From: a virus
Taxonomy: Duplodnaviria > Caudoviricetes
Strand: one strand, 5' to 3'
DNA: 64,000 bases
Virus record (IMG/VR): IMGVR_UViG_3300032280_000800
Span: 32,001 to 96,000 of that record
Shown: positions 1 to 64,000 of the stretch, one piece after another
Numbering within the stretch: the stretch's first letter is position 1
Layout of the letters: every line of letters begins with the position of its first letter
Notes under the pieces: model-generated
The model's input: the letters and a program-made list of their open reading frames with translations, nothing else
Told to the model about the DNA's origin: nothing
Database searches by the model: none
Made by a program: the position numbers and the translations under genes

Positions 1-54
1 AATATAGTGCGGCAATTATACACAAAAAAAAACAGATCAATGGGGGTCTGAGTC

Positions 55-684
55 ATGAAAATTATTAGCCAAACAGAACATAATTTATTTCAATCACTAT
101 CTATTACTGAAATCCTTGACGACGAGCATTTTAGTTATGATGCTTTATCAGGGGACTGTATTCTTATAGATGGACTAATCATTACTACGGATATTGATCA
201 CATACCGATCAAATATCATAATAATCCAACTCTACTTATTACTATGGGTGTGGAGCCAGGCCGTTTAAGAGAGAATATAAAAGTTATCTATTATAGTCTA
301 TCAGATACTTTAGAAATATTTAAACAAAAACTAATAGATCAAATATGCTGGAATGTAAATATTTTTAGCTGGTTTGACGAAAAACAATACATAAAAGACA
401 ATCCTGAGGTAGTCAGTTACTATTTACCAGATGCTATTAATATGGGTTTTTCTGATCGCCAAAGAATCTATCATCATTTTTTATTATTCTATTATAGATT
501 TTTAAGTGATGATCAAAAACTATGGCTACAACCAGTAGATATAGAATTCAATGAAGAAGACTATCTCAGTAAAAATCCAGAAGCAGAAAATTATTATTTA
601 CCATGGGCCGAGGAAAATGGTTACTCTAAAAGACAAAGACTTTTCCATCATTATTGTTTATACTACAAAAATAAACATAATTAA
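55..684 (+). CDS. Hypothetical protein with two C-terminal 'FD..Y...NP...HH' repeats
   Basis: ORF of 209 aa; repeats FDEKQYIKDNPE...RIYHHF and FNEEDYLSKNPE...RLFHHY are shared with neighbouring glycosyltransferases. Confidence 0.7.
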   Translation: MKIISQTEHNLFQSLSITEILDDEHFSYDALSGDCILIDGLIITTDIDHIPIKYHNNPTLLITMGVEPGRLRENIKVIYYSLSDTLEIFKQKLIDQICWNVNIFSWFDEKQYIKDNPEVVSYYLPDAINMGFSDRQRIYHHFLLFYYRFLSDDQKLWLQPVDIEFNEEDYLSKNPEAENYYLPWAEENGYSKRQRLFHHYCLYYKNKHN

Positions 685-693
685 AATTTTTAT

Positions 694-3117
694 ATGAATA
701 AACTAAAATTAGAAAATAAGCTAAAAAGCCTTGGATTTGAACAAAAAAACAATAGTTTTTTAAATAAAAACATTAATATTGTGATTTACTCAGAGTATGT
801 ATTAGTAATAGATGGCGAGAATACTTTTGCGCAGATATGGGTTGAAGAAAATTATGAACACCAAGTCTTAGATAGAATAGCTTGGTTAACAGATATAGAT
901 AATGATTTTGATGAAATAAAATATTTAGAACAATTTCCTGCAATTATAGACTATTACCAGCCGTGGGCAAATGAAAATGGGATATCAGAAAAACAAAGGC
1001 TGTTTCATCACTGTTTTATATATCAGATTCCAAGAAATGAAATAGTAAACATTGAAGTAGATGAAGACTTTGAAGAAAAATTTTATGAAGAAGAGTATCC
1101 TGATTCAAAATCTCATTGTTCCTTTTGGACTGATTTGGATAATAAAAAAAAACTTTTTCATCATTACATAACATTTGGTAGATTAAATAAATATAAAAAA
1201 TCACCCAAAAACAAATACTCTATACCTCAAAATAATAAAAAAAGCATATACATAAAAGTACAGAATGGATTAGCCAATAGACTAAGGACTATCAACTCCT
1301 TCTATAGCTTATCAATGTCTTGCGGTAAAAATTTGTTTGTATGTTGGGAATCTGGCCCCGGATGGTCCGACGACAAGTTTACAGATCTATTTATTAATCA
1401 AGAAATCAATCTTATATCTGAAGAAGAATATTCTATTAAAGCCAGCAAGATATTCAATCTAGAATCAAGCGTTAAAAAATCAGATGATAGTCTATCTTAC
1501 GTATTCAGCGATCCTGTAAAAGATATTTTTTACAAGATTATGTCCGAAGATTTCTGTTATAGTGGAGATTCTTGTCTAGAATATATGATGCCTCAGTTTT
1601 TTAAAGAACAAAACTATTTTTATACCTATCTACGTCCTGTTCAGTTGATACAAGATAAAATAGACAAAGTGTGTAATCTAATTAATAATGATACTATTGG
1701 AGTACATATAAGACGAGGCGATGCATTAAACAGTAGGGGTAAAAATCAATTCAAAGTATCTGATGATCAAAGTTTTTTTGATTTATTAGATCAAGAGATA
1801 TATAAAAATCCCAACATAAATTTTTTCCTATCAACAGACAGCAAAGAAACAAATACTATTTATTTAAATAAATACAAGGATAGAATCCTTTATAATACAG
1901 AAAAATTCTTTTTTAATAGCGTTTGTGAATCACTGCCAAAATATCATCAAGATGATGCTGTGATAGATTTATTTTTACTATCTAAAACATCTAAAATAAT
2001 AGGATCAAATTGGAGTAGCTTTAGTGCTTTGTCATCAAAAATATCTCATAAACCTTTGGTAATTGCCGGGCGCCAAAAAATAAGTGAGGAATTAAGCAAA
2101 AAAATAGATAATAAAATCGAAACCAATATTTCTGATAACAATAGTCTTTTTGAAGTTAAATCTATTCCTTGGCAGTATCCGGCGTTAACAGAAAAACAAT
2201 CTTTTTATAATCATAGTAATATAGATAATGATTCTGTAGATAATTTATATATTGCTTGTCCATGGGCGAATATAATAGACACTTTACAAAATCAATTCCC
2301 TGAGTGTTATAATTATGATGATTTTTTACAAGAACCTAATTGTCAAAATTATTTAGACAATACATTTGATATGATGCAAATTCCTACTAGTAAAAATACT
2401 CACACGGTCTGTCAACATATAAATTGGCATAAATTATTAGGTTTTTGGAAGAAGATTGGGATTAAAAATATTCATGTATCGCACTTAACCGCAAAATCAT
2501 ATCAACTTTCTTTAGATGGCATCAATTTATTCCCATGGCATATATATGCTGCTAATGTAGAGAATAGCAATAGGCACAAGGGTATTAAAATTAAAAGCCA
2601 TCACGATAAACAATATCTATGCTCTTTTATAGGGGCACATAATATATGGTATCTATCTGACATAAGAGACCGATTATACCAGCTATTAAAGGATAATAAT
2701 AAAGTTTATTTTAAACTAAAAGATTCGTGGTTTTTTAACAATGTAGTATACAAAAAACAAATAAAAAAACAAAAGCTATCAGAGTATGAGGTTAGTCTAG
2801 AAGAGGTTGAGACCTTTGAATACAACACTGTATTATCTGATTCTGTGTTTAGTTTGTGTCCAGAAGGAACCGGACCGAATACTATTAGACTGTGGGAAAG
2901 CATGAGTATTGGATCTATCCCAGTACTTTTTGAAAATGATTGGGTTAGACCGATAATACCTGACATAGAATGGGAAGATATCTCTGTCACAATTAAAAAT
3001 GATGAATTGAGAAACCTTGTGGAAATATTAGAATCTATTCCAAAAGACAAGATAGAAGACATGAGCATTAATTGCATTAATGCTTACAACAAAATTAGAG
3101 TTAAAACATGTTTTTAA
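694..3117 (+). CDS. Multidomain glycosyltransferase: two repeats + fucosyltransferase-like GT-B (NodZ/O-FucT/GT11-like) + exostosin (GT47) domain
   Basis: Fucosyltransferase-type motifs GLANRL, IGVHIRRGD, FLSTDS, DLFLLS, SNWSSFS; exostosin motif FSLCPEGTGPNTIRLWESMSIGSIPV. Confidence 0.8.
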   Translation: MNKLKLENKLKSLGFEQKNNSFLNKNINIVIYSEYVLVIDGENTFAQIWVEENYEHQVLDRIAWLTDIDNDFDEIKYLEQFPAIIDYYQPWANENGISEKQRLFHHCFIYQIPRNEIVNIEVDEDFEEKFYEEEYPDSKSHCSFWTDLDNKKKLFHHYITFGRLNKYKKSPKNKYSIPQNNKKSIYIKVQNGLANRLRTINSFYSLSMSCGKNLFVCWESGPGWSDDKFTDLFINQEINLISEEEYSIKASKIFNLESSVKKSDDSLSYVFSDPVKDIFYKIMSEDFCYSGDSCLEYMMPQFFKEQNYFYTYLRPVQLIQDKIDKVCNLINNDTIGVHIRRGDALNSRGKNQFKVSDDQSFFDLLDQEIYKNPNINFFLSTDSKETNTIYLNKYKDRILYNTEKFFFNSVCESLPKYHQDDAVIDLFLLSKTSKIIGSNWSSFSALSSKISHKPLVIAGRQKISEELSKKIDNKIETNISDNNSLFEVKSIPWQYPALTEKQSFYNHSNIDNDSVDNLYIACPWANIIDTLQNQFPECYNYDDFLQEPNCQNYLDNTFDMMQIPTSKNTHTVCQHINWHKLLGFWKKIGIKNIHVSHLTAKSYQLSLDGINLFPWHIYAANVENSNRHKGIKIKSHHDKQYLCSFIGAHNIWYLSDIRDRLYQLLKDNNKVYFKLKDSWFFNNVVYKKQIKKQKLSEYEVSLEEVETFEYNTVLSDSVFSLCPEGTGPNTIRLWESMSIGSIPVLFENDWVRPIIPDIEWEDISVTIKNDELRNLVEILESIPKDKIEDMSINCINAYNKIRVKTCF

Positions 3118-3140
3118 ATATAGAAAGAACATAGAATAAA

Positions 3141-3974
3141 ATGAGTGAAATTTCTGTAATAGAAAAAGTAAAACCTCTTGCTGATGTTTATTTTTTTGGA
3201 GAGTGCTTTTTCCAAAATATACAAAAAATAAAAAACTCAAATCTCTCCGAATTATTTACATTAAATAATATGTCATGCGGCAATGGATCTTGTTTTGATT
3301 TTCTATGTTACTTAAGATCTAAGCCTAAACTGAATAGGGGCGTATTTTTACTCGGCGGAACTTCGCATGACAGAAATGGATGGGGAAATGGAGAGACTCT
3401 AAATGAAATTAAAAATTGGTTTGGTACTTACCTTTATGATTCAATTTTAGTTTTATGTTTGACTGGTCCGCGTAATCCCAGACCAGAACATCTCATATAT
3501 AATTACGAAGTATACAATGAAGAGAAAATTAAAGCATCTAATAATAAAAACATTTTTTATCTTGATTTAAGATTTGATACTCTAGACCCCCGTATCACTA
3601 AAGACGATGGTGTTCATTTAACTAATGAAGGCAGAGTTGTGCTCGAATCCAAAATAGCAGAATACTTACTTAATAATCGTTTTTTTAGTGAAAAACTTTG
3701 TATAGACGTAAAAAAAACAATCAAACAAATAGAAATTAAAGAAGATTATAAAAGAATTTATATAATTCATGGGCACAATAATAGTTATTTTTCTGTGTTC
3801 AACAATGAAGTATGTGTTAAAAAATATGCAATATTAGGTTGCTCTAAACTTAAAGAACAAGGTTATAATCCATACCAAGATAGAATGATTATAGACAAAA
3901 TTGCCAATCCTAAATTGGGAAATATACAATTTTCTGATCCTTTATATGTTGATAGTATAATAATAGAAGTTTAA
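3141..3974 (+). CDS. Hypothetical protein, possible SGNH/GDSL-like esterase
   Basis: DDGVHLTNEG resembles the SGNH block V DxxH motif; block I Ser not clearly present. Confidence 0.45.
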   Translation: MSEISVIEKVKPLADVYFFGECFFQNIQKIKNSNLSELFTLNNMSCGNGSCFDFLCYLRSKPKLNRGVFLLGGTSHDRNGWGNGETLNEIKNWFGTYLYDSILVLCLTGPRNPRPEHLIYNYEVYNEEKIKASNNKNIFYLDLRFDTLDPRITKDDGVHLTNEGRVVLESKIAEYLLNNRFFSEKLCIDVKKTIKQIEIKEDYKRIYIIHGHNNSYFSVFNNEVCVKKYAILGCSKLKEQGYNPYQDRMIIDKIANPKLGNIQFSDPLYVDSIIIEV

Positions 3975-3978
3975 ATTA

Positions 3979-4899
3979 ATGAAAAAATATAACTGTCTGA
4001 TAATGAATAATGAAATATGGTTACTAGAAGCCCGTATCAAATATGATTTGCAATGGTTTGATTCTATCATCATAGCAGAAGCGGACTCTACACATAGCGG
4101 AATTAAAAAACCATTTTTTTATGAAAAATACAGTTATCTATTTGAAGAATATAAAGATAGAATTATTTATGTAAAAATCAATAATTTACCCAAACCATAC
4201 AAGGGGAATTTCATAGGCTTTAATGATTTCCCATCAACAGAAAATAGATGGATTGTTGATTTTGAACACAGAAATAGGCTGCAAGAAGCCTTATTGAATA
4301 TTGCACAACCCGACGACATCATTTGCATCCAAGACTTAGATGAAATTCAAAATATACAATTTCTTGATCAAATCAACGATTTTAATAAGATACAATTTTT
4401 GTCATATATCAACTTTAAAGGCAGCGTAAATAAACCGCCAACAAAAGAAATATGGAAAAAAGGATATATTACAAATTACTCCAATATTAAAAAAATCAAT
4501 ATAAACGACTATAGAAAGATTCATCTAGGTCGTATTCCCTATAAACTAGATCATATAGCTCCAAGTAATTTTAGATTTAACGACGAAGAAAAAAAATCAG
4601 TGTATAACAGTTACACAGCACCCATACAAGACATTTCTGTGCAACAATCCGATCATGGGTGGCATCTTTCATCCATAACAAACAAAATAGATGGAAATAT
4701 GAAGTGGCAATGTTTTTCTCATCAAGAATTTGCTAATAAATTTAAACATAAAAGTATAAGCATAGAGCAAACAACAGACGATATCATAACTCAATATTTG
4801 GACAAGCAATGCTCATCTAGCCCACATCCACTTGCTCCAAAATTCATCGAAAAATCTCGATTCGCATCTTTGTTTTTCTGTGAAAAAAGTGACTTATGA
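3979..4899 (+). CDS. GT17-like (beta-1,4-N-acetylglucosaminyltransferase family) glycosyltransferase
   Basis: NNEIWLLEARI, IIAEADSTHSG.KP, EHRNRL, DDIICIQDLDEI and GWHLS follow the GT17 motif order. Confidence 0.75.
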   Translation: MKKYNCLIMNNEIWLLEARIKYDLQWFDSIIIAEADSTHSGIKKPFFYEKYSYLFEEYKDRIIYVKINNLPKPYKGNFIGFNDFPSTENRWIVDFEHRNRLQEALLNIAQPDDIICIQDLDEIQNIQFLDQINDFNKIQFLSYINFKGSVNKPPTKEIWKKGYITNYSNIKKININDYRKIHLGRIPYKLDHIAPSNFRFNDEEKKSVYNSYTAPIQDISVQQSDHGWHLSSITNKIDGNMKWQCFSHQEFANKFKHKSISIEQTTDDIITQYLDKQCSSSPHPLAPKFIEKSRFASLFFCEKSDL

Positions 4900-5678
4900 T
4901 TTATGTCAAATACCGTGGCAAGCTAGGAAATATATTGTTTCAACATGCTTTTTGTAAGTTGTTGTCCAAGCTTGCAAACTCACAAGTATCAGCACTAAAA
5001 GATAACTTTGTTGTTGCTAAAGAAAGAGTAAAAGATATTATAGTTGGATTTGATGATATAAAAGTAGTAGATCATGTGAAAGAAAATACAGATAATTTTT
5101 TAATCGATAGTAAAAATTGTTATGATTTAAATTTTCAAGAAGTGATTAAAATCGCCAAGCATAAAAATATTATACTAGATGGATTTCCTCATAATTGGGA
5201 TTACTTTAAAGAAAACTCAGATTGGATAAAAGAGGAAATAAAAGTCAAAGATGGAGATTTTTTTGAAACTAATGATTTGGTTGTTGGCATAAGAATAGGA
5301 GATTACTTAGATGAAAAACATATTAAAAGATTTTTTTATCCATTAGAATCGGTAGCTAATCTTCTAAAAACAATTCATTTTAATCAATTAACAATAGTAA
5401 CAGACAGCCCAAAGCATCAGTTTGTCCAGGAGCTTAAAAACAAGTATCAAAGCAATGTAATATCTAAAAATATATTATATGATTTTACAACAACTATGAA
5501 AGGGAGCAGATTAGTTATAACTCCATCAACTTTTTTTTGGTGGGCTTCTTTTTTAGGTTCTGCGGAAGAAATATACTTTCCTTATAATATGGGATCTTGG
5601 AGATATGAAAAAAAAATATATCCAATTCAAGATAGAATTAAATTTTTTAATAGCAAAGGCAGATCATTAAATGAATAA
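4896..5678 (+). CDS. GT11-like alpha-1,2-fucosyltransferase
   Basis: GKLGNILFQ, IRIGDY, TDS, STFFWWASFL motifs. Confidence 0.75.
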   Translation: MIYVKYRGKLGNILFQHAFCKLLSKLANSQVSALKDNFVVAKERVKDIIVGFDDIKVVDHVKENTDNFLIDSKNCYDLNFQEVIKIAKHKNIILDGFPHNWDYFKENSDWIKEEIKVKDGDFFETNDLVVGIRIGDYLDEKHIKRFFYPLESVANLLKTIHFNQLTIVTDSPKHQFVQELKNKYQSNVISKNILYDFTTTMKGSRLVITPSTFFWWASFLGSAEEIYFPYNMGSWRYEKKIYPIQDRIKFFNSKGRSLNE

Positions 5679-6297
5679 AATTTTTGTCATAGGCTTCCCC
5701 AAAAGTGGAACATCATCGATACAGGCATCATTAACTAATGCTGGTATTTCTTCAATACATTGGGGGAAGGATAGAATATCTGTTGGACAATGTATTAAAG
5801 AATCAAAAGAAAAAAATGAACTACTATTATCTAAACTAGATTTATACCAAGGTTTCACTCAAATGGAGGTTTGTATAGATGAAAATAGATGTTATTGGCC
5901 TCAATTAGTAGATGTACCTTTATTAGATCAACAATATCCTAATAGTAAATTCATTTTTAATGATAGGAATATTGATAATTGGTTAAGATCATTATCTAGG
6001 TGGAATATAAATACTGGGCCAATTAGACAAGAAGGTGAATCTCTCATTGAAAGAATCATAAAACTAGATATTCCCGGTTTGCCCAAAAACAAAGGCAAAA
6101 CAGATGATGAGCTTAAAAACTGGTATCTGCAACATAAAAACAATATGATAGATTTCTTTAAAAATAAAGATAACTTTGTAATATTTAATATAGAATCAGA
6201 CAGTGGGGACAAACTAGCAGAGTTTCTTGAAATGCGAAATTTTTCTTGGTGTCATACGAATAAATCTTGGCCTAAAAATAGAGAAGTTGGAAAATGA
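5671..6297 (+). CDS. Sulfotransferase-family (P-loop) protein
   Basis: KIFVIGFPKSGTSS PAPS-binding loop; YPNSKFIFNDR..DNWLRS 3'-phosphate-binding motif. Confidence 0.7.
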   Translation: MNKIFVIGFPKSGTSSIQASLTNAGISSIHWGKDRISVGQCIKESKEKNELLLSKLDLYQGFTQMEVCIDENRCYWPQLVDVPLLDQQYPNSKFIFNDRNIDNWLRSLSRWNINTGPIRQEGESLIERIIKLDIPGLPKNKGKTDDELKNWYLQHKNNMIDFFKNKDNFVIFNIESDSGDKLAEFLEMRNFSWCHTNKSWPKNREVGK

Positions 6298-7076
6298 CTA
6301 AAGGATTAATTTATATTACTTTTGGAAAGAAAGCAATAGAAATGGCTAAAATATCTTTCAAAAGCTTTAAACAACATAATCCGCAAATACCAGTAACAAT
6401 TTTTACAAATGCGCCAGACATGGCTAAAGATTTTGATCATATACATGAATATTCAAATGAAGAGTTATTAGATATAGATTATTATTTTAAAGAAACAAAT
6501 AAATTTTCATCATTAAAGATTAGATTTTTAAAGATGTCTCCTTATAGCCAGACTTTGTACTTAGACTCAGACACTTTTGTAAAAGGAAATCTAGATGAAA
6601 TTTTTGATTTATTAGATAGTCATGAACTTATTACAACACTAAATGCTGAATGGAAATGGTTCGATGATGCTCGTCTTACTAGGGATAATAGGAACAACAA
6701 CAAACAAGGGTTGGTAGAATTAACATCGTCTAATGAAAATAACGTTAATTGTGGAGTAATAGCCTATAAGAATACAAATATTACTAAAAAATTTATTGAT
6801 ATATGGTGGTCTAACTTTCAGGAAAAAAATAATTTAGGTAGCGAGCAGTCTATTATGCAGCGTCTACTTAAAAAAGAAATTTGTAAAACACTAAATATTA
6901 ATCGAGCTATTATAGATAATAAAATATATAATTGCGTAGGATCTATGTGGCCAAGAATTCATTCGTTAGGATTGTGGGATAATTGTAAAATATTACACTC
7001 TCAAAGGATATTTTTAAATCAACACCTGAGCATAAACGATCTCTATAAATTAGACTATTTACAAAAATTTAAATAA
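6294..7076 (+). CDS. GT-A fold glycosyltransferase (GT8-like / nucleotide-diphospho-sugar transferase)
   Basis: SPYSQTLYLDSD DxD motif; NCGVIAY; EQ; ILH. Confidence 0.7.
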   Translation: MTKGLIYITFGKKAIEMAKISFKSFKQHNPQIPVTIFTNAPDMAKDFDHIHEYSNEELLDIDYYFKETNKFSSLKIRFLKMSPYSQTLYLDSDTFVKGNLDEIFDLLDSHELITTLNAEWKWFDDARLTRDNRNNNKQGLVELTSSNENNVNCGVIAYKNTNITKKFIDIWWSNFQEKNNLGSEQSIMQRLLKKEICKTLNINRAIIDNKIYNCVGSMWPRIHSLGLWDNCKILHSQRIFLNQHLSINDLYKLDYLQKFK

Positions 7077-7186
7077 TGAAAGAATATCATATGAAAATTT
7101 AAATCAACAATGCTTGCAGAACCTGTTGTCACTATTATAAAAAAGAAGTTTTAAAGATATCAAAAATACAATACTAATAGGTAATT

Positions 7187-7399
7187 ATGTCAATATCAGA
7201 ACTTAGAAAAGTAGAATATTACCGTATCAAAAAAGATAATTCTTGGGACATAGAAGTGGCACTAATACCTTTTGAGATTCCGTGCGAAAATTCTGTGGAC
7301 TATATCTGGTATACGTTATCTGACTTAAATCTCACAAAAGATATCCATACTATTGTTATCTCTACATTCTCAGAAGAAAGAGTGATCAAAGAGATATGA
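7187..7399 (+). CDS. Small hypothetical protein
   Basis: 70-aa ORF with 'taggt' RBS-like sequence; ATGA overlap with the next gene. Confidence 0.5.
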   Translation: MSISELRKVEYYRIKKDNSWDIEVALIPFEIPCENSVDYIWYTLSDLNLTKDIHTIVISTFSEERVIKEI

Positions 7400-7737
7400 A
7401 AATCCAAATAAATAATGCCGAAATATTAGACTTGACCATACAAGACATGTATAATTGTTGGCTTATTGATAATAAAAGTTTTCATCATTGGTTAACTAGA
7501 AAGTCTAATATCAAAATACCTCCAGAAGCAGATACTGGGACTTGGTTTTTTGTGGAACAAGAGGAAGAAAGATCGTACCAAGTAAACTTAAAAGAGTATG
7601 TAGAATGGTGGAATCCTCTTGTTGCTTATGTAAAAGCCATGCCGGTTAATAACTATGAGATAATTGATGATTACACTACATACGTAAAATTTGAGATATA
7701 TAATAATAACTATCCAGATGAATATTGGGAAAAATGA
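7396..7737 (+). CDS. Hypothetical protein
   Basis: 113-aa ORF tightly packed in the operon. Confidence 0.6.
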   Translation: MKIQINNAEILDLTIQDMYNCWLIDNKSFHHWLTRKSNIKIPPEADTGTWFFVEQEEERSYQVNLKEYVEWWNPLVAYVKAMPVNNYEIIDDYTTYVKFEIYNNNYPDEYWEK

Positions 7738-8639
7738 AATTTAAAATAATACTGAAAACAAAAAATGAAGACGATTTAATAGACATATGGATAAGATACT
7801 ACTCCAAAATGGTTGGCAAAGAAAATCTAGTCATATTCGATAACAACAGTACTAGTCAAAAAGTTCTGGATGTTTATAGGGAACATGGCATAGAAACCTT
7901 GCAAATTAAATCTCCGAATAGTATACATCAATACCAAAACAATAAATTTTTTTACGATGAGTTATTTGCTGGTTGTGATTGGTTTTCCGTCTTGGATACC
8001 GATGAGTTCTTATGTGTCTATAAGAACGGAGTCTTTTCTGCGGAAGGCGTCATAGAATTATTAGAAAGTTCCGACAAACAAGTATTAGGATCTATATGGC
8101 TAGATCATATGCATGTTGGAGATAGTAAGGAATATTTTAAAATAAATCAAGTTCCTTATATATGTTCTCCAAAGCATAACAAAAACCATGGCAAGTCTAT
8201 ATATAAAACTTCATACTCTGATATTCGCAACTATGGACACAATGCTTGCTGCAAAGATACCTTTGTAGATTCTGGACTTTTTCTATTGCACGTTGACCGA
8301 ATAGACCCAAAAATAAGAATCAAAAACTGTTTGGACATGGCAATGGCAAATACTATAGAGAAACACCCAGAAATACACAAAGAATTAAACCTTATTCGTA
8401 ATGGAACATACAATGAAGAATTTTTGACCAAACAATTCAAAGACAATTCGATAACTGGACTTCATAAAATAAGAGAAATTCAACAATACTACTCTGACAA
8501 GTACTCATACATTAAAAAATATTATGGAAGCGAGCGAGAGTATATCAGAACTAATCTAATTGATAGTTATGTTTATGGAACTAAATATAGTCAAGAAATA
8601 GTGTCCAATAATACTGATTTTTTAGGACTTGAAAACTAA
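7725..8639 (+). CDS. GT2-like/GT92-like GT-A glycosyltransferase (true start probably ATG 7734)
   Basis: KNEDDLIDIWIRYY, FDNNST, DWFSVLDTDEF, GKSI. Confidence 0.7.
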   Translation: MGKMKFKIILKTKNEDDLIDIWIRYYSKMVGKENLVIFDNNSTSQKVLDVYREHGIETLQIKSPNSIHQYQNNKFFYDELFAGCDWFSVLDTDEFLCVYKNGVFSAEGVIELLESSDKQVLGSIWLDHMHVGDSKEYFKINQVPYICSPKHNKNHGKSIYKTSYSDIRNYGHNACCKDTFVDSGLFLLHVDRIDPKIRIKNCLDMAMANTIEKHPEIHKELNLIRNGTYNEEFLTKQFKDNSITGLHKIREIQQYYSDKYSYIKKYYGSEREYIRTNLIDSYVYGTKYSQEIVSNNTDFLGLEN

Positions 8640-10005
8640 AAGGAAAACAATGGGTCATATATTAAACTTAAAATCAAACTATAATTTAGCTATTTATATT
8701 GACAAAGAATTTATTTTCGACGGACCAGATCCTCAAAGACCTTGGTTTTCTTCTACCTCAATAGATGTTAAACTGGTTGATGAAGAAAATAAAGAAATTA
8801 CTTTGGGCCAACAACAAAAAGATGAGATAATAGTTGTACTTTCAAAAATAGGAAGCATAAATGGAAGTTTAAATATGAATTCAATTGATGTTTTCTATCG
8901 AAATAATGATGTCAATCCAAATTTTGATGAAAATTTTTATCAAGAACGATACCCTGAGACAATAGACTTCTATCAGCCATATTGTAAAGATAAAAACATA
9001 GATGATAAACACAGGCTTTATTATCATTGGACCTTACACGCAGACAAGACAGACGTAGAAAGTATAGAATACTTTTATGCAACTCACACTTTGATCAAAG
9101 ACTTTGATGTTGATTTTTATTCCCACAACTACCAAGACACTAAAAATTTCTATCAACCATATTGCGAAGAACAACTGATAGAAAATAAATACAGACTATA
9201 CTTTCACTGGTTTTTATCAAGCAAACACAAGCGATTCAGATCACATAAACACATGGAAAAGAACCTTTTGTTATTTCAAAAAAACCATGATATTTTTGTT
9301 GACAACCCAACTTGCATTATCGTACACGCTTATTTTTTTGATGTGTGGGAGCAAGACATGGCGCCCGCAATACAAAAAATAACAATACCCTATGACCTAT
9401 ACGTCAGTTTACCCGAAGGCGATAACTTTACGCAGAAAAAAGATGCCATACTATCCATTTTTTCAAAAGCCATTGTGGTCGCAGTGCCAAATGAAGGAGC
9501 CGATGTCGGTCCATTTTTTGAAGTACTGAGGCTAATTTTCAATTCAAATAAACATTATGATTATTTGCTCAAACTTCATTCAAAAAAATCTACGCACTTG
9601 ACCAAAGAATTTTCTATGATTTTTAGGCGTCATTTTTATCGTAATTTGTGCTATAATTTAGACTACTGTATAGACACTATGAATAAAAACTTGGACATAG
9701 GCATGGTCGGACCCCCAGACAGCATCTTGGAACTTACCGAGGATGAAGATAAAGATAATATATCATTGTTCAATCAACTAATTGAAGAATTCGGCATCAA
9801 AGATAGATCCATTAGTTTCATAGCCGGAACTATGTTCGTATGCAGATTTGAATTACTTACCAAGTACTTCAACAAAGACAAGACTTATGATTTTGAATAT
9901 GGACACAAAACATTCGGAACCTTAGCCCATGGCTTTGAAAGATTGTTCGGCAATATTGTCCGTAATGAAAATCAGAAAATACACTTGCTAGGAGAAAAAA
10001 TATGA
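8629..10005 (+). CDS. Rhamnan synthesis F (RgpF)-like protein with two N-terminal repeats
   Basis: VHAYFFD, YDLYVS, NEGADVGPF, KLHSKKS, AGTMF, AHGFERLFG. Confidence 0.8.
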   Translation: MKTKRKTMGHILNLKSNYNLAIYIDKEFIFDGPDPQRPWFSSTSIDVKLVDEENKEITLGQQQKDEIIVVLSKIGSINGSLNMNSIDVFYRNNDVNPNFDENFYQERYPETIDFYQPYCKDKNIDDKHRLYYHWTLHADKTDVESIEYFYATHTLIKDFDVDFYSHNYQDTKNFYQPYCEEQLIENKYRLYFHWFLSSKHKRFRSHKHMEKNLLLFQKNHDIFVDNPTCIIVHAYFFDVWEQDMAPAIQKITIPYDLYVSLPEGDNFTQKKDAILSIFSKAIVVAVPNEGADVGPFFEVLRLIFNSNKHYDYLLKLHSKKSTHLTKEFSMIFRRHFYRNLCYNLDYCIDTMNKNLDIGMVGPPDSILELTEDEDKDNISLFNQLIEEFGIKDRSISFIAGTMFVCRFELLTKYFNKDKTYDFEYGHKTFGTLAHGFERLFGNIVRNENQKIHLLGEKI

Positions 10006-10394
10006 TAAACATTCCAGTTTCTATAGGAGAGTTGATCGATAAGATTAGCATCTTAAAAATCAAGTCAATTAAGATAAAAGATCAAGATAAACTTAAAAAT
10101 ATACATAATGAGTTGGGCTTATTGCTTTCTATAGTTTCAGACCTTAAAATAAATCAAAAAAAAATGTACAATGAGTACATATACATGATGTATGAAGTAA
10201 ACAACTGTTTGTGGAATATAGAAAACGAAATTAGAGAACTTGAAGCAAAAAAGCAGTTTGATGATTTGTTCATAGAAACTGCTCGCAAGGTGTATGAATT
10301 CAATGATAAAAGATCAAAAATAAAAAAAGAAATCAATATTGCCTATGGGTCTGATATAGTTGAAGAAAAGTCTTATACTAATTATGCTTATTAA
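10002..10394 (+). CDS. DUF6165-like helical protein
   Basis: IPVSIGELIDKISILKIK ... LWNIENEIR ... ARKVY..NDKR..IK ... EEKSY pattern, common in phage glycosyltransferase islands. Confidence 0.75.
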   Translation: MINIPVSIGELIDKISILKIKSIKIKDQDKLKNIHNELGLLLSIVSDLKINQKKMYNEYIYMMYEVNNCLWNIENEIRELEAKKQFDDLFIETARKVYEFNDKRSKIKKEINIAYGSDIVEEKSYTNYAY

Positions 10395-10415
10395 ACATAA
10401 ATAAGGTCTGAAAAA

Positions 10416-11099
10416 ATGCAATACACACACTTAGTTTTAAATCATTTACCAAAATGTGCCGGAAGCAGTTTAAGGCATTCTTTTTATGAAGCTTGCAAAA
10501 ACAATCCATATTTCTCTAAACATAATATTTATATATCTATGTTAACACACGGCAATATAAGTCTACATAGAAATAAAGATTGCATACCGGCAATACACGA
10601 ACAAACTAAGATGTTCATAGATCATAGTACTACAAACTTTATTGAAGATAAATTTTCATTAAACTATGAAAAAACATATAGAATATTTATAATGCGAAAT
10701 CCTATAAAAAGATTTATAAGTCACAGTCTGTTTTTTGAAAAAAAACATCCTAATGATTTGACTAAAGAAGAGTTGGATCGTTTTGTTTTAAAATTTGGAT
10801 TTGTCGGAATAGAGATGCTAACAGATTATTTGCATAAAAAAGAAACTATAGAAAAAAAATTAGAAATTGCAAAAAAAGAAGTCAAAAAGTATAACTTTAT
10901 TTTTTTTCAAGAAACTTTTGAAGAATGTATTAATAATTTTAATGAATTAAATCCATTTTCTTTGAAACTATCAAATATTAAAAACAATTTATCAAATAAT
11001 GATGATGTTAAAATAAAAAAAAATATTGAAAAATATTTAGAAAATAATCTTAAGTTTGAAATAGAACTTTATGAATCTTCTATCTGTAAAAAACTATGA
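10416..11099 (+). CDS. Sulfotransferase family 2-like protein
   Basis: HLPKCAGSS and RNPIKRFIS motifs. Confidence 0.75.
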   Translation: MQYTHLVLNHLPKCAGSSLRHSFYEACKNNPYFSKHNIYISMLTHGNISLHRNKDCIPAIHEQTKMFIDHSTTNFIEDKFSLNYEKTYRIFIMRNPIKRFISHSLFFEKKHPNDLTKEELDRFVLKFGFVGIEMLTDYLHKKETIEKKLEIAKKEVKKYNFIFFQETFEECINNFNELNPFSLKLSNIKNNLSNNDDVKIKKNIEKYLENNLKFEIELYESSICKKL

Positions 11100-12121
11100 T
11101 TTGTAAAAACAAAATGATTAAACAATTATGGAAATATTACAAAAAACTATACGAATCTTGCGATTCAAATTTAAATTTTTTGGAAACAATTAATAAATTT
11201 CCTGATCGTGTTTTAGAAATGGATGAGAGTCTAATAAAACGAGGATTAAACAATAAAGATTTATTGATTAAAGAACATCAATCTGGTAAAGAAGAATTGT
11301 ATACTTTGTTTTTAAAAAATGAACTGAGAACAATCAGGCTTGGAAATATAGAATCTAGGTTTTTAATCAAACAAGCGTTCGATAAAGACACGATAGGAGA
11401 TTTTGAAAAACTCAAAGATAAAAATGATGATTTCAGAATGAGGAATAATGCAGGTCTTTATTACAATGAAGTCTACGATAGTCAAAATGTTCATAAATGG
11501 TGGTGCGATAATACACTTGATTTTATACAAAATCCCAATACGACTTTAACATCTTGTTTCTTATTCCTTTATAGTGATTTATACTTATTTTCATTGCTAG
11601 ATATAAAAAGGAGTATTATAAATTTTAGTTTTTTAGTGGATTTAATAACTCTATTTGAATCTAAGAAAGTTCTTGTTGTTTCCAATGGAGCCGAGTCAAT
11701 GAAAAAATCTTTTGACATGGGGCTTCAAAGAGCCTACAAACAAAAGATACCCAAATTTAAATTGTATTGTCTAGAGAGTCCTCAAACTACAATAGGAATG
11801 CCATATCCTCAAAAAAATAGCATTGAAACAACAAGACTCATTTTAGATGAAATTGATCAAAAATATGGAGATTTTGACGTTGCTTTGTTAGCTTGTGGTT
11901 GTTATGGACCACCAATAAGCAATTCACTAGCTAAAAAATATCCCAATAAAAATATCATCTACATGGGAAGTATGTTATACACAATGTTTGCGCTTTATTC
12001 TCACGGTATTCAGAAACCCGTATTTAATACCAAATTGTTCAACACAGATGGTTTCATGAAAATTCCCAAAAAATGCCCAGAAGTGTGTAAAAAGATTGAC
12101 AACGGAAAATATTGGTCTTAA
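11096..12121 (+). CDS. Hypothetical glycan-related protein, possible GT-D-like fold
   Basis: IRLGNIE, KKVLVVS, FDVALLACGCYG..I, IYMG pattern. Confidence 0.45.
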   Translation: MICKNKMIKQLWKYYKKLYESCDSNLNFLETINKFPDRVLEMDESLIKRGLNNKDLLIKEHQSGKEELYTLFLKNELRTIRLGNIESRFLIKQAFDKDTIGDFEKLKDKNDDFRMRNNAGLYYNEVYDSQNVHKWWCDNTLDFIQNPNTTLTSCFLFLYSDLYLFSLLDIKRSIINFSFLVDLITLFESKKVLVVSNGAESMKKSFDMGLQRAYKQKIPKFKLYCLESPQTTIGMPYPQKNSIETTRLILDEIDQKYGDFDVALLACGCYGPPISNSLAKKYPNKNIIYMGSMLYTMFALYSHGIQKPVFNTKLFNTDGFMKIPKKCPEVCKKIDNGKYWS

Positions 12122-14286
12122 ATCGTATTTTTTATCATTTCTGCTGCATACTTTTCATAAGATAAAAGATTGTTTATTATCATATTGGTTCTGTTCTCTG
12201 TAGATGTGCCTAGTCCTTCTAAAATTGGGTTATAGAAAACAGGATTTGAAAACTGTAGATTTAGTATGTTCCTATGATATATTCTCAAGTTTTCAAATAC
12301 AGGAATCCAATTAAACTGAAATCCTGATCGTATGAATTTGTCAATTGAATCAACTAATTCCTTAGGATTAATGTTGATGCATTCAAAATCCCGTCTAATA
12401 TCATAATTGTAGCAAGGACTCAAATTCAAATGATAATCACCACCGCCACTACCGTGATTTAAATTGTACCAACACCCACTGTTATGATATCTGTGTATTT
12501 TTGTCATAGGATTGATTGGTCCGTATATTATGTAACTTGGAACATTCAACAATTGAGCCACATGAGAAGGGCCAGAGTCAACACCTACAAATAAAAATGC
12601 GTCGTTAATTAATCCAAACATTTCTTCAATAGAACCATTTCTGTGATCATATAAAATATTGCTATCTTTTAGAGACTGAACTGCATTTTCATACTCAACA
12701 CAATTCAACTTTTTAAAGGTTTGTCCTATCAATACAATCTTGTACCCAACAGAAAAATACTTAATTAAATCAATGAGCTTCAATGGATCTGGCATTCTAC
12801 CCTCAAAACCAGATCTTTGAGAGTCCAAATGCAATACGACATATTTTTCTTTTGCAAATTTTTTGCTTACAAAGTCCTTGATATTTTTTTCATCAGTGTC
12901 TAAACTAATTACATTTAGCTTAGATGCAATCATATCCATTGTATGCATGGGATACGAATAATTTAATTGTCCAATGCTATAGATCGAATCATATTGGTCT
13001 ACTTCATAATCTTTTACAATATTAGCGTTTGAAAAAAAGTTGTACAAAAAATGCATTTTTTTTGGAATTGCTATATCAATATTATTTGACTCATGTTGTT
13101 TTATGCAACACGCTACTGGGTAAAAACAATCAACTATATCTCCAAGTCCATCGCAAATAATATTTATAAGCACTTTATTGCTAAATTTTTTTTGATTCGA
13201 AGATAAATGCTTTTTCCACCTACAAAGAAATCTTGATCTGTTTAGTTCTATTATTGAAGATCTTACCTCACTAGGGATTTTTTTTGCACTCGCGCTTCTT
13301 CTATGAACATTGTTTATTTGTATGTTTTCAATGTCAAATCCGATTTGTTTTGCTCTAAGACATAAATCTACATCTTCAAAATAAAAATACTTAAATATCT
13401 TATCGAAGCCTTTTAGTTTTTCAAATACACTTGATCTTACTAAAAGTATGGATCCTTCGCTATAGTCTGGCTCTTTTTTGTAGCTTTTTCCAATATCATT
13501 TCCACAACCAAAATCATTTACATATTGAGGAGATTCCGACGAGCCTATTATTGCGAGGTTGGGGTTTGATTCAAATAGATCCAGAGACTCGCTGATCCAT
13601 TCAAACTCTTCTATTTCAATATCGTCGTTTAAACACAAGAAGAAATCGCTCTCTTGCGATGAAAAATTAGCATTGTGTCCTTCTCCGTACCCCATATTAT
13701 GGTTGTCGTAAAGATACACGTTTAAAGACGCAGATTTAATCTTATCACAAACAGATCTAATTTTTTCGTGATTATAATCAAGGCTATTGTTTCTGATGTG
13801 TAAATTTACGTAACTAAAACCAATATCAAATAAATATGAGCATATTTTACTACAAGTATTTTCAATAAATTTCACAGAATCAGCCTCGGGATAAAAAAGC
13901 AAAACTGATATTGATATTTTGTAGTCTTTAGTAATTTTGTATGGATTGTCTTTAAACCTACTTATTTTTTTCAAAACGGGCTTTTTAAAATTCCTATTTT
14001 CTTTTCTGCCGATGTGCAAGAAATGCTCTGACGCCTTTTGTTCTGTGATTACTCCTGCGTCAATTAAATCTTGATTTAAACTCAAGTAATCTTCCCATTC
14101 GAAGTCTTCTGGTAATTTTTCTTTATTTGTATCGTAATAATCTTTTCCGTAGTTTAAGTAGTGATGATAATATCTCTTCTTTTTGGGAATAGTATCTCCA
14201 TAGTATCCAACAACAGATGGGACTATTTTTTCATACAGTTCTTCGTCAAAATCATCATCTATAACTAAATCATCAAAATTAATCAT
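12118..14286 (-). CDS. Multidomain glycosyltransferase: two repeats + GT2 + GT9 (heptosyltransferase-like)
   Basis: GT2: NMGYGEGHN, LCLNDD, GFD..F..FYFEDVDLCLR; GT9: GLGD, FVGVDSGPSHVA...P..IIYGP. Confidence 0.8.
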   Translation of the reverse strand: MINFDDLVIDDDFDEELYEKIVPSVVGYYGDTIPKKKRYYHHYLNYGKDYYDTNKEKLPEDFEWEDYLSLNQDLIDAGVITEQKASEHFLHIGRKENRNFKKPVLKKISRFKDNPYKITKDYKISISVLLFYPEADSVKFIENTCSKICSYLFDIGFSYVNLHIRNNSLDYNHEKIRSVCDKIKSASLNVYLYDNHNMGYGEGHNANFSSQESDFFLCLNDDIEIEEFEWISESLDLFESNPNLAIIGSSESPQYVNDFGCGNDIGKSYKKEPDYSEGSILLVRSSVFEKLKGFDKIFKYFYFEDVDLCLRAKQIGFDIENIQINNVHRRSASAKKIPSEVRSSIIELNRSRFLCRWKKHLSSNQKKFSNKVLINIICDGLGDIVDCFYPVACCIKQHESNNIDIAIPKKMHFLYNFFSNANIVKDYEVDQYDSIYSIGQLNYSYPMHTMDMIASKLNVISLDTDEKNIKDFVSKKFAKEKYVVLHLDSQRSGFEGRMPDPLKLIDLIKYFSVGYKIVLIGQTFKKLNCVEYENAVQSLKDSNILYDHRNGSIEEMFGLINDAFLFVGVDSGPSHVAQLLNVPSYIIYGPINPMTKIHRYHNSGCWYNLNHGSGGGDYHLNLSPCYNYDIRRDFECININPKELVDSIDKFIRSGFQFNWIPVFENLRIYHRNILNLQFSNPVFYNPILEGLGTSTENRTNMIINNLLSYEKYAAEMIKNTI

Positions 14287-14336
14287 ATTTATCCTTGACT
14301 TTCGGACTAGATATTTATCCTTGACTTTCGGACTAG
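14285..14336. repeat. Perfect 26-bp tandem direct repeat (ATATTTATCCTTGACTTTCGGACTAG x2)
   Basis: Copies at 14285-14310 and 14311-14336, read directly from the sequence. Confidence 0.95.
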
Positions 14337-14352
14337 TTGTTCATATTATAAT
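14321..14352 (+). promoter_or_regulatory. Sigma70-type promoter for 14384
   Basis: TTGACT (14321-26), 17 bp, TATTAT (14344-49); an overlapping TATAAT at 14347-52. Confidence 0.6.
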
Positions 14353-14383
14353 GTAAAATCAGCAAAAAGCAAGGCATGATCAT

Positions 14384-16579
14384 ATGATAAGTCTAGACTG
14401 CGGTTGGTATCACCTAGAATATTTGGGAAGTGAAAGGAGACCATTTGTATGGTCTTGTAACTCTAGCGATATCTCATTAGAACAAAATAATTTCAAGTTC
14501 ATAAAATTGTCCATTTGGAACAATAGCTATCAAAATAAAAATTTGTTGATCTCAATCAGAAAAAATAATCACTTTGAATTATTTCAAAAAATAGAACTAT
14601 TGGCAAAATCTACAAACGAACCCATCGTACCAGTTCACCTTATAAACAAAATACGACTTACGGTAGAAGACTCCACAACAAAAGAAGACACAAGAAGACT
14701 AGGTTTTATGTTAATGTCTATAGATGTTGTGGACGAAAATAAATTAACAATAGAAAACATACCAATAGAAAACACGCTTATTGACATAAGAAAAAAACTG
14801 CTTGAAAACCAAGACGCATATAAAAATCATAAAGGCTCAATCGTTCTTGTTAACCATGTTTCCAATCCCTATGGAGCAACACACTATCTCTTGAATTTGT
14901 TCAAGTTGCTAAAAAACAAAGGCATTAAAGTCTGCTTGTTGGACGAGATAGTAAATGAGAAACTTTACTCAAAATATCAAATAGACACAAAAGATGTCAT
15001 TTCATATGAGCAAGACCTAACGCTCCTCTGTTATATCTACGAAAAAATCAAACCTAAGATTTTCTACTTGAACTCGATCAGAGACATATTCGTCGATTTC
15101 ATCAAACTAAAAAATCCTAATGTAGTAACACACAGTCATGAAATAGCAGACGTATATGGACGATATGACTTATTGCCAACCTATGTTGTATCAAAAAGAA
15201 TACAGAAAGAATTTGAAGACAAATACAACCACAAGCCAGAAATTCAGCCCCCAATATTCTTAAAAGAAGCCCTTGAATTAATAGATGAGGAATTTAGCAA
15301 AGAATTGCCAAAAGTTTCAAATCATAATGGAGACATAGATCTCTCAAAGATAACCATAGGAATGTGCGGACAAACAGAACCCAGAAAGAACCCAAGCCTC
15401 TTCGCAGAAATATCGAAGTTGTACCCGGAATACAACTTTTTATGGGTTGGAGGCGAAGAAGGTTACTTTGCTAAAATAGACAATCTTTACCATGTCCCGG
15501 TGGTTCAGTTGCCATATGTTTATTACAAACTAATGGACTACTTCGTGCTTTTTTCCAAAGAAGATCCTTGTCCATATGTGGTACTTGAAAATTTATACGT
15601 AAACAATAAAGTAATTACATTCAAAGACAACATATATACAGACCATAAGTCTGAGCACACTCAAGACATATATTTTGAATTTGATGGCGAAGTGTCAATT
15701 AAAAATTTGTGCAAGGTAATAAATGGGAGAGTTATCGAAAAAACTAATAGAATTGGAAATGGGAAAAAATATATCATGGATAATTTTACAAAAATTAATC
15801 TGTGCTCAGCCATTCAAGAAAGTAATTCTAAAGAGGATATAGACTATTTTATAGTATGTCACGATCAAGATATCATAATAGATGCTTTGCAAAAAAATAA
15901 ATTCTCTGGACTCCCAAATTACAAGTTTATGTTTGTAGGACATAAACCGACTAATTTAATTGAAAATACAGAAAATGTCATTATTTGCAACAAGCTAGAG
16001 TTCAACATAGAACAATATCCGAAATTGTGCAGCTTCACAGCATGGTATGCCGTGTCTAAAAATGGTCTTTCTAAGAAAAAATATTGCTGTTTATTGGAAT
16101 ATGATGTTGAACTATCTCAAGATTTTCATGAAAAAAACTTAGAAGCTATTTCAAAAGCGGGTGTGTGTTCTTATTTTATAGAACTTATAGATAATCCAGT
16201 ATTCTCTGATGCAACACCTTGGCTTAATGTTTTTTTTAAAAAATACAATATCAATACACCTAAAATATACAAAGAAAAATTTTGGCACTGTACTACTAAT
16301 TTTATAGTAAGAAACGATATTCTTGAAAATTTTAATAATTGGTTTTATGAAATAGCATCAATGTTTAAAGATTGCGATCTTGGAGCATATATGCATGAAA
16401 GAATGATAAATATTTATTGTATACTAAACGAAATCAATATAGAATATATCAAAAATAAATTAAAGCACTTTCAAATGTGCTCTCATCAAAAAGAAGACCT
16501 ATTTATGATTGCTAAAAAATCTAATTTAGATCTCAATGTTGTTCTGAAATCGTACGAAGATAATATATCGAAGCATTAG
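14384..16579 (+). CDS. Multidomain glycosyltransferase: N-terminal beta-sandwich-like domain + GT4 + C-terminal GT-A-like domain
   Basis: GWY..E....W...DTRRLG N-terminal domain; GT4 motifs HSHE, GQTEPRKNP, FLWVGG, SKEDPCPYVVLE; C-terminal LLEYD and MHER. Confidence 0.7.
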   Translation: MISLDCGWYHLEYLGSERRPFVWSCNSSDISLEQNNFKFIKLSIWNNSYQNKNLLISIRKNNHFELFQKIELLAKSTNEPIVPVHLINKIRLTVEDSTTKEDTRRLGFMLMSIDVVDENKLTIENIPIENTLIDIRKKLLENQDAYKNHKGSIVLVNHVSNPYGATHYLLNLFKLLKNKGIKVCLLDEIVNEKLYSKYQIDTKDVISYEQDLTLLCYIYEKIKPKIFYLNSIRDIFVDFIKLKNPNVVTHSHEIADVYGRYDLLPTYVVSKRIQKEFEDKYNHKPEIQPPIFLKEALELIDEEFSKELPKVSNHNGDIDLSKITIGMCGQTEPRKNPSLFAEISKLYPEYNFLWVGGEEGYFAKIDNLYHVPVVQLPYVYYKLMDYFVLFSKEDPCPYVVLENLYVNNKVITFKDNIYTDHKSEHTQDIYFEFDGEVSIKNLCKVINGRVIEKTNRIGNGKKYIMDNFTKINLCSAIQESNSKEDIDYFIVCHDQDIIIDALQKNKFSGLPNYKFMFVGHKPTNLIENTENVIICNKLEFNIEQYPKLCSFTAWYAVSKNGLSKKKYCCLLEYDVELSQDFHEKNLEAISKAGVCSYFIELIDNPVFSDATPWLNVFFKKYNINTPKIYKEKFWHCTTNFIVRNDILENFNNWFYEIASMFKDCDLGAYMHERMINIYCILNEINIEYIKNKLKHFQMCSHQKEDLFMIAKKSNLDLNVVLKSYEDNISKH

Positions 16580-16589
16580 AGATCTTCTC

Positions 16590-16618
16590 TTGACACCATA
16601 GAAGGCATGAGATACAAT
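16590..16618 (+). promoter_or_regulatory. Sigma70-type promoter opening the nucleotide-metabolism block
   Basis: TTGACA (16590-95), 17 bp, TACAAT (16613-18). Confidence 0.75.
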
Positions 16619-16656
16619 ACAGTATCAAATCCCATACAAAAACGTAAATAGTTGCT

Positions 16657-17124
16657 ATGCGACCATCCTGGAATCATTATTTTTTAGGACTAGCCAAGGT
16701 TGTTTCTCAACGTAGTCATGACATACACACCCAACACGGCTGTATCATAACAGATCAACAAAATCGTATACTTGGAGTTGGATACAATGGTTTCCCCAGA
16801 GGTATGGACGACAATCTATTGCCGATAACAAGACCAGAAAAATATCATTGGATGATACACGCAGAACGCAATGCGCTGGCTAATTGTACAATTCGTCCAG
16901 ATCATGGTATTGCCTATGTAACAGGACAAAGTTGTAATGACTGCATCATGTCGTTATGGCAAGAGGGGGTTCATAAGGTTGTAATGTCAAACAGCCACGG
17001 AACAGTTCTTTTTGATCAAGAAGCCAAGCGCAGATTTGATACTTTTGTAGAACAAACAGGTATTGAGATAGTTAGAATAGATTCAGATATGTCTTGGATA
17101 AAAAATATTGTTGATGGTGTATAG
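16657..17124 (+). CDS. dCMP deaminase
   Basis: RPSW..YF, GYNGFPRG, HAERNA, C..C zinc motif. Confidence 0.9.
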   Translation: MRPSWNHYFLGLAKVVSQRSHDIHTQHGCIITDQQNRILGVGYNGFPRGMDDNLLPITRPEKYHWMIHAERNALANCTIRPDHGIAYVTGQSCNDCIMSLWQEGVHKVVMSNSHGTVLFDQEAKRRFDTFVEQTGIEIVRIDSDMSWIKNIVDGV

Positions 17125-17169
17125 TAAGTCATAAAATATAAATCATAATCTTTTACATAGAGTTTTAAA

Positions 17170-17198
17170 TTGACACATATAACTTTTTCTAATACAAA
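17170..17198 (+). promoter_or_regulatory. Possible sigma70-type promoter for nrdJ
   Basis: TTGACA (17170-75), 17 bp, TACAAA; AAGGAG RBS before ATG 17244. Confidence 0.4.
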
Positions 17199-17243
17199 AG
17201 TTTTATCATTCGGAAAAAAGTCAATATAATCTAAGGAGCCCAA

Positions 17244-19436
17244 ATGTCAGCACTTCAAGAATTGCAGAATTATACTTTTGTTAGTAAATATGCCCGTTGG
17301 TTAGAAGATCAAAACAGAAGGGAAACGTGGAAAGAAGCTGTTGACAGAGTTAGAAATATGATGCATACAACGTATGCTGACAAAAATATTACGGCTGATA
17401 TTGATTGGGCTTATGATATAATGTACAAAAAAAAGGTGCTTGGCAGTCAAAGAGCTTTACAGTTTGGTGGAGAGCCTATTCTAAAAAGACATGCCAAAAT
17501 TTATAATTGTACCAGCTCTTATTGTGACAGATTAAGGTTCTTCCAAGAGTGTTTTTGGCTACTGTTGTGTGGCAGTGGCACGGGCTTTAGTGTACAAAAG
17601 CACCATGTTGCAAAACTTCCAAGTCTAGAACATAATCTAACATCGGAAAATGGAACAAAATATTTTGTAGAAGATAGTATTGAGGGCTGGGCTGATGCTC
17701 TTGGAGTATTATTAAGCTCATATTCTAGTAAACCAATAGAAGAATTTAAAGAATATAAGAATGCCCATATTATATTCGATTATTCTAATATACGCAAAAA
17801 AGGCTCTTCTTTAAGTTCTGGTGTTGGTAAAGCTCCTGGTTTTGAACCACTACAAAATGGTTTGGAAAAAATTCGAGCACTACTAGATAGATGTATAGCT
17901 AAAGGTCAGAAAAAATTAAGACCAATTGACGCATATGATATTATTATGCACAGCAGTGATGCCGTATTGTCTGGCGGCGTTCGCAGAAGCGCATCGCTGG
18001 CACTTTTTAGTGCTGATGACGATGAGATGGCAAAAGCTAAGACCGGTAATTGGTATATGGATAACCCACAAAGAGCAAGAAGCAATAATTCGGCATTATT
18101 GCTAAAAGACGATACTTCATTAGAGCAATTCGAAAAACTAATGGCTAGCGTGAAAGAATTTGGTGAGCCAGGATTTATTTGGAGTGATTCCACAGAAATG
18201 ACTTTCAATCCGTGTGTAGAAGTGGGTATGTGGCCTGTGGATGAAGAATCTGGTAAGTCTGGTTGGCAAGGATGTAATTTATCAACAATCAATTGCTCTT
18301 CTGTAGCAGATGAGGCGGATTTTTATGAAAGATGCAAGGCTGCTGCTATTATAGGTACCTTACAGGCTGGTTTTACTAAACTAGATTATCTCGGTAAAAT
18401 TAGTTGTAAAATCTTTGAAAGAGAGGCTCTTTTAGGAGTGTCTCTAACAGGTATTATGGAAAAACACGATATTATTCTAACAGAGAAAATACTAAAGCAA
18501 GGTGCCCAAATAGCCGTGGAGACTAACAAGCAAATTGCCAAAAAAATTGGTATCAATCAAGCCGCCAGAGTAACTTGTTTAAAACCAGAAGGTACTAGTA
18601 GTAGTATGTTAGGTACAAGCTCTGGCATACATCCGCACCACGCTAAACGCTATATAAGGCACGTACAGGCGAATGTTTTAGAGGCACCATACCAACACTT
18701 CAAAAAAGTAAACCCGCAGGCGTGTGAGAAATCCTCATGGTCTGCCAACAATACTGATGAGGTTATTAAATTCCCCATAGAGGTACCAGATGGCGCTAAA
18801 CTAAAGAATCAATTACCAGCAGTAGAAATGTTGTCGATAGTAAAAGAAACACAAAAGAATTGGGTATATTCTGGTAAAAATAGGTCATTGTGTACACAAG
18901 CTTATTTGAGCCATAATGTGAGCAATACTGTTACGGTTAAACCAGACGAATGGGACTCTGTAACAAAATATATCTATGACAATAGAAAGTTTTTTGCCGG
19001 TATTAGCCTAATCCCACAAAGTGGAGATAAAGATTATCCTCAAGCCCCCTTCACTACTGTTTATACAAGTAGGGAGGTGGTGAAGGAATACGGAGATGCT
19101 GCTTTATGGTGTTCTGGTTTAATAGAGTTAGGATTAAATGCCTTTAATAATAATTTATGGGCAGCTTGTGACTATGTTAATCTTAATCAAGCAAAAGATG
19201 CTGATGGAGAAGATAAACTTAGATTCATAACTAAAATGAAGAATTTTGCTGGTAAATATTTTGAGGGAGATGTTAAAAGACTGACATACTGTATGAAAGA
19301 TGTCTATAATTGGAAGTTATATTGTGATTTATATGAAAGTTTCTCGAAAGTAGATTATACACAACTATTTGAGGACGAGGACAATACCATAGGAATAGAA
19401 GAAATTAGTTGTGCCGGTGGCGCGTGTCTGATTTAA
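17244..19436 (+). CDS. nrdJ: Class II (adenosylcobalamin-dependent, RTPR-like) ribonucleotide reductase
   Basis: YNC, G.GTGFSV, GGVRRSA, NPCVE, CNL, TCLKPEGT, C-terminal CAGGAC redox pair; no NrdB in the window. Confidence 0.85.
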   Translation: MSALQELQNYTFVSKYARWLEDQNRRETWKEAVDRVRNMMHTTYADKNITADIDWAYDIMYKKKVLGSQRALQFGGEPILKRHAKIYNCTSSYCDRLRFFQECFWLLLCGSGTGFSVQKHHVAKLPSLEHNLTSENGTKYFVEDSIEGWADALGVLLSSYSSKPIEEFKEYKNAHIIFDYSNIRKKGSSLSSGVGKAPGFEPLQNGLEKIRALLDRCIAKGQKKLRPIDAYDIIMHSSDAVLSGGVRRSASLALFSADDDEMAKAKTGNWYMDNPQRARSNNSALLLKDDTSLEQFEKLMASVKEFGEPGFIWSDSTEMTFNPCVEVGMWPVDEESGKSGWQGCNLSTINCSSVADEADFYERCKAAAIIGTLQAGFTKLDYLGKISCKIFEREALLGVSLTGIMEKHDIILTEKILKQGAQIAVETNKQIAKKIGINQAARVTCLKPEGTSSSMLGTSSGIHPHHAKRYIRHVQANVLEAPYQHFKKVNPQACEKSSWSANNTDEVIKFPIEVPDGAKLKNQLPAVEMLSIVKETQKNWVYSGKNRSLCTQAYLSHNVSNTVTVKPDEWDSVTKYIYDNRKFFAGISLIPQSGDKDYPQAPFTTVYTSREVVKEYGDAALWCSGLIELGLNAFNNNLWAACDYVNLNQAKDADGEDKLRFITKMKNFAGKYFEGDVKRLTYCMKDVYNWKLYCDLYESFSKVDYTQLFEDEDNTIGIEEISCAGGACLI

Positions 19437-19458
19437 CTCTATTCCGAAAGGTAATAAC

Positions 19459-20190
19459 TTGAGAAAAAAAACAACAAAGAAAAACCAGAAAAAAGCTCTA
19501 GATCTAACCAATAATTTAGTGCCAGAAGATCATGTTATTTTTAGTTTTAAGAATAGACTAAAGCCGAAAACACATAACCAAGCAGAATATATAAGAACGG
19601 TTGCAGAAAATACTATTACGTTTTGTCATGGTGTTGCCGGTAGTGGTAAAACGCACATTGCAATAGGTATGGCCTTAGAAGCTTTGTTGAATCAAAAAAT
19701 TGAAAGAATTATAATCACAAGACCAGTATTAGAAGCTGGAGAAAAGCTTGGCTATTTACCAGGAACAGCAGAAGAAAAATTACATCCATATTTATTACCT
19801 ATTTTAGATGAAATTAATTATTTTATAACATCACCATTATATAATAAACTTAAACTTCTAAATAGAATAGAAATAGTTCCGCTAGGACTTATGAGAGGAA
19901 GAAGTTTCCACAAGTGTTTTATTGTTGCTGATGAGTGTCAAAATGCCTCCTACGACCAGTTAAAAATGTTATTAACCAGAATAGGGATGGATAGTAAAAT
20001 GGTATTAACGGGAGATGTCGCACAATCTGATTTACAAAGATCATATCGTGGTGGTTTTGCTACTATGGCACAACTTCTTAGCGAAGTAAACGGCATTGGG
20101 GTTAGTAGATTAGAATATGTTGATATTGTTAGAAATCCTATTATAGCACATATTATATCCAAACTTGATGGTCATGAGCAAAATTCATAA
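19459..20190 (+). CDS. phoH: PhoH-like ATPase
   Basis: GVAGSGKT, ITRP, LGYLPG, MRGRS, DECQN, LTRIG, GDVAQSD, RNP. Confidence 0.95.
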   Translation: MRKKTTKKNQKKALDLTNNLVPEDHVIFSFKNRLKPKTHNQAEYIRTVAENTITFCHGVAGSGKTHIAIGMALEALLNQKIERIIITRPVLEAGEKLGYLPGTAEEKLHPYLLPILDEINYFITSPLYNKLKLLNRIEIVPLGLMRGRSFHKCFIVADECQNASYDQLKMLLTRIGMDSKMVLTGDVAQSDLQRSYRGGFATMAQLLSEVNGIGVSRLEYVDIVRNPIIAHIISKLDGHEQNS

Positions 20191-20764
20191 AGCATGTTTA
20201 CTGCTGAATGTAGACTATACTCCTGTGGCTATAATAGATTGGAAAAAATCTATTTGTTGGTATATTAAAATACAAGAACAAACATACCCTAATGTTGATA
20301 TTTTAGCATATCATGATGAATATATTATTGGGTTAAATAATCAATACAGACTTCCATCTGTTATTAAGTCTAATACATATATTCAAACGTATAGAAAATA
20401 TGTAAAATTCTCTAGAAAAAATCTATTTTTAAGAGATAACCATACTTGTCAATATTGTGGTAAACAATATCATCATCTTAAATTAACATATGATCATGTT
20501 ATACCAAAATCTAAATGGAGAAATAACACATCCCCAACCTGTTGGCAAAATATAGTTACTGCGTGTTGTAAGTGTAATCGTAAGAAAGCTAATAAAACAC
20601 CAGAAGAAGCTGGTATGGCTCTATTAAATAAACCCAAAGTACCCACTTATAATCATAAATACTTGCCATGGTTCCACGCCCTGTCTAATATAGAATATAC
20701 TTCAGAGTGGGAAAATTTCATTAAAACGGAAGAGACGAATGAAAATCAATATCAAAGATTTTGA
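20165..20764 (+). CDS. HNH endonuclease (McrA-like, zinc-binding)
   Basis: LLLN.DY.P, RDNHTCQYCG, TYDHVIPKS, W.NIVTACCKCNRKK. Confidence 0.9.
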   Translation: MMVMSKIHKACLLLNVDYTPVAIIDWKKSICWYIKIQEQTYPNVDILAYHDEYIIGLNNQYRLPSVIKSNTYIQTYRKYVKFSRKNLFLRDNHTCQYCGKQYHHLKLTYDHVIPKSKWRNNTSPTCWQNIVTACCKCNRKKANKTPEEAGMALLNKPKVPTYNHKYLPWFHALSNIEYTSEWENFIKTEETNENQYQRF

Positions 20765-21152
20765 CATACAACACAAAGAAGATGAGCTTGTAACTAATAG
20801 ATATTATACTCTTATGGATCAACAGGATTTCTTAGACAAGGACAATAATCCATGCAGGAATGAACAGTCAGATATTGTCTATGCAAAAGCAATTCTTAAT
20901 AAAAAACCTAAACATATTGCTGATAATAAAGTATATTATGCTTATTATGTTATGTTAAATCCAAAGAACGAACTATATAACCCCGTACAGATACACTCAA
21001 CTATTAAAGAGAAATCTAAATTTGTAGATAAGGTTTGTAAAACTGAGTGGTTTTTTAAAGAAGTAGATAAGTCAGTTTTTGATACATATGTAGATTTTTT
21101 AAGAACTAAAAACTTAAGACTATTACAAAAGGCTAATAGGAGCTTGAAGTAA
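20739..21152 (+). CDS. Hypothetical protein (paralog of 21489-21830)
   Basis: Shares YAK...NP...F..V...VF..Y..FL....L....R pattern with 21489. Confidence 0.7.
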   Translation: MKINIKDFDIQHKEDELVTNRYYTLMDQQDFLDKDNNPCRNEQSDIVYAKAILNKKPKHIADNKVYYAYYVMLNPKNELYNPVQIHSTIKEKSKFVDKVCKTEWFFKEVDKSVFDTYVDFLRTKNLRLLQKANRSLK

Positions 21153-21153
21153 G

Positions 21154-21501
21154 GTGCCAACCTATTCTTATAAGTGCGAAAAGTGTTCGCATGGCTTTGA
21201 ATTGTTTTTCTCTATTAGTAATTATACTGATGGTCCTCAAAAATGCCCTGTATGCAAAGCAAAGTCTAATAGAGATTATAATGAAGACATATCCACACTC
21301 TCAGCATCGGTTAAAAAATCAGACAGTGAACTAAAAACGATAGGAGATTTAGCCAATCGTAATAGAGACAGAATGACTGAAGATCAAAAAACAACATTAT
21401 ACGAAAAGCATAATGACTATAAGGAAGTTACATCTGATAAGCCTCTACCTAGTGGCATGTCTAGAATGAAAAAACCAAACAAGCCCAAATGGCCGACCTG
21501 A
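21154..21501 (+). CDS. FmdB-family zinc-ribbon protein
   Basis: PTYSYKCEKCSHGFE...CPVC. Confidence 0.85.
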   Translation: MPTYSYKCEKCSHGFELFFSISNYTDGPQKCPVCKAKSNRDYNEDISTLSASVKKSDSELKTIGDLANRNRDRMTEDQKTTLYEKHNDYKEVTSDKPLPSGMSRMKKPNKPKWPT

Positions 21502-21830
21502 ATTTATCAAAAAGTATTTTTTATACTAGTTACTTATCAAAACATAATTTAGATGGAAATAATTGTGCTGTTGTTAATAAATGGTCGTCAGAAATATATG
21601 CTAAAAAAATCTCCGAAAACAATGTAATAATTTATCAGATATTATCTGTGAATAATAAAATTTTCAATCCATTTAGTATCTATGGAAGAAATAAATCAAA
21701 GAGTTTATTTGATAATAAAGAAGAAAAATTTATCAAAGTATCCGAAAGAGTATTTGAAATGTATATTAGGTTTCTTAATTCGCAAAACATGTCCCTGTTA
21801 CACAATGTTCAAAGAGAGGTTTCTTTATGA
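21489..21830 (+). CDS. Hypothetical protein (paralog of 20739-21152)
   Basis: Motif similarity as above. Confidence 0.65.
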   Translation: MADLNLSKSIFYTSYLSKHNLDGNNCAVVNKWSSEIYAKKISENNVIIYQILSVNNKIFNPFSIYGRNKSKSLFDNKEEKFIKVSERVFEMYIRFLNSQNMSLLHNVQREVSL

Positions 21831-22162
21831 AGAAAAATAAATCACAAGAGTATGCTATACTATGGCTTCATTCACAAAACAAAAAAAGTGGAGATATAGC
21901 GGATGAGCTTAATATCGGTATAGAGAAGGTAGAAGCTGTAATAAGAGTAAATTCCGAACCTAAGGCATCCACGAATGAGGGATCGGCAACAAAAAAGACA
22001 AGCAAGTCCAAGTCGTTAATGATCACGCAAACTTCAGCCAAACAAAGCAAAAGTGTTGCTATAATGACTTCTGAGGCTTCAATGCTAAATGACGAACTGA
22101 AAAAGAAATTTCCCGGAAAAACTAACGACACACAAAACTTTATTTTTAGACCAAATGACTGA
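21827..22162 (+). CDS. Hypothetical protein with possible N-terminal HTH
   Basis: KKSGDIADELNIGIEKVEAVI is HTH-like. Confidence 0.55.
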   Translation: MKKNKSQEYAILWLHSQNKKSGDIADELNIGIEKVEAVIRVNSEPKASTNEGSATKKTSKSKSLMITQTSAKQSKSVAIMTSEASMLNDELKKKFPGKTNDTQNFIFRPND

Positions 22163-22589
22163 ACATAATTCATATCCATCCAAATACTCGAATGGGAAAA
22201 ATGTATCTGCGGCACAATTTATTACAGAAATTATCTGTGAGAATAAAGCCATAAGAGAGAAAAAAGACTTACATTATAAGTTTTGGACAAATAAGGAGTG
22301 GGCACAATTTTATAGGAGTCAGATTGCAACAGCGCATAAGTTATTGCAAAAGTATGTGCCGAATGCAATTATTAAAGCATTAAAGAATACAAAAGCTCGT
22401 AATATTTATTCTTTGCGCGCCCCACACCTTATTCCTATCATAGACCAAGAGCAGGCTTTAATCGACAGTCAGCCTCAAGTTTCTAAGAATTATGACGAGA
22501 GCAGACAAGTACAAAATACTCAATTCCGTAAAACTACCCAACCTAAAAATATTATTTCCAAATTAAGAGAGATAGATAATGGCACTTAA
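22155..22589 (+). CDS. Hypothetical protein
   Basis: 144-aa ORF overlapping both neighbours. Confidence 0.65.
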   Translation: MTEHNSYPSKYSNGKNVSAAQFITEIICENKAIREKKDLHYKFWTNKEWAQFYRSQIATAHKLLQKYVPNAIIKALKNTKARNIYSLRAPHLIPIIDQEQALIDSQPQVSKNYDESRQVQNTQFRKTTQPKNIISKLREIDNGT

Positions 22590-23589
22590 AGAAGATGTTA
22601 AGAAAAATTTTGGTTCTGAAGTTATGCAAAGCGCTACCGCTCTAATCGATAGAGAGTCAGTAATTATTCCTCTTTGTCCATCATTAGATATGATTCTTTC
22701 TGGAGGTGTTCCAGAAGGTAGTTTCGTGGTATTGACAGGTCAACCGAAGTGTGGTAAAACCACAACATCTTTGGACTTTGCAGCCACGGCACAAAAGGAA
22801 ATGTATAAAGGTACACTTAAAAAGCCAAGACATGTGTATTACCTTAATATAGAAGGTAGATTGAAAAAAAGAGATTTAGAAGGTATTAATGGATTAGATC
22901 TTGATAGATTTGATATTATTGGATCACAAGAAGGTAAAATTTTAAATGCAGAAGAATATCTGCAAATAGCTGAACGTATTATTAACGAGGAACCTGGATG
23001 TTTACTCATTATAGACTCGTACTCTGCGCTATGTACAGAAGCGGAGATAACTTCTGATATGAACAAGATGCAAAGAGCTGACGGAGCTAAGCTATTAGCC
23101 AAATTTTGTAGAAAAGTTGCTAATGTTATTCCTGTTAATCGTAATATCGTAATAGGTATTACGCATCTTATGGGTAATCCAACAGGCTATGGAGCAGAAT
23201 TTAAGGAGAAGAGCGGTCAGGCTATTGCATATCAAACAGATATCAAATTACGAGCCAAGACTTTTAAGCCGTGGACTTTGGGAGCAGATAATACGCAGAT
23301 AGGTCAAGAAGTAGAGTGGCAAGTTATATGTTCTGCTCTTGGACCACCAGGAGGAGTAGCAACATCTTATATCAGATATGGTTCTGGTATAGATAAGGTT
23401 ACGGAAATTATGATGTTAGCTATTGATATAGGTATTATTAATAAGGGTGGTGCGTGGTATAGTTTTGATGTTGACGGAGAAACACAAAAGTTTCAAGGTA
23501 CAGAAAAATTAAGACAGTTCTTAGTTGACCATCCCGAAAGCTATAATAAGATATTAGAAGAAACCAAGGCCACTATGGGTATTAAATGA
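22579..23589 (+). CDS. recA: RecA/UvsX-like recombinase
   Basis: LD.ILSGGVPEG, Walker A GQPKCGKTT, Walker B LLIIDS, GIDK, GAWYSF, KFQG. Confidence 0.9.
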   Translation: MALKEDVKKNFGSEVMQSATALIDRESVIIPLCPSLDMILSGGVPEGSFVVLTGQPKCGKTTTSLDFAATAQKEMYKGTLKKPRHVYYLNIEGRLKKRDLEGINGLDLDRFDIIGSQEGKILNAEEYLQIAERIINEEPGCLLIIDSYSALCTEAEITSDMNKMQRADGAKLLAKFCRKVANVIPVNRNIVIGITHLMGNPTGYGAEFKEKSGQAIAYQTDIKLRAKTFKPWTLGADNTQIGQEVEWQVICSALGPPGGVATSYIRYGSGIDKVTEIMMLAIDIGIINKGGAWYSFDVDGETQKFQGTEKLRQFLVDHPESYNKILEETKATMGIK

Positions 23590-23990
23590 ATACTATTGGA
23601 TTAGATGGTTCTTCGCACAAGTTAACATTTTCTGGACTAACGTCTAAAAGTAGTATGAATAATAAATCTAGTTTTCATTTAGAAGCTAGACATATTTTGA
23701 AGGGATTATATCCGACACTACAAATTATTGAAGAAGTACCTATTTATATTAGAAAATCAGAAATTTTATACATTGATTTTTTTATACCTCTAATTAAAAA
23801 ATGTATAGAGGTTCATGGAGAACAACATTACGGATTTGTTGCATTTTATCATAGATCAAAACTTGATTTTTTAAAACAAAAAAAGAGAGATAAAGACAAA
23901 CAAGAGTGGTGTGATACCAATAATTTAACTTATGTAGAATTACCTTACAACAAACAATCTGAATGGATAGAGATTATAAATAATGCATAA
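23586..23990 (+). CDS. Vsr/DUF559-like PD-(D/E)xK endonuclease
   Basis: EEVP, IDFFIP, IEVHGEQHY, RD..K..WC..N. Confidence 0.7.
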   Translation: MNTIGLDGSSHKLTFSGLTSKSSMNNKSSFHLEARHILKGLYPTLQIIEEVPIYIRKSEILYIDFFIPLIKKCIEVHGEQHYGFVAFYHRSKLDFLKQKKRDKDKQEWCDTNNLTYVELPYNKQSEWIEIINNA

Positions 23991-24471
23991 AACGAGCAAG
24001 GAAGAACTTGAACACTGGGATAAAATTTTAGACGAGTATGAATCTTCATTGGGTATACCTAAGGTTATGGCCAACGTAGAATCTTCGGATGAGCTTAATC
24101 AATATTTATCAATGGATAGAAATACTATTGAAAAATTAACCCCAGAAGATTGTTTTCAAATAGCATATCGTCTTGGTCAGATGGCTTTCCATATACAAAG
24201 AAATTTAAATCGTGAAATCGCAAGACACAATTGGGCTGAAGATACTGTGAAAATTGTGATTGCTGACGATATTAATAACTATAAAGGCTATGGATATATG
24301 GAAAAGTTATATCAGGCTATTAAGAATAATGAAAAAGCTAACAATTTACACAAGATACAAAAATATGCTAAACAAAGAATGGATAGATTGTCTTATTTAG
24401 CTAATAGTTTAAAGAATTTATCAGATATATTAATTGCTATTCAAAGAAACAAGGTGAGAAATGTCAACTGA
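23983..24471 (+). CDS. Helical hypothetical protein (position suggests a recombination mediator)
   Basis: 162-aa ORF, coiled-coil-like, two genes downstream of recA; function not established. Confidence 0.55.
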   Translation: MHKTSKEELEHWDKILDEYESSLGIPKVMANVESSDELNQYLSMDRNTIEKLTPEDCFQIAYRLGQMAFHIQRNLNREIARHNWAEDTVKIVIADDINNYKGYGYMEKLYQAIKNNEKANNLHKIQKYAKQRMDRLSYLANSLKNLSDILIAIQRNKVRNVN

Positions 24472-24883
24472 TAATATTAATGATTTATTAAAAAATCCTG
24501 ATCAGATTAAACAAATGATAGGACTATTGTCGGCTCTATTAGAGACAGCAAATACAAATGCGTCTTCTATTGGGACTGATATAGAAACTGAAGCAAAACC
24601 AAAACCACTACAAAGTAAAGAATTTAATACTAAGGAAACCAAAAAGAAAAAAACAACAAGAGAAAACAAGTTTCTTTCTATGCCAGAAGCTGCTATGTAT
24701 AAAGAAGATCCAGAACTGGCACAAAAACTATATAAGCAGCCTCCCGTTGCTCGTAGTAGAAAGCCACAAATGGTGAGTGTTACATGTAGAGTTTGTGGAA
24801 AACAAGAGAAAGTACAATCCTCTTTATTGTATGGTGGTATAGATAGATTTAAGTGTAATAAGTGTTCGACAACGCCGGGCTAA
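24461..24883 (+). CDS. Hypothetical protein with C-terminal zinc ribbon
   Basis: CRVC...CNKC. Confidence 0.6.
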   Translation: MSTDNINDLLKNPDQIKQMIGLLSALLETANTNASSIGTDIETEAKPKPLQSKEFNTKETKKKKTTRENKFLSMPEAAMYKEDPELAQKLYKQPPVARSRKPQMVSVTCRVCGKQEKVQSSLLYGGIDRFKCNKCSTTPG

Positions 24884-24904
24884 TTAATAAAATATAAAGG
24901 ATTT

Positions 24905-26386
24905 ATGAAAACTACAGAATATTTGGCAGACCCTTCGGCTGAGCGTGCGGTTTTATCTGGTTTATGTAAATATGGTGAAAATTCTTATTTAGATATTTCT
25001 GATCTTTTATCCAGCAAATCTTTCACCATAGACAGTAACGCTCTAATATATAGTTGCATACAGCACATATATAATAATGACAATAATGCAGTTATTGATT
25101 TGGCATATATATACTCTGTAGCTCAAGATCTGGGTTGCAAAGATGCTTTATCGTCAAAAGATGAAGCCATGCATATCAAGGCTATATTAGATTTCCCTGT
25201 TGATCAAAGTAATATCAGAAAATTTGCCACTAAAATCAAGAAGCTTGAAGTAGCTAGGAATATTAGTGAACAACTTGGAATAGCACAAAAAGAGCTGAGT
25301 GACATAACAGGATCAGAGTCTATTGCGGAAATACTAAATATAGCAGAGAGTAAGGTTTTCGATTTGGGTCTATTGCTAGGAGACGGTAAATCTGAGCCAG
25401 AAGCTATCGGAAAGAATATAGATGAGTATATTCAAAATCTAGAAGATAATCCTGTTGATCAAGTAGGTTTGTCTACTGGATTCCCTATATATGACCAAGC
25501 AATAGGTGGAGGGTTAAGGAAAAGCACAGTAAATGTTATTGCGGCCAGACCCAAAACTGGCAAAACATTATTAGCAGATAATATGGGATATTATTTAGCC
25601 AATAGCAATATTCCTGTATTAAATATGGACACGGAAATGACAACTGAAGATCATATTAATCGTATTATTGGTATGATGACAGAGGTGGATTTGAGAACCA
25701 TAGAAACAGGTAAATTCAAAGACTCTGCGGACTTAAAAAGCAAAGTATATGATGCTAAGTCCAGATTAAAAAATATGAAGCTTTATTACAAGTCAATAGC
25801 TGGTAAGCCATTTGATGAACAATTGGCTATTATGAGAAGATGGATTATCAAAGAGGTTGGCTTAAATGATGACGGAACAGCAAAAGATTGTGTAATATTT
25901 TACGATTATTTAAAGCTAATGGATTCTATAGGTATGTCTCAAGATCTAAAAGAATATCAAGTATTAGGCTTTATGATGACATCATTACATAATTTTGCGA
26001 CCAAGTATAAAATACCGATAGTGGCCTTTGTTCAGTTAAATCGTGATGGTATAACTAAAGAAAGTACAGACACAGCAAGCGGATCAGACAGAATCATCTG
26101 GTTGTGTAGTAACTTTTCTATTTTTAAACGCAAGTCTGATGAAGAAATTGCCGAAGATGGACCTGCGGCAGGAAATAGGAAGCTGATACCTCTTGTTAGT
26201 AGACATGGTGGCGGACTCGATGATAACGACTATATAAACTGTCACATGAAGGGTTGGTGTGCACAAATTACAGAGGGGCAAACCAAACTAGAACTAACAA
26301 ATAATTCTCCAAAAAATAGAAACACATTCCAAATTACTACAGATATAACAGATGAGCAAAACGAAGAAGAAATCCCGTTCGTTTAG
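24905..26386 (+). CDS. dnaB: Replicative DNA helicase
   Basis: AERAVL N-terminus, GLSTGF..YD..IGG, ARPKTGKT, DTEM, YDYLKL, QLNR, SDRI. Confidence 0.92.
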   Translation: MKTTEYLADPSAERAVLSGLCKYGENSYLDISDLLSSKSFTIDSNALIYSCIQHIYNNDNNAVIDLAYIYSVAQDLGCKDALSSKDEAMHIKAILDFPVDQSNIRKFATKIKKLEVARNISEQLGIAQKELSDITGSESIAEILNIAESKVFDLGLLLGDGKSEPEAIGKNIDEYIQNLEDNPVDQVGLSTGFPIYDQAIGGGLRKSTVNVIAARPKTGKTLLADNMGYYLANSNIPVLNMDTEMTTEDHINRIIGMMTEVDLRTIETGKFKDSADLKSKVYDAKSRLKNMKLYYKSIAGKPFDEQLAIMRRWIIKEVGLNDDGTAKDCVIFYDYLKLMDSIGMSQDLKEYQVLGFMMTSLHNFATKYKIPIVAFVQLNRDGITKESTDTASGSDRIIWLCSNFSIFKRKSDEEIAEDGPAAGNRKLIPLVSRHGGGLDDNDYINCHMKGWCAQITEGQTKLELTNNSPKNRNTFQITTDITDEQNEEEIPFV

Positions 26387-27509
26387 TCAGGCCAAGATTA
26401 AGGCTGTATGCGACGAATTGTGTGACAATATAGACTTGTTATGTGAAACATTTCAACTAAATTGTAAACACACAAATAAAATGATAACAATGGCATGTCC
26501 AATTCATGGTGGAGATAATGAATCGGCACTTAACTTATATTACGTTGGAGACTCCTATCGAGGTAATTGGGTGTGTAGAACACACCACTGCGAAAGAATT
26601 TTCCAACCATCAATTATAGGGTTTCTAAGAGGCGTACTGTCTGTTAAAAATAGTAACTGGAACAAAGATGGAGATGAAACGTATAGTTTTGATGATACTA
26701 TGACAATGGCATTAAAAATTTTACAAAAAGATCTTAGGGATATTAAAACTAATAATGTTAATCTAGAGAAAAAAACATTTATTAAGAATATACAAAGTAT
26801 ATCCCCTGTTATTAATAATCTTGATAAATTACCCAGTAGAACAATGGTGAGAAAAGCATTAGATATACCAGCAAATTATTATTTACAAAGAGGATACTCT
26901 ACAAATATTCTAGATAAATACGATATTGGCTTGTGTGATAATCCAAATAAAGAAATGTTTGATAGAATCGTAGTACCAGTATATGACCAACAACATAGTC
27001 GTATGGTAGGTTGTAGTGGAAGAAGCATTCATGAAAAATGCCAAAAATGCTCTTATTATCATAATCCTAAAACAGATTGCGTAGGCCATGAGTATGGATG
27101 GAAGTACTCTAAATGGAAACATAATAAAGACTTTAAGTCTAAAGATCACCTTTACAACCTATGGTTCTCTAAAGAATATATACTTAAGACCGGCATAGCT
27201 GTGATAGTTGAAAGTCCGGGTAATGTATGGAGATTAGAAGAAGCAGGAATCAAGAACTCGGTAGCCATATTTGGAACATCTCTAAGCGATAGACAAAAAA
27301 TGCTACTAGATTGTTCTGGGGCTATGTCTCTATTGGTACTATTAGACAGCGACGAAGCTGGACAGGTTGGAACAAAACAAATATACGATAAGTGCTATAG
27401 AACATATAATGTTAAAACACTATCAATCGTTACTAACGATATAGCCGATATGGATGTAGATACTGTTAAACGAACTATTATACCAGAAATGGAAAAGATA
27501 CATGTCTAA
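26352..27509 (+). CDS. dnaG: DNA primase (CHC2 zinc finger + TOPRIM)
   Basis: CPIH...C....C zinc finger; DRIVVP; GRS; KW; LYNL; VES..; DSDEAG; D.AD. Confidence 0.85.
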   Translation: MSKTKKKSRSFSQAKIKAVCDELCDNIDLLCETFQLNCKHTNKMITMACPIHGGDNESALNLYYVGDSYRGNWVCRTHHCERIFQPSIIGFLRGVLSVKNSNWNKDGDETYSFDDTMTMALKILQKDLRDIKTNNVNLEKKTFIKNIQSISPVINNLDKLPSRTMVRKALDIPANYYLQRGYSTNILDKYDIGLCDNPNKEMFDRIVVPVYDQQHSRMVGCSGRSIHEKCQKCSYYHNPKTDCVGHEYGWKYSKWKHNKDFKSKDHLYNLWFSKEYILKTGIAVIVESPGNVWRLEEAGIKNSVAIFGTSLSDRQKMLLDCSGAMSLLVLLDSDEAGQVGTKQIYDKCYRTYNVKTLSIVTNDIADMDVDTVKRTIIPEMEKIHV

Positions 27510-28095
27510 TTTTATTTTAGCTTTTGCGGGAAGAAAGCAGTCGGGTAAGACAACATGCGCTCAATTTGCAGGAGAAATATTTGCAGCGCATACTATGAAA
27601 AAATATGATGTGTATAACTTTGCGGACCCATTAAAACAAGACATCTGTATAAATATACTTGGATTAACATATGATCAATGTTATGGTAGTGATGATCAAA
27701 AAAATGAACTAGTAGACTGTTACTGGGAGAACAAACAACTATCCGCAAGGGAAGTTATGCAAATGGTGGGAACGGATATGTTTAGAAAACTACAAACAAA
27801 TGTTTGGTCAGAAGCTACCATTAGGAGAATTAAAAAAGATAATCCTAGACTAGGCATAATAGCCGATTGCAGATTTCCAAATGAGGTCGAGGCCATTAAG
27901 AGCGCTGGTGGACTAGTTATTAAGCTTACTAGAAATCCATATAATTCTGATCATAGTAGCGAAATAGCGCTGGACGAAAATAATTATGATCATAGTAGAT
28001 TCGATATGGTTATTGATAATAAACATATGACTATACAGCAACAAAATGCTATTTTATTAGATTTTCTTAAGCATAAAGGAATATTACAATTATAA
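27502..28095 (+). CDS. Deoxynucleoside monophosphate kinase
   Basis: GRKQSGKTT, FADPLK, REVMQ..GT, DCRFPNE, HSSE. Confidence 0.88.
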   Translation: MSNFILAFAGRKQSGKTTCAQFAGEIFAAHTMKKYDVYNFADPLKQDICINILGLTYDQCYGSDDQKNELVDCYWENKQLSAREVMQMVGTDMFRKLQTNVWSEATIRRIKKDNPRLGIIADCRFPNEVEAIKSAGGLVIKLTRNPYNSDHSSEIALDENNYDHSRFDMVIDNKHMTIQQQNAILLDFLKHKGILQL

Positions 28096-28133
28096 TTACA
28101 TATTTTAGAAGCTCGTCATATAATACGCATTCT

Positions 28134-29153
28134 ATGTGCGAGCAACAATATTTTATTGAATATGTTCTTGGTAGACGAGGACTATCAAATAAAAAAGCAG
28201 ACAAAGGGACTATAGTTCATAAGGTACTAGAAATACTAGCCTTGATGAAAAAAGCACATCAAGATAAACTAGAAAGTATCAATGACGATATTGTAGGACT
28301 AATAGACTTTAAAAAACAAGATATGCATGATGATAAATTCATTTTATCGTTAGTAAATATTATTTATGAGTATTATACATCTCAGTGTCAGCATCACTCA
28401 TGGTCAGAAAAAGACCGTAAAGATTGTATAGAATGGGTGAGCAAAACTCTTAGATCTCATAATCGCATGTTTGACCCAAGAGAGCGCAATATCTTTAGGG
28501 CTGAGCAACACTTTGATCTTGTAATAGATAAAGAGTGGGCTAAGTATGTATATGATATAGACGGAAAAAAGGTGAGTGGTAATTTAGCTATCAAAGGAAC
28601 CATAGACTTAGTTACCAAAATAGATGATTCTACACTAGAGATAATTGACTGGAAAACTGGAAGAAGACTAAACTGGGCAACCGGCGAAGAAAAAACACAA
28701 GCAAAGCTGGAGGATGATCCACAGTTAAAGCTTTATCATTATGCTATTCATCGTTTATTTCCAGAATTTAAACATATTATTGTGACAATCAACTTCATTA
28801 ATGATGGTGGTCCGTTCTCAATATGTTTTGATAATGAAGATAATGCTGCTAAGACCGAGTATATGCTTAGAGAAAAGTTTATTCATATACAGAAAACACA
28901 AAAGCCAAAACTTAAAAAATCTTGGATGTGTAGTAAGTTATGTCATTTTGGTAAAAATACATTCGTTAACGATAAGCACGTATCACCAATTGTGGAATAT
29001 AGAGATAATCAGTTAACTCCAAAAAATGCAACAATGACACAGTGTGAACAAATTAAGCACGATTTGGAATTACATGGTATGAATGAGGCTGTTGACATCT
29101 ATCAGCTCCCAGGATATAGTGTAGGTACCTACAAAGCACCCGGAGAAGTATAA
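28134..29153 (+). CDS. Cas4/AddB-like PD-(D/E)xK exonuclease with putative Fe-S cysteines (true start probably ~28089-28092)
   Basis: GTIVH, AE, GTIDL, IIDWKTG, QL.LY; Cys in MCEQ, CSKLC and CEQ. Confidence 0.8.
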   Translation: MCEQQYFIEYVLGRRGLSNKKADKGTIVHKVLEILALMKKAHQDKLESINDDIVGLIDFKKQDMHDDKFILSLVNIIYEYYTSQCQHHSWSEKDRKDCIEWVSKTLRSHNRMFDPRERNIFRAEQHFDLVIDKEWAKYVYDIDGKKVSGNLAIKGTIDLVTKIDDSTLEIIDWKTGRRLNWATGEEKTQAKLEDDPQLKLYHYAIHRLFPEFKHIIVTINFINDGGPFSICFDNEDNAAKTEYMLREKFIHIQKTQKPKLKKSWMCSKLCHFGKNTFVNDKHVSPIVEYRDNQLTPKNATMTQCEQIKHDLELHGMNEAVDIYQLPGYSVGTYKAPGEV

Positions 29154-31045
29154 TGTATATTCCTTTGCATGTTCACACACACTATAGTTTATTAGACGGC
29201 CTATCTAAACCAGAACAAATAGCAAAGAGATGTCAAGCTATTGGTGTGACCAGCTGTGCCGTGACTGATCATGGCACAATATCTGGTAATGTTAATTTTT
29301 ATAAGACTATGAAGAAAAATGGTATTAAGCCAATTATGGGCTGTGAATTATATATTTGTAATAATGATGCTACCATTAAAGATAAAACAAATAATGATCT
29401 ATCTCATATGGTTGTGTTGTGCAAAAATTATAAGGGATGGCAAGACCTAATCAATTTGGTTTCTCTATCTAATAATGCTGAGCATTTCTATTATAAACCT
29501 AGACTAGATCTTGATCTTATAAAAAGAACGCTTAATGGTAATCAGAACCTTATTTGTATTACCGGACACCCAGGATCCACCTTGTGTGATACTATCTATA
29601 GTTTTGATAATTCAAGCCTATTAGATAATTGGGAAAATAAAGGCTTGGAACATATTCAAAAACTATATGATATTTTTGGCAAAAATAATGTATTTATAGA
29701 AATACAGCTAATGGATTCACAAAATACTCATCAGCAAACTATAGGAACAACATTAAGAAAATTATCGGTGTCACATAATCTTCCAAGAGTTGCAACAATT
29801 GACGCTCACTATTGCGAAGCATCTGATGCTGTTGATCAAAGAGTATTACTGTGTAGTTCTTTGAAAGTCACCTTGCCAGAAATATCTAATAAAATCATTA
29901 ATAACGAAAAGGTTCCACTATCTAGCTTTTTTATATCTGATAAGTATTATATACTATCTCCAGATGAAATGCAGGAAATACACGATAAAGAAGAGTTAGA
30001 TAATACCATTCTAATAAATAGTATGTGTGAGGAGTATGAAATACTTTCTTCTCCACAATTACCAAACTTTCATTGTCCAGACCAGCAAAAGCCTATCGAT
30101 TACCTAAGACATTTATGTAGACAGGGCTGGTTAAGTAAAATACAAAATAAAATTCCAAAAGAAGAACAGGCCGTTTATGTAGATAGGGTAAAAAAAGAAC
30201 TAGATATTCTTGAGGCCACTAATCTAGCAAGTTATTTTTTAATCATACGAGATATCGTTAGTTATGTAAAAAATAAGAATTGTTTACCTGGGCCAGGAAG
30301 AGGATCTGCTGCTGGATGTTTAGTCTCTTATCTTATTGGGATTACAGGAATAGATCCGATTAGGTATGATTTAATCTTTGAAAGATTCTATAATACAGGT
30401 AGGAATACAAGCACGAACATCTCCATGCCAGATATAGACGTTGACGTACCTATTGAACATCGAGAAGAAATTATCAACTATATTAAAAATAAGTATGGTT
30501 ATGATAAGGTGTCTCAAATGATTACTTTTAATACTCTGAAGGGTAGAGGTGCTCTCAAGGAAGTATTGAGAATATATGGTAATATATCATTTGAAGAAAT
30601 GAATAGAATCACAAAACATATTCCTGATGAAGCTAAAATAGCAGATGAACTACAAGAAATGAAAGAAGAAGATGGAGAAGCTTCTATCATAAAGTGGGCT
30701 CTAGAGAATAACGGAGCAAAGCTTAAGGAATGGTGTTATATAGGTGACGACGGAGCCTTATACGGGCCTCTTGCCAAGCGTTTTGAACAGGCTATTAGAT
30801 TGGAGGGGTCAAAGTACAATCAATCTAAACACGCAGCAGGTATAGCCATATCCAACAAGTCACTAAACACAATTTGTCCAATGATCTGGGACTCAAAAAC
30901 AGAGCAAAGCATAGCCGGATTTGAAATGGCTGATTTAGAATCTATTGGGGTTATCAAGTTTGATATTCTTGGTATAGCATTGTTAGATAAAATTATGTGT
31001 GTTAGGGATATACTAAAAACCAAAAAGGTGAAATGTGCTATTTGA
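29153..31045 (+). CDS. dnaE: DNA polymerase III alpha, N-terminal part (PHP + palm/thumb)
   Basis: LHVHTHYSLLDG, TDHG, DAHY, GPGRGSAAG, FERF, PDIDVD, KHAAG, KFDILG; ends shortly after the palm. Confidence 0.93.
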   Translation: MYIPLHVHTHYSLLDGLSKPEQIAKRCQAIGVTSCAVTDHGTISGNVNFYKTMKKNGIKPIMGCELYICNNDATIKDKTNNDLSHMVVLCKNYKGWQDLINLVSLSNNAEHFYYKPRLDLDLIKRTLNGNQNLICITGHPGSTLCDTIYSFDNSSLLDNWENKGLEHIQKLYDIFGKNNVFIEIQLMDSQNTHQQTIGTTLRKLSVSHNLPRVATIDAHYCEASDAVDQRVLLCSSLKVTLPEISNKIINNEKVPLSSFFISDKYYILSPDEMQEIHDKEELDNTILINSMCEEYEILSSPQLPNFHCPDQQKPIDYLRHLCRQGWLSKIQNKIPKEEQAVYVDRVKKELDILEATNLASYFLIIRDIVSYVKNKNCLPGPGRGSAAGCLVSYLIGITGIDPIRYDLIFERFYNTGRNTSTNISMPDIDVDVPIEHREEIINYIKNKYGYDKVSQMITFNTLKGRGALKEVLRIYGNISFEEMNRITKHIPDEAKIADELQEMKEEDGEASIIKWALENNGAKLKEWCYIGDDGALYGPLAKRFEQAIRLEGSKYNQSKHAAGIAISNKSLNTICPMIWDSKTEQSIAGFEMADLESIGVIKFDILGIALLDKIMCVRDILKTKKVKCAI

Positions 31046-31217
31046 AGAAATTTTAGCTGGTCAAAGATTCAGACATAATGAATACGAGTATTTAAAAATA
31101 CCAGAAATTAAACAGACTTGTTGTAAGATTCAAGCTAATGCCATAAGATTAAAAGATAATAAAGAAACACTGTTCGAATACAAATCCCAAGTGGAGATCA
31201 TTATAGATGATAAATAA
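31035..31217 (+). CDS. Small hypothetical protein within the polymerase locus
   Basis: 60-aa GTG-start ORF overlapping both neighbours; AAGGTG RBS-like sequence upstream. Confidence 0.55.
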   Translation: MLFEEILAGQRFRHNEYEYLKIPEIKQTCCKIQANAIRLKDNKETLFEYKSQVEIIIDDK

Positions 31218-31905
31218 TAAAATATGCGTTTTTGATTTTGAGACCGATGGAAAAAATCCAGAAGAGTGTAGTCCGGTCCAGCTTTCTGCTCTAATTATTG
31301 ATCCGATTAAATTAGAGATTATACCAAAATCTGAATTTAATACGTTTCTAAAGCCAGATAAATTAATAGATACAACAATAAGTAATCCTTATACTGATTC
31401 TGACATTCTGGAGTGGCATGGCAAAATTAGAAACATATCCTCTGATCAAGTATTAGAAGAATGGAAAACTTATCCAGAGCAGAAATATGCTTGGGCACAA
31501 TTTGTAACATATTTAGATAAGTATCACCTAAAGTCTAATGGTGGCAAAAAGTCTCAATTCACAGCACCAATAGCTGCTGGATATAATATATTACGATTTG
31601 ATATGCCCATCGTGAATAGGCTGAGTAATAAATATAGTAATACAAATAAAGAGAAAGAGACATGTTTATTTCATCCACGAGATAAGATTGATATTATGCA
31701 TGTATTCGGTATGTGGATGAGCTATGTGTCAGAAGTTAAGGGACTATCTCTGGATAGTATGAGAGACTATCTGGGTATAGATAAAACAAATGCTCACAAT
31801 GCCTTAAAGGATGTTGAGGATTGTGCTCAAATTTTAATTAGATTTTTAAAGCTACATAAAAAATTAAGCCAAAAGATTAAATTCAAGGACTCGTTTAAAG
31901 TATGA
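31207..31905 (+). CDS. dnaQ: DEDDh 3'-5' exonuclease (DnaQ/epsilon-like)
   Basis: ExoI FDFETDG, ExoII AGYNILRFD, ExoIII AHNALKDV. Confidence 0.85.
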   Translation: MINNKICVFDFETDGKNPEECSPVQLSALIIDPIKLEIIPKSEFNTFLKPDKLIDTTISNPYTDSDILEWHGKIRNISSDQVLEEWKTYPEQKYAWAQFVTYLDKYHLKSNGGKKSQFTAPIAAGYNILRFDMPIVNRLSNKYSNTNKEKETCLFHPRDKIDIMHVFGMWMSYVSEVKGLSLDSMRDYLGIDKTNAHNALKDVEDCAQILIRFLKLHKKLSQKIKFKDSFKV

Positions 31906-33509
31906 AGACAGTTACATTTGATGATTGTAAGTGTAAATTTCATTTAAATAATGAAGATACTATTGACTTAGATATTGACATAGAAAATATGGATCTTCAT
32001 TGTCCTAAAACATGGAGAATGATATCCGATGGTAATACCAAGGGATGTTTTCAGTTAGAGTCTAGACTAGGACAAAGCATGGCTAAAAAACTAAAGCCAG
32101 AAAATATAGAACAATTATCTGCGCTTATTAGTATTATGAGACCAGGATGTCTAGAAGCATATCGTGATGGTAAATCTGTAAGTAATCACTATATTGATAA
32201 AAAAAATAAGAATGAAGCCGTAGACTTCTTTCATCCAGCACTAGAGCCTATACTGAGTACCACATACGGAGAAATGGTATATCAAGAACAGGCTATGCAA
32301 ATTTGTCAAAAAATAGCTAATTTCGACCTTACAGAAGCTGATCAGTTAAGAAAAGCTATCGGTAAGAAAAAGCCAGAAGAAATGGTGAAGATTAAAAAAT
32401 TATTTCTACATAAATCTGAGGCTAGTAACATTATCTCCAAAGCAGAATCCGAGGAGCTATTCGGATGGATTGAAAAGAGTCAAAGATACTCCTTTAATAA
32501 GAGTCACGCTGTAAGCTATGCATACAACGCATACTTATCTGCATACACAAAAGCTCACTTTCCAGTAGAGTTTTTTGCCTCTTATTTAAAATTTGCTAAG
32601 GATAAAATAGATCCACTAAAAGAGATACAAGAATTAATTAGTAATGCAAATGAGATGGGTGTTACTGTTAGACTACCGTCTATTCTTAATCCATCAAAAG
32701 AATTCTTTATTAATACAGAAGATGATAGTATTTGGTTTGGATTAACTAATATAAAGGGTCTTGGAGACTCTGTTTATGATAAGTTAAATCAATTATTACA
32801 GCAGTACTCTATTGGGACGATGAACTTTACCCACATATACTGTTATATATTAAGACATATAAATTCAACAGCTTGTAAGGGATTAATATCGGCTGGTGCT
32901 ATTACTAATGCTACTATTTCTAGAACTAAGATGCTATTTTATTATGAAATATTGAACAATCTAACAAATAGAGAGGTCGATGTTTTAGCTAAGGTTTGTG
33001 AAAATCATCCGATAGATCGCGCTTTACAAATATTAGTAAACTCTAATATAATCAAAATTACAGTTAAAAGAAAACAAACTATTGGATCTTTAATTAATAC
33101 AATCAATCATCCTCCATATAATCTTGAGGATAGTCCTGAGTGGTTGGCAAATAATGAAAAGTTTTATTTAGGAGCATCTATTACATGCCACAAGATTGAT
33201 GGCTGTGATATATATTCGGCCAATGTAGAATGTAAAGATTTAGCACAAGGAACCAATACAAAAGTACCAATTCTTGGTGCAGAAATAAGTGAGATTAATG
33301 TTATTCGTACTAAAAGAGGAGTAAATCCTGGTCAAGAAATGGCTTTTATAAAAGTCACAGACTCAACAGGGTCTTCTGATTTAGTGGTTTTCCCAGAAGA
33401 GTACTCCCAGTATAAAGACCTATTAATGGACGGAAATACATTACTAATTAAATTAGACAGGTCCAAAGATAAGGAGACTTTCATTATTAAAAAATGTTGG
33501 CAAGTCTGA
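31902..33509 (+). CDS. dnaE: DNA polymerase III alpha, C-terminal part (fingers + HhH + OB)
   Basis: GCFQLES, RPG, TYG.MVYQEQ.MQ, AD.LRKAIGKKK, YSFNKSHA..Y, FGL.NIKGLG, EMAFIKVTDSTG. Confidence 0.92.
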   Translation: MKTVTFDDCKCKFHLNNEDTIDLDIDIENMDLHCPKTWRMISDGNTKGCFQLESRLGQSMAKKLKPENIEQLSALISIMRPGCLEAYRDGKSVSNHYIDKKNKNEAVDFFHPALEPILSTTYGEMVYQEQAMQICQKIANFDLTEADQLRKAIGKKKPEEMVKIKKLFLHKSEASNIISKAESEELFGWIEKSQRYSFNKSHAVSYAYNAYLSAYTKAHFPVEFFASYLKFAKDKIDPLKEIQELISNANEMGVTVRLPSILNPSKEFFINTEDDSIWFGLTNIKGLGDSVYDKLNQLLQQYSIGTMNFTHIYCYILRHINSTACKGLISAGAITNATISRTKMLFYYEILNNLTNREVDVLAKVCENHPIDRALQILVNSNIIKITVKRKQTIGSLINTINHPPYNLEDSPEWLANNEKFYLGASITCHKIDGCDIYSANVECKDLAQGTNTKVPILGAEISEINVIRTKRGVNPGQEMAFIKVTDSTGSSDLVVFPEEYSQYKDLLMDGNTLLIKLDRSKDKETFIIKKCWQV

Positions 33510-33510
33510 C

Positions 33511-33538
33511 TTGACATGTTCGTGCGTTCTGATACAAT
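33511..33538 (+). promoter_or_regulatory. Sigma70-type promoter with extended -10 for ssb
   Basis: TTGACA (33511-16), 16 bp, TACAAT (33533-38) preceded by TGn. Confidence 0.7.
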
Positions 33539-33580
33539 AAACCGTGGTTCGATCATACACTTTTGATTTTAGGAGCATTT

Positions 33581-33994
33581 ATGAATTTAGTAATTTTGAG
33601 AGGTAATTTAGCCAGAGATCCGGAGATCAGGTACGTTAATCCATCTGGCAAAGAGACTGCCGTAGTTAATTTTACTGTGGCTGTTTCCAGAGAATTTACC
33701 AAAAACAACGGCGAAAATGATAAGGTCACAACTTTTGTGAATTGTGAGGCATGGGACACTGGTGCTGAAGCAATATCTTCTTCTTTTAGAAAGGGCGATT
33801 TGGTAATGATCGAAGGATCTCTAAGGAATGATACCTGGGAAAAGGATGGCGTCAAACGGTCAACGATGAAGGTACGAGTTAATAATTTTGCTCGTATACA
33901 GAAGGTGGTAAAGGGAGGACAAACTAAAACTTCTACCGCCAATGCAGACGCTGATGTGGATACGCAGGAGAATGAGGAAGTTGTAGCGTTTTGA
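33581..33994 (+). CDS. ssb: Single-stranded DNA-binding protein
   Basis: MNLVILRGNLARDPEIRY, FTVAV, W, KGDLVMIEGSL, acidic tail ending EEVVAF; AGGAG RBS supports ATG 33581. Confidence 0.95.
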   Translation: MNLVILRGNLARDPEIRYVNPSGKETAVVNFTVAVSREFTKNNGENDKVTTFVNCEAWDTGAEAISSSFRKGDLVMIEGSLRNDTWEKDGVKRSTMKVRVNNFARIQKVVKGGQTKTSTANADADVDTQENEEVVAF

Positions 33995-34011
33995 GGATGG
34001 TGTGTGAACAG

Positions 34012-34044
34012 TAGCCCCTTCGCAAGGAGGGGCTATATGTTTTT
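34012..34044 (+). terminator. Intrinsic terminator after ssb
   Basis: Stem TAGCCCCTTC/GGAGGGGCTA with GCAA tetraloop, followed by TATGTTTTT. Confidence 0.8.
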
Positions 34045-34056
34045 ATATATAAATAC

Positions 34057-35670
34057 ATGACCAATAATAAAAAACGAATACTATTCTGTACAGAGTCTAC
34101 ACATATTAGATCTGGCTATGGTAACTACACTAGATCTATTCTTGATAGACTATTTGCAACTCAAAAATATGAGATAGCTGAATTATCTTGTTACCGAACC
34201 GTTAATCAGGATAAGGACTGTCCTTGGAAGGTTTATCCAAATGCAGTAGAAAAGGAAGACCAAAGATTTCAGCAGTATAGTTCTAATGCTAATAATGGTT
34301 TTGGTCAATGGAGATTTGATATTGTTGCTGGACATTTCAAACCAGATATAGTTATTGATTTTCGTGACATATTTATGACTGTTTTTGAAAGAACATCTGT
34401 ATTTAGAAATAAATTTCATTGGGTGTTAGCGCCAACTATTGATTCTTTTCCAATAAAACATGAATGGTTAGAGTTATTAAAAAATTGTGATACGTTATTA
34501 ACACATACTAACTGGGCAAAAGAAGTCATAGAGAAATCGCATGGAATAAGTGTGTCTGGTGTTGTTAAAGACTCTATAGATACCAATAACTTTAAACCTA
34601 AAAATAAGATTCAGTGTAGAAATGAACTTGATTTGGATTTGGACGCTTTTATTGTGGGTTCTGTGATGAGAAACCAAAAAAGAAAGCTGATACCAGACCT
34701 ATTTAAGATCATAAGTAATCTAAAATATAAATTTAATCAGAATATCTTTTTGTATATGCACACAAGCTATCCCGAAACTATGGGTTGGGATATTCCCGAT
34801 TTATTATTAGAGCATAAAATATATGATAATGTAATATTCACATATGTTTGTAAAAAATGTAAATACTGGAAGCCAATGAAATGGAAGGGTTCTCAGAGTA
34901 TATGTCCAAAATGTTCTCAGAGACAGATGACATTAGCTAGTGTTACAAATGGAATATCGGATAACGACTTATGTAAAATATACAATACTTTAGATATTTA
35001 TGTGCAATATTCTATCTGTGAAGGATTCGGTATACCTCCACTAGAAGCTGCTTCATGCGGTATTCCTTTTATAACAGTGGATCACGGAGCAATGGCAGAA
35101 CTTGCTGATGATTTATATGGACTCAAGGTTCCATTGGCTGGATTATTTAGGGATCAAGAAATTGGTTCTGACAGAGCCTATCCCTCCAATGAAGATTGTG
35201 TAGAGTTAATTCTAAAAATTAAAGAAATGTCTTTATCAGATAAAGCATCTCTCTCTAGTAAGCAGTTAGAAAAAGTATCAAAAGAATACTCCTGGGATAT
35301 TACTGCTAAGGAGTTTGAAAAAATTATTGATGCTATAAATATATCAGACACAAATAGGTGGTCTCATATACCAAATACGTACTTCACAGATGTGCCCAAA
35401 AACACACAAGAAACTAAAAATAATAGAGAATTTGTATATAGTGTGGTTGATGATATTTTAGAAACCCCAGAACTAAAACATAGTTTTTTCATACAACATC
35501 TTATTATGGCATTAGATAATGGATATGTCATGTCTGATAAAAATATTATCCCATACACACAAAAAGATGCTCTTAAAACACTAGAAATGTGGTTTAATAA
35601 TAAAATTATGCTAAATAGATTTTTAGAAGACAATAGTATTGTAGCACAAAATGATTTTCTTAATTATTAA
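34057..35670 (+). CDS. GT4-family (GT-B) glycosyltransferase with inserted CxxC...CxxC motif
   Basis: SGYG, RNQKRK, SICEGFGIPPLEAASCG, YSWD; insertion CKKC...CPKC. Confidence 0.82.
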   Translation: MTNNKKRILFCTESTHIRSGYGNYTRSILDRLFATQKYEIAELSCYRTVNQDKDCPWKVYPNAVEKEDQRFQQYSSNANNGFGQWRFDIVAGHFKPDIVIDFRDIFMTVFERTSVFRNKFHWVLAPTIDSFPIKHEWLELLKNCDTLLTHTNWAKEVIEKSHGISVSGVVKDSIDTNNFKPKNKIQCRNELDLDLDAFIVGSVMRNQKRKLIPDLFKIISNLKYKFNQNIFLYMHTSYPETMGWDIPDLLLEHKIYDNVIFTYVCKKCKYWKPMKWKGSQSICPKCSQRQMTLASVTNGISDNDLCKIYNTLDIYVQYSICEGFGIPPLEAASCGIPFITVDHGAMAELADDLYGLKVPLAGLFRDQEIGSDRAYPSNEDCVELILKIKEMSLSDKASLSSKQLEKVSKEYSWDITAKEFEKIIDAINISDTNRWSHIPNTYFTDVPKNTQETKNNREFVYSVVDDILETPELKHSFFIQHLIMALDNGYVMSDKNIIPYTQKDALKTLEMWFNNKIMLNRFLEDNSIVAQNDFLNY

Positions 35671-35675
35671 TTAAT

Positions 35676-36785
35676 ATGAAAAATATACTATATATAGGAC
35701 CATATAAAGAAAATACCGGCATGGGAAGGTCTTCCAGAAGGTATATAGATGCACTAGGATATAACTTTGATATTAATCTAAGTATAAGACCCGTATATTT
35801 TACTCCTTACCTAGATACTAACAATGAGTCTGGTAAAGACTATAGTGAGTTTGAAGATAATAGTAGCTCCTACTACGACATGATTATTCAGCATGGGGTG
35901 CCTAATTGTTTTGAATATAGATCCGAATTTGGTGAAAATGTAGTTATTACTGATATTGATACACTTGGTATAGGGCATACTGGATGGATAGATAGAATTA
36001 ATATGATGGATAGAGTAATAGTTCAATCAGAATGGTCTAAAAAATCTTTAATTCAAGCTGGTCTATCAACAAAAGTACAGGTATTGCCAGAACCCTTTGA
36101 TTTAACTAAATTTCATCAATCCTATGACACACTATTTGCTAATCCAAATAATGATTTTGTATTTTATTATATAGGTAAACACCAAGATAAAAATAATATT
36201 AAAGCTTTATTAGCAGCATTTTTTTTAGAATTTAAAAAACATGATGATGTAAAACTAATTATTAAAACAAATATGGATGGTTTTGATCATCAAGAAGTAG
36301 AAAAAATTATAACATACGATATACAACAAGTAGAGCGAACACTAAGAGTTAACAGTAAACATGTTCAAGCTCCGCATGTCGTTATAGGATACTATGAACA
36401 AGAGTACATGATGAGACTACATAATCAGTGTAGCTGTTACGTTAATGTTTGTCGCTGCGAGTCGTTTGGGGCTAGTGCTATAGAATCTATGTTGTTTAAT
36501 AATTTAGCTATAGTAAATTCTGGAATAGGATCTAATACATATATAAATAAATATAATGGATTAGAAATAGACAGTATACTAACAAATGTATATAGTAAAG
36601 ATTTTTATATGGAAAATACATACACTATATATGAACAATGGAGAGAACCATATTTGGACTCAATCAGAGAACAAATGAGAAAAGCTTATGAAACAACAGA
36701 GAGTGAAAAAAAACAAAAGCTTAGTAATTTTGATAAACAACAGTTTTCAGAATCATCTTTTATAGAAAGTCTTTTACATAAATGA
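35676..36785 (+). CDS. GT4-family (GT-B) glycosyltransferase
   Basis: TGMG, FYYIG, LIIKT, CESFGASAIES. Confidence 0.75.
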   Translation: MKNILYIGPYKENTGMGRSSRRYIDALGYNFDINLSIRPVYFTPYLDTNNESGKDYSEFEDNSSSYYDMIIQHGVPNCFEYRSEFGENVVITDIDTLGIGHTGWIDRINMMDRVIVQSEWSKKSLIQAGLSTKVQVLPEPFDLTKFHQSYDTLFANPNNDFVFYYIGKHQDKNNIKALLAAFFLEFKKHDDVKLIIKTNMDGFDHQEVEKIITYDIQQVERTLRVNSKHVQAPHVVIGYYEQEYMMRLHNQCSCYVNVCRCESFGASAIESMLFNNLAIVNSGIGSNTYINKYNGLEIDSILTNVYSKDFYMENTYTIYEQWREPYLDSIREQMRKAYETTESEKKQKLSNFDKQQFSESSFIESLLHK

Positions 36786-37252
36786 ACTCTATTACTGGTA
36801 TATTATCAAGAGAATTTATAAACGAAAATAGTTTATTGAATATACTGTGGACACCATCTGAAAATATGATTTTTGAGCAAACTATCAGGAAACTGAAATA
36901 TAACTTGGTCGGTTTTGATCATTTATATTTTGGTCAAGATGTACCGCACTTGATTATATGTAATAATAAAATTTTATTTTATGAAAAATGTAAGAATATT
37001 TCTATTCAGTTTCATACCCCAGTTTTACTGATTGATCATTCATTAAAACCAAAAGAATTATCAAATGAAGAAATTAATCCATATGCATATGATTTTCCAT
37101 CGGCTTATACAATAGCGGCTAATGAAAAAATTGCACAATCATGGTCTATGCAGTATAATAAAGTATTAGAAAAGAACGATATGACCGATACTAATCTATG
37201 GCGTAATATATTTTTTCAAACTTCAAAAATGGTTTTTAAATACTATGGATAA
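36782..37252 (+). CDS. Hypothetical protein (possible degenerate GT-B N-terminal domain)
   Basis: 156-aa ORF in the operon; no decisive motif. Confidence 0.5.
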   Translation: MNSITGILSREFINENSLLNILWTPSENMIFEQTIRKLKYNLVGFDHLYFGQDVPHLIICNNKILFYEKCKNISIQFHTPVLLIDHSLKPKELSNEEINPYAYDFPSAYTIAANEKIAQSWSMQYNKVLEKNDMTDTNLWRNIFFQTSKMVFKYYG

Positions 37253-37664
37253 TTCTATACTATTTCATATCTCAGATCAAGAACTATCACCAACAAAAAG
37301 TACATATGACAATATTTCAAATATAGATAACTATGAGAATAATTCTATCAAAGAAATAGTTTATCAAGATTTATGCGACTATTGTACAGAAGAAGAGGTT
37401 GGAATTCTATTTAAAAAAGCTTATAATAAGCTAATAAGTTCTGGTGTTTTACATGTACAAGGCTCAGATTTTCGTCAGCTTGGCATTGCTATTACGTTTA
37501 ATATGGTTGACGAAGGCGTATTGAAAAGGGTTCTCTATCCTAATAAAAAATCTATCCATACAATGTCTGAAATACTAGACAAATTAAAGTCTTTAGGATT
37601 TAAAATTAGTAATAAAAAATATATTAATGTATTTGAATATTATATCAAATGTTATAAAGAATAA
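37245..37664 (+). CDS. Hypothetical protein, possible degenerate SAM-methyltransferase C-terminal half
   Basis: NNSIKEI...L...YNKL.SSGVLHV...LKSLGF pattern; no SAM-binding motif I. Confidence 0.4.
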   Translation: MDNSILFHISDQELSPTKSTYDNISNIDNYENNSIKEIVYQDLCDYCTEEEVGILFKKAYNKLISSGVLHVQGSDFRQLGIAITFNMVDEGVLKRVLYPNKKSIHTMSEILDKLKSLGFKISNKKYINVFEYYIKCYKE

Positions 37665-37667
37665 TTT

Positions 37668-38360
37668 ATGTATTACATACTAGTGGCATCTATGCCAGAT
37701 AAATCAATGAAATACACAAATAAAGCATTAATTAAAATATATAAAGACATATTTATTAACCATCAAATTAAAAATTTATTAAAAGTTAATATACGCTCTA
37801 AAATTTTGGTGGTTTGTGCATTTGAAAGCAAGAGAATAATCGGACATGTCATCAAAAATAAAAGAGTAACGTATATTAACCATGAGTACAATGAATACTC
37901 TAATATAGGCGAATCGATTAAAGAAGCCATTAAAACAATACCAGATGATCAGGATATTACCATAATTAATTTATCTATGGTGATAGATCCAAAGATTATG
38001 AAACAAATCAAACCAAAGAACTCCTCTATCATAAAAAGTGACTCTACTAAATTTAAATCTAAAATAGGATGTACTCATGACCCAAACAATAATGTTGAGT
38101 TTATCTTTTATGATTTAGAACATAAAATATGTGAGTATCTATATATTCATAAAAAAGATACTAAAATATTCAAGAATATAGTACAAAACCATATAAAAGA
38201 CAATATGTATTTATTTGAAATTATTAACACTATGATTCATCATAAAATGAAAATTAGTATGGAAACCATTAAGTCTAATATTATAAACTTCACTAATATA
38301 GACCAGCTACCTTATATCAAAACACTATTTAAAAAAATAAATAATGCTACCACTGTATAA
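37668..38360 (+). CDS. Nucleotidyltransferase-like (GT-A/NTP-transferase fold) protein, degenerate
   Basis: YILVAS...MK..NKALIKI, N..Y..SN...SI..AI resemble the LicC/MobA-type fold. Confidence 0.5.
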   Translation: MYYILVASMPDKSMKYTNKALIKIYKDIFINHQIKNLLKVNIRSKILVVCAFESKRIIGHVIKNKRVTYINHEYNEYSNIGESIKEAIKTIPDDQDITIINLSMVIDPKIMKQIKPKNSSIIKSDSTKFKSKIGCTHDPNNNVEFIFYDLEHKICEYLYIHKKDTKIFKNIVQNHIKDNMYLFEIINTMIHHKMKISMETIKSNIINFTNIDQLPYIKTLFKKINNATTV

Positions 38361-38661
38361 GCAATATATCTATAAAGAAGACCTAGCCTTTATTGATTTA
38401 TATAAACAGCTATGCAAAGATCTCAATAAAGACCCAATTCTTTTTGTTGATCAGTACCATGCTGTTCCAGATATGGCAGTATTTCATTCTCTATATGTTA
38501 CTAAAGTTTTAAAATCATCAGACATTATTTTAGTTTCATCAAAAAAAGATTCTGATATTATACTATCATTTAATATACCAAATGTACAAATAATTACTAT
38601 CGATCCAACCCAACGTAAAGAAACTATTGTTTTACAAATAAAAAGGAAATTAAATGAATAA
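38344..38661 (+). CDS. Hypothetical protein
   Basis: 105-aa ORF overlapping both neighbours. Confidence 0.55.
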   Translation: MLPLYKQYIYKEDLAFIDLYKQLCKDLNKDPILFVDQYHAVPDMAVFHSLYVTKVLKSSDIILVSSKKDSDIILSFNIPNVQIITIDPTQRKETIVLQIKRKLNE

Positions 38662-39448
38662 ATATGACCAGTTAACAGATGAAGCTAAAAAAGACATAAT
38701 AAATAAATTATATTGCCAAGAAAATTTAAGCTTTAAAGACATTGCTATAAAGTATGATACGTATACTAATAAGATCTTAAGGGATGCAAAAAAGTTTGGT
38801 ATAAAAATTAAAAATAAATCAGAGGCACAAAAAAATGCTCTTAAAACAGGAAAACATAAACATCCAACCAAGGGCAGGCAAAGATCAGATGCTGAGAAAC
38901 ACAGTATTGGCGTATCTGTTATGAAAAACTGGGCATCGTTAGATGATCAACAAAGAGAACAAAAAAAATCAGTATACAAAGATTTGTGGGATAAAAAAAG
39001 CGATGATGAAAAAGCTAATATGTTGCATAAAGCTAACGTGGCCGTTAGACAAAGTAGTAAACTAGGGTCAAAACTAGAACACTTTATTCTAAAGTTTCTG
39101 GTGAAAAACAATTTCAAAACAGAGTTTCATAAGGAACAACTGCTAGCAAATACAAAGTTGCAAATTGATATTTTTTTGCCTACCATGAATATAGCCATTG
39201 AGATTGATGGACCATCGCATTTTGTTCCTGTGTGGGGGGAAGAGGTACTGAATAAAAATATAGCTTATGATAAAAAGAAAGCGGGACTATTGATCGGTAA
39301 AGGCTATAAGTTAATCAGAGTCAAACAAACAAAAGATTTTTCTAAAGCTAGGGCTAATATACTTTGTGATAAACTTTTAAGTGCTATTACAGAAATACAA
39401 GATACAGTTACTACTAATATAATAGAAATAGGAGATTTGGATGGCTAA
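38654..39448 (+). CDS. Endonuclease with N-terminal HTH/NUMOD3-like DNA-binding region and C-terminal Vsr/DUF559-like domain (possible homing endonuclease)
   Basis: LSFKDIA..Y, HPTKGRQRSDAEK, SKLE, IDIFLP, IEIDGPSHF, D.KK...L...GY.LIRV. Confidence 0.7.
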   Translation: MNKYDQLTDEAKKDIINKLYCQENLSFKDIAIKYDTYTNKILRDAKKFGIKIKNKSEAQKNALKTGKHKHPTKGRQRSDAEKHSIGVSVMKNWASLDDQQREQKKSVYKDLWDKKSDDEKANMLHKANVAVRQSSKLGSKLEHFILKFLVKNNFKTEFHKEQLLANTKLQIDIFLPTMNIAIEIDGPSHFVPVWGEEVLNKNIAYDKKKAGLLIGKGYKLIRVKQTKDFSKARANILCDKLLSAITEIQDTVTTNIIEIGDLDG

Positions 39449-40175
39449 AACAAAAAATGTTGACGTTGCAACAAATGATACAGTGTCTGAGGCACCAGTA
39501 GTTACAAAAGTTAGTATCGGAGATATCGAGTGGACTGATTTTGTATTACATCAGTTGTCCGATGATGAGAAAATCCAGGGTAATCCTACTACTGATGGTT
39601 TGCGTAGAGTTTTTGAAAGAGTTATGAATTGTACTGTAATCCAATCAGACTCTACTGTCGTACAATCCCCCGAGCCTTCAAATGAAAAGCGGGCATCTGT
39701 TGTACATTCATTAACATGGTATGATTTAAATTCAGAAACCGATGATGCTTGTAAAATTAAAACGGTGAGTGGGGCTGCTGATGTATATTGGGGTAATTGT
39801 GATAAAGCATATCGCAATCATCCGGTAGCTGTAGCAGAAACAAGGGCTGAGGGACGAGCTTTAAGAAGAGCTATGAGATTAAGAAAAGTTGTAGCAGCAG
39901 AGGAGCTTGCTGAAAATATTGAGGATGATATTAGTGGTGATAATGTAACAAAAATTACTAATAATCAAATCAATTTTATTGATGTATTAGCTAAAAGATT
40001 AGATATTAACGTATTAGAATTGCTTAAAACTATCAATATAGATAATAGTAATATTAAAAATATATTGCATCATGATGCTCTAAGTGTTATTAGAGAATTG
40101 TCATCTTATCAACAAAAGACAGATGGCATTCCGGATAATGTTAAAGGGTATCTAAATAACTGGAGTATCATATGA
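39441..40175 (+). CDS. Putative single-strand annealing protein (Rad52/Sak-like)
   Basis: DGLRR, G.AD, AVAETRAEGRALRRA..L...AAEE motif; C-terminal ITNNQI helical extension. Confidence 0.55.
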   Translation: MAKTKNVDVATNDTVSEAPVVTKVSIGDIEWTDFVLHQLSDDEKIQGNPTTDGLRRVFERVMNCTVIQSDSTVVQSPEPSNEKRASVVHSLTWYDLNSETDDACKIKTVSGAADVYWGNCDKAYRNHPVAVAETRAEGRALRRAMRLRKVVAAEELAENIEDDISGDNVTKITNNQINFIDVLAKRLDINVLELLKTINIDNSNIKNILHHDALSVIRELSSYQQKTDGIPDNVKGYLNNWSII

Positions 40176-40501
40176 AAGTAAAATATAAAGTTGGAGATAA
40201 ATTAGAGTTTGAACTTGAGGGTGCTGGCCAAAAAGAAATTTTCAAAGAGCTGGCAACTATTCAAGAAATTTTTGCAGAAGAGAAATGTGGATTGTGTGGT
40301 AGTACTAACCTACGATTTGTAGTTAGGAATGTTGAAGGGAATGATTACTACGAATTAAGATGTAATGAGTGCGGAGCTGTTCTTGCTTTTGGACAGCATA
40401 AGAAGGGCGGGACACTATTTCCCAAACGAAAAGACGATGACAATAAGTACTTGCCAAATCATGGATGGCATAAGTGGCAGGGGAATAAAGAAAAAGAGTG
40501 A
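40172..40501 (+). CDS. Zinc-ribbon hypothetical protein
   Basis: CGLCGS...CNECG. Confidence 0.65.
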   Translation: MKVKYKVGDKLEFELEGAGQKEIFKELATIQEIFAEEKCGLCGSTNLRFVVRNVEGNDYYELRCNECGAVLAFGQHKKGGTLFPKRKDDDNKYLPNHGWHKWQGNKEKE

Positions 40502-40503
40502 TG

Positions 40504-43500
40504 TTATATTTGGGGTGGCGGGGTATAGCACTCAACTATATCCTCCCACACCAAACAATCTGGACCACTAGTCTCTTGCTTATGTACTAGTGCTTGATGC
40601 TTACCTTCTTTGAAGTTTTTTAATGTCTTTAAGCATTCTAGATCGCACCAACAGTTGGTAGATAATGTAGGTGTTGGTTGGCTTGGCTGAGTTTGTGTCG
40701 AAATTGTTTCTGTTGTGCTTGTTGTAACGCAACATCCTTGATTTGGATCTTTGTACGCTCTATTACTTTCTAATACAATATATCTATTATCATCATAATA
40801 AGCATATACATGGTCACATTTACACAACGACACACCCAAGAAGTCATAAACTTTAATCTTTGCTTTGTGTAGAGATCCTTTAATATTAGCTCCATCATTA
40901 GACCAAATAGAATATTCTTCATAAAATTTGATATTTCCAGCTTGCGGATCAATTAACTCAGCCTCTGCTGTACCAAATGGTGATAAATTTGATAATAGTC
41001 TTGCTACTACAATCTTATTGGATGGAGGAGATACCCACACCCCACGCTCTCTATCCCAACGCAAATCAATAGGCCCAGCGGGCCATGTCTTGGGGTTAGA
41101 AAGCCAATTTTTTAAAAATTTGTCTTGCAACCCGTGTCTTCTAAATTTACCCTTCTCTGCATGTGCAGCAGAGTCTATGGCGTTTGGAACAGGTTTCCCT
41201 GACGTGTCGTAACCCCAAGCTTGCAGCGTTAATGGGCCCCTTAAAGCATTGTATCTAAAATTTGTTTGATCTTGTTTGGTGTTTTCAACAGCTTCTGAGT
41301 TTACAGTAGAAAAATCTATAGCTTTTTCTCCGTAGGTGATAACATTGGTTATAAATCCATCAGTACTGCCATTAATTCTACTTAACCAATCGCTAAGCAT
41401 AGCTGTGGATGTAACACTATTCAAATACATTTGATGTATGGGTAAGTCATACTGTAATATGTCGTTAAAATAAAATGGAGGAATTTCCAGACGAGGTTTT
41501 GAATTTGGGGCTCTTCCGTCACCCAATGCTGTAGAACTTTTGTCTTTAAATTCTAAAAAACTACCTGAATAAGAATGGTACATAGCCAATCTGGGTAACT
41601 CTGCATCGGGATCATTTTCTTGATTAGTACTAATGGGACAATATAATAGGTCTAATGAATTAAGAGCAAATCTTTCAAAATGATTTTCTTTGAACCATGT
41701 GTTGTGTAAACTATCCTCTGTCATTACAACGTGCTGATTTTTATTATAATTGCCAGGAGTTATTGTTGATGGGGCAGGGGTTACCTCTGGAGGAGCAATT
41801 GGTTTACACGGATTACAGGGCGGCGGTAAGGCTGGGGATGTGTCATAATAATCCAAGCCTCCTCCACTATTATAGGTTCTAGTCTTAAGTCTATATCCAC
41901 CATAAATAAATAAATTAGGAGTGTTTTGACCACCAGCGCCTTTGGTTTTTGAATCTGTTGTAACAACATCTCCAGAAGCACCTCTTTGATCTCTACGCAA
42001 ACCTTTTTGTTTCTGAATTTCCGAACTAGTCTTATTTATTAACTCTTTTAGTTTTAGATTTTCTAGTTTAAAAAACTTATTAATATAAGACATAGACTTA
42101 TAATTTCTAGTCCATAAATCAGATAAGTGTCTTCCTGGTCTACCAAACTTAGGAGTATATGTTTGAAAATTATATGTTGTTGTATAGCCACTTTCACCAA
42201 TATTAATTTGTAGATCTGTTAGTGTTGCAGCATTTCCTCCAACTACGTATCCTATTCCGTAGGATGGTAATGCTGCTACAGTGATAGATCCACTCTCTTG
42301 CTTTTGTAGTCCTCGTGGTCCATCACCAGCTATAAGGCCTCCATAATAGCTCATCGTATCATAACCATTATTCTGCAAATTAGAAAAATTCCATGGGGCT
42401 AATTCTCTTTCAACCGCTACTTCTGTTCCTCCAACAGGATTGGCCTGGAAAAACCATGGACCATAAACAAAAACATTACTCTTAAAAGGAAGGCAAAAAC
42501 TATCTGGAGTAATTCTTGGTTTATTCATTTCAAAAATATTAAGATTACTAAATTCTAACATTAGTCCAGTATGATCTCCGTCAGCATCATCACATGCTGC
42601 TCGTCTTAGTGGTTCTATGAATTCATCGCCATGTAATGCTATAATTGCAATAGCTCCATTAGAATCCAAAACATGTTTACATTCTTCAGAGTTTGGGGAT
42701 AGTCCTAATTCACCAGGGCTATCTAATGTTACTAGTACGTATTGTTTATTTTCAATTTTATATAATGATGGATCTATACTAGCTTTTACATATAGTTCCT
42801 CGTCAGTTTTTTGATAAAAATTTGTATCTCCAAGCTTACCAAGATCAACATCCCAAATAAGATTATATTTAGATATACCTAATGTTTTATTGAACTTAAC
42901 AAAAGTTCCTATTCTATTATCATTTTCTGTGAATGGATATAGTTCTGGACCAACAGACAAGCCCATAACTTGATTTTGAAACTTAGGCAGCCATCCACCA
43001 GCTATAGAAGGAGAGTCAGAACTATAAAATATTCCACCATCAGAATCTACTTTTATTGTTCCAGATGGAACATTACCGAATCTATCTTTAACGCAAATTC
43101 CAACAGAAGAGTCTCCAACTTCAATTAAATATTTTTGACCATAATATTCACTGTATATATTTGACAGCCAATTTCTAGCAATTTCTATTTTTGCTGTAAT
43201 TTCTGGGGCTTGTCTTTTAATAAAGCTTTCAGATACTGCAAAAGCTTTGTGATCTAATAGGTCTGCGAATGCTTTAAGTGTATTTTCTGCAAACTCTGTC
43301 CAGTCTTCTCCTGCTAGTTCTTCAAAAACTTTAGTTCCTAATAGTTCTGTTTCTCCCCCAGCTTCTTCTCCTCCACCAAATGCCCTAGCACAATAACTTA
43401 GCCACATATTTGTAGATGTGCACGAAAGAAGCTCTGCCTCTGTAAGCTTGAAGGTTTTAAAATTCAAGTCCAAAGCCTGAGACAGAATAGAACAATCAAA

Positions 43501-43596
43501 ATCCGGGTAGTTCAGATCATCGGGTTCTGTATAATATACTTTTAATCCACTAGCTGTATATCTTTCGCCTAAATATTGATAAACATTACATGCCAT
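40504..43596 (-). CDS. Putative tail/baseplate structural protein
   Basis: 1030 aa, downstream of the tape-measure gene, AAGGA RBS; Pro-rich and Thr-rich linkers; function inferred from position. Confidence 0.6.
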   Translation of the reverse strand: MACNVYQYLGERYTASGLKVYYTEPDDLNYPDFDCSILSQALDLNFKTFKLTEAELLSCTSTNMWLSYCARAFGGGEEAGGETELLGTKVFEELAGEDWTEFAENTLKAFADLLDHKAFAVSESFIKRQAPEITAKIEIARNWLSNIYSEYYGQKYLIEVGDSSVGICVKDRFGNVPSGTIKVDSDGGIFYSSDSPSIAGGWLPKFQNQVMGLSVGPELYPFTENDNRIGTFVKFNKTLGISKYNLIWDVDLGKLGDTNFYQKTDEELYVKASIDPSLYKIENKQYVLVTLDSPGELGLSPNSEECKHVLDSNGAIAIIALHGDEFIEPLRRAACDDADGDHTGLMLEFSNLNIFEMNKPRITPDSFCLPFKSNVFVYGPWFFQANPVGGTEVAVERELAPWNFSNLQNNGYDTMSYYGGLIAGDGPRGLQKQESGSITVAALPSYGIGYVVGGNAATLTDLQINIGESGYTTTYNFQTYTPKFGRPGRHLSDLWTRNYKSMSYINKFFKLENLKLKELINKTSSEIQKQKGLRRDQRGASGDVVTTDSKTKGAGGQNTPNLFIYGGYRLKTRTYNSGGGLDYYDTSPALPPPCNPCKPIAPPEVTPAPSTITPGNYNKNQHVVMTEDSLHNTWFKENHFERFALNSLDLLYCPISTNQENDPDAELPRLAMYHSYSGSFLEFKDKSSTALGDGRAPNSKPRLEIPPFYFNDILQYDLPIHQMYLNSVTSTAMLSDWLSRINGSTDGFITNVITYGEKAIDFSTVNSEAVENTKQDQTNFRYNALRGPLTLQAWGYDTSGKPVPNAIDSAAHAEKGKFRRHGLQDKFLKNWLSNPKTWPAGPIDLRWDRERGVWVSPPSNKIVVARLLSNLSPFGTAEAELIDPQAGNIKFYEEYSIWSNDGANIKGSLHKAKIKVYDFLGVSLCKCDHVYAYYDDNRYIVLESNRAYKDPNQGCCVTTSTTETISTQTQPSQPTPTLSTNCWCDLECLKTLKNFKEGKHQALVHKQETSGPDCLVWEDIVECYTPPPQI

Positions 43597-43606
43597 AATT
43601 TATTCC

Positions 43607-44584
43607 TTAGATAGGAGAGGGCGGTCCCGGAGGAGGAGGTACCGGTGGTGGAGGAACTGGTGGTGGAGGAGCTGGTGGAGGAGGAGACGGTGGCGGTGGT
43701 GGTGCGTATGGATCTTGTGTTGTGGGATCATTACCAACACCCCCTACACCCCTGCCTCCTGTTGTAGGATTGCCTTCACAATTCTTATGTACCACCATGA
43801 GATAGTGTACATTTTCACCAATTACCAATTTTTTACTTGGCTCGTATGTTGTTTCTTCTCCATATCGATAGTCTACAGTACCACTACCTCCACAAGCGCT
43901 ACTAGCAACAGCATTTAAAAAAGTACCAAGTGCTCCATCTGGTGGTACCGATCTTTTATCTATAGGTATAGCAGTAAACGTATTCCCTATAATAGTAACT
44001 ATGAAATCACAACCAGCCTCATCACAAGCCTGACCGATGATGCTTAGTACATTAGAACTTGTTTCACTAATTTTTAAATATGCTGGACATATGGCGATAA
44101 TTGCTGATACATCTATGGACATCGTAACGCCACAAACTGGTAAAATACAAGGCTGTCCCTGTAAAGCATTTAAAACATATAACATCGGAATACCGAGATC
44201 GTCTTTTAAAGATGCCATAAAGTCTGAGCAGCCTAAATTACATACTGATGGCTCAAGTAGTGCCAATACATTAATTAAATTAGGAGTATTAATATTACAA
44301 TAATAATCATTCATTATAACAGATACGTTAGATAAGCTTTGTCTACCGTCTGTTAATCTAACATCCCAAATAAAACCCGAAGCCGATTGACTGTAAGTAT
44401 GATCTGCTAATACTCCAGTAAAATTAAATCCTCCAACAGATATCGTATAAACACATCCTAAGGATCCATTGTATGGAGAACCACACTCAACTAATTTAAG
44501 ACTCAGAGAAGACTCTTGTCCACCAAATCCTAAATTACATGTTAGATTAACAATTTCGCAGCCAAAGGCTTTGGCACTAGGCAT
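43607..44584 (-). CDS. Putative tail hub/baseplate protein with polyproline C-terminus
   Basis: 325 aa, Cys-rich, ends PPPPPSPPPPAPPPPVPPPPVPPPPGPPSPI; position in the tail block. Confidence 0.55.
   Translation of the reverse strand: MPSAKAFGCEIVNLTCNLGFGGQESSLSLKLVECGSPYNGSLGCVYTISVGGFNFTGVLADHTYSQSASGFIWDVRLTDGRQSLSNVSVIMNDYYCNINTPNLINVLALLEPSVCNLGCSDFMASLKDDLGIPMLYVLNALQGQPCILPVCGVTMSIDVSAIIAICPAYLKISETSSNVLSIIGQACDEAGCDFIVTIIGNTFTAIPIDKRSVPPDGALGTFLNAVASSACGGSGTVDYRYGEETTYEPSKKLVIGENVHYLMVVHKNCEGNPTTGGRGVGGVGNDPTTQDPYAPPPPPSPPPPAPPPPVPPPPVPPPPGPPSPI
43612..43705 (-). repeat. Polyproline-encoding low-complexity repeat
   Basis: GGT/GGA/GGC runs on the + strand. Confidence 0.85.
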
Positions 44585-46514
44585 TATCTTTATCCTTGTC
44601 TAATATTACTGTAACTGTTTCTTTTGTTGTGTTATAAAAAAATTCTATATTTTGTGTTACATATCCTTTTTTAAATATTTCCACACTGTACTTTCCATAA
44701 CCTAAATCTTTAATAATCTTATATCCACAATCGTCTAAAGTATAATTTTGACCAATTATTTTATAGCAAGCATCGATGGGGTTTATATTTAATAATACCC
44801 CGTTTTTAAATTCTGGATCAGAAAATAATAGCCTATTAGGCGGTTTATTATATACATTTAATAACGATGCGTCAATATCGAACGTGCTTGCTGATTGTAT
44901 CATAGATAATTCTCTTTCTTTTTCAGAAGAGTCTAAAATCTCTATATCAAAAGAGTCAGTATTAATAAATTCATTATTATAAATTAAAGCGCTACTATTA
45001 TTGTCTTTAATTTTAAGAATGTATTTACCATACATTAAATTATTTATTGTTAAATGATATTTATCATTAAAATTTAAAGTTCGCGTATCTCCAAACTCAT
45101 TTGTTAATATTGCAATCAAGGAGCTTTTATCAGCATTCGATACATGACAGGTTATTGACCCAAGCCTATTATTACTCTTTGTAGTTAATGACTGAGTAGT
45201 TAAATTTTTGTGTTTATTAATAAACAGTATTGGTTCAATATCTATTGTATTATTATGAATAATGTTTAATATAGTAGAAATATTATTAGAAAAATACAAT
45301 CCGCTTTTAATAAATACTTGTTTAATTTGAGTATCTATGTAACTATTGTTTGATAATTCATTTATTTTTATAATATCATTATTTTTATAAGCAAAACTAT
45401 AATCATTAGATATAATCATAGATCCTATAACTAATTTAGCTCGACCACTACCAAAAACATGTTCTAAATTAATTTCTTTATCATTAAATAAAAGCTTACT
45501 TTTTACAAAATGTGGGGCCTCTATACCTGGAGATATATAGTAATATTGATATTCTTGATCATTTATAACAATATTTCCATAATCCATACATAGTTTTTGT
45601 TCTATTTGATGATTACCATTTTTAATAGATATTTCAGACGAAAGAATATCTGAATAGTCTGAGGATTTACTTAATGGTAGCAGCAATAAATTGTATACTA
45701 CTTTAGCTTCTACAGGATCAAATAATGCCTTGGTGCTATAATCATTAAATCTACTCACATTAACAGATATTGGTTTTGGTTGACTAATAGTAAAATTTCT
45801 AATAATCTCACAATTATTTTTATCTGTAACTATTAATTTATAGTCCCCAGCAACTAACTTATAATTAATAGATGTTTGATTTACTATAATAGGCTGCGGA
45901 ACGTCTTCTTTAAACCATGCTACTTTATATGGCTCAACACCACCAGTAATATTGCAAGAAACATTGCTCGAAACCCCATTGTACTGTGTAATGGGCTCCC
46001 ATTTTATTTCTACAGATAGTGGCTTTGTAATAATTCTTATTTCTTTTTTTTCGGCTATACATCCATTTTTATCAGTAACGGATATGTTATAATAATAATT
46101 GGGCTTAATTATATAATCATAAAATGTTTGAGATGTATTAATTTTAAAATTATTAATACTTAATATATATGGGGCTAGTCCACCAGACCACTCTATATGC
46201 ATAGAAATATTATCGTTATAGCACTGTATATCTCCAACATGAACCAAGTCCATAGACAAAGCGTCTGCACAAGATAAGTCAATATCAATAGTTTCTGTTG
46301 ATTTTTTAAGTAAATTATAAATTTGAAGAGTATATACTCCACAAGATAGATTGTATACTGTTTTACCATAGTCAGCTATCAAAGCATCAGTATTAATATT
46401 AGTCCAACTAAAAGATAGTAGACCATTAGATCTATCGATAATGGTAATACTACCAGTTTTCTGATCTATGCATTTAGGCTTAACTGTTTGTATTGAATAA
46501 GATTTTGTATTCAT
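44577..46514 (-). CDS. Putative virion adhesin with SprB-like/Ig-like beta repeats
   Basis: GGLAPY..S, SVTDKNGC, ITGGVEPYKVAW, LVAGDYKLIVTDKNNC, L.YGKY.L.I match the SprB-repeat pattern. Confidence 0.6.
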   Translation of the reverse strand: MNTKSYSIQTVKPKCIDQKTGSITIIDRSNGLLSFSWTNINTDALIADYGKTVYNLSCGVYTLQIYNLLKKSTETIDIDLSCADALSMDLVHVGDIQCYNDNISMHIEWSGGLAPYILSINNFKINTSQTFYDYIIKPNYYYNISVTDKNGCIAEKKEIRIITKPLSVEIKWEPITQYNGVSSNVSCNITGGVEPYKVAWFKEDVPQPIIVNQTSINYKLVAGDYKLIVTDKNNCEIIRNFTISQPKPISVNVSRFNDYSTKALFDPVEAKVVYNLLLLPLSKSSDYSDILSSEISIKNGNHQIEQKLCMDYGNIVINDQEYQYYYISPGIEAPHFVKSKLLFNDKEINLEHVFGSGRAKLVIGSMIISNDYSFAYKNNDIIKINELSNNSYIDTQIKQVFIKSGLYFSNNISTILNIIHNNTIDIEPILFINKHKNLTTQSLTTKSNNRLGSITCHVSNADKSSLIAILTNEFGDTRTLNFNDKYHLTINNLMYGKYILKIKDNNSSALIYNNEFINTDSFDIEILDSSEKERELSMIQSASTFDIDASLLNVYNKPPNRLLFSDPEFKNGVLLNINPIDACYKIIGQNYTLDDCGYKIIKDLGYGKYSVEIFKKGYVTQNIEFFYNTTKETVTVILDKDKDNA

Positions 46515-46525
46515 TATTTCCTATA

Positions 46526-48133
46526 TCAACAATTATGAGGCTTGGTCCATTCTTTAGATACTCTGAGAGTTCCAGTATTATTTTTTGTTATTGAACTTTG
46601 TGTTAAATACCATCCAGATGCACCCTCGCTTGATGCTAGACTGTTTGCTATACCAACAGCACAACCTATTACTCCAGACATATCTCTAACATCACATCCT
46701 GGATTTTCTACGGTGGCTGTGACGTTTACTGCTACGGTTTCTTTTGTTGTTGTACCAAGATCCTGTAAAAGTGGCTCACCTCTAAATGGTATAGTAAATT
46801 CAGCAAATACGTCGGTAGGATAATTATGAGTAACTTCTGTTTCAACCTTAGTTGCCCCAGGAATACTACAATTTTGAGCTGTTGAATATTCAAAAGAAAA
46901 ACCTATGGTTCCTTGTCCAAAATTTCTAGTTTCACTCTTATTAACTAGTCTTAATCCGCACTCTTGAGGAGGAACATAACTAGGACATATGCCTAATAGA
47001 CCTCCGTCAGTACAGTCTCCAGTATCTGTTAAGACACCAGATAGGTACATTGTTGCTAAACCTATAAAAGACCCAGACAAAGAGCTATAAGCACTTTCGG
47101 CATTACTTATTCTATTAGTACTCGATGGATGAAATTGTCCATTAGTTATTAAGTCACTAAATGATGTTGTATATAAACCTTCTACTGTTCCTGATACAGT
47201 CACATTACGACCAACTTGTGCTGTCTCTGCTCTTGAATCGACGCTAATATCTATAAATGCTTGAGGATACGGCGTTCCTGTTGGTCTAATAATTAAATCA
47301 CCATTGACAGTTATCGTACCATTAATGGGGTCTGCATCCAAACTTCTAACATGCATATATTTAGGACCAGCATGATATGATCCTAAAGCACTAATTAAAG
47401 AATTGGACGTTGATAATCCATTACTAATACTTCCAGACTCTAAAGCTGATAGTCTTCTCTTTAAAACCTCCTCAGCTGCTTCTAGTCCTGTTTTTCTAGA
47501 TACAGAAGCATCACAACCAACACCACCTCCTGTAGCACTAATATTGAAACTATACTTAGCATGCGCCCTTCCCGCTTTATTTCCACCAGGTATTGAATCG
47601 CTAGAAAATGCATCATTATCTATATTCAATGTTATAGATTCTGATATATCTTTGATGATCTCATTAGAAGTCACATAAGAAGTAGCTTTCGCATTAGGTT
47701 TTACTACAAGCTCACTCTCATTCTCATACATTTCTAATTCTACGGAATAGGCGGCAACTTGTGTCCAGCTAGGCTCAGGGCCTTCTTCGATATTTACAGA
47801 TCTAACTGTACCGTATCCATTTACTAATATTGAGCCACTACAGTTAATATTAATAGATACACAATCGCCTTTTTGACCAATATCTTTAAATTTACTCTTT
47901 AATTTACCAGCAATGTCGCTAAATCCACCATCAGTAGTATAAACAGTGCCATTTAAAGAAACAATTAGTGAACCACCAATAATTAAGTCGCCAACACGAT
48001 ATTGTTCAATAGATAATGATACAAAAGGAGCAGGGTCTAGTGAGACTCCACCAACAGTTACCGTAGCTCCACCGGGAGGAATATTTTGAACGCTAATATT
48101 ATCTACAGATGTTTCGTTTTGTACTTTAAACAT
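46526..48133 (-). CDS. Putative tail protein immediately downstream of the tape measure
   Basis: 535 aa, rich in Ser/Thr/Gly and beta-type sequence; function inferred from position. Confidence 0.55.
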   Translation of the reverse strand: MFKVQNETSVDNISVQNIPPGGATVTVGGVSLDPAPFVSLSIEQYRVGDLIIGGSLIVSLNGTVYTTDGGFSDIAGKLKSKFKDIGQKGDCVSININCSGSILVNGYGTVRSVNIEEGPEPSWTQVAAYSVELEMYENESELVVKPNAKATSYVTSNEIIKDISESITLNIDNDAFSSDSIPGGNKAGRAHAKYSFNISATGGGVGCDASVSRKTGLEAAEEVLKRRLSALESGSISNGLSTSNSLISALGSYHAGPKYMHVRSLDADPINGTITVNGDLIIRPTGTPYPQAFIDISVDSRAETAQVGRNVTVSGTVEGLYTTSFSDLITNGQFHPSSTNRISNAESAYSSLSGSFIGLATMYLSGVLTDTGDCTDGGLLGICPSYVPPQECGLRLVNKSETRNFGQGTIGFSFEYSTAQNCSIPGATKVETEVTHNYPTDVFAEFTIPFRGEPLLQDLGTTTKETVAVNVTATVENPGCDVRDMSGVIGCAVGIANSLASSEGASGWYLTQSSITKNNTGTLRVSKEWTKPHNC

Positions 48134-48159
48134 AGTTTATGACCTTATAATTATAATAC

Positions 48160-51100
48160 TTATCTACCTAATCCAATCAATTCGGTAACTCTTAATTGTA
48201 TCTTATCTACTAGTCGTTTTTCGTCTTCTGGACTTAATTTATAGCTACTATCTGCTGGAGATGTTAATTCTACTTCTATCTTACCCCCTTTAAAGGTTAC
48301 TATTTCTGGAATACTTGGTCCTTTAATTTCAATAGATTTAATAGAATCTAAACCTCTAATAAAAGTATCAACATGTTTTCCAAAAGCGCTAACGGGACCA
48401 CCTAATGCAGGGAAAACTCTTGCTAGATTATTTATAAGAGCTCCTAAATTAGCAGTCTCAGCACCAAAAGATTTGATAAAGCTGTCAAATACTGTGTTGG
48501 CACTAGTCATATCAAATCCCATAGCCTTACCAAAAGATTGTGCCACGTTCATAACATTACTTCCTCCGCCAACCTTTCTATATATTGGATTAATAATTCC
48601 TCCAGATTGAGCATATGAAACTCCGCCCATACTGGGGGCGCTGCCAATACTTCCATTATTAATAGCATTTAATAGTGGTAAGTGTTTATTTGTCGCTTGT
48701 TTATTTACAACATATTCTCCACGAGTTAACATTGCTGGAATAGTATCTGTACCCTTGGGTTGATAATTTACTAAAACAGAACCACCAGAGGATAAGTATT
48801 TGGGTTTAATAACATTGTCTAGATGGCTTCTTAATTTTTTCTCTTCTAATATTTCTGGCCTATAAGCAGCTACATCATTCATATTAACTGCAACGTCTCC
48901 AAACCTATGCATACGATTATAATATTTTTGATATCCAAACCATGAAGAATTCTCTTGGGTACTATTGTCTTTAAATGTTGGAATATTCTCAAATAATAAT
49001 TTACCCAGATCAGATAATAATGGAGTGTATTGCTCGGCTTCGGATCGTTGAAGTGTCTCATCATTAAAAATTGCTTGAGCTTTTTGTTGTACTCTTTGAT
49101 GAGCTAATTGAATTTTCTCTTTAACGTCTTGACCTAAAGATGGAGATGCTGCTGGGGCTTTGGGAGGAACTACTCCTGGCTTGTCTCCACCAGCACCAGC
49201 TGCTTCAATATCCTTAGCTTCCACAGACTGCATATCTAGATGTTTTTTCAAGTAAATAAAATTTGGATTACCGAATGGTGATGGCATAGTTGGGAAATTT
49301 GAAATTTCGCCAGTATATTTGCCTCCGAGTCTAGCTACTTGTTGTTTAATCATTTCATATGGCTGTTGATACTCTGTAAATAGTCCAGAATATCCAGCAA
49401 AGAATCTATCAACAGTATCTGCTGGTATTTGTTTGTCAGCAATTTCTACCTGATTTGCTCCCCTGTAAATTTTAGGCATTCCATTATTATCAATGGTTTG
49501 CACAATAGTTTTATTAGCATTTGGATCTGGCTTATTTACTAAGTCGGCAACAGGCTCTGTGCCATAGCTTCTTAATGAATCCCAGAATTCATATGGCTTT
49601 TTAAGAGTTTTTAATCTATCTTGTATACCTTTTGCTGCTTTGTGATAAGACGTATCTGGTGTTGTTGCTTTTAAATCTTTTGAACTTAATGCTTCTAGTC
49701 TTGCTTGTCTTTCGCTTACATTACGATCCTTATTAAAATTAAGAGTGTCTACTAAGAATTCTAAAAATTTAGTTTCTCCAGATAATGGCTTATTGTCCTG
49801 ACCCATGAAAGGCTGCGCTGCTGCGTCACCAATTTCTGTATTTGCTCCGTTTAATAGATTAGCTCCTGCTGCAATTTCTCTCATTAATCCTGGAGTAATA
49901 GATTCTCTATTATTAATGGTAAATGTGTCAAGATTTTTAATTCTATCCAAAGTATTAACATCTGCTAAAACTGTATTTCTAACTTCTTCTGGGGTTCCGG
50001 GTAGTTTATAGTTGTCGTCAATTCTTTTCCATTGTTTAATGTCTTTTGGTGCTATTCCACCAAAAACCTTATCTAAATTAGCTCTCTTCCAAGTTGTATA
50101 TCCTTGTCCAAGTTTTTTACGTAAACTAGTAATTTGTTCTTCTTCTGTTTTCCCTTCTGGTTTATTATCTATAGTTAGTTTCTTAAATCCTGGATTTACT
50201 TTTTTATATATGTTAGGATTACCATCTGCCATTTGTCCAGTATACAAGCCCATAGCAGCAATAGCATTCTGATAATTCTTTATAGTTTTTGGCAAAACAT
50301 ATTGTTCTTTGGATCTATTATCAGTTTGTGACGATGTAACCCCCTTAATCTGTTTAAGGAATGCTTGCTTATAATTTTCTACAAAACTATCATCGTATGC
50401 TTTTTCTGTTGTTTGCAAGTTCCATAAACCAAACTTATCTGCAAAACTATCGGTGGTAGGATTAGCACTTGCTGTACCATACATATTTTGTAGTTTATCC
50501 AAATTCCACGATAAACTACTATTAACAGATGGTAGGGACTGTGCAATAGTTGGATCTATTTTTTGTATCCAAGCTTTAAATTGTTCATTATTTTCTGGTA
50601 TTTTTTCTTTAATACCAAGAGCACTACCATAATTCTTTAGCATTGTACTGATTAATTCATTAGTATCTCTAATGTATGGTCCAGACTCTCCGACAACATT
50701 CATCGATCCGGGTCTGCCATATGCCATATCAAAATTACTAAAAGTTTTGAATGGATTAATATGGGCTCCACCCTTTAATGGAGTATTAAATAATACGTAT
50801 TCCATAGATGGAGAAGATTCAAATTTAACGCCAGCACCAACACGATTTTTGTATAGTTTATCTAATACTTCTTGTTTTTGTCTTTCTAATAGTTTAACAG
50901 AGTCTGAGTCTCTGCCTTCTTTTTTAATTTTCTCTGCTATATCTTTGTCAATTTTCTGCATTTGTACAGTAGCTTGATTTCTTTCTTCTTCGCTAAGAGT
51001 ACCCATTCCAGTCATCATTTGGAGTGGATTGTTTTGTAAATCTTCTCTGTTTTCCCATCTGGCTCTCATAGTCCAATACTTCTCAAGCTCAGCATCATAT

Positions 51101-54100
51101 TTATCTCTTTGCTTATTAAAGAAATCCCATGCTTTGCTAGATTCAATAATGTTATTAGCTTTGGATGTTTTTTCTTCTAATTTACTGACTAATTTTTTAC
51201 GGTTATCTTCAGAATCTCCAGGGTATCCATACTTGGTTAGTAAATCATTAATAACCTTTTGTGCAGCAACTTTATCTTCTTTGGTAACTCCAGTAATACC
51301 AGCAGATCCAGAGCCACTAAAGTTTTGCGACTTAAATTTACTATCAGATAACTTATCTCGTAAATGTTTTTGTAGCATTTTACTTTGTGTTGTAACCTGT
51401 TGTGCGGCTTCTGGACCTCTTGATATTGGACTGTTATCTAGGTCTGGTATGGATCCGCCAGCAAAATCTTTAAGATATCTAGATTTTAATTCATTAAACT
51501 TATTAATAACTAAACTATTCTCATCAGTATCTGTACCAGCAATATCCTGTTGAACAACACCAAATTCTCTTAAGTATTGTTGTAATGCCTGTTCGTTCGT
51601 TTGTTTTTTCTTATCTGACGGTATTGAAGATAGTGGAGTACTAAGAATAGATGCATTTCTCGTATACGCATTAAAATCCATTTTACCATCACTTTTCATA
51701 GCTTTGGCAACAATGGCTGGAAATGGCTTTCCGTTCATATCAAAAATATCTTCTCCGTCAAATTTGTCTTCATTATTTCCTTTAAAGCCAAAATCTTGTG
51801 GTTTTGGTATTATTGGACTGGTAACATTAAATGCTGGGAAAGTATTTCCATCTACATTCGGTATTCCAAGATTATTTTGTGCGATATAATCTCGTTCTAA
51901 TTTTTTACGTAAAGCATTTCTTTCGTCAATATCCTTTTGCATATCTGGGGATATTGTCTTGGCATCTGACACTGTTTTGAGTTTCTCGTCGAGCTCTTTA
52001 AGTCTCTTATTTGCTTCTTCTCTTTCTTGTGCTCTTAACAGTTGCCCACGATCAGAGCCATCACCCAGTTCATATTTTGGTATTTTTGCTCCACGAGCAG
52101 TAAAGTTAACCGCCCCCATAGGATCTTTAAGTCCCATAGCTTGTGCAAGTTGCATCTGACCAAACATATACTGATTGTCTTTGGTAGCAAATTCTTCAGT
52201 TCTATCTCTTTGCGTTGTCTCATAAGCTCTCTTTGCTACTTCCGCATTAATTTTCATCTCTTCAATTGGGTCTGCCGACCATGTTGGTTTTGGTAATGGT
52301 CCTCCAGTAACCGGACCAGATGATCCAGAAGCTCCAGCATCTGGTGGCATTGGTCTTTCTCCAAAAACAGCATTATATGCAGCAGAACCGATACCAGATA
52401 CAATAGGCAGTGCTTGAAAAGCAAGACTAGTATAGCTTAATTTTCTCAATACATCCCACGCTTTTGCTGATGTGGTATCTCCCTTTATTTTTAATTTTTC
52501 CCAAGCCCATTTACCAACAACATCTTTATAAGACGGACCCTTGGGGGCCTTCTTTTGTTTTATTAGGAGTTTCCCCTTCCTCTTCGGATCAGGTAAAACA
52601 TTAAGACCCTGCTTTTTCAGAAGATCTAGTGCTTCGTCTTGACTAGTAGCCTCTATTGTGTCTCTTACTTCTCTTCCAGTTCGTGTGTCTAGGGCTTCAT
52701 ATATAAAAGTGGATTTTGGAGGCGTTTTTCCTGCTGCTGGAGCAGGTTTTGGTTTCGTTGAACCCGAAGGTTTTTTGGGTTTTGTTGTGTCAGAAGACTT
52801 GGGCTTGTATATGCTAGGTTTACCCTTCTCTACACTACGGCGACTAGCCAAAACATCCAAACCTTGCTTTTTAAGAAGTGCTATCGCTTCCTCTTGACTA
52901 ACCGCTTCTATCGAATCTCTTACATCCATTCCAAAAGTTTTAGAACCAGCTCGTGTATCTCTAGCTTCATATTTGAAAGTAGATTTTGGTTTTATTGGGA
53001 CTATTGGTGAATCCGCCCTTGGTTCTGCTGGAGTAGCTTCTGGTTTTGGTGCGACTGGTTTGGGAGGAGCTGCTGTTGGCTTTGTGTCTGACGCTTGTTG
53101 AGCAACCGCAGCTTCATTTGGAGTTTCTGGAGGTTTAGTTTTGGTTCCGGTTTTAGCTGCTTTTGCTTTAGCTGCTTTTCTAGCAGCATTAGCTGCTTCA
53201 CCTACTCTAGCCTGTTCAAGTAATCTTGCACGTTCTGCCATCATTTCTGGCGTTGGATTAACAACAGCCTCACCAACCACCCTCTTGGATTTTTGAACAG
53301 TTTGTTCTGTACCGTCTTTAAATAATGCTAAACTTCTATTAGTAATTTCATTAGCATTAGCGATAGGAATACTATTGGGAGAAAGTTTAATAGCATTAGA
53401 TGTAATAGCGCCATTCTGTAACATTTTTGAGCTTACTGAGGTCGCTTTACCAAAAGCTGATGTCATACCCTTTCTGATCATATCATCAGCAGCAGCACCT
53501 CCCATTAACTCAGCACCAAAGCCTATCCACTGTCCTCCTGAATATGATTCTGGACTAGCCTTCATCTTGTCCATAACTCTCTTCTTCATAGATGCTGGAA
53601 TATATTTATTCCAGATATATGAATTTATATCTTGTCCTATTTGATCTCCAAGCATACCTCCAGTAAAGCCTAAAGATAATGCTCCAGCGGTTCCTGTAAC
53701 GATTGCTCCTGGGCCAGTAATCAAGCCGCCCAGAGTTCCGATGGATCCACCGGCAATTGCACCTAAACCACCACCAACAGCACCCAATACCCCAGGAATT
53801 GCTTTACTAGCCAAGCCATACATTAGACTTTCGAAATCAGCTGGCTCAAGGCCTAGTTTAGTATTTCTAAAAGCATTATCAACCTTCATAAATTCTGGAG
53901 TAAATGGAAAATTTCTATCTCCACCGAAGTAATTTTCTTCTAACGGATTACGTCCACCAGTGATTCGTTTATCATACTGTATAGCGTGAGCAGCTTCGTA
54001 GGTTTTGTACCAATCCAAACTCGGACCAGGTTTAAGTTGTTTGTCTCTAAATGCTATTGCTTTATTTAAACTTTGATTGATTTGTTGAGTTTTGTTTTTA

Positions 54101-57100
54101 TCTCCTCCAAAACCTAAAAATCCAGCAGCTTGTTTCTTTTCTTTTTGTAAATTGTCTATCAAAAGATCATTATCTGATAATATCTTATATTTTTGTTGTG
54201 CGGACGTTGAGAGGTATTTCTCATGATGCCCTGATACTGCCGAATTATAACTCTTTAATTCTGACTTATTCAGTATGTTGTCTTTTGAGTTTGATCTAAA
54301 ATCTACATACTTTAATAGATCGCTCTGTGGAAAATTATTTAAAGGAATATGATCGGATGTTCCAGCTAATTTTTCCCACTCTGTATCTGGCACTATGGGG
54401 AATCTACTGCGAACACTACGGTCTAATAAACCTCCCTTAGATAAATATTTAACGCTGCCACCATTACTATACTTACCACTATTTATACTTTGTAATAATG
54501 GTAAATTCCTAGCTGTAGCAGCTCTATTAACAACGAATTCTCCCGGTGTTAACATTGCTGGAACAGTATCTGTTCCTTTGGGAGCAAAATCAACCATAGA
54601 GCCCATAGCGTAATAACTTATTAAACCACCTTTAGCTTTAGGAACAGCTCCGTCCACTCCTCCCAACCCTAATCTATTAGCAACACCATTTAATTGATCA
54701 ACAATATCAGTAATAGCTGTTCTCATCTTATTTGTAAAATCATCAGCGGATAACGACAGAGCCTGTGCTAATAATTGTCCGCTATCAGATATTAATCCTG
54801 ATTGAGCCATAACAGCTTCTGTTTGAATTTTGGCAGCTTGGTTGAATGCATCTATGTATGGTTTAATTTGTGGATTTTCTTGTGGTCTACCAAAATCAGG
54901 ACCGAATACTTCTTTAAACTGATCAAATACAGCGGGGTCTCCGCCAGCATTACCCAGTATGCGTGTAATATTATCAAATAATTCTTTTTGTAAGCGGGCA
55001 AATTCTTCTGGTGTTCTAGTAGATTCCAAAGATTGTAATGTTGATATTGCTCCCGGAATATCTTGTCTGCCACCAGCACCACCAACAACTCTATTGTAAG
55101 ACTCAGTATCTTTAGCAAAATTAAACATAGCTTCAGGATTATCTAACATACCAAAGAAATCCATAACACTACGACGACGACCAGCAGAAATTTGTGATTG
55201 TTCATCAATCTTCTTAAGAGCGGCAGAAGCCCTATCTGTATTATTCGCTAGTGTATCTAGTGCTTTAGTATATTTATTAATTTTTGATGTTAGTTTTGCA
55301 ATTTCGCCTGAGCCTAACGCGCTAGTTGCTGTTCCAGGATCGCTTTCTAGTATTCTCTTTCTGGCAACAGCATCCGCTATTTCTTTACCAATAGCAGTTG
55401 GATCTGTTATACCTCCAGTTAATCCTCTAACAGCAGAGTCTGATGGGTCAGTAAGCTCTCTTAATGAGATTGTTTGATTAAACTTTTCTTTAAGCTGTAT
55501 GGCGCTTTGTAAATTGATGTCTTGTACTCTCACAGTATTATCTGCTAATTTATCAAAATTACCAGCTAGCTGATCAGACACTGCACCAAGCTTACGATTA
55601 ACATCTATTTGTTTCTTAGCATAATCTTCAAATGTTGCTCTAGCTTTTTCGGCAGCATCACTCAATTCTTTGAACGCTTGAACATCATTTGCAAGTTCTT
55701 CCATGGTCATGCCTTGTCTATTCATACTAGTACTAGCCCTTATCCACTTCATGACCTCGTCTTCTAGTTCTTTACGAATATCTGGAGACATATCAAGTCC
55801 ACCAAACATGTTTGTTAGTCTTGAACGAACATTAGCTTCTGAACCAGCCGAAATATCAGCATTTGCCGTATCTCTTAATATTAAAGGCAATTCTTGTTGA
55901 ATAGCCTGAAAGCCTTTAATAAAATCCCCCATTTGTTTGGTTTGCTTATTATCTCCTAAACTCTTACCCACACTATCTACAGCAGATGCTAGCTCCTCTC
56001 TGCTATATGCTGTGATATTTTCTAGAATCCTAGCGTTTTGTGAATCTCCTTCATAGGCTTTGGCACCTCCGCCAGATAATTCACCAGCAACACTCATAGC
56101 TCTATCAGCACTTGCTCCTATTTCAGATACAATACGAGTCATGCTTGTTGATAGTCTATTCATAATATCAACAATATCTAATGTGAATTTTTTAACTGAT
56201 CTATTAACAATCTCAAGTCTAGCTGCTAGTATTCTAGATCTATTTTCTCCACCTAGTTCTTTTTCTACAATAGCATCGATGTTGTCTGCTGCTGTTTTAT
56301 TTTGGACTTTACCTTCTGGTGAGTAAGCTTGTTGATATTCTTTAACTGCTGTGGCTTCGTCCATACCTTGTCTTTGTCTGGCTTCATAATATATTCTTTT
56401 TCTAAGCTGGTCCTGTGCTTTAGCAACAGCCTCATCTGCTTTTTTACGTTTCTCAGAACCCGGCGCTAATGTGTCTAAAAATTCTTGTACGGTCTGAGAA
56501 TTATCTACCTTCATTCCTTGAGCTTCTAAATTACTCCGCATCTGTTGTTCTTGTAAAATATTTAAAGAATTAAGTCTACCAGCACTGTCTTTTGATCTAC
56601 CATATGCTGCTCTTCTTTGGTCTGCTGTTAGAGCAGCCTTCTCTATTGGTTGGCTTTGAGTAAGAACTCTTTCTGCAAAGGCTTGATTGCTAGTAGCGAA
56701 CGCTTCGGTATTGTCTGCAATCTTTCTAAGTTGAATCAAACTCTCCATTTCTTTTTTAGCTTGTTCTATATCTTTACTATTATCAAAATAACCTTTGAAA
56801 CCTTCAAATACTCCAACTAATTGAGATATAACAAATGCTATTTCTAATAGACCAGCGGCGCCACCACCCTTATATCCTCTAACAGCACCACCAGAAGCTA
56901 AGTGCTGAACACCTCCTGATGAAACTTTTGGTGATCTACCTGATGTTGAAATTTTGCTAGAAAACGCCCCAACAGAACCACCACGAGCAACTCTTTGTTG
57001 TTCTTGTATAGCATTTGGTTTCATTACTTGAGAATTAAACATATCTTGTACAGACGATGATTTTATAACATAACTGAACGGCTTTACAGAAGTAGATACA

Positions 57101-60100
57101 GTATCAACATTGCTTGGTGCTCCCGGAACAATGTATGCTGACCCCAATTTCTGAGCAACTGTATTATTAACAGCACTTGCTCCACCACGATTAAGAGCGT
57201 CCAATTCTTGTATACTAGCTGGTAACGGTGGAGGTATAACCATCTCACCTTTTGCTAATTTAACAGGAACTAATCCTCCAGCAGACAACCCTACTCTACC
57301 GCCAGCAGCTTTTCTACTACGCCTTCTGCCTCCTCCACCGCTGGGCATACCTCCTCCTATACGACTACCAATTTGAGCAGCTACCATCATACCCATAATG
57401 CTTGTCATAGTTGATAGCATACCTTCAAGGCCACTAGCAAAAGCATTCCATACTTTATTATCCTTAATGGTTGTAGCTGATTTTTCTAAAGAAACATTTA
57501 ATGCTTGATAGTTTCTATTCATTCTATCTAATAGTTCTTCTCTTTCTCCAAAAGTTTTAGCAGTAGCAAGCTCTCCTAGTGTTTTGTTGAGTTCGTTTGA
57601 AGCTCCAGCCACACCTCTCATAGCAAGTTCGGTTTCTTTGGCTGTTGATTCTTTTATGAAACCAGCAACAGCACCGCTGGCTATACCAGCAGCACCACCT
57701 ATAGCAGCACCCTTACCCTTAAAAGCCTGAGCGCCGATTAATGCTCCACTCATACCGTATGAGCCAGCGCTTTGTAATGCTCCAGTAAAACCAGCTAGTG
57801 CTGGACTAGTATCAGAAACAGTACCAGCAAATTGATCTAAGCTATTTAATATGGACGGCATTTGTGCGCTTAGTTGTGTTGCTCCTAAGCCTATAATACC
57901 AGTAATACCACCTATTTTATCTCCCATCTTGGTAACTCTGTCAGCAACTTTGGGAAAAGATCTCTCTATTAATCCCATTCCTGGAAGATTAGCTGTACTG
58001 TTAGCTCGTGCAACCCTGTCTAATCTTTGTCCTGTTGTCGATTCTAAATTTCTTTGAGCCTGCCTTAAGTTTCCTTGTTCAAAGGCTCCAAACTTACCTT
58101 CCTTAAGAGACTGTTGTGCCCTAACATCAATACCCCTCACCTTCATTTTGCCGGTTAAGAACCCTAGTTCTTTTTCAAATTCTGAATGAGCGTGTTCTAA
58201 TTCTGATAAGATTGTAATATCTTTATCTATAACGTTTGCTAATCCCTTAGAATCAAGGCTAGTTTTAATATCAGCAATAGAAGAGCCTCCTACTTTCTGC
58301 ATACTTGCTATGATATCGTCTATAGATTTAGCTAAATCTGTTTCACCTATTTTAGGATCAATTTTCTTAAATAACTCAGTAAGTCCTTCTCTGGTAGTTT
58401 TTTCAACATCTACATCTCCAATCTGACCCATATTTTTAGTAATTAGGTCTTGTATATCTGTTTGCGCAGTTGTCTTCTCCTCTGTCGCTTTTTCTGCCCT
58501 ATTGTAAATTTGCTGTCTTATATTACGTTCATATTGTTGAAGGCTAATGCCGAGTTTATCAACAATTCTTTGTAAATAATCCATTCTATCAGCATCAACA
58601 GAGCCACCTCCTGCAAATTTACGGAGACCAACTCCACCACCACGATTAAGCCCTAAAGCTTTGGTCGCCTTTGCTCTCAAAACAAAACTACCAACTGGTA
58701 GATTAGTTCTGATGCTGTCGCTAGTACCACTACCCGGCCCTTTAAATACTCCAACGCCACCACCTACCGCAAAACTTCCCATACCATTTTTATCAGCTTG
58801 GTTCATGCGGCCTAGCCTGCCATATCCTATACTTTTGGCAGTTGCCGGAGGAATGTAAGCCTCTCCATTACTAACTAGCGCAGGAACAGTTCCTCCCCCA
58901 GCAAATTGCGTAATGAATCCGCCATTAGCTTTTTGTTCAGCATCTTTGTTTCTATTGGCTCCTAAAAATTTAAATACATCATCAAAAGATCCACTATATA
59001 CAATCTTAGCGCCACCTTCTGGATCATGCTCAAAAACATCATACCAAGTCCTTTTAGAATTAAAGGAATCCATGATGCTTTTACCTTCTCTCCACGAATA
59101 TTTCTTACTCGGAGTTCCTCCGTCTGCAAACTTTTGTAGTATTCCTCCATGAGATTTTTTAGTAGGTAACTTCTGCCCCATGGCTTTAAGAATATTATCT
59201 AATTCGGATACGGCAATATCTCCACTACCATACTGATCTAATAAAGCATATAGGGTCTCTGATAATGCGGTTACTCTACCTTGATTTGGTACTGACGTTC
59301 CCTTGGCTAGCTCCTGATAATCTGGCCAAGCCTTTTGTGCTTTAGATAGTTTGCGTTGAATAGAAGTTTTTTCGTCAGGGTCTTTTGTTGACTTTAATTC
59401 ATCTTCTAATTCGCTAATATAGCTTGGAAAAGATGATCTAATATGACTATCAATTGATGGATCAAAAGATAACTGTCCAGTTTTCTTAAACGAGCCTATA
59501 GCTTCTTCTGCTTGTGTATAAGCAGTATTACGACTTTCTGCCATTAGCGCTGCTGATGCTCTAGCTTCTTTAGCTGCTAGTGCTGGATTTTTTGTTTGTA
59601 CTGACTTACCAAATGGTAATACTTCTTCTATCTCTGTATACCATCCGTCATATTGCTTAATTAAATCTGGCTTAAGGGCTTCTAAAGCTTCTGGTTCTAT
59701 ATCATCTGGTAACTTAACTAATTTTTTGCCAATAGCAATACCAGCGCCACCAGATTCAAAAGTCCACTTGTTAAGCTTATCATAATAATCAGCTAATACT
59801 TTGGGAAGCTTAATGCCGTAATGATCTGACCACTCAACACTATCATCGGTATCCGCATCCCTATAGGCTTGCGCAGCAAATGCGGCGTGATCTGATGGTG
59901 ATAGTGGAACAAATCCACGAGCACCATAGGCCCCTCTTCTTTTGTTCTTGGTAGATCTATCTGGCTTAACGCCTCCCATAGACCCATCATCAAAAGCTTG
60001 AACTTGCCCACCCTCAAACCATTTACTAGGATTCTCATCATAATATCTACCAAACTCTTTACGAGCTCTATCAAAAGCATAGCCAGTAAGAGTTCTCTTT

Positions 60101-63100
60101 ACTTCTGTTGGAATATTACTTGGTATACCAAAATATTTAGCAGCTGGGCCGAGACCATTTTCAAAGTCTACAGCTCTATTTTGTTCTAGTTGAGCAATTG
60201 GTGGTAGGCTGGCACCAAGCTCTGCTAATGCTGCCTCTACGACAGCGCCCTCAATATTTCCTTGACCCATTAACTCTTGATATTCTGGAGCTAGTCCTGG
60301 CTCTTTATAGAGATAAGCTTTTTTTCCAGATTTTTCAGCAGCACCAACATTATCTGCGTTATCATCAATTAATTTTTCTGCTTTACTTAAATTAGCTGCT
60401 TTGGCACTAGCAATATCTGTTCCAAGACCCTGACTGACTCCGGTAATATCTTCTTTACGGTAAGGTAAACCAAAACTCTGAAGAGTCTGTGCCAAAAGAT
60501 CCTCAGTATTTTGTGGTCTAGCAGTAAGGACTCTGGTTTGTTTAATAAAGTCTGGATTGGCATCTATTAGAGATTTTAACTTGGCTCCTAGTTTTGTTAA
60601 TCTACCCTTCTTTAGAGCTTCTTCTACGACGGTTCTATCAGAATATTTGGGAATGTCAGGCTTGCCTTTTTCATTAAGAATATCTGCTCCAGCAACTAAA
60701 GTTTCATCAAAATCGAAAGCTAATGGCTCGCCAGTGAATATATCGGCATATTGTAGATTTTCTGCAAACTGACTCTTAGCGGATGCTGTTTGTTGTTGCA
60801 TTTTAGTAACAGCATCGAAATATTGGGACTTGAAGCCTCTAGCATAAGCATAAACAGTGCGATTATTACCAATATCCCAATTATCAAAATCTTTAGAATA
60901 ATCTAATTTACCCTGACTATCTACTAAACCAACAACACCAACCTTTTTCATTTTTTCAACTTTGGCAGCATACTCTGCGTCTTGTACTCCCTTAGACGAT
61001 AGAGCATTATTGATTACGTCTGAAGCACCAAGTAAATCTATCTGCCCCTTAGAAATCATGTCTTTCCTAAGCCTTCTGCGTAGATTAGTAGGGATAGCCG
61101 TTAGTTCTGCTACACCAGCTTCGTTACCTAGTCCGGCTAATTGCTTAACTAAAACATCTCTAACAGCTTCTTCTATACTTAATCCTGCGTCACTCTTAAG
61201 GCTCTTTTTAGCTAAAATACCAACTTGTCCATAAGGTCTTAATAAGCTTTCATCAACATCAACTTCACCAGCATCAGCAAATTTTTGTATGAATCCTCCA
61301 TTGGATTTTTTATTTGCCAGCACTTCTCTCATTCCTGTAGTAATATTATGACGTCCGCTATTTCCTTCTTTCTTATATGCGGCGGGCTGATTGAATCCTG
61401 CTAATAATTTTTTAGCTTTGTCGTCTTTGTCAGTTACAACCTGTTCAATAGATTGTGTTAATACTCCTGGTAAAATTTTTGATACCTCAGGATCAGTATC
61501 ATAAAAATCGTTGCCTAAAGCTTTTATATTAGCAGCTAACTGTTTTTTTAAGGGCGTGTAATTATCATTCAGTATTTCTTGTTCTTCTGAATCTCCTCTA
61601 CCTGTGAATCTAAATCTCTTATTGCTACCAGTTCTTAAAGATTTGAAAACATCTCTACTCTTAACATAAGAAGCTAATTTACTATTAAAAGACCCTTCAT
61701 TATTTATGATATATTTACCATCTACTTGCTTGGCCCAGTCAGCATTCCAAGTTTCTGGTAAGTCAAGCCCCATATTACTATAAAGCCTAGTAATATTCCC
61801 ATAACCATTTTCTTGAGCATATTTTTTTAAATTTTTTGGAATATCAGTTTGAGTTTTAGCTAGCTCTATATGAGTAAAATCAGTATCTCCACCAGAAGGA
61901 AGTTGTTTATTAACTGTTTTAGATTTTTTAACTCCCTTATCACCAGATGACCCCTTACCAAATCTTTGTACAACTCCCCCACTATTCATAGCATCTAGTG
62001 TGTCTGTGCCATATTTATTAACAGCATCACGACTCATAACATATTCTCTTGGCTCTAATAGAGCAGATACTTTGTCTCCTCTACCAGTACCAGGAACACT
62101 ACCACCTCTTTTAAATCCTAATATCTTGCCTCCATTACTAGCTGTTGTTGGACTAGTTGGGCTAGATCCTCCTGTTGTAAGAGACAGAGTATCTATAGCT
62201 TGAGTTAGATTATTTAAGCCAATAATCATATTTGCTAATGTAATATTAACAATCGATAATTGTGATGTATTTGCTGCTGTAGCAATAGTATTGGCTTTTA
62301 CAGATTTGGAACTTGCTGGAGTACCCTTACCACCTTTGCCTCCAGAACCTCCTGAGCCGCCACCACCTGGACCGCCACCACCTGGACCGCCACCAGAACC
62401 ACCTCCTCCAGTTGGAGGTCCACCAGAACCACCACTTGGTGCTCCACCTCTGCCAATACCTCCTACAAACCCAGAAGCAAATTCACTAAGAATAGAAGCT
62501 CCCTTAATAGCGGCCAAGGCTGTCAACATTGGCAATAGTGGCTTGAGTGCTGATGCCATAGAAATAAAAGCATTGGCTGTGGTTAAGCTAATGGTTGCAA
62601 TTGTTCTAAATGTACTACTATTACCAATATCTCTAATTAAAGCAACAAATGCTTGTCGTGTTTTTTCAAACTGAACAGCTAATGATTGTTGAGCTTGTAC
62701 AGCGTTTTTGCTTAATGATGCCTGACCATTTTGAGCAACTGATAAGGCATCTTGAGCAGTGGCGAATTGTTGAATAAGTGGGATAACTTTACCTATTTGT
62801 CTAAATCCACCAAGCTCTTCTACTATTTTAGAAAATCTTATATCTCTAGGATCAAGACCGGATAACCCTTCACTTAATCTTCTTACGGCCTCATATGGCC
62901 CAACGAACTTCCCTTCTAGATCGGTTAATACTATGCCGTACTCCTTTAAAGCTTCTATTGTTGAGCCTCTCTGAATTCTAGTAAAAATAGTCCTTAAGCC
63001 CGTAGCAATAGTTTCTGCACTTTCACGAGTTGTTGCTCTAACACTAGTAAATAAAGCAACGAATTCATTTAAAGCGTCTGTGCCTTTGCTAACTCCATTG

Positions 63101-63966
63101 CTAGCAGCAGCAAAAACACCACCGGTCCTTTGAATAGCTGTGATAATATCTCCGGCCTCAACAGCAAATGCAGCAGCTACAGCATTGATACTACCCAAAG
63201 CACCCTCTAGCTCACCAGTACTAATATTAAACTGACGCATTAAAGCAATACTGCCTTCGACCGTACTATTTAAATCATCAAAGGATGGAGCTAATGCCGA
63301 CTTGGCTAGGGCTTCTAATGCTGTTTTGGTGTCTTGGGCAGATAATCCTGCCTGTGCTAGTGTCACTGACACTTGTAGTAAATCGGACGAAGTCACACCC
63401 AAATTGGTAGATAGTCTTGTAATTTCTTTGGTAATATCAGATAGTCCCGAAACACTTGTTCCAGTAACTTGTGATAATCTAACTATCTCTTTATCAAAAT
63501 TAACGAATTCTTTAAAAGCACTATTAACTGCATTGGTTAAGCCATAAATAACACCAGTAACCGTACTAAAAGCAGCAAACCTTCTAATAGCTAATCCAGA
63601 CTGCTTACCAAACTCTTGCATTTGTGTACCAGCAACAGAAACAGCTTTACCAGCATTGCTAGCGGCTTTACCTGTTGCTGCCAATGTTGTTGGTCCAGAA
63701 GAACCTAGTCCTCCTAAGCTAGTTGCTAATTGTTGTATGCTAGCACTTAATTGATTAATATTACTATTAGCTTTAATCGCATTAGTAGAAATATTTTGTA
63801 ATCCCTTATTAACTGTAGCTATACTTTTAGAAGCCGATCCTTTGAGGTCTAAATCAACCTTAACTTTAATATTAGATAATTGTTTTCTAATAGAAGAAGC
63901 AATAGCTCTTGTATTTGTAGGACCTCGTAGATTAATCTGTGCAGTTAAATTAAATGCTGCTGCCAT
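48160..63966 (-). CDS. Giant tape-measure protein (TP901-like N-terminal domain) with multiple accessory domains
   Basis: 5268 aa; N-terminal FDKEIVRLSQVTG...LAQAG...AVEAGDI..AIQRTG...TRESAETIATGLRTIFTRI; repeated GTD.VPAMLT.GE.VV modules; glycine-zipper hydrophobic segments. Confidence 0.85.
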   Translation of the reverse strand: MAAAFNLTAQINLRGPTNTRAIASSIRKQLSNIKVKVDLDLKGSASKSIATVNKGLQNISTNAIKANSNINQLSASIQQLATSLGGLGSSGPTTLAATGKAASNAGKAVSVAGTQMQEFGKQSGLAIRRFAAFSTVTGVIYGLTNAVNSAFKEFVNFDKEIVRLSQVTGTSVSGLSDITKEITRLSTNLGVTSSDLLQVSVTLAQAGLSAQDTKTALEALAKSALAPSFDDLNSTVEGSIALMRQFNISTGELEGALGSINAVAAAFAVEAGDIITAIQRTGGVFAAASNGVSKGTDALNEFVALFTSVRATTRESAETIATGLRTIFTRIQRGSTIEALKEYGIVLTDLEGKFVGPYEAVRRLSEGLSGLDPRDIRFSKIVEELGGFRQIGKVIPLIQQFATAQDALSVAQNGQASLSKNAVQAQQSLAVQFEKTRQAFVALIRDIGNSSTFRTIATISLTTANAFISMASALKPLLPMLTALAAIKGASILSEFASGFVGGIGRGGAPSGGSGGPPTGGGGSGGGPGGGGPGGGGSGGSGGKGGKGTPASSKSVKANTIATAANTSQLSIVNITLANMIIGLNNLTQAIDTLSLTTGGSSPTSPTTASNGGKILGFKRGGSVPGTGRGDKVSALLEPREYVMSRDAVNKYGTDTLDAMNSGGVVQRFGKGSSGDKGVKKSKTVNKQLPSGGDTDFTHIELAKTQTDIPKNLKKYAQENGYGNITRLYSNMGLDLPETWNADWAKQVDGKYIINNEGSFNSKLASYVKSRDVFKSLRTGSNKRFRFTGRGDSEEQEILNDNYTPLKKQLAANIKALGNDFYDTDPEVSKILPGVLTQSIEQVVTDKDDKAKKLLAGFNQPAAYKKEGNSGRHNITTGMREVLANKKSNGGFIQKFADAGEVDVDESLLRPYGQVGILAKKSLKSDAGLSIEEAVRDVLVKQLAGLGNEAGVAELTAIPTNLRRRLRKDMISKGQIDLLGASDVINNALSSKGVQDAEYAAKVEKMKKVGVVGLVDSQGKLDYSKDFDNWDIGNNRTVYAYARGFKSQYFDAVTKMQQQTASAKSQFAENLQYADIFTGEPLAFDFDETLVAGADILNEKGKPDIPKYSDRTVVEEALKKGRLTKLGAKLKSLIDANPDFIKQTRVLTARPQNTEDLLAQTLQSFGLPYRKEDITGVSQGLGTDIASAKAANLSKAEKLIDDNADNVGAAEKSGKKAYLYKEPGLAPEYQELMGQGNIEGAVVEAALAELGASLPPIAQLEQNRAVDFENGLGPAAKYFGIPSNIPTEVKRTLTGYAFDRARKEFGRYYDENPSKWFEGGQVQAFDDGSMGGVKPDRSTKNKRRGAYGARGFVPLSPSDHAAFAAQAYRDADTDDSVEWSDHYGIKLPKVLADYYDKLNKWTFESGGAGIAIGKKLVKLPDDIEPEALEALKPDLIKQYDGWYTEIEEVLPFGKSVQTKNPALAAKEARASAALMAESRNTAYTQAEEAIGSFKKTGQLSFDPSIDSHIRSSFPSYISELEDELKSTKDPDEKTSIQRKLSKAQKAWPDYQELAKGTSVPNQGRVTALSETLYALLDQYGSGDIAVSELDNILKAMGQKLPTKKSHGGILQKFADGGTPSKKYSWREGKSIMDSFNSKRTWYDVFEHDPEGGAKIVYSGSFDDVFKFLGANRNKDAEQKANGGFITQFAGGGTVPALVSNGEAYIPPATAKSIGYGRLGRMNQADKNGMGSFAVGGGVGVFKGPGSGTSDSIRTNLPVGSFVLRAKATKALGLNRGGGVGLRKFAGGGSVDADRMDYLQRIVDKLGISLQQYERNIRQQIYNRAEKATEEKTTAQTDIQDLITKNMGQIGDVDVEKTTREGLTELFKKIDPKIGETDLAKSIDDIIASMQKVGGSSIADIKTSLDSKGLANVIDKDITILSELEHAHSEFEKELGFLTGKMKVRGIDVRAQQSLKEGKFGAFEQGNLRQAQRNLESTTGQRLDRVARANSTANLPGMGLIERSFPKVADRVTKMGDKIGGITGIIGLGATQLSAQMPSILNSLDQFAGTVSDTSPALAGFTGALQSAGSYGMSGALIGAQAFKGKGAAIGGAAGIASGAVAGFIKESTAKETELAMRGVAGASNELNKTLGELATAKTFGEREELLDRMNRNYQALNVSLEKSATTIKDNKVWNAFASGLEGMLSTMTSIMGMMVAAQIGSRIGGGMPSGGGGRRRSRKAAGGRVGLSAGGLVPVKLAKGEMVIPPPLPASIQELDALNRGGASAVNNTVAQKLGSAYIVPGAPSNVDTVSTSVKPFSYVIKSSSVQDMFNSQVMKPNAIQEQQRVARGGSVGAFSSKISTSGRSPKVSSGGVQHLASGGAVRGYKGGGAAGLLEIAFVISQLVGVFEGFKGYFDNSKDIEQAKKEMESLIQLRKIADNTEAFATSNQAFAERVLTQSQPIEKAALTADQRRAAYGRSKDSAGRLNSLNILQEQQMRSNLEAQGMKVDNSQTVQEFLDTLAPGSEKRKKADEAVAKAQDQLRKRIYYEARQRQGMDEATAVKEYQQAYSPEGKVQNKTAADNIDAIVEKELGGENRSRILAARLEIVNRSVKKFTLDIVDIMNRLSTSMTRIVSEIGASADRAMSVAGELSGGGAKAYEGDSQNARILENITAYSREELASAVDSVGKSLGDNKQTKQMGDFIKGFQAIQQELPLILRDTANADISAGSEANVRSRLTNMFGGLDMSPDIRKELEDEVMKWIRASTSMNRQGMTMEELANDVQAFKELSDAAEKARATFEDYAKKQIDVNRKLGAVSDQLAGNFDKLADNTVRVQDINLQSAIQLKEKFNQTISLRELTDPSDSAVRGLTGGITDPTAIGKEIADAVARKRILESDPGTATSALGSGEIAKLTSKINKYTKALDTLANNTDRASAALKKIDEQSQISAGRRRSVMDFFGMLDNPEAMFNFAKDTESYNRVVGGAGGRQDIPGAISTLQSLESTRTPEEFARLQKELFDNITRILGNAGGDPAVFDQFKEVFGPDFGRPQENPQIKPYIDAFNQAAKIQTEAVMAQSGLISDSGQLLAQALSLSADDFTNKMRTAITDIVDQLNGVANRLGLGGVDGAVPKAKGGLISYYAMGSMVDFAPKGTDTVPAMLTPGEFVVNRAATARNLPLLQSINSGKYSNGGSVKYLSKGGLLDRSVRSRFPIVPDTEWEKLAGTSDHIPLNNFPQSDLLKYVDFRSNSKDNILNKSELKSYNSAVSGHHEKYLSTSAQQKYKILSDNDLLIDNLQKEKKQAAGFLGFGGDKNKTQQINQSLNKAIAFRDKQLKPGPSLDWYKTYEAAHAIQYDKRITGGRNPLEENYFGGDRNFPFTPEFMKVDNAFRNTKLGLEPADFESLMYGLASKAIPGVLGAVGGGLGAIAGGSIGTLGGLITGPGAIVTGTAGALSLGFTGGMLGDQIGQDINSYIWNKYIPASMKKRVMDKMKASPESYSGGQWIGFGAELMGGAAADDMIRKGMTSAFGKATSVSSKMLQNGAITSNAIKLSPNSIPIANANEITNRSLALFKDGTEQTVQKSKRVVGEAVVNPTPEMMAERARLLEQARVGEAANAARKAAKAKAAKTGTKTKPPETPNEAAVAQQASDTKPTAAPPKPVAPKPEATPAEPRADSPIVPIKPKSTFKYEARDTRAGSKTFGMDVRDSIEAVSQEEAIALLKKQGLDVLASRRSVEKGKPSIYKPKSSDTTKPKKPSGSTKPKPAPAAGKTPPKSTFIYEALDTRTGREVRDTIEATSQDEALDLLKKQGLNVLPDPKRKGKLLIKQKKAPKGPSYKDVVGKWAWEKLKIKGDTTSAKAWDVLRKLSYTSLAFQALPIVSGIGSAAYNAVFGERPMPPDAGASGSSGPVTGGPLPKPTWSADPIEEMKINAEVAKRAYETTQRDRTEEFATKDNQYMFGQMQLAQAMGLKDPMGAVNFTARGAKIPKYELGDGSDRGQLLRAQEREEANKRLKELDEKLKTVSDAKTISPDMQKDIDERNALRKKLERDYIAQNNLGIPNVDGNTFPAFNVTSPIIPKPQDFGFKGNNEDKFDGEDIFDMNGKPFPAIVAKAMKSDGKMDFNAYTRNASILSTPLSSIPSDKKKQTNEQALQQYLREFGVVQQDIAGTDTDENSLVINKFNELKSRYLKDFAGGSIPDLDNSPISRGPEAAQQVTTQSKMLQKHLRDKLSDSKFKSQNFSGSGSAGITGVTKEDKVAAQKVINDLLTKYGYPGDSEDNRKKLVSKLEEKTSKANNIIESSKAWDFFNKQRDKYDAELEKYWTMRARWENREDLQNNPLQMMTGMGTLSEEERNQATVQMQKIDKDIAEKIKKEGRDSDSVKLLERQKQEVLDKLYKNRVGAGVKFESSPSMEYVLFNTPLKGGAHINPFKTFSNFDMAYGRPGSMNVVGESGPYIRDTNELISTMLKNYGSALGIKEKIPENNEQFKAWIQKIDPTIAQSLPSVNSSLSWNLDKLQNMYGTASANPTTDSFADKFGLWNLQTTEKAYDDSFVENYKQAFLKQIKGVTSSQTDNRSKEQYVLPKTIKNYQNAIAAMGLYTGQMADGNPNIYKKVNPGFKKLTIDNKPEGKTEEEQITSLRKKLGQGYTTWKRANLDKVFGGIAPKDIKQWKRIDDNYKLPGTPEEVRNTVLADVNTLDRIKNLDTFTINNRESITPGLMREIAAGANLLNGANTEIGDAAAQPFMGQDNKPLSGETKFLEFLVDTLNFNKDRNVSERQARLEALSSKDLKATTPDTSYHKAAKGIQDRLKTLKKPYEFWDSLRSYGTEPVADLVNKPDPNANKTIVQTIDNNGMPKIYRGANQVEIADKQIPADTVDRFFAGYSGLFTEYQQPYEMIKQQVARLGGKYTGEISNFPTMPSPFGNPNFIYLKKHLDMQSVEAKDIEAAGAGGDKPGVVPPKAPAASPSLGQDVKEKIQLAHQRVQQKAQAIFNDETLQRSEAEQYTPLLSDLGKLLFENIPTFKDNSTQENSSWFGYQKYYNRMHRFGDVAVNMNDVAAYRPEILEEKKLRSHLDNVIKPKYLSSGGSVLVNYQPKGTDTIPAMLTRGEYVVNKQATNKHLPLLNAINNGSIGSAPSMGGVSYAQSGGIINPIYRKVGGGSNVMNVAQSFGKAMGFDMTSANTVFDSFIKSFGAETANLGALINNLARVFPALGGPVSAFGKHVDTFIRGLDSIKSIEIKGPSIPEIVTFKGGKIEVELTSPADSSYKLSPEDEKRLVDKIQLRVTELIGLGR
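52590..52985 (-). repeat. Duplicated ~40-aa PilC/GspF N-terminal-like domain inside the tape-measure gene
   Basis: STFKYEARDTRAG...VRDSIEAVSQEEAIALLKKQGLDVL and STFIYEALDTRTGREVRDTIEATSQDEALDLLKKQGLNVL; similarity also visible at DNA level. Confidence 0.8.
62335..62465 (-). repeat. Gly/Pro/Ser-rich low-complexity linker in the tape measure
   Basis: GGGSGGPPTGGGGSGGGPGGGGPGGGGSGGSGG directly after the TP901-like domain. Confidence 0.85.
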
Positions 63967-64000
63967 AGGCTACACATATCTCCATAATCTATGAAATTTA

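Follow-up and report, generated by a model that had tools for sequence, protein, structure and literature searches.

The window analysed here, a 64,000-nucleotide stretch of a phage record assembled from a metagenome, contains one uninterrupted frame of 5,268 aa on the minus strand (48160..63966; protein P0001). What would a phage do with a protein of this size? A preliminary description of the locus read it as a tape measure protein (TMP) that doubles as an injected effector array, in which recurring double-glycine linkers act as cleavage sites or as junctions for cassette exchange. Here we ask whether the gene is genuine, what the linkers are, and whether the segments between them are filler, exchangeable cargo or the products of a polyprotein.

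Identity of the giant reading frame

The frame is open over all 5,268 aa, and the TP901-like domain described at its N-terminus is confirmed: the Pfam family PF10145 (PhageMin_Tail) matches aa 180-374 with E 2.7e-24 and 86.6 bits, against a gathering cut-off of 33.2. In a PHROGs search the N-terminus as well as modules 6 and 7 (see below) match TMP families, the similarity of the two modules lying near the C-termini of those families. Relatives of P0001 in the databases are annotated as TP901-family TMPs.

The source record is a metagenomic contig with an estimated completeness of 79% and a genome of about 140 kb. Nothing was found in favour of an artefact, either an assembly chimera or genes fused through sequencing errors. 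Against it, collinear proteins of 5,035-5,483 aa with 62-92% identity are present in NCBI, ENA, JGI and Logan assemblies; proteins of 5,291 and 5,467 aa from independent assemblies are 92% identical, and the same architecture is found on hundreds of IMG/VR contigs. An artefact is highly improbable.

The gene sits in a co-directional run of large late-type genes. PHROGs and Pfam give no tail-family match for its 10 neighbours, and among 20 neighbouring genes they identify replication genes, a glycosyltransferase and an Ig-like domain only, but no tail protein, so that it is the TMP gene itself which marks the run as a putative tail module. No cultured member of the family was found, the best cultured match being 25% identical. 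By homology, P0001 is a genuine TP901-type TMP of an uncultured siphovirus-like phage.

A recurring joint divides the protein

The linkers belong to a conserved module of ~75 aa, GGxIxxFAxGG…D(T)VPAxLxxGE(F/Y)V…LxxiNxG…GG, which we call the joint, and to its stand-alone short form, GGxIQKFAxGG. A pattern search and an HMM built from joint copies recover all eight of the motif sites described previously, at the places given for them: aa 604-677, 890-900, 1319-1332, 1607-1617, 1673-1793, 2216-2365, 3106-3183 and 5054-5127. The sites at aa 1673-1793 and 2216-2365 hold two cores each. P0001 thus consists of seven joint cores and three short linkers, in addition to the segments between them; the HMM finds 2-8 cores in each relative.

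The N-terminal TP901-type domain (aa 1-500; 62467..63966, minus strand, as for all features below), seen by both Pfam and PHROG, is conserved in 65 of 66 relatives. It is followed by a glycine-rich low-complexity spacer, apparent from the translation (aa ~500-603; 62158..62469), with many homology breakpoints at aa 480-540. Module 1 (aa 604-677; 61936..62157; HMM score 76) is kept in ~45 of the 66. Downstream lies cassette B1 (aa 678-889; 61300..61935), which has no assigned function and is replaced allelically in comparison with the relatives P0002 and P0003. It ends at the short linker GGFIQKFADAG (aa 890-900; 61267..61299), found by pattern, where homology breakpoints occur. Cassette B2 (aa 901-1318; 60013..61266) combines a predicted HAD phosphatase, at about aa 1078-1222 (~60301-60735), with a C-terminal E...D...ExK region; the former is recognised from motifs and predicted fold, the latter from its motif. 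The short linker GGQVQAFDDGSMGG (aa 1319-1332; 59971..60012) coincides with a breakpoint cluster at aa 1300-1330. Cassette B3 (aa 1333-1606; 59149..59970), also of no assigned function, is present in few relatives, and the short linker GGILQKFADGG (aa 1607-1617; 59116..59148) again carries breakpoints (aa 1600-1620). The mini-cassette B4 (aa 1618-1672; 58951..59115) is flanked by this linker and module 2.

The tandem modules 2 and 3 (aa 1673-1793; 58588..58950; HMM scores 57 and 33) form a pair that is conserved across relatives. Segment H1 (aa 1794-2215; 57322..58587), which contains a hydrophobic glycine-rich stretch that a hydropathy scan picks out as TM-like at aa 2086-2104, is kept in only 6-9 of the 66 relatives. 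The degenerate modules 4 and 5 (aa 2216-2365; 56872..57321; scores 9 and 43) lead to segment H2 (aa 2366-3105; 54652..56871), which begins with a TM-like helix (aa 2368-2390) and continues into a core (aa ~2560-3105) conserved at 22-26% identity in ~35 of the 66. Module 6 (aa 3106-3183; 54418..54651; score 99), which matches phrog_17300 (TMP), is the best-conserved copy and is covered in 63 of 66 relatives. The second variable region (aa 3184-5053; 48808..54417) is common to only 2-6 of them. It comprises B5, B6, which has two ~45-aa repeats within Pro/Lys-rich linkers, and B7, 1,191 aa long (aa 3860-5050). The terminal joint, module 7 (aa 5054-5127; 48586..48807; score 71), matches phrog_25241 (TMP) and is followed by the C-terminal tail (aa 5128-5268; 48163..48585). 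Family TMPs mostly end in this way, with a module and a short tail behind it; the tail measures about 90-160 aa in the majority of complete TMPs and has a median of 140 aa among the 148 best representatives.

A strict pattern for the short form gives 112 matches in 67 family proteins and none in shuffled versions. In the stand-alone state there are 28 copies, against 0 in shuffles, and these flank very divergent cassettes; 81% of them fall in the section bounded by the first module and the module pair that follows it, which makes up 16% of the summed length of these proteins.

The joint in other phages

The linker is not peculiar to this protein. The joint profile matches 30,950 representative proteins. 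At E<=1e-30, a level that among the matches listed corresponds to several joint copies per protein, 1,608 representatives (clusters at 50% identity) are retained. The longest protein matched has 7,872 aa and 13 matched stretches, and 132 of the 148 best representatives share the N-terminal domain of P0001. A Pfam family, PF28597, is precomputed for P0001-P0003 in database annotation; it was ruled out as the joint, since other relatives have the joint without PF28597.

The joint also occurs in 174 cultured phage records. It is present in TM4 and in 136 Gordonia or Mycobacterium phage records, in the 3,404-aa TMP of Nodularia phage 2AV2, and in two copies in Douge gp16 (aa 965-1028 and 1413-1465, E 6e-14). 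The actinobacteriophage TMPs (Douge gp16, TM4 gp17 and those of Gordonia phages) share the joint with P0001; they have 1-2 kaa and one or two modules, whereas P0001 has up to 7 cores. According to Piuri and Hatfull (2006), small functional motifs such as a cell-wall hydrolase are reportedly embedded in actinobacteriophage rulers. Cargo of that kind acts on peptidoglycan, while the predicted cargo here is of a nucleic-acid or NAD type and would need the cytoplasm.

Residues 729-786 of lambda gpH match the joint profile with E 4e-4, although the nearly invariant Asn of the joint is missing. In gpH this stretch is followed by a short C-terminal hub-binding tail, residues 818-849 of which bind the hub protein gpI (PMC12617516), and the end of P0001 is laid out likewise. 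The difference lies in scale: gpH has 853 aa, one joint copy and no cassettes, P0001 its seven cores and three short linkers. T5 pb2 does not match the joint profile. As far as profile similarity can tell, the joint is a widespread, general TMP element.

Relatives exchange segments at joints

In IMG/VR the family of P0001 has more than 534 relatives, with TMPs of 1,515-6,457 aa and 2-8 modules, the number of modules rising with TMP length (r = 0.83). A search for related loci that started from the single protein returned only two near-identical loci. Growth by internal duplication was considered as a source of length and rejected: long internal repeats are absent from the two giants examined, P0016 and P0018, and in each of the 60 of 148 representatives in which BLAST found the H2 core it is single-copy.

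The alignment of 66 relatives (1.5-6.5 kaa) gives the picture anticipated in the preliminary description. Conservation extends over the N-terminal domain, the modules, a single helical core and the C-terminus; the segments between them are swapped. Ends of long HSPs fall within 30 aa of a joint in 42% of cases, compared with 19% at random, and identity steps sharply at joints in comparisons with P0002-P0005 and L028. In P0002 and P0003, B1 is only 35-58% identical to that of P0001 while the remainder is 97-100% identical, which indicates allelic cassette replacement; the replaced block is the one enclosed by module 1 and the first of the short linkers. P0004 has an extra cassette of ~230 aa inserted after B4, with glycine motifs at both ends, and a close relative carries an ADP-ribosyltransferase (ART) cassette inserted exactly between two joint copies. 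Among relatives the B2 and ART cassettes vary in position within the section that runs from the first module to the module pair following it. These comparisons argue that relatives have swapped TMP segments at joints, and they support the proposal that the linkers are junctions for cassette exchange. At some loci a shorter TMP is followed by a second giant ORF, which was considered as split-off cargo; these ORFs are not homologous to P0001, and the idea was discarded.

Cassette B2 contains a predicted HAD phosphatase

The block described as a HAD phosphatase is the best supported of the cassettes. Twelve homologues of 30-94% identity all share its motifs DFDxTL / TARP / K / DD without change, with the residues in the expected order: D185/D187/T189 (motif I), T248 (II), K289 (III) and D301/D302 (IV). 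The AlphaFold2 model of B2 has a pLDDT of 82.7, and its top Foldseek matches are HAD phosphatases, with a probability of 1.0 to phosphoserine phosphatase and AphA. The best VIA-align match is the T4 Pnkp 3'-phosphatase (Z 11.2, rmsd 3.2, 123 aligned), followed by the phosphatase domains of Pnkp1 (Z 10.8) and T4 PNK (Z 10.4). Motifs and model together indicate that B2 contains a folded HAD phosphatase, predicted to be of the polynucleotide 3'-phosphatase type.

In the C-terminal part of B2 there is little or no variation at E20, D43 and E64-x-K66, which map to predicted helix-strand-strand-helix elements. This region is possibly a PD-(D/E)xK nuclease, a putative assignment at the level of the motif and of predicted secondary structure. 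Fold searches with B2 are dominated by the HAD domain, and profile searches with the whole of B2 or with its C-terminal part gave no significant PDB match. The only B2 match among proteins of 222-781 aa has 736 aa, is encoded on a 4.4-kb contig, aligns with 21% of the query and probably represents a piece of a TMP. Capture of the HAD cassette from a free gene thus lacks support from a stand-alone homologue.

Few variable segments match a known family

Ten blocks of P0001 searched separately did not reach the Pfam cut-off, and B1 and B3 gave neither a Pfam match nor a usable match in the ESM Atlas. Across the family, 133 non-redundant variable segments (91 kaa) include ~5 with any Pfam match, and these are to ART (twice), DnaJ, EF-hand and a glycine-zipper type only. 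In terms of database families, most of the variable sequence is without a recognisable one.

Structure models of two blocks divide the unrelated globular-looking blocks of the preliminary description: B2 is predicted to be folded, as described, while the AlphaFold2 model of B7, built with 3 sequences, has a pLDDT of 39.9 and consists mostly of helices, so globularity is not supported and B7 may be plain ruler. Of the identities proposed for the blocks, that of the HAD phosphatase stands. The PilC-like pair gains no support from Pfam or PDB sequence searches: single-sequence searches with the twin repeats at aa ~3690-3840 gave no Pfam T2SSF match at E<=1 and no PDB match. P0001 has one demonstrable, predicted enzyme cassette, about 8% of its length. 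The idea of an effector array is borne out as far as the HAD cassette and the ART cassettes of relatives are concerned, but not for the bulk of the 133 segments.

Tail length and giant tape measure precedents

A tail of ~0.8 µm, the length implied by a ruler of this size, had been called implausible. This is incorrect, as tails of ~0.8-1 µm are known. The Thermus phage P23-45 has a TMP of 5,002 aa, gp96, with a fused virion RNA polymerase, and this TMP determines a tail of extraordinary length (PMC10770324), given as ~800 nm in a preprint abstract. The tail of P74-26 is nearly 1 µm (PMC10034513) and that of Nodularia phage 2AV2 is 795 nm (PMC6293099). We estimate that three 5,268-aa chains at full packing occupy a 4-nm lumen over ~170 nm or more, which requires a long tail in any case.

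These numbers also suit a simpler account of P0001, in which the protein is a ruler only. Its tail would measure ~0.8-1 µm, the domains and variable segments would be filler or spacers with no role after ejection, and the module would be a structural element that recurs in long rulers. P23-45 and P74-26, the joint-bearing TMP of 2AV2, the helix-rich prediction for B7 and the near-complete lack of Pfam families in the variable sequence are all in keeping with it. It does not explain why four HAD motifs stay invariant in 12 homologues down to 30% identity, with a confident fold, or why relatives carry Pfam-supported ART cassettes. A ruler function is moreover compatible with cargo, since P23-45 gp96 is both ruler and enzyme carrier. 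We consider it unlikely that P0001 is nothing but a ruler.

P23-45 gp96, like its counterparts in P74-26, G20c and TSP4, resembles P0001 in being a TMP of ~5,000 aa with an N-proximal folded enzyme and transmembrane segments, and it makes the claim of an undescribed system too strong, because it is already a TMP fused to an injected enzyme. No sequence relation between the two was found. The gp96 cargo is a two-barrel RNA polymerase that acts in the host after ejection; P0001 has the predicted HAD phosphatase and its relatives ART, for which action in the host would be by analogy. gp96 also has a metallopeptidase domain, a feature not detected in P0001, and a repeated joint with cassette exchange is not described for it in PMC10770324.

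The polyvalent proteins of Iyer et al. (2017) likewise string disparate domains, ART included, in one virion-delivered polypeptide and have been likened to a viral polyprotein (PMC5512222). About a third of them have a zincin-like metallopeptidase hub, which is not detected in P0001. In contrast to polyvalent proteins, the cassettes of P0001 are separated by a specific conserved joint, and PMC5512222 never mentions tape measure proteins. The enzymatic repertoire here consists of one confidently predicted enzyme and one motif-level nuclease in P0001, along with ART, DnaJ and EF-hand in relatives. The Bacillus phage SPbeta YomI and phage T5 pb2 are further long TMPs with enzymatic parts, but their cargo is muralytic; YomI, annotated as a transglycosylase, weakly matches the P0001 N-domain (24% identity). 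A search of the literature for TMPs together with polyproteins, polyvalent proteins or ADP-ribosyltransferase retrieved no description of such an architecture.

Joints as possible cleavage sites

The other function proposed for the linkers, cleavage, would make P0001 a true polyprotein. The GG linkers or modules would be cut during tail assembly or after ejection, and the TMP would mature into ruler pieces and free effectors. Lambda provides an indirect lead. A 2025 study describes the cutting of gpH into gpH* and gpHC, by a catalyst and at a site that are still unknown (PMC12617516). The cut falls in a glycine-rich region near the joint homologue (PMC12617516), and the homologue itself (aa 729-786) lies inside gpHC, the cleaved-off fragment. 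In addition, the short linker is conserved at the level of single residues across divergent cassettes, which fits a recognition site.

Several observations weigh on the other side. No peptidase family is detected in P0001 at E<=0.1 or in the 133 variable segments at 1e-4 to 1e-5, though a divergent peptidase may have escaped detection. Besides gpH, T5 pb2 is the TMP for which cutting is known, its C-terminal piece having a proposed role in cell-wall degradation in the periplasm (PMC12617516); it does not match the joint profile, and lambda is without the joint's nearly invariant Asn. The residue-level conservation itself is ambiguous, as the conserved QKF core is written in AT-rich codons that are the preferred ones anyway, and selection on the linker at the protein level is not separable from selection at the DNA level. 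Maturation of P0001 by cleavage at its linkers therefore seems to us decidedly unlikely.

A related and bolder proposal is that the joint and its short form constitute a self-contained release element, which would also mark the gpH*/gpHC cut of lambda and would turn the giant TMPs into programmable injection polyproteins. We regard this, too, as a long shot. If it were true, the lumen would carry any cassette set between two joints, the cassette would be expelled before the DNA and freed in the host, and phages would trade effectors through recombination at joints.

A model for P0001 and its implications

We favour, with moderate confidence, the view that P0001 is a giant TP901-type TMP with a constant scaffold and exchangeable, joint-bounded cassettes, serving both as ruler and as carrier of enzymes into the host. 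Its tail is probably very long and probably also delivers predicted enzymes. The scaffold comprises the N-terminal TMP domain, the seven copies of the joint, the helical core (aa ~2560-3105) and the terminal module, and the ~140-aa C-terminal tail should anchor in the tail-tip hub. Two variable regions hold the exchangeable cassettes, and in the first (aa 678-1672) the short joints GGxIQKFAxGG act as separators. The whole protein would lie inside the tail lumen and set a tail length of several hundred nm to about 1 µm. On infection the TMP would be expelled ahead of the DNA, with the N-proximal cassettes leaving last and reaching the cytoplasm. There their targets may be nucleic acids and proteins of the host or of the phage, in the manner of the TMP-fused RNA polymerase of P23-45. 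The joints would be conserved structural or docking elements and, at the same time, homologous junctions for cassette exchange.

Should P0001 prove to be only a ruler, it would still point to aquatic-type phages whose tails come close to 1 µm, an uncultured group of considerable size. The joint match at gpH 729-786 provides a concrete place for seeking the cleavage site and mechanism of lambda. Delivery of the cassettes would make the tail lumen of siphoviruses a second cargo hold beside the capsid, filled according to a simple modular grammar. Its elements are scaffold, joint and cassette, and it extends over more than 1,600 clusters (50% identity) with a match to the joint profile at E <= 1e-30. 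As they are almost wholly uncharacterised, the cassettes may be a source of new host-takeover or counter-defence enzymes.

Identity and genomic setting of the tape measure protein

The tape measure protein (TMP) is encoded on the minus strand by an ORF (48160..63966) that stays open for 5,268 codons. Residues 180–374 correspond to PF10145 (PhageMin_Tail, the TP901-type tape measure domain; Pfam E 2.7e-24), with further matches to PHROG tape-measure families at the N-terminus. Collinear giant TMPs are present in independent assemblies (5,291 and 5,467 aa at 92% identity, others of 5,035–5,483 aa at 62–67%), and the ORF is thus not an assembly artefact. Over the N-domain, identity to the closest cultured match is 25%; judged from sequence, the phage lineage is very divergent. 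The window covers bases 32001–96000 of an IMG/VR virus record of 111,749 bp with an estimated completeness of 79%, which corresponds to a phage genome of about 140 kb.

Same-strand genes beside the TMP show no tail-family match in PHROGs or Pfam. A 645-aa protein with a Hoc-like Ig domain is encoded two genes downstream (44577–46514, minus strand; phrog_2973, E 8e-7), and no PHROGs or Pfam match exists for the remaining three proteins downstream (535, 325 and 1,030 aa). Replication and nucleotide genes span 14384–26386 on the plus strand, with a ribonucleotide reductase (17244–19436, plus strand; phrog_367, E 1.7e-105) and a DnaB-like helicase (24905–26386, plus strand; phrog_19). A 630-aa ORF (29153–31045, plus strand) covers only positions 43–617 of the 1,190-position DNA polymerase profile phrog_405 (E 4.5e-159), and the region 29153–33509 (plus strand) would fit a split polymerase gene. 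A glycosyltransferase (phrog_2170) is located at 34057–35670.

A multiplied tape-measure module

All eight sites of the glycine-rich motif listed in the preliminary description are real (residues 604–677, 890–900, 1319–1332, 1607–1617, 1673–1793, 2216–2365, 3106–3183 and 5054–5127). These joints occur in two forms. In the long form (~75 aa), a core with the pattern D(T)VPAxLxxGE(F/Y)V…LxxiNxG lies between a GGxIxxFAxGG strand and another strand flanked by GG; the short form is a stand-alone GGxIQKFAxGG. An HMM made from the copies detects seven module cores in the 5,268-aa TMP. In 67 family proteins the strict short pattern is found 112 times, against 0 times in their shuffled versions.

A module profile of 71 copies matches gp16 of mycobacteriophage Douge twice (E 6e-14) as well as residues 729–786 of lambda gpH (E 4e-4). 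By tblastn, 174 records of cultured phages carry the module, among them TM4, jumbo Brevundimonas siphoviruses, Nodularia phages and many Gordonia phages. In PHROG TMP profiles it is located 70–80 positions before the C-terminal end. A library of 1.84 billion representatives contains 30,950 proteins with the module (1,608 at E<=1e-30), the top matches reaching 7,872 aa and 13 matched stretches. The N-domain of the studied TMP is common to 132 of the 148 best representatives, in which a median of 140 residues follows the last module. By these similarities, the module belongs to tape measures in general. The profile and library matches indicate that an ordinary TMP has the module once or twice, close to the C-terminus, and that the studied family has multiplied it. 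The longest TMPs among the proteins examined are the family members P0016, P0017 and P0031 (7,122–7,872 aa), with 8–11 modules by HMM and 11–13 stretches in the library search.

Joints coincide with recombination breakpoints

IMG/VR contains more than 534 relatives, from which 78 loci were retrieved. Their TMPs range from 1,515 to 6,457 aa with 2–8 modules, and length correlates with module number (r = 0.83). Coverage across 66 relatives agrees with the earlier proposal that the blocks vary and the joints and scaffold are kept: the N-domain is covered in 65 of 66, the modules in about 45–63, the helical core (aa ~2560–3105) in about 35 and the C-terminus in 25–37. Low coverage is observed at aa 680–1670 (9–27 relatives), aa 1800–2560 (6–9) and aa 3200–5040 (2–6). 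Of the ends of long alignments, 42% are no more than 30 aa from a joint, compared to 19% at random, and breakpoints cluster at aa 660, 900, 1320, 1610, 3180 and 5040. These alignments show that the joints are conserved and coincide with recombination breakpoints. Internal duplication was rejected as the source of TMP length: two giants compared with themselves (P0016 and P0018) lack long internal repeats, and the helical core is single in each of the 60 representatives in which BLAST detected it.

Close relatives illustrate the exchange. In sliding comparison, the related proteins P0002 and P0003 are 97–100% identical to the studied TMP, except from module 1 to the first short linker (35–58%). 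P0004 and the TMP of locus L028 are 87–100% identical at aa 901–1620, 78–98% at aa 3121–3540 and mostly only about 25–60% elsewhere. A ~177-aa ADP-ribosyltransferase (ART) cassette (PF03496) in P0003 and L028 is inserted exactly between two GGxxQ(R/K)FGKG copies. P0004 carries a further cassette of ~230 aa (aa ~1680–1905) with glycine motifs at its bounds; it contains LYHGS…GFYVYS, which, judged by eye, could be an H-Y-E-type ADP-ribosyltransferase-like signature. HAD and ART cassettes vary in position between relatives; in the module maps, they are placed downstream of the first module and upstream of the module pair that follows. This region makes up 16% of total protein length and contains 81% of the stand-alone short linkers.

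In seven loci with shorter TMPs of 1,826–2,642 aa (L044, L045, L051, L054, L056, L057 and L062), a second giant ORF of 2,300–3,300+ aa follows directly, spanning about 16,000–27,000 in each locus. These ORFs have neither the joint module nor similarity to the studied TMP.

Cassette contents

All 12 homologues of the inter-joint segment B2 (aa 901–1318; 30–94% identity) keep the HAD motifs DFDxTL, TARP, K and DD unchanged. Foldseek on the AlphaFold2 model of B2 (pLDDT 82.7) ranks HAD phosphatases first. In VIA-align, T4 polynucleotide kinase-phosphatase (Z 11.2) and Clostridium Pnkp1 (Z 10.8) come out best, each through its 3'-phosphatase domain, with about 123 positions aligned at an rmsd of about 3.2. 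Invariant motifs and predicted fold bear out the HAD phosphatase suspected earlier. In the last 95 residues of B2, an E…D…ExK pattern is kept without variation on predicted helix-strand-strand-helix elements, compatible at the motif level with a PD-(D/E)xK nuclease; a PDB profile search returned no match for this reading. A search of proteins of 222–781 aa gave no stand-alone B2 homologue.

Ten blocks of the studied TMP match no Pfam family, and segments B1 and B3 have no Atlas neighbour. Twin 45-aa repeats previously called PilC-like find no support from Pfam or PDB sequence search. The 1,191-aa block B7 is predicted to be helix-rich (pLDDT 39.9). Among 133 non-redundant variable segments across the family (91 kaa), Pfam matches only ART (two clusters), DnaJ, EF-hand and glycine-zipper-type domains. 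The DnaJ (E 9e-6), EF-hand (E 3e-7) and C19orf12/glycine-zipper matches each fall in single variable segments within loci L053–L082. The proposed 'effector array' is thus borne out for one cassette of the studied TMP and for a few in relatives. The remaining variable sequence is unassigned and either novel or plain ruler.

Tail length

The preliminary description regarded a 0.8-µm tail as implausible, which is contradicted by three phages. Thermus phage P23-45 has a 5,002-aa TMP that defines an extraordinarily long tail (PMC10770324), given as 800 nm in the preprint abstract, and the tail of P74-26 is nearly 1 µm (PMC10034513). Nodularia phage 2AV2 is a cultured siphovirus with a 139-kb genome and a 795-nm tail (PMC6293099). 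Its TMP (L083, vB_NpeS-2AV2, KU230356.1 124378–134592) comprises 3,404 aa, with two module cores at aa 1006–1117. The resulting 0.23 nm per residue is higher than the usual TMP ratio of 0.15 nm per residue.

Assuming about 0.133 nm3 per residue and a 4-nm lumen, we calculate that three chains of the studied TMP (5,268 aa each) would occupy a minimum of about 170 nm if packed completely, and about double that length if packed realistically. By this estimate, the tail would necessarily measure several hundred nm, even with compact cassettes.

A probable ruler and carrier

The most likely reading, which we favour with some reserve, is that the studied TMP acts as both ruler and carrier, as gp96 of P23-45. 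In this known enzyme-bearing TMP, a virion RNA polymerase forms the N-proximal part and, once ejected, carries out transcription of pre-early genes (PMC10770324). TMPs are fixed in the tip by their C-terminus, as known from Douge and lambda (lambda: PMC12617516), so that the C-terminal part would leave first. The N-proximal cargo bay (aa 678–1672), adjoining the DNA, would leave last. Such late exit would suit enzymes needing cytoplasmic substrates, e.g. nucleic-acid ends or NAD+.

It was also suggested that the joints are proteolytic cleavage sites, an idea with one indirect lead. Lambda gpH is cut in a glycine-rich region into gpH* and the ~14-kDa gpHC (~aa 690–853), with site and catalyst both stated as unknown (PMC12617516), and the lambda module homologue falls within gpHC. 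However, the module's conserved Asn is absent from lambda, and T5 pb2, another cut TMP, lacks the module in profile comparison. Moreover, Pfam detects no peptidase in the studied TMP or the 133 variable segments of the family.

Muralytic motifs are known in TMPs of mycobacteriophages, SPbeta and T5. Polyvalent injected proteins have also been described, in a paper without any mention of tape measures (PMC5512222). In the literature searched, we did not find descriptions of a conserved TMP joint present in as many as 13 copies, of a defined cargo bay with short-linker-delimited cassettes swapped between near-identical phages, or of the match between this joint and lambda gpH in its cleaved region. 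With ruler and carrier functions combined, the architecture seen here would add to the known enzyme-bearing TMPs, and we propose that its cassettes may be delivered to the host.

Follow-up and report, generated by a model that had tools for sequence, protein, structure and literature searches.

Two PilC N-domain copies inside a giant phage tape measure protein hint at a connection of phage DNA entry with the pilus base

Introduction

Why would a phage tail tape measure protein carry copies of a domain that belongs to the platform of a pilus machine? The question arises from a giant gene in a tailed-phage record of IMG/VR (IMGVR_UViG_3300032280_000800; 111,749 bp, 33% GC), of which we analysed a window of 64,000 nucleotides covering positions 32,001 to 96,000. 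From the letters of the window, an initial annotation had read two PilC/GspF-like units inside this gene, and proposed that the ejected, membrane-anchored pair binds the host pilus motor, either to position the DNA channel or to block piliation. To our knowledge, the embedded domains known from tape measures act on the cell wall. In the T5 tape measure, a peptidase occupies the corresponding part (PMC11445458). Where it has been measured, in JBD30, the tape measure is a trimer; the C-termini of tape measures exit the tail first, and the remainder of the protein inserts into membranes (PMC11445458).

[quoted passage not shown] It has been described for PulF of Klebsiella, in which it is a peripheral beta-beta-alpha-beta domain on a flexible linker (Guilvout et al. 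2023, PMC10790770). Deleting PulF residues 2-54 merely lowers efficiency, so the domain is dispensable there, as it also is in PilC (PMC10790770). It has no co-evolving contacts and no identified partner, which that study leaves as an open point, and in its models, which were built without the N-domain, the ATPase contacts Cyto1/Cyto2 (PMC10790770). In simulations, the PulF N-domain with its linker stays on a membrane of phosphatidylglycerol and cardiolipin and leaves a neutral one, and a Neisseria N-domain mutant loses its pili but is rescued when PilT is removed (PMC10790770). T2SSF_N was not named in the literature that we searched, and this would be the first tape measure found to copy a cytoplasmic component of a host machine in place of carrying a cell-wall enzyme.

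Results

The tape measure gene and its relatives

The gene, P0001, and the domain that identifies it are located as follows.

48160..63966, minus strand: giant tape measure protein gene P0001, a single uninterrupted ORF of 5268 aa
62845..63429, minus strand: the stretch best matched by PF10145 (residues 180-374), which is the canonical tape measure core

In the Pfam search the N-terminal part matched PF10145 (PhageMin_Tail) at E 2.8e-25, and the PHROG tape measure families phrog_28 (3e-21), 4211, 1533 and 1272 matched the protein with E values from 3e-21 to 2e-13. Among the neighbouring genes, PHROGs identified one central tail fiber J (phrog_31), one Hoc-like head decoration protein and one weak match to a virion structural protein, the other neighbours being mostly without assignment. 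Two sibling proteins, P0002 (5291 aa) and P0003 (5467 aa), are collinear with P0001 at about 93% identity overall; P0003 has an insertion of 178 aa, and its precomputed Pfam list includes the ADP-ribosyltransferase family PF03496. Like T5 Pb2, TP901-1 and JBD30 gp46, which stand for tape measures with embedded accessory domains or a role as trans-envelope DNA channel, the protein combines an N-terminal tape measure core with hydrophobic segments of the kind thought to insert into membranes, a C-terminus that exits the tail first and extra domains in its interior, whereas its length is several times that of the usual tape measure and what it embeds is a copy of a host pilus-machine component that lies in the cytoplasm.

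The phage record contains no tRNA genes and no prepilin-like motif in any frame. Scanning IMG/VR with the tape measure region returned no relatives; a pattern scan of IMG/VR contigs with the domain alignment gave no other match to the units, and neither did tblastn of the unit sequence against 50,697 phage records, a search with low sensitivity for a 40-residue domain. The lineage is an uncommon one.

Two units of the T2SSF_N family

The stretch 52590-52985, in which the initial annotation had placed its tandem repeat, is in frame within the minus-strand ORF at 48160-63966. Both copies are there, with the wording quoted for them (F.YEA.D...G..VRD.IEA.SQ.EA..LLKKQGL.VL).

52849..52986, minus strand: T2SSF_N unit 1, residues 3661-3706, 29.4 bits with the cellular N-domain HMM
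52591..52716, minus strand: T2SSF_N unit 2, residues 3751-3792, 46.1 bits with the cellular N-domain HMM

The F.YEA.D motif begins at residue 3664 in unit 1 and at residue 3754 in unit 2. They share 64% identity; an insertion of 5 residues sets unit 1 apart, in the turn between beta1 and beta2. [quoted passage not shown]

Several profiles assign the units to the PilC/GspF N-terminal family. The cellular N-domain HMM was built solely from 32 cellular PilC N-domains, and the next-best ORF, of the 1389 obtained in six frames from the 111,749-bp record, scored 5.6 bits. Both units align with positions 1-36 of the 401 in TIGR02120, the NCBIfam model of GspF, the pair at E 1.3e-6, and unit 2 alone matches positions 1-37 at E 3.6e-4. 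A unit profile run against 1.84 billion proteins retrieved true PilC N-termini with significant scores. PF28597.1, a family that the ESM Atlas names T2SSF_N, is present in the precomputed Pfam lists of P0001, P0002 and P0003, and an ESM Atlas search by features with unit 2 returned T2SSF_N clusters in 30 of 30 matches (best score 0.94). The homology that had been proposed from the wording of the motif is thereby confirmed.

Nothing significant came from structure searches with the single-unit model (Foldseek E >= 0.37, VIA-align Z <= 3.9), no PilC/GspF-named chain stood among the structure matches listed for it, and Foldseek with the 152-aa two-unit model gave ribosomal-protein noise. The 132-aa pair drew noise alone (PASTA, Arg_repressor) from a Pfam set that lacked the PF28597 model; PHROGs had no match for the unit pair, the PDB sequence search yielded noise, and a word-indexed homology search with the 152-aa piece found no match among longer proteins. 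Such results, for a fold that is small and common, would suit a chance resemblance of a short beta-beta-alpha-beta motif without PilC homology, yet the GspF match at positions 1-36, the 46 bits from a cellular-only profile against 5.6 for the best other ORF, the PilC N-termini retrieved from 1.84 billion proteins and the curated family PF28597 in the P0001 list already refute it, and the probability that we leave to it is negligible.

The rest of the platform is missing. PF00482, the T2SSF core, was absent from every segment of P0001 and from the whole 111.7-kb record, while it was found in 13 of 14 control genomes; because there is no T2SSF core domain, the phage mimics the N-domain only and not the platform. 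The units share with the T2SSF_N of PilC, GspF and PulF the family, the fold, the invariant columns (A, G, E, D, I-E-A, S-Q, E-A, G) and a flexible basic linker after the domain, and both would be expected on the cytoplasmic side of the inner membrane. Unlike it, they form a tandem pair that starts internally, at residues 3661 and 3751, with neither Cyto1/Cyto2 nor the three-helix membrane core, and they ride on a component of the virion that reaches the cell from outside. The internal position is an atypical context for T2SSF_N, not a failure of domain membership.

Planctomycete relatives

Among 185,579 species genomes, 32 loci were confirmed, all of them PilC N-termini and all but two in Planctomycetota (30/32). 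The wording E(V/I)[RK]D.IEA.SQ.EA, shared with the phage units, is almost restricted to PilC of this phylum, which bears out the planctomycete resemblance suggested in the initial annotation. Against PilC of the operon loci (for example L002, L004, L005 and L032) identity is 45-48% over 46 aligned residues and reaches 62% in the best segment of L002, 37 residues long. In cells the match always falls in residues 1-45 of proteins of 410-450 aa, which in contrast to the phage protein have two PF00482 domains (the family was found in 22 of 23). Next to these pilC genes lie those for PilT, which scores 400-482 bits (cut-off 319), and PilB; in the three type IVa pilus operons that were inspected the order is pilT-pilB-pilC, retraction ATPase included.

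The planctomycete-like units thus hint at the host of the phage, by resemblance of sequence, and such hints are rare for an otherwise unassignable phage of 112 kb. Few Planctomycetota phages are known to us. The base composition does not match: the GC of the retrieved Planctomycetota loci is mostly 53-67% (for the operon loci compared, 0.53-0.67 except L005, at 0.44) against 33% for the phage record and 0.38 for the phage gene. The C-terminal 800 residues of P0001 (4469-5268) had no relative in 401 Planctomycetota genomes, and a JGI metagenome scan with the unit profile returned ordinary PilC genes only.

Age and conservation of the duplication

The domain core was taken as alignment columns 9-43, of which 12 are conserved at 90% or more in cells. 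Unit 2 keeps 11 of these 12 columns and unit 1 keeps 10, the exceptions being conservative (I to L in both units, E to D in unit 1). The phage units depart from the cellular consensus in their third strand and tail. The two units have 30 of 41 core residues in common, and 13 of those 30 are encoded by different codons. Within the gene, third-position GC is equal inside and outside the units, which gives no indication of a recent capture. Among the three siblings, differences fall almost only at columns that vary in cells too. Unit 1 is identical in P0001, P0002 and P0003. Unit 2 (83% identity) and its surroundings (71%) belong to the more variable stretches of proteins that are 93% identical overall. 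We are highly confident that the units are true T2SSF_N domains, a family of some 45 residues, that they are closest to Planctomycetota PilC, and that they arose by an old tandem duplication, are kept by selection and each retain a native-like basic linker.

Two further candidates were set aside. The complete conservation of unit 1 was dropped as a mark of special constraint, as many regions of these siblings are 98-100% identical, and a PilN-like 'LNILP' that ends unit 2 in P0002 was judged a chance occurrence, being absent from P0003.

The membrane setting

The hydrophobic segments and the Pro/Lys-rich linkers around the units are as had been described.

53617..53829, minus strand: hydrophobic region with a glycine zipper (residues 3380-3450); 21 of its 71 residues are Gly, and Kyte-Doolittle values peak at 1.2-1.44
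52987..53286, minus strand: Ala/Pro/Lys-rich linker 0, residues 3561-3660, with 16 Pro, 23 Ala and net charge +6
52717..52848, minus strand: basic Pro/Lys linker 1, residues 3707-3750, with 12 K/R against 2 D/E, 9 Pro and pLDDT ~51-54
52447..52590, minus strand: basic linker 2, residues 3793-3840, with 14 K/R against 5 D/E
52366..52446, minus strand: a second segment, of moderate hydrophobicity (residues 3841-3867), whose 19-residue Kyte-Doolittle maximum is 1.14

The glycine zipper is 100% identical in P0002 and P0003 and probably inserts into the membrane. The second hydrophobic segment is weak by hydropathy. The last 10 residues of linker 0 (model residues 1-10) have a mean pLDDT of 59, and linker 2 resembles the Lys-rich linker that follows the planctomycete PilC N-domain, for example VKKARKT...KKGK. 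Of all 100-residue windows in P0001, the most basic, at net +14, lies in the region of the unit cassette. The pairing of module and membrane segment recurs elsewhere: P0005/P0014, an unrelated giant protein of phage or other origin, carries five modules directly before a glycine-zipper segment, and in P0009, as in P0005, the module is paired with a membrane segment. Among the proteins with this module is one of 97 aa that joins an N-domain to an anchor. Scans of IMG/VR with P0005 and of JGI metagenomes with P0009 returned no relatives.

Discussion

The reading that we favour, though tentatively, is that the ejected cassette becomes cytoplasmic and serves as a multivalent, local dock that anchors the DNA conduit at the pilus machine. 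The tape measure would be expelled C-terminus first, the glycine zipper would enter the inner membrane, and the basic cassette between the two hydrophobic segments would reach the cytoplasmic face. Both the positive-inside rule and a membrane potential that is negative inside would favour this placement, a topology predicted from hydropathy and charge alone. There, the two domains of each chain may take the place of PilC's own tethered N-domain, at a type IV pilus base and on the inner leaflet with its anionic lipids, a docking place that adjoins PilB, PilT and PilM. The machine so engaged would be the one supposed to have reeled the virion in; the DNA conduit would be anchored or positioned there, and the docked units may hinder that single machine, acting locally with no shutdown of piliation in the cell as a whole. 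Parts of this tape measure family are expected in the cytoplasm, since an enzyme of the PF03496 family, as listed for P0003, needs cytoplasmic NAD+.

The function originally proposed survives in part. Phage proteins that disable pili through PilB do exist (Tip, Aqs1 and Zip; PMC11656802), as had been stated, and the membrane-flanked setting is real. The description of this segment as the part that engages PilB/GspE is not supported, as the PulF N-domain is peripheral and dispensable and the modelled ATPase contacts lie in Cyto1/Cyto2 (PMC10790770). A block of piliation across the cell is also unlikely because few copies enter per virion, about six domains if the tape measure is a trimer. The units are a mimic without a proven target, because T2SSF_N has no known partner and is dispensable in PulF and PilC alike; what they offer is a hint that DNA entry is linked to the pilus base. 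That a phage keeps two copies of this domain, alone, on an injected protein implies that the isolated domain is useful at the inner membrane, and if it is useful alone, the phage units are a natural probe for its partner.

Somewhat less probable than the dock, but still a possibility to be taken seriously, is a generic membrane-surface anchor, in which domain and basic linker staple the ejected protein onto the inner leaflet and lack any pilus specificity, PilC homology telling where the module was borrowed and not what it targets. The preference of the PulF N-domain and linker for anionic membrane in simulations, together with the lack of a known protein partner or co-evolving contact (PMC10790770), speaks for such an anchor, as do the acidic-domain/basic-linker charge pattern that the phage cassette retains next to membrane segments and the similar pairing in P0005 and P0009. 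Basic amphipathic stretches would suffice for stapling, however, yet the invariant E, D, E, S, Q and E have survived an old duplication, and lipid binding by the domain is known from simulation only.

We think it unlikely that the units are a passenger or spacer, a tolerated insertion in a mosaic tape measure that adds length or flexibility or has an assembly role and no host target. The protein family does accept insertions, such as the 178 aa in P0003, unit 2 and its surroundings are more variable among siblings than the whole, and the native protein can do without the domain (PMC10790770). Against this, the family-invariant columns are kept in both units despite many synonymous differences, unit 1 is identical across the three siblings, and a second giant protein, unrelated to this one, has up to five tandem copies of the module.

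Quite unlikely, in our judgement, is a stronger form of docking, in which six T2SSF_N domains (a trimer being assumed) would occupy the PilC N-domain sites in a PilM/PilB/PilT socket, with the basal body as the inner-membrane entry port and perhaps the ATPase as motor. If it were true, the N-domain's partner would be revealed, and the domain would be the handle that couples platform and motor.

Still more doubtful is an injected decoy, whereby the units would titrate the partner of the PilC N-domain, be it PilB or another motor part, stop extension and exclude superinfecting pilus phages. Tip, Aqs1 and Zip show that phage products can be aimed at the cytoplasmic pilus motor; the Neisseria mutant, piliated only when PilT is removed, indicates that the domain bears on the balance of extension and retraction, and the closest cellular domains come from operons with a retraction ATPase. 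Some six domains per virion, if this tape measure is a trimer like those of other siphophages, are nevertheless too few to titrate the motors of a cell, the units are tethered to a membrane-embedded protein, and the N-domain is not a modelled ATPase contact (PMC10790770). By the description in a review, moreover, the known inhibitors are small helical proteins (helix-turn-helix), different in fold from the units, that bind PilB or PilZ-PilB and are made in the infected or lysogenic cell, neither PilC mimics nor delivered with the virion (PMC11656802).

A last observation concerns the structural neighbours of the unit 2 model, of which the top two in Foldseek were Geobacillus YkzG (4njc) and T7 Gp2 (4lk0), both RNA polymerase binders, at E 0.4-0.6 and 18-22% identity, which is not significant. 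Nothing points to RNA polymerase binding by the units, and the same two look-alikes have been published for the PulF N-domain (PMC10790770).

Two T2SSF_N domains in the tape measure protein

The virus record is 111,749 bp long (estimated completeness 79%, GC about 33%) and contains no tRNA genes; its bases 32001-96000 form the window. Its 5268-aa tape measure protein, P0001, has a canonical tape measure core in its N-terminal part, which matches PF10145 (E 2.8e-25) as well as several tape measure families of PHROG, and further along carries two copies of a short domain, unit 1 and unit 2, that the initial annotation had compared to the N-terminus of PilC/GspF. The two copies lie where that annotation placed them, their F.YEA.D motifs starting at residues 3664 and 3754, and so do their flanks, a glycine zipper and a moderately hydrophobic segment, with Pro/Lys-rich linkers filling the space between. 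This intervening region includes the 100 consecutive residues with the highest positive charge anywhere in P0001 (net +14).

Features of the tape measure region, in window positions
48160-63966, minus strand: tape measure gene, a single uninterrupted ORF containing both units
52849-52986, minus strand: unit 1, P0001 residues 3661-3706
52591-52716, minus strand: unit 2, P0001 residues 3751-3792
P0001 residues 3380-3450: glycine zipper
P0001 residues 3841-3867: moderately hydrophobic segment
~48650-48770, ~54470-54590 and ~61960-62080: copies of the GTDxIPAM motif, P0001 residues ~5066-5105, ~3125-3165 and ~630-668
44577-46514, minus strand: 645-aa protein

Several independent lines agree that both units are T2SSF_N domains, so that the suspected similarity to PilC/GspF N-termini was borne out by profile comparison. 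Positions 1-36 of TIGR02120, the full-length NCBIfam model of GspF, align to both units, which together give E 1.3e-6. A search of 1.84 billion representative proteins with a two-unit profile, in which no word index was used, matched a sibling tape measure and also P0011 and P0012, fragments from the N-terminal end of genuine T2SSF proteins, with the module at residues 4-40 and PF00482 from residue 79-84; P0012 is annotated as PilC by JGI. An HMM made from 32 cellular N-domains only scores unit 2 at 46.1 bits and unit 1 at 29.4 bits; when the 1389 six-frame ORFs in the record are all compared, the runner-up reaches 5.6 bits. PF28597, the family named T2SSF_N by the ESM Atlas, is in the precomputed Pfam lists of P0001 and of its siblings P0002 and P0003, and when unit 2 was compared by features in the Atlas, 30 of 30 matches were T2SSF_N clusters (top score 0.94). 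For each unit AlphaFold2 predicts beta-beta-alpha-beta (pLDDT 82-87, whether or not an alignment is supplied), as in the published fold of the N-domain of PulF, the Klebsiella PilC/GspF homologue (PMC10790770). The top two Foldseek neighbours, YkzG (4njc) and T7 Gp2 (4lk0), neither of them significant, are the same two look-alikes reported for the PulF N-domain (PMC10790770), and no PilC- or GspF-named chain was among the structure-search matches listed. The PF00482-type Cyto1/Cyto2 core is absent from P0001 and from the whole record, so the proposed mimicry of the pilus platform holds for the N-domain, which is copied, and not for the platform itself.

The units are 64% identical, with a 5-residue insertion in the first turn of unit 1. 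The duplication is an old one across which the protein sequence was maintained: the unit cores share 75% DNA identity, and of the 30 residues common to both, 13 are encoded by different codons. Of the twelve domain-core columns with a conservation of 90% or more in cells, 11 are retained in unit 2 and 10 in unit 1, and the exceptions are conservative changes, I to L in both units and E to D in unit 1. The third strand and tail of the phage units diverge from the cellular consensus. The collinear relatives P0002 (5291 aa) and P0003 (5467 aa) are each about 93% identical to P0001 overall; IMG/VR yielded no further relative. The three proteins are 98-100% identical along most of their length, with divergence clustering at P0001 residues 501-1000 (62-80% identity), 3751-4000 (82-88%) and 4751-5000 (82-84%). 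Unit 2 falls within the second of these regions, and its differences among the siblings are almost only at columns that are variable in cells too. Unit 1 is identical in all three, which carries little weight since the siblings are so similar overall.

Closest cellular copies

The pattern DxIEAxSQ[EDA]E was scanned in one genome per species from 185,579 species, and candidates were confirmed by tblastn. The 32 loci recovered comprise 30 from Planctomycetota, one from Anaerolineaceae and one from Elusimicrobia, a result that is limited to this wording of the motif and is not circular, since the pattern was drawn from the phage units together with two matches of the unbiased search. In all of them the module forms the first ~45 residues of a ~410-450-aa protein, and PF00482 is present in 22 of 23 of these cellular proteins. 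All three operons examined (loci L002, L005 and L007) read pilT-pilB-pilC, with PilT scoring well over the family cut-off; in L002 and L007 the N-terminus of PilB additionally fits the model of the MshE-type cyclic-di-GMP-binding domain, and a pilin gene lies downstream in L007. These planctomycete operons are retractile type IVa pilus systems, not type II secretion. Eleven more metagenome loci are again ordinary PilC genes.

The resemblance to planctomycete PilC, which the initial annotation had suggested, is supported by these 30 loci and by the score of unit 2, 46 bits with the planctomycete-type profile versus 19.9 bits with the proteobacterial GspF model; Planctomycetota may be taken as a hint of the host, one that three results keep tentative. 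GC is 38% in the phage gene and 53-67% in the cellular loci, except L005 (44%) and L031 (32%). Third-position GC is the same in the units (0.19 and 0.28) as elsewhere in the gene (0.21). No relatives of the C-terminal 800 residues of P0001 were found in 401 Planctomycetota genomes.

The module in other proteins

The metagenome protein P0005 (2740 aa; full form P0014, 3256 aa), also found by the unbiased search, carries five T2SSF_N-like modules at residues 1317, 1834, 1958, 2009 and 2064, with a glycine-zipper membrane segment immediately after them; the best module is 50% identical to planctomycete PilC N-domains. Modules aside, P0005 shares with P0001 only the short tape-measure motif GTDxIPAM..EFVxN (E 1e-6). 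The same search found P0009/P0016, a stand-alone metagenome protein of 97 aa in which a basic linker joins a T2SSF_N domain to a single membrane helix at the C-terminus. By eye it is about 80% identical to the N-terminus of the L005 PilC from a 44%-GC planctomycete, and it may serve the cell as a regulator or a phage as a decoy; a JGI metagenome scan with P0009 gave no match. With these proteins, the pairing of T2SSF_N with a membrane segment outside PilC recurs.

The longer motif GTDxIPAM..GE[FY]VxN..A....LP.L..IN.G occurs three times in P0001 and matches the PHROG tape measure families phrog_25241 and 13338, as well as residue 1245 of P0005. A staphylococcal-nuclease-like stretch was seen by eye near P0005 residue ~1010; no family search detected it.

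Possible function of the units

The native PulF N-domain (residues 1-54) is peripheral and mobile, a beta-beta-alpha-beta domain on a flexible linker, without co-evolving contacts to the rest of PulF and without an identified partner (PMC10790770). PulF minus residues 2-54 is stable, oligomeric and functional, with less efficient secretion and pilus assembly, and in a Neisseria N-domain mutant pili are restored by PilT removal (PMC10790770). Modelled ATPase contacts are those of Cyto1/Cyto2 with the ATPase N2D, the N-domain being left out of the models (PMC10790770). In older work, the first 62 residues were cut off as disordered. The premise that this segment engages the pilus ATPase is thus not established.

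Tape measure proteins exit the tail with the C-terminus leading, and their insertion into host membranes is believed to create the DNA conduit (PMC11445458). What is observed here is the identity of the domains and their place in a basic cassette that hydrophobic segments flank on either side; from this we infer the remaining steps. Under the positive-inside rule and the inside-negative membrane potential, so basic a cassette would lie on the cytoplasmic side, where the units would take up the position natively held by the tethered N-domain of PilC. Among the Pfam families precomputed for P0003 is PF03496, an ADP-ribosyltransferase exoenzyme family, and this domain presumably sits in the 178-aa insertion after P0001 residue 668 (window ~61960), since it is the only large insertion in P0003. 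For an NAD-dependent enzyme to be of use, parts of the tape measure would have to enter the cytoplasm. The insertion and the PF03496 listing suggest a tape measure lineage that accepts effector cassettes which would act there.

Where measured, the tape measure is a trimer (PMC11445458), and a trimer would deliver about six T2SSF_N domains per virion, a number that fits local, multivalent docking to a single pilus machine or to the inner leaflet rather than titration of the cell's pilus motors. Local docking at the pilus base is the reading we tentatively prefer. In simulations the PulF N-domain binds anionic-lipid membranes (PMC10790770), and it is possible, if doubtful, that the units are a pilus-independent lipid anchor. 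That they are a passenger or spacer is unlikely. A cell-wide block of piliation is quite improbable, six or so domains per virion being ill-suited to titrating the motors, and a chance resemblance to the PilC/GspF N-domain is hardly credible.

The accessory domains so far known in tape measure proteins target the cell wall. The T5 tape measure carries a peptidase (PMC11445458), and the known phage pilus inhibitors Tip, Aqs1 and Zip differ in being small, helical, cell-made proteins that bind PilB or PilZ-PilB (PMC11656802). The literature searched contained no report of a tape measure with cytoplasmic pilus-platform domain copies and no paper naming T2SSF_N. Neither a set of 50,697 phage records nor, in a pattern scan, the other contigs of IMG/VR gave a match to the unit sequence. 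Pfam's newest release already makes the domain call. The phage units offer a way to find the missing partner of this widely conserved domain.

Other features of the region

A Pfam scan of P0001 residues 1001-2000 (E up to 1) found no HAD family at residues ~1080-1222 (window 60300-60730). Three of the proteins downstream of the tape measure (535, 325 and 1030 aa) are without a PHROG match; the 645-aa protein, encoded two genes downstream, contains a Hoc-like decoration domain of Ig type (phrog_2973, E 8e-7).

Follow-up and report, generated by a model that had tools for sequence, protein, structure and literature searches.

Tape measure proteins of phage tails are usually viewed as rulers, some of which carry a cell-wall hydrolase. 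The initial annotation of the window, the whole 64,000-nucleotide stretch of DNA that we analysed, had reported an intact phosphatase domain of the HAD superfamily embedded in such a protein, and this raises the questions of whether the domain is what it appears to be, which phosphatases are its nearest kin, and what an enzyme may do at such a place.

The tape measure protein and its HAD motifs

The domain lies in a single ORF, P0001, which comes from an uncultured phage and has the following features.

48160-63966, minus strand: P0001, single ORF for a giant tape measure protein of 5,268 aa (ORF list and translation)
62845-63429, minus strand: PhageMin_Tail/TP901-type tape measure domain, aa 180-374 (PF10145)

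A Pfam search matched PF10145 to the N-terminus of P0001 with 89.4 bits (cut-off 33.2, E 3.7e-25), and the PHROG tape measure families 28, 4211, 1533 and 1272 matched with E values of 1e-13 to 2e-19. The N-terminal region is common to 830 relatives of 2,900-9,200 aa, which several sources name "TP901 family tape measure protein". The assignment rests on P0001 itself, since no tail annotation can be recognised among its neighbours; the flanking ORFs of the same strand lack a recognisable family or tail annotation apart from one Ig-like match of the Hoc type. Pfam revealed no lytic-enzyme family in the whole of P0001, for which PF28597 is a precomputed Pfam entry. Gly-Gly linkers recur in the tape measure. 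The major hydrophobic blocks extend from about aa 2086 on, with weaker hydrophobic stretches within the first 600 residues, and the HAD domain is located in the N-terminal third, between the TP901-type domain and these major blocks.

60301-60729, minus strand: predicted HAD-superfamily phosphatase core, aa 1080-1222 (AF2 fold, Foldseek and VIA matches, hhalign to T5 Dmp)
60700-60714, minus strand: motif I, D1085-F-D1087-E-T1089, within LAFDFDETL at aa 1082-1090 (D, D and T each in 129/129 copies)
60592-60696, minus strand: flap or mini-cap insert, aa 1091-1125, GADI...G.PDI..Y.D (conservation and alignment with Dmp)
60514-60525, minus strand: motif II, T1148-A-R1150-P, within VLTARP at aa 1146-1151 (A and R in 129/129)
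60400-60402, minus strand: motif III, Lys1189, within SAKAA (129/129 copies)
60361-60366, minus strand: motif IV, D1201-D1202, within LIDDNADN at aa 1199-1206 (D1201 in 127/129, D1202 in 128/129)

Translation of the ORF at 48160-63966, together with the DNA itself, confirmed that the four motifs occur in the order and spacing first described; for example, the reverse complement of 60700-60714 reads DFDET. The TP901-type N-terminus (PF10145) in the same ORF likewise bears out the placement of the domain within a tape measure protein.

We extracted 129 copies of the domain, with a mean pairwise identity of 43% and a minimum of 22%. Only nine core columns had at most one exception among these copies (D1085, D1087, T1089, L1090, A1149, R1150, G1176, K1189 and D1202), and residue 1148 of motif II was T in 110 copies and S in 19. 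Within the flap or mini-cap insert, G1093, A1094, D1095, I1096 and D1110 were at least 75% conserved. The catalytic aspartates, whose conservation had been set as a check on the annotation, are thus retained in all or nearly all copies. Since motifs I to IV are invariant or nearly so at a mean identity of 43%, the alignments argue for selection on catalysis. Chance co-occurrence of the motifs was rejected, the domain being found in 82 clusters at 50% identity with its motifs conserved, and an assembly or fusion artefact was rejected because giants from many independent contigs contain the domain.

The same conservation bears on the possibility that the domain is a non-catalytic spacer or assembly element, a former enzyme retained for its shape or length. 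It is dispensable, being missing in half of the close relatives, and the length modules of tape measures can be structurally tolerant. However, pseudoenzymes usually lose their catalytic residues, whereas here 127-129 of the 129 copies keep each catalytic position in a domain otherwise diverged to 22-43% identity, so that we regard a mere spacer as highly improbable.

Predicted fold and nearest kin

An AF2 model of the domain, built from a 47-sequence alignment, had a mean pLDDT of 87.7 (94-98 in the core), with strands and helices alternating in Rossmannoid order; prediction from the single sequence gave a pLDDT of 41 and was not usable. In the model, motif I lies at the end of strand 33-35, motif II in strand 95-102 and K1189 in helix 136-143, ahead of strand 149-152, at whose end motif IV lies. 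Between motif I and strand 2 the model places an insert of aa ~1091-1140, composed of a flap plus short helices. The description of the domain as cap-less was therefore approximately right, apart from a conserved insert, about 35-50 residues long, after motif I.

Foldseek returned 17 PDB chains at E <= 1e-3, and all those listed at that E value were HAD-fold proteins. Among the 1,000 chains ranked highest by Foldseek, VIA gave 98 chains at Z >= 8, and all but one of the 50 VIA entries listed had the HAD fold, the exception being the PEX4-PEX22 complex 6xod (Z 8.3). The fold check proposed for the segment thus yielded a predicted Rossmannoid HAD fold whose strong matches are all HAD enzymes; with the catalytic residues retained as above, the domain appears intact, as had been claimed. 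As judged from the model, aa 1080-1222 is a member of the HAD superfamily.

The best structural match was the phosphatase domain of T4 Pnkp, 5uj0_B (Z 11.0, rmsd 3.2 A, 125 of 142 residues), followed in VIA by Pnkp1 of an RNA repair complex (Z 10.1) and AphA, a class B acid phosphatase (Z 10.0); T4 Pnkp is also solved as PDB 1ltq. The alignment with T4 Pnkp is in register from the start, model residue 29 corresponding to chain residue 158, and places D36/D38 of the model on D165/D167, which we take to be the catalytic Asp pair equivalent to D1085/D1087. In a structure search of viral models, the top named matches were 5'-nucleotidases and PNKP phosphatase domains, and the ESM Atlas feature neighbours were all viral HAD clusters, 9 of 30 with PF26880 (Phage_T5_dNMPase).

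In sequence space, the nearest kin was Dmp of phage T5, a deoxynucleoside-5'-monophosphatase (PF26880). Comparison of an 81-sequence HAD alignment with one of six Dmp homologues (T5, KPN4, M4H10_20, D25, PG07 and Cody) by hhalign gave 94.1% (E 1.3e-7) over 134 columns, covering all motifs and the insert, whereas the control with the Pnkp phosphatase family gave 32.9% (E 4.6e-4) and aligned motifs I, II and IV. The counterpart of motif II is TAR in Dmp and SGR in T4 Pnkp, that of motif IV is DD in both, and the flap or mini-cap insert was aligned with the T5 Dmp segment SF.RV.PC.D..GNLDL.KY. The method became informative only once small family alignments were used; against single T4 Pnkp or T5 Dmp sequences the matches were weak, with only motif I aligned in T4 Pnkp. 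The HAD segment as a single sequence had no match in Pfam (a set without PF26880) or NCBIfam at E <= 10, or among PDB sequences, nor did a 15-sequence HAD profile match any PDB sequence; these blank scans reflect divergence, not a missing HAD fold. The kinship with Dmp accordingly rests on a small profile of our own and the hhalign value of 94%, because no curated HMM recognises the domain. The assignment to the group of PNKP- and nucleotidase-type phosphatases was supported, with T4 Pnkp as its structural and T5 Dmp as its profile counterpart.

The domain shares with T5 Dmp the motifs D-x-D-G/E-T, T-A-R, K and I-D-D in the same order and a conserved insert after motif I (G-x-x-D-L/I-x-K/x-Y), and each is present, if not required, as infection begins, presumably so for the HAD domain. 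In contrast, Dmp is a free 244-aa protein encoded by the DNA of the first-step transfer, whereas the HAD domain is embedded, at aa 1080-1222, in a tape measure of 5,268 aa, and the pairwise similarity between them is below detection by phmmer or tblastn.

An action outside the cytoplasm has also to be considered, in which the enzyme, in the manner of the acid phosphatases of class B (periplasmic) and class C (outer-membrane), would aid penetration by dephosphorylating a substrate of the envelope or periplasm, such as a lipid carrier, a phosphorylated glycan or nucleotides, during passage of the tape measure through the cell wall. The enzyme domains known from tape measures do act on the envelope, and PF03767 is found in 64% of the members of the top ESM Atlas cluster. 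Both class B (AphA) and class C (e(P4)) acid phosphatases have the HAD fold and the same motif pattern, including T-x-R, at Z 8-10; AphA and the class C enzymes gave the longest matches (147-161 residues, Z 9-10), taking in an N-terminal helix ahead of the core, which the AphA alignments include.

60739-60819, minus strand: long helix ahead of the HAD core, aa 1050-1076 (model helix 2-27, pLDDT 73-91)

However, these acid phosphatases are secreted bacterial enzymes and not fusions with phage structural proteins, AphA superposes with a high rmsd of 5.8-6.0 A, and the PF03767 (Acid_phosphat_B) HMM had no match in the whole genome (E <= 10) or in the HAD segment. In addition, the kin found by sequence is a cytoplasmic phage nucleotidase, and the cargo of the relatives (ADP-ribosyltransferase, nucleotidyltransferase-associated and SNase-like) suggests intracellular targets. 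An envelope role therefore seems quite unlikely to us. As a separate observation, the substrate is not fixed by the shared fold, the best solved match being a polynucleotide 3'-phosphatase and the periplasmic acid phosphatases matching nearly equally.

Another possibility is a polynucleotide 3'-phosphatase of the Pnkp kind, healing or processing the termini of DNA or RNA, perhaps jointly with a downstream element; it could serve to repair breaks inflicted by the host or to process ends that a nuclease of the phage itself has produced. The two best solved structures, T4 Pnkp and Pnkp1, and the PNKP phosphatase domains that make up many of the top viral structural matches are consistent with this, as is motif II, whose [ST]-x-R form recurs in T4 Pnkp. 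Conserved pieces flank the domain on both sides, and the second of them contains a signature, E...D...(E/D)xK, reminiscent of PD-(D/E)xK nucleases.

60820-60954, minus strand: piece of moderate conservation ahead of the HAD domain, aa 1005-1049, KKVGVVGL...YARGF (G1013 in 112/129)
60067-60267, minus strand: conserved element after the HAD core, aa 1234-1300, E1244 ... D1267 ... [E/D]1288-x-K1290

In the upstream piece, the residues flanking G1013 are conserved in part. The downstream element always follows the HAD core in the 129 copies, with E1244 in 115, D1267 in 125, E or D at 1288 in 125 and K1290 in 126 of them. A related element is present in 19 of 62 relatives that lack the HAD domain, several of which have Thr in place of the Lys; this exchange, and the lack of any family match or usable ESM Atlas match for the element, speak against a nuclease partner. 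In other giants the HAD domain lies about 400-560 residues downstream of a block with Walker-A and HIGH motifs, which would fit end healing. T4 Pnkp, however, has a fused P-loop 5'-kinase, and none adjoins the domain in P0001: no P-loop or Walker A motif was found within 900 residues of it, the single Walker A-like motif of P0001 being at aa 2662. T4 Pnkp is also not known to be a virion protein. With the profile match at 33% against 94% for Dmp, the sequence evidence leans to a Dmp-like mononucleotide phosphatase over end healing of the Pnkp type, and we consider the latter unlikely.

The HAD domain as probable cargo among giant tape measures

Among the 120 closest members of the 830-strong giant tape measure family, 58 have the HAD module and 62 lack it. 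The presence/absence survey suggested for homologues thus indicated an accessory domain. Its position varies among the 58 carriers, and two of them, P0003 and P0096, contain two copies. Cargo that co-occurs in relatives comprises an ADP-ribosyltransferase, which occupies the same protein region, a nucleotidyltransferase-associated region and an SNase-like domain, and a tape measure of 92% identity is set apart by a single conflict-type insert. Most likely, to judge from these comparisons, the HAD domain is an optional, swappable cargo module of the tape measure.

A tblastn search of 50,697 records of cultured phages revealed no copy of the HAD segment, and no stand-alone form was found, a word-index search for short and mid-length homologues giving 2 + 2 matches that were fragments or parts of giants. 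We found no description in the literature of a HAD domain or phosphatase in a tape measure, the paper on polyvalent proteins (PMC5512222) included.

gp96 of Thermus phage P23-45 offers a precedent, being a giant tape measure of 5,002 aa whose N-terminal part carries a fused enzyme that is not lytic and acts at entry (PMC10770324). It differs in that its enzyme is a two-barrel virion RNA polymerase, not a HAD phosphatase; this polymerase has been proposed to act during DNA entry, and polymerase activity of the recombinant protein was shown in vitro (PMC10770324).

Possible role at infection

By analogy with HAD enzymes in general, D1085 would be the nucleophile and D1087 would serve as general acid/base, while the phosphate would be bound by T1148 and K1189 and the metal by D1201/D1202. 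We give about an even chance to the proposal, drawn from the analyses together, that the domain is a tape-measure-borne, catalytically competent, Mg-dependent phosphomonoesterase of the Dmp/Pnkp clade that enters the host at infection and likely dephosphorylates dNMPs or NMPs; we infer that it is active, what it acts on, that virions contain it and that it enters the cell. Tape measures lie packed inside the tail tube and are ejected before the DNA, so that the enzyme would leave the tube with the tape measure and be in the host at the very onset of infection, before any phage gene is expressed. There it may dephosphorylate (deoxy)nucleoside monophosphates and so reshape the nucleotide pool of the host, comparable to Dmp, a pre-early enzyme of T5 that raises T5 virulence (bioRxiv 10.64898/2026.04.02.716235). 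A folded HAD domain measures about 35 A, and its transit in or through the tail tube was counted against delivery.

Early delivery would also suit an anti-defence enzyme, one that degrades phosphorylated signals of immunity, or the precursors of such signals, at entry, for example linearised cyclic oligonucleotides or phosphorylated nucleotide alarmones, since counter-defence would profit from arriving ahead of gene expression. The conflict-type modules in the same protein region of relatives (the ADP-ribosyltransferase and the insert that distinguishes the 92%-identical tape measure) are in keeping with this. However, HAD phosphomonoesterases alone are not known to open cyclic phosphodiesters, and no known anti-signalling enzyme proved specifically similar to the domain. 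Among phage polyvalent proteins, injected enzymes that degrade signals have already been proposed (PMC7824862); for the domain in P0001 we hold such a role to be very unlikely.

Returning to dephosphorylation of mononucleotides as the preferred role, the pre-early A1/Dmp programme of T5 degrades the host DNA and dephosphorylates the nucleotides. Expression of T5 dmp has been examined for toxicity and effects on the nucleoid. A wider proposal, which we put forward tentatively and think improbable, is that the giant tape measures of this phage group are modular carriers of ready-made host-takeover enzymes, the Dmp-like HAD domain inside a second conserved domain with a nuclease-like signature being a virion-borne counterpart of A1/Dmp that would require neither phage gene expression nor a two-step DNA transfer. 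The fused RNA polymerase of P23-45 is one known case, and a widespread, swappable phosphatase of the Dmp/Pnkp clade, present in nearly half of the closest relatives and found in relatives next to ADP-ribosyltransferase-, nuclease- and nucleotidyltransferase-like modules, would extend the picture of tape measures as rulers. Some siphophages would then seem to arm their tail with a cocktail of enzymes for host nucleotides or nucleic acids at time zero, and the problem for which T5 uses two-step DNA injection would have been solved a second time, independently. The HAD domain is small, well defined and easily expressed, so that the idea is directly testable.

HAD domain of the tape measure protein

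The window, which derives from a virus record of 111,749 bp, includes an ORF of 5,268 codons that encodes the giant tape measure protein P0001:

48160-63966, minus strand, P0001 ORF

Residues 180-374 of P0001 match PhageMin_Tail (PF10145, 89.4 bits against a Pfam cut-off of 33.2), and several PHROG tape measure families match within the first 1,000 residues. The four HAD-superfamily motifs reported in the initial annotation were all located, with LAFDFDETL (motif I) at residues 1082-1090, VLTARP (motif II) at 1146-1151, K1189 (motif III) inside SAKAA and LIDDNADN (motif IV) at 1199-1206; direct inspection of the DNA showed DFDET to be encoded by the reverse complement of 60700-60714. The HAD domain (residues 1080-1222) lies C-terminal of the TP901-type domain and N-terminal of the major hydrophobic blocks, which begin at about residue 2086; weaker hydrophobic stretches are also present in the first 600 residues.

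Searches of Pfam and NCBIfam revealed no HAD family in the domain segment, even at E <= 10, the sole NCBIfam match being irrelevant (E 0.15), and a PDB sequence search with the segment returned chance-level matches only. When 1.84 billion cluster representatives were searched exhaustively, the domain matched 82 clusters, of which 75 reached E <= 1e-10. The matches were almost all proteins of 1,900-7,900 residues carrying the segment some 900-3,500 residues from the N-terminus, and the few short ones were fragments from short contigs. From all proteins retrieved we drew 129 domain copies out of 127 proteins, with a mean pairwise identity of 43% and a minimum of 22%. Nine core columns (D1085, D1087, T1089, L1090, A1149, R1150, G1176, K1189 and D1202) had at most one exception each, and T/S1148 and D1201 were almost as constant, so that all the canonical HAD catalytic positions (D1085, D1087, T1089, K1189 and D1202, plus T/S1148 and D1201) are among the constant columns. 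That precisely these columns are kept in an otherwise variable domain speaks against a chance co-occurrence of motifs and against a dead domain, and the same pattern contradicts a purely structural role. It is nearly certain that this is a genuine, intact HAD domain inside a tape measure.

A single-sequence AlphaFold model of the domain was poor (pLDDT 41); AlphaFold2 with a 47-row domain alignment gave a mean pLDDT of 87.7, with 94-98 in the core. The long rows of that alignment were taken to be correctly aligned because the motif columns stayed invariant, and the geometry of the active site was assessed through the topology of the model and the register of the alignments. In the model, strand 33-35 is followed by motif I, motif II lies within strand 95-102, the motif III Lys within helix 136-143 and the motif IV Asp pair at the end of strand 149-152, a predicted order that puts every motif at its usual place in HAD enzymes. 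Foldseek bore out the fold: every match listed at E <= 1e-3 among solved structures was a HAD-fold protein, including AphA, phosphoserine phosphatase and the HAD domains of Lem4 and drimenol synthase, and the named matches among viral models were 5'-nucleotidases, PNKP phosphatase domains and acid phosphatases. The description "cap-less" is not strictly correct, as motif I is followed by some 35-50 conserved residues that make up a flap and mini-cap. The domain is probably an active phosphatase.

Relationship to Dmp and Pnkp, and proposed role

Re-ranking with VIA-align, in which 98 chains reached Z >= 8, placed the 3'-phosphatase domain of T4 polynucleotide kinase-phosphatase (Pnkp) first (Z 11.0, rmsd 3.2 Å, 125 residues), the alignment starting in register with D1085/D1087 on D165/D167 of T4 Pnkp. 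Pnkp1 of an RNA-repair complex scored Z 10.1, and AphA reached Z ~10 across 156-161 residues, yet with an rmsd of ~6 Å. For profile comparison, we built a profile from the T5 deoxynucleoside-5'-monophosphatase (Dmp) and five homologues at 40-61% identity, and a like-sized one for the T4 Pnkp phosphatase domain. With hhalign, an 81-sequence alignment of the tape measure domain matched the Dmp profile at 94.1% probability (E 1.3e-7, 134 columns), taking in motifs I-IV and the insert following motif I, and the Pnkp profile at 32.9%; the two profiles matched each other at 81.5%. These figures, from profiles of six sequences each, indicate that the three families are kin, with Dmp closest to the tape measure domain, in keeping with the PNKP/nucleotidase-type assignment made initially. 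Neighbours in the ESM Atlas, found by language-model features, were all viral HAD clusters, 9 of the 30 with PF26880 (Phage_T5_dNMPase). The structural matches to AphA and class C acid phosphatases suggest an envelope or periplasmic role, but no sequence model supports it; the PF03767 (class B acid phosphatase) HMM had no match in the segment or in the genome.

Under established HAD chemistry, D1085 would attack the phosphate and become an aspartyl-phosphate, D1087 would donate a proton to the leaving group and then activate water, T1148 and K1189 would hold the phosphate, and D1201/D1202 would hold Mg2+. Phosphatases typically have Asp at the +2 position. From what is known of tape measures, P0001 would fill the tail tube and leave it ahead of the DNA. 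The P23-45 protein gp96 provides a case in which a tape measure carries a fused non-lytic enzyme that can be active, and this enzyme has been proposed to work at entry (PMC10770324). Expulsion before the DNA, taken with this precedent, would put the tape-measure-borne phosphatase inside the host before any phage transcription, and delivery into the host is somewhat more likely than not. T5 expresses Dmp from the 8% of its genome that enters first; the enzyme turns dNMPs released from host DNA into nucleosides, and without it infection is delayed and virulence falls by half (bioRxiv 10.64898/2026.04.02.716235). The simplest reading is that the present phages would deliver a Dmp-like activity as protein; a mononucleotide is a plausible but tentative candidate substrate. 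The HAD fold and chemistry and the idea of tape measure enzyme cargo are already known; no description of a Dmp/Pnkp-clade phosphatase as such cargo was found in the literature searched, and tblastn of the segment against 50,697 cultured-phage records did not find the domain.

Distribution in relatives and neighbouring modules

For the N-terminal tape measure region (residues 100-520), 830 relatives were found, 2,900-9,200 residues long; among the best 120, identity in this region is 65-100%. An HMM of the HAD domain found it in 58 of these 120 and not in the other 62. Its start varies from about residue 870 to 3,470, two relatives (P0003 and P0096) carry two copies, and HAD-plus proteins are longer than HAD-less ones (median 5,090 against 3,630 aa); thus, the domain is an accessory, mobile module.

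Always directly C-terminal of the HAD core is a second conserved element of about 65 residues:

60067-60267, minus strand, post-HAD element (residues 1234-1300)

E1244, D1267 and [E/D]1288-x-K1290 are present in 115-126 of the 129 copies, a pattern resembling the PD-(D/E)xK signature, although a nuclease-like reading is unproven; the ESM Atlas gave no match for the element. Nineteen HAD-less giant tape measures have a related element, with Thr replacing Lys in several; it is preceded there by a different, shorter segment, so the HAD domain may have been inserted into an older, pre-existing tape measure domain. Both this neighbouring signature and the structural ranking point to Pnkp-like end processing; the profile result counts against it, as does the absence of a kinase from P0001.

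Relatives carry other modules as well. Seventeen of the 58 HAD-plus relatives and nine of the 62 HAD-less ones, among them P0107, P0177 and P0013, have a block with a Walker-A P-loop and a HIGH-type motif (G.F.P...GH). Where block and HAD domain occur together, the block lies ~400-560 residues upstream and has weak Pfam matches to HIGH_NTase1_ass; P0001 lacks it. Further cargo includes ADP-ribosyltransferase and SNase-like modules. P0087, ~92% identical to P0001 over its full length and ~200 residues longer, has one additional insert of ~170-190 residues around residue 700 and a precomputed PF03496 (ADP-ribosyltransferase) match, a difference suggesting that a cargo module was gained or lost very recently. 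Such conflict-type cargo, and the timing, would suit removal of immune signal nucleotides by the HAD domain, but specific evidence for this is lacking.

Other features of the window

In P0001, the short motif GG..(Q)xFAxGG is repeated at several places, and a longer repeated module, D.VPA.L..GE(Y/F)V, has three matches to the C-terminal part of PHROG tape measure family 25241; these recurring motifs may mark module boundaries. PF28597 appears in the precomputed Pfam lists of P0001 and its relatives P0002, P0087 and P0178 and is absent from those of most HAD-bearing relatives. At ~52590-52990 (minus strand), two tandem copies of a domain of ~45 residues within the tape measure, flanked by Pro/Lys-rich linkers, resemble the N-terminus of the PilC/GspF platform protein and read TFKYEARD...LKKQGLDVL and TFIYEALD...LKKQGLNVL. 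Outside the tape measure gene, the ORFs at 29153-31045 and 31902-33509 (both plus strand) match positions 43-617 and 619-1068 of the DNA polymerase family phrog_405, so the gene for the polymerase is split and a further ORF sits between its two parts. The replication gene region also includes, at 34057-36785 (plus strand), two neighbouring glycosyltransferase genes (phrog_2170, E 1e-36 and 7e-20).
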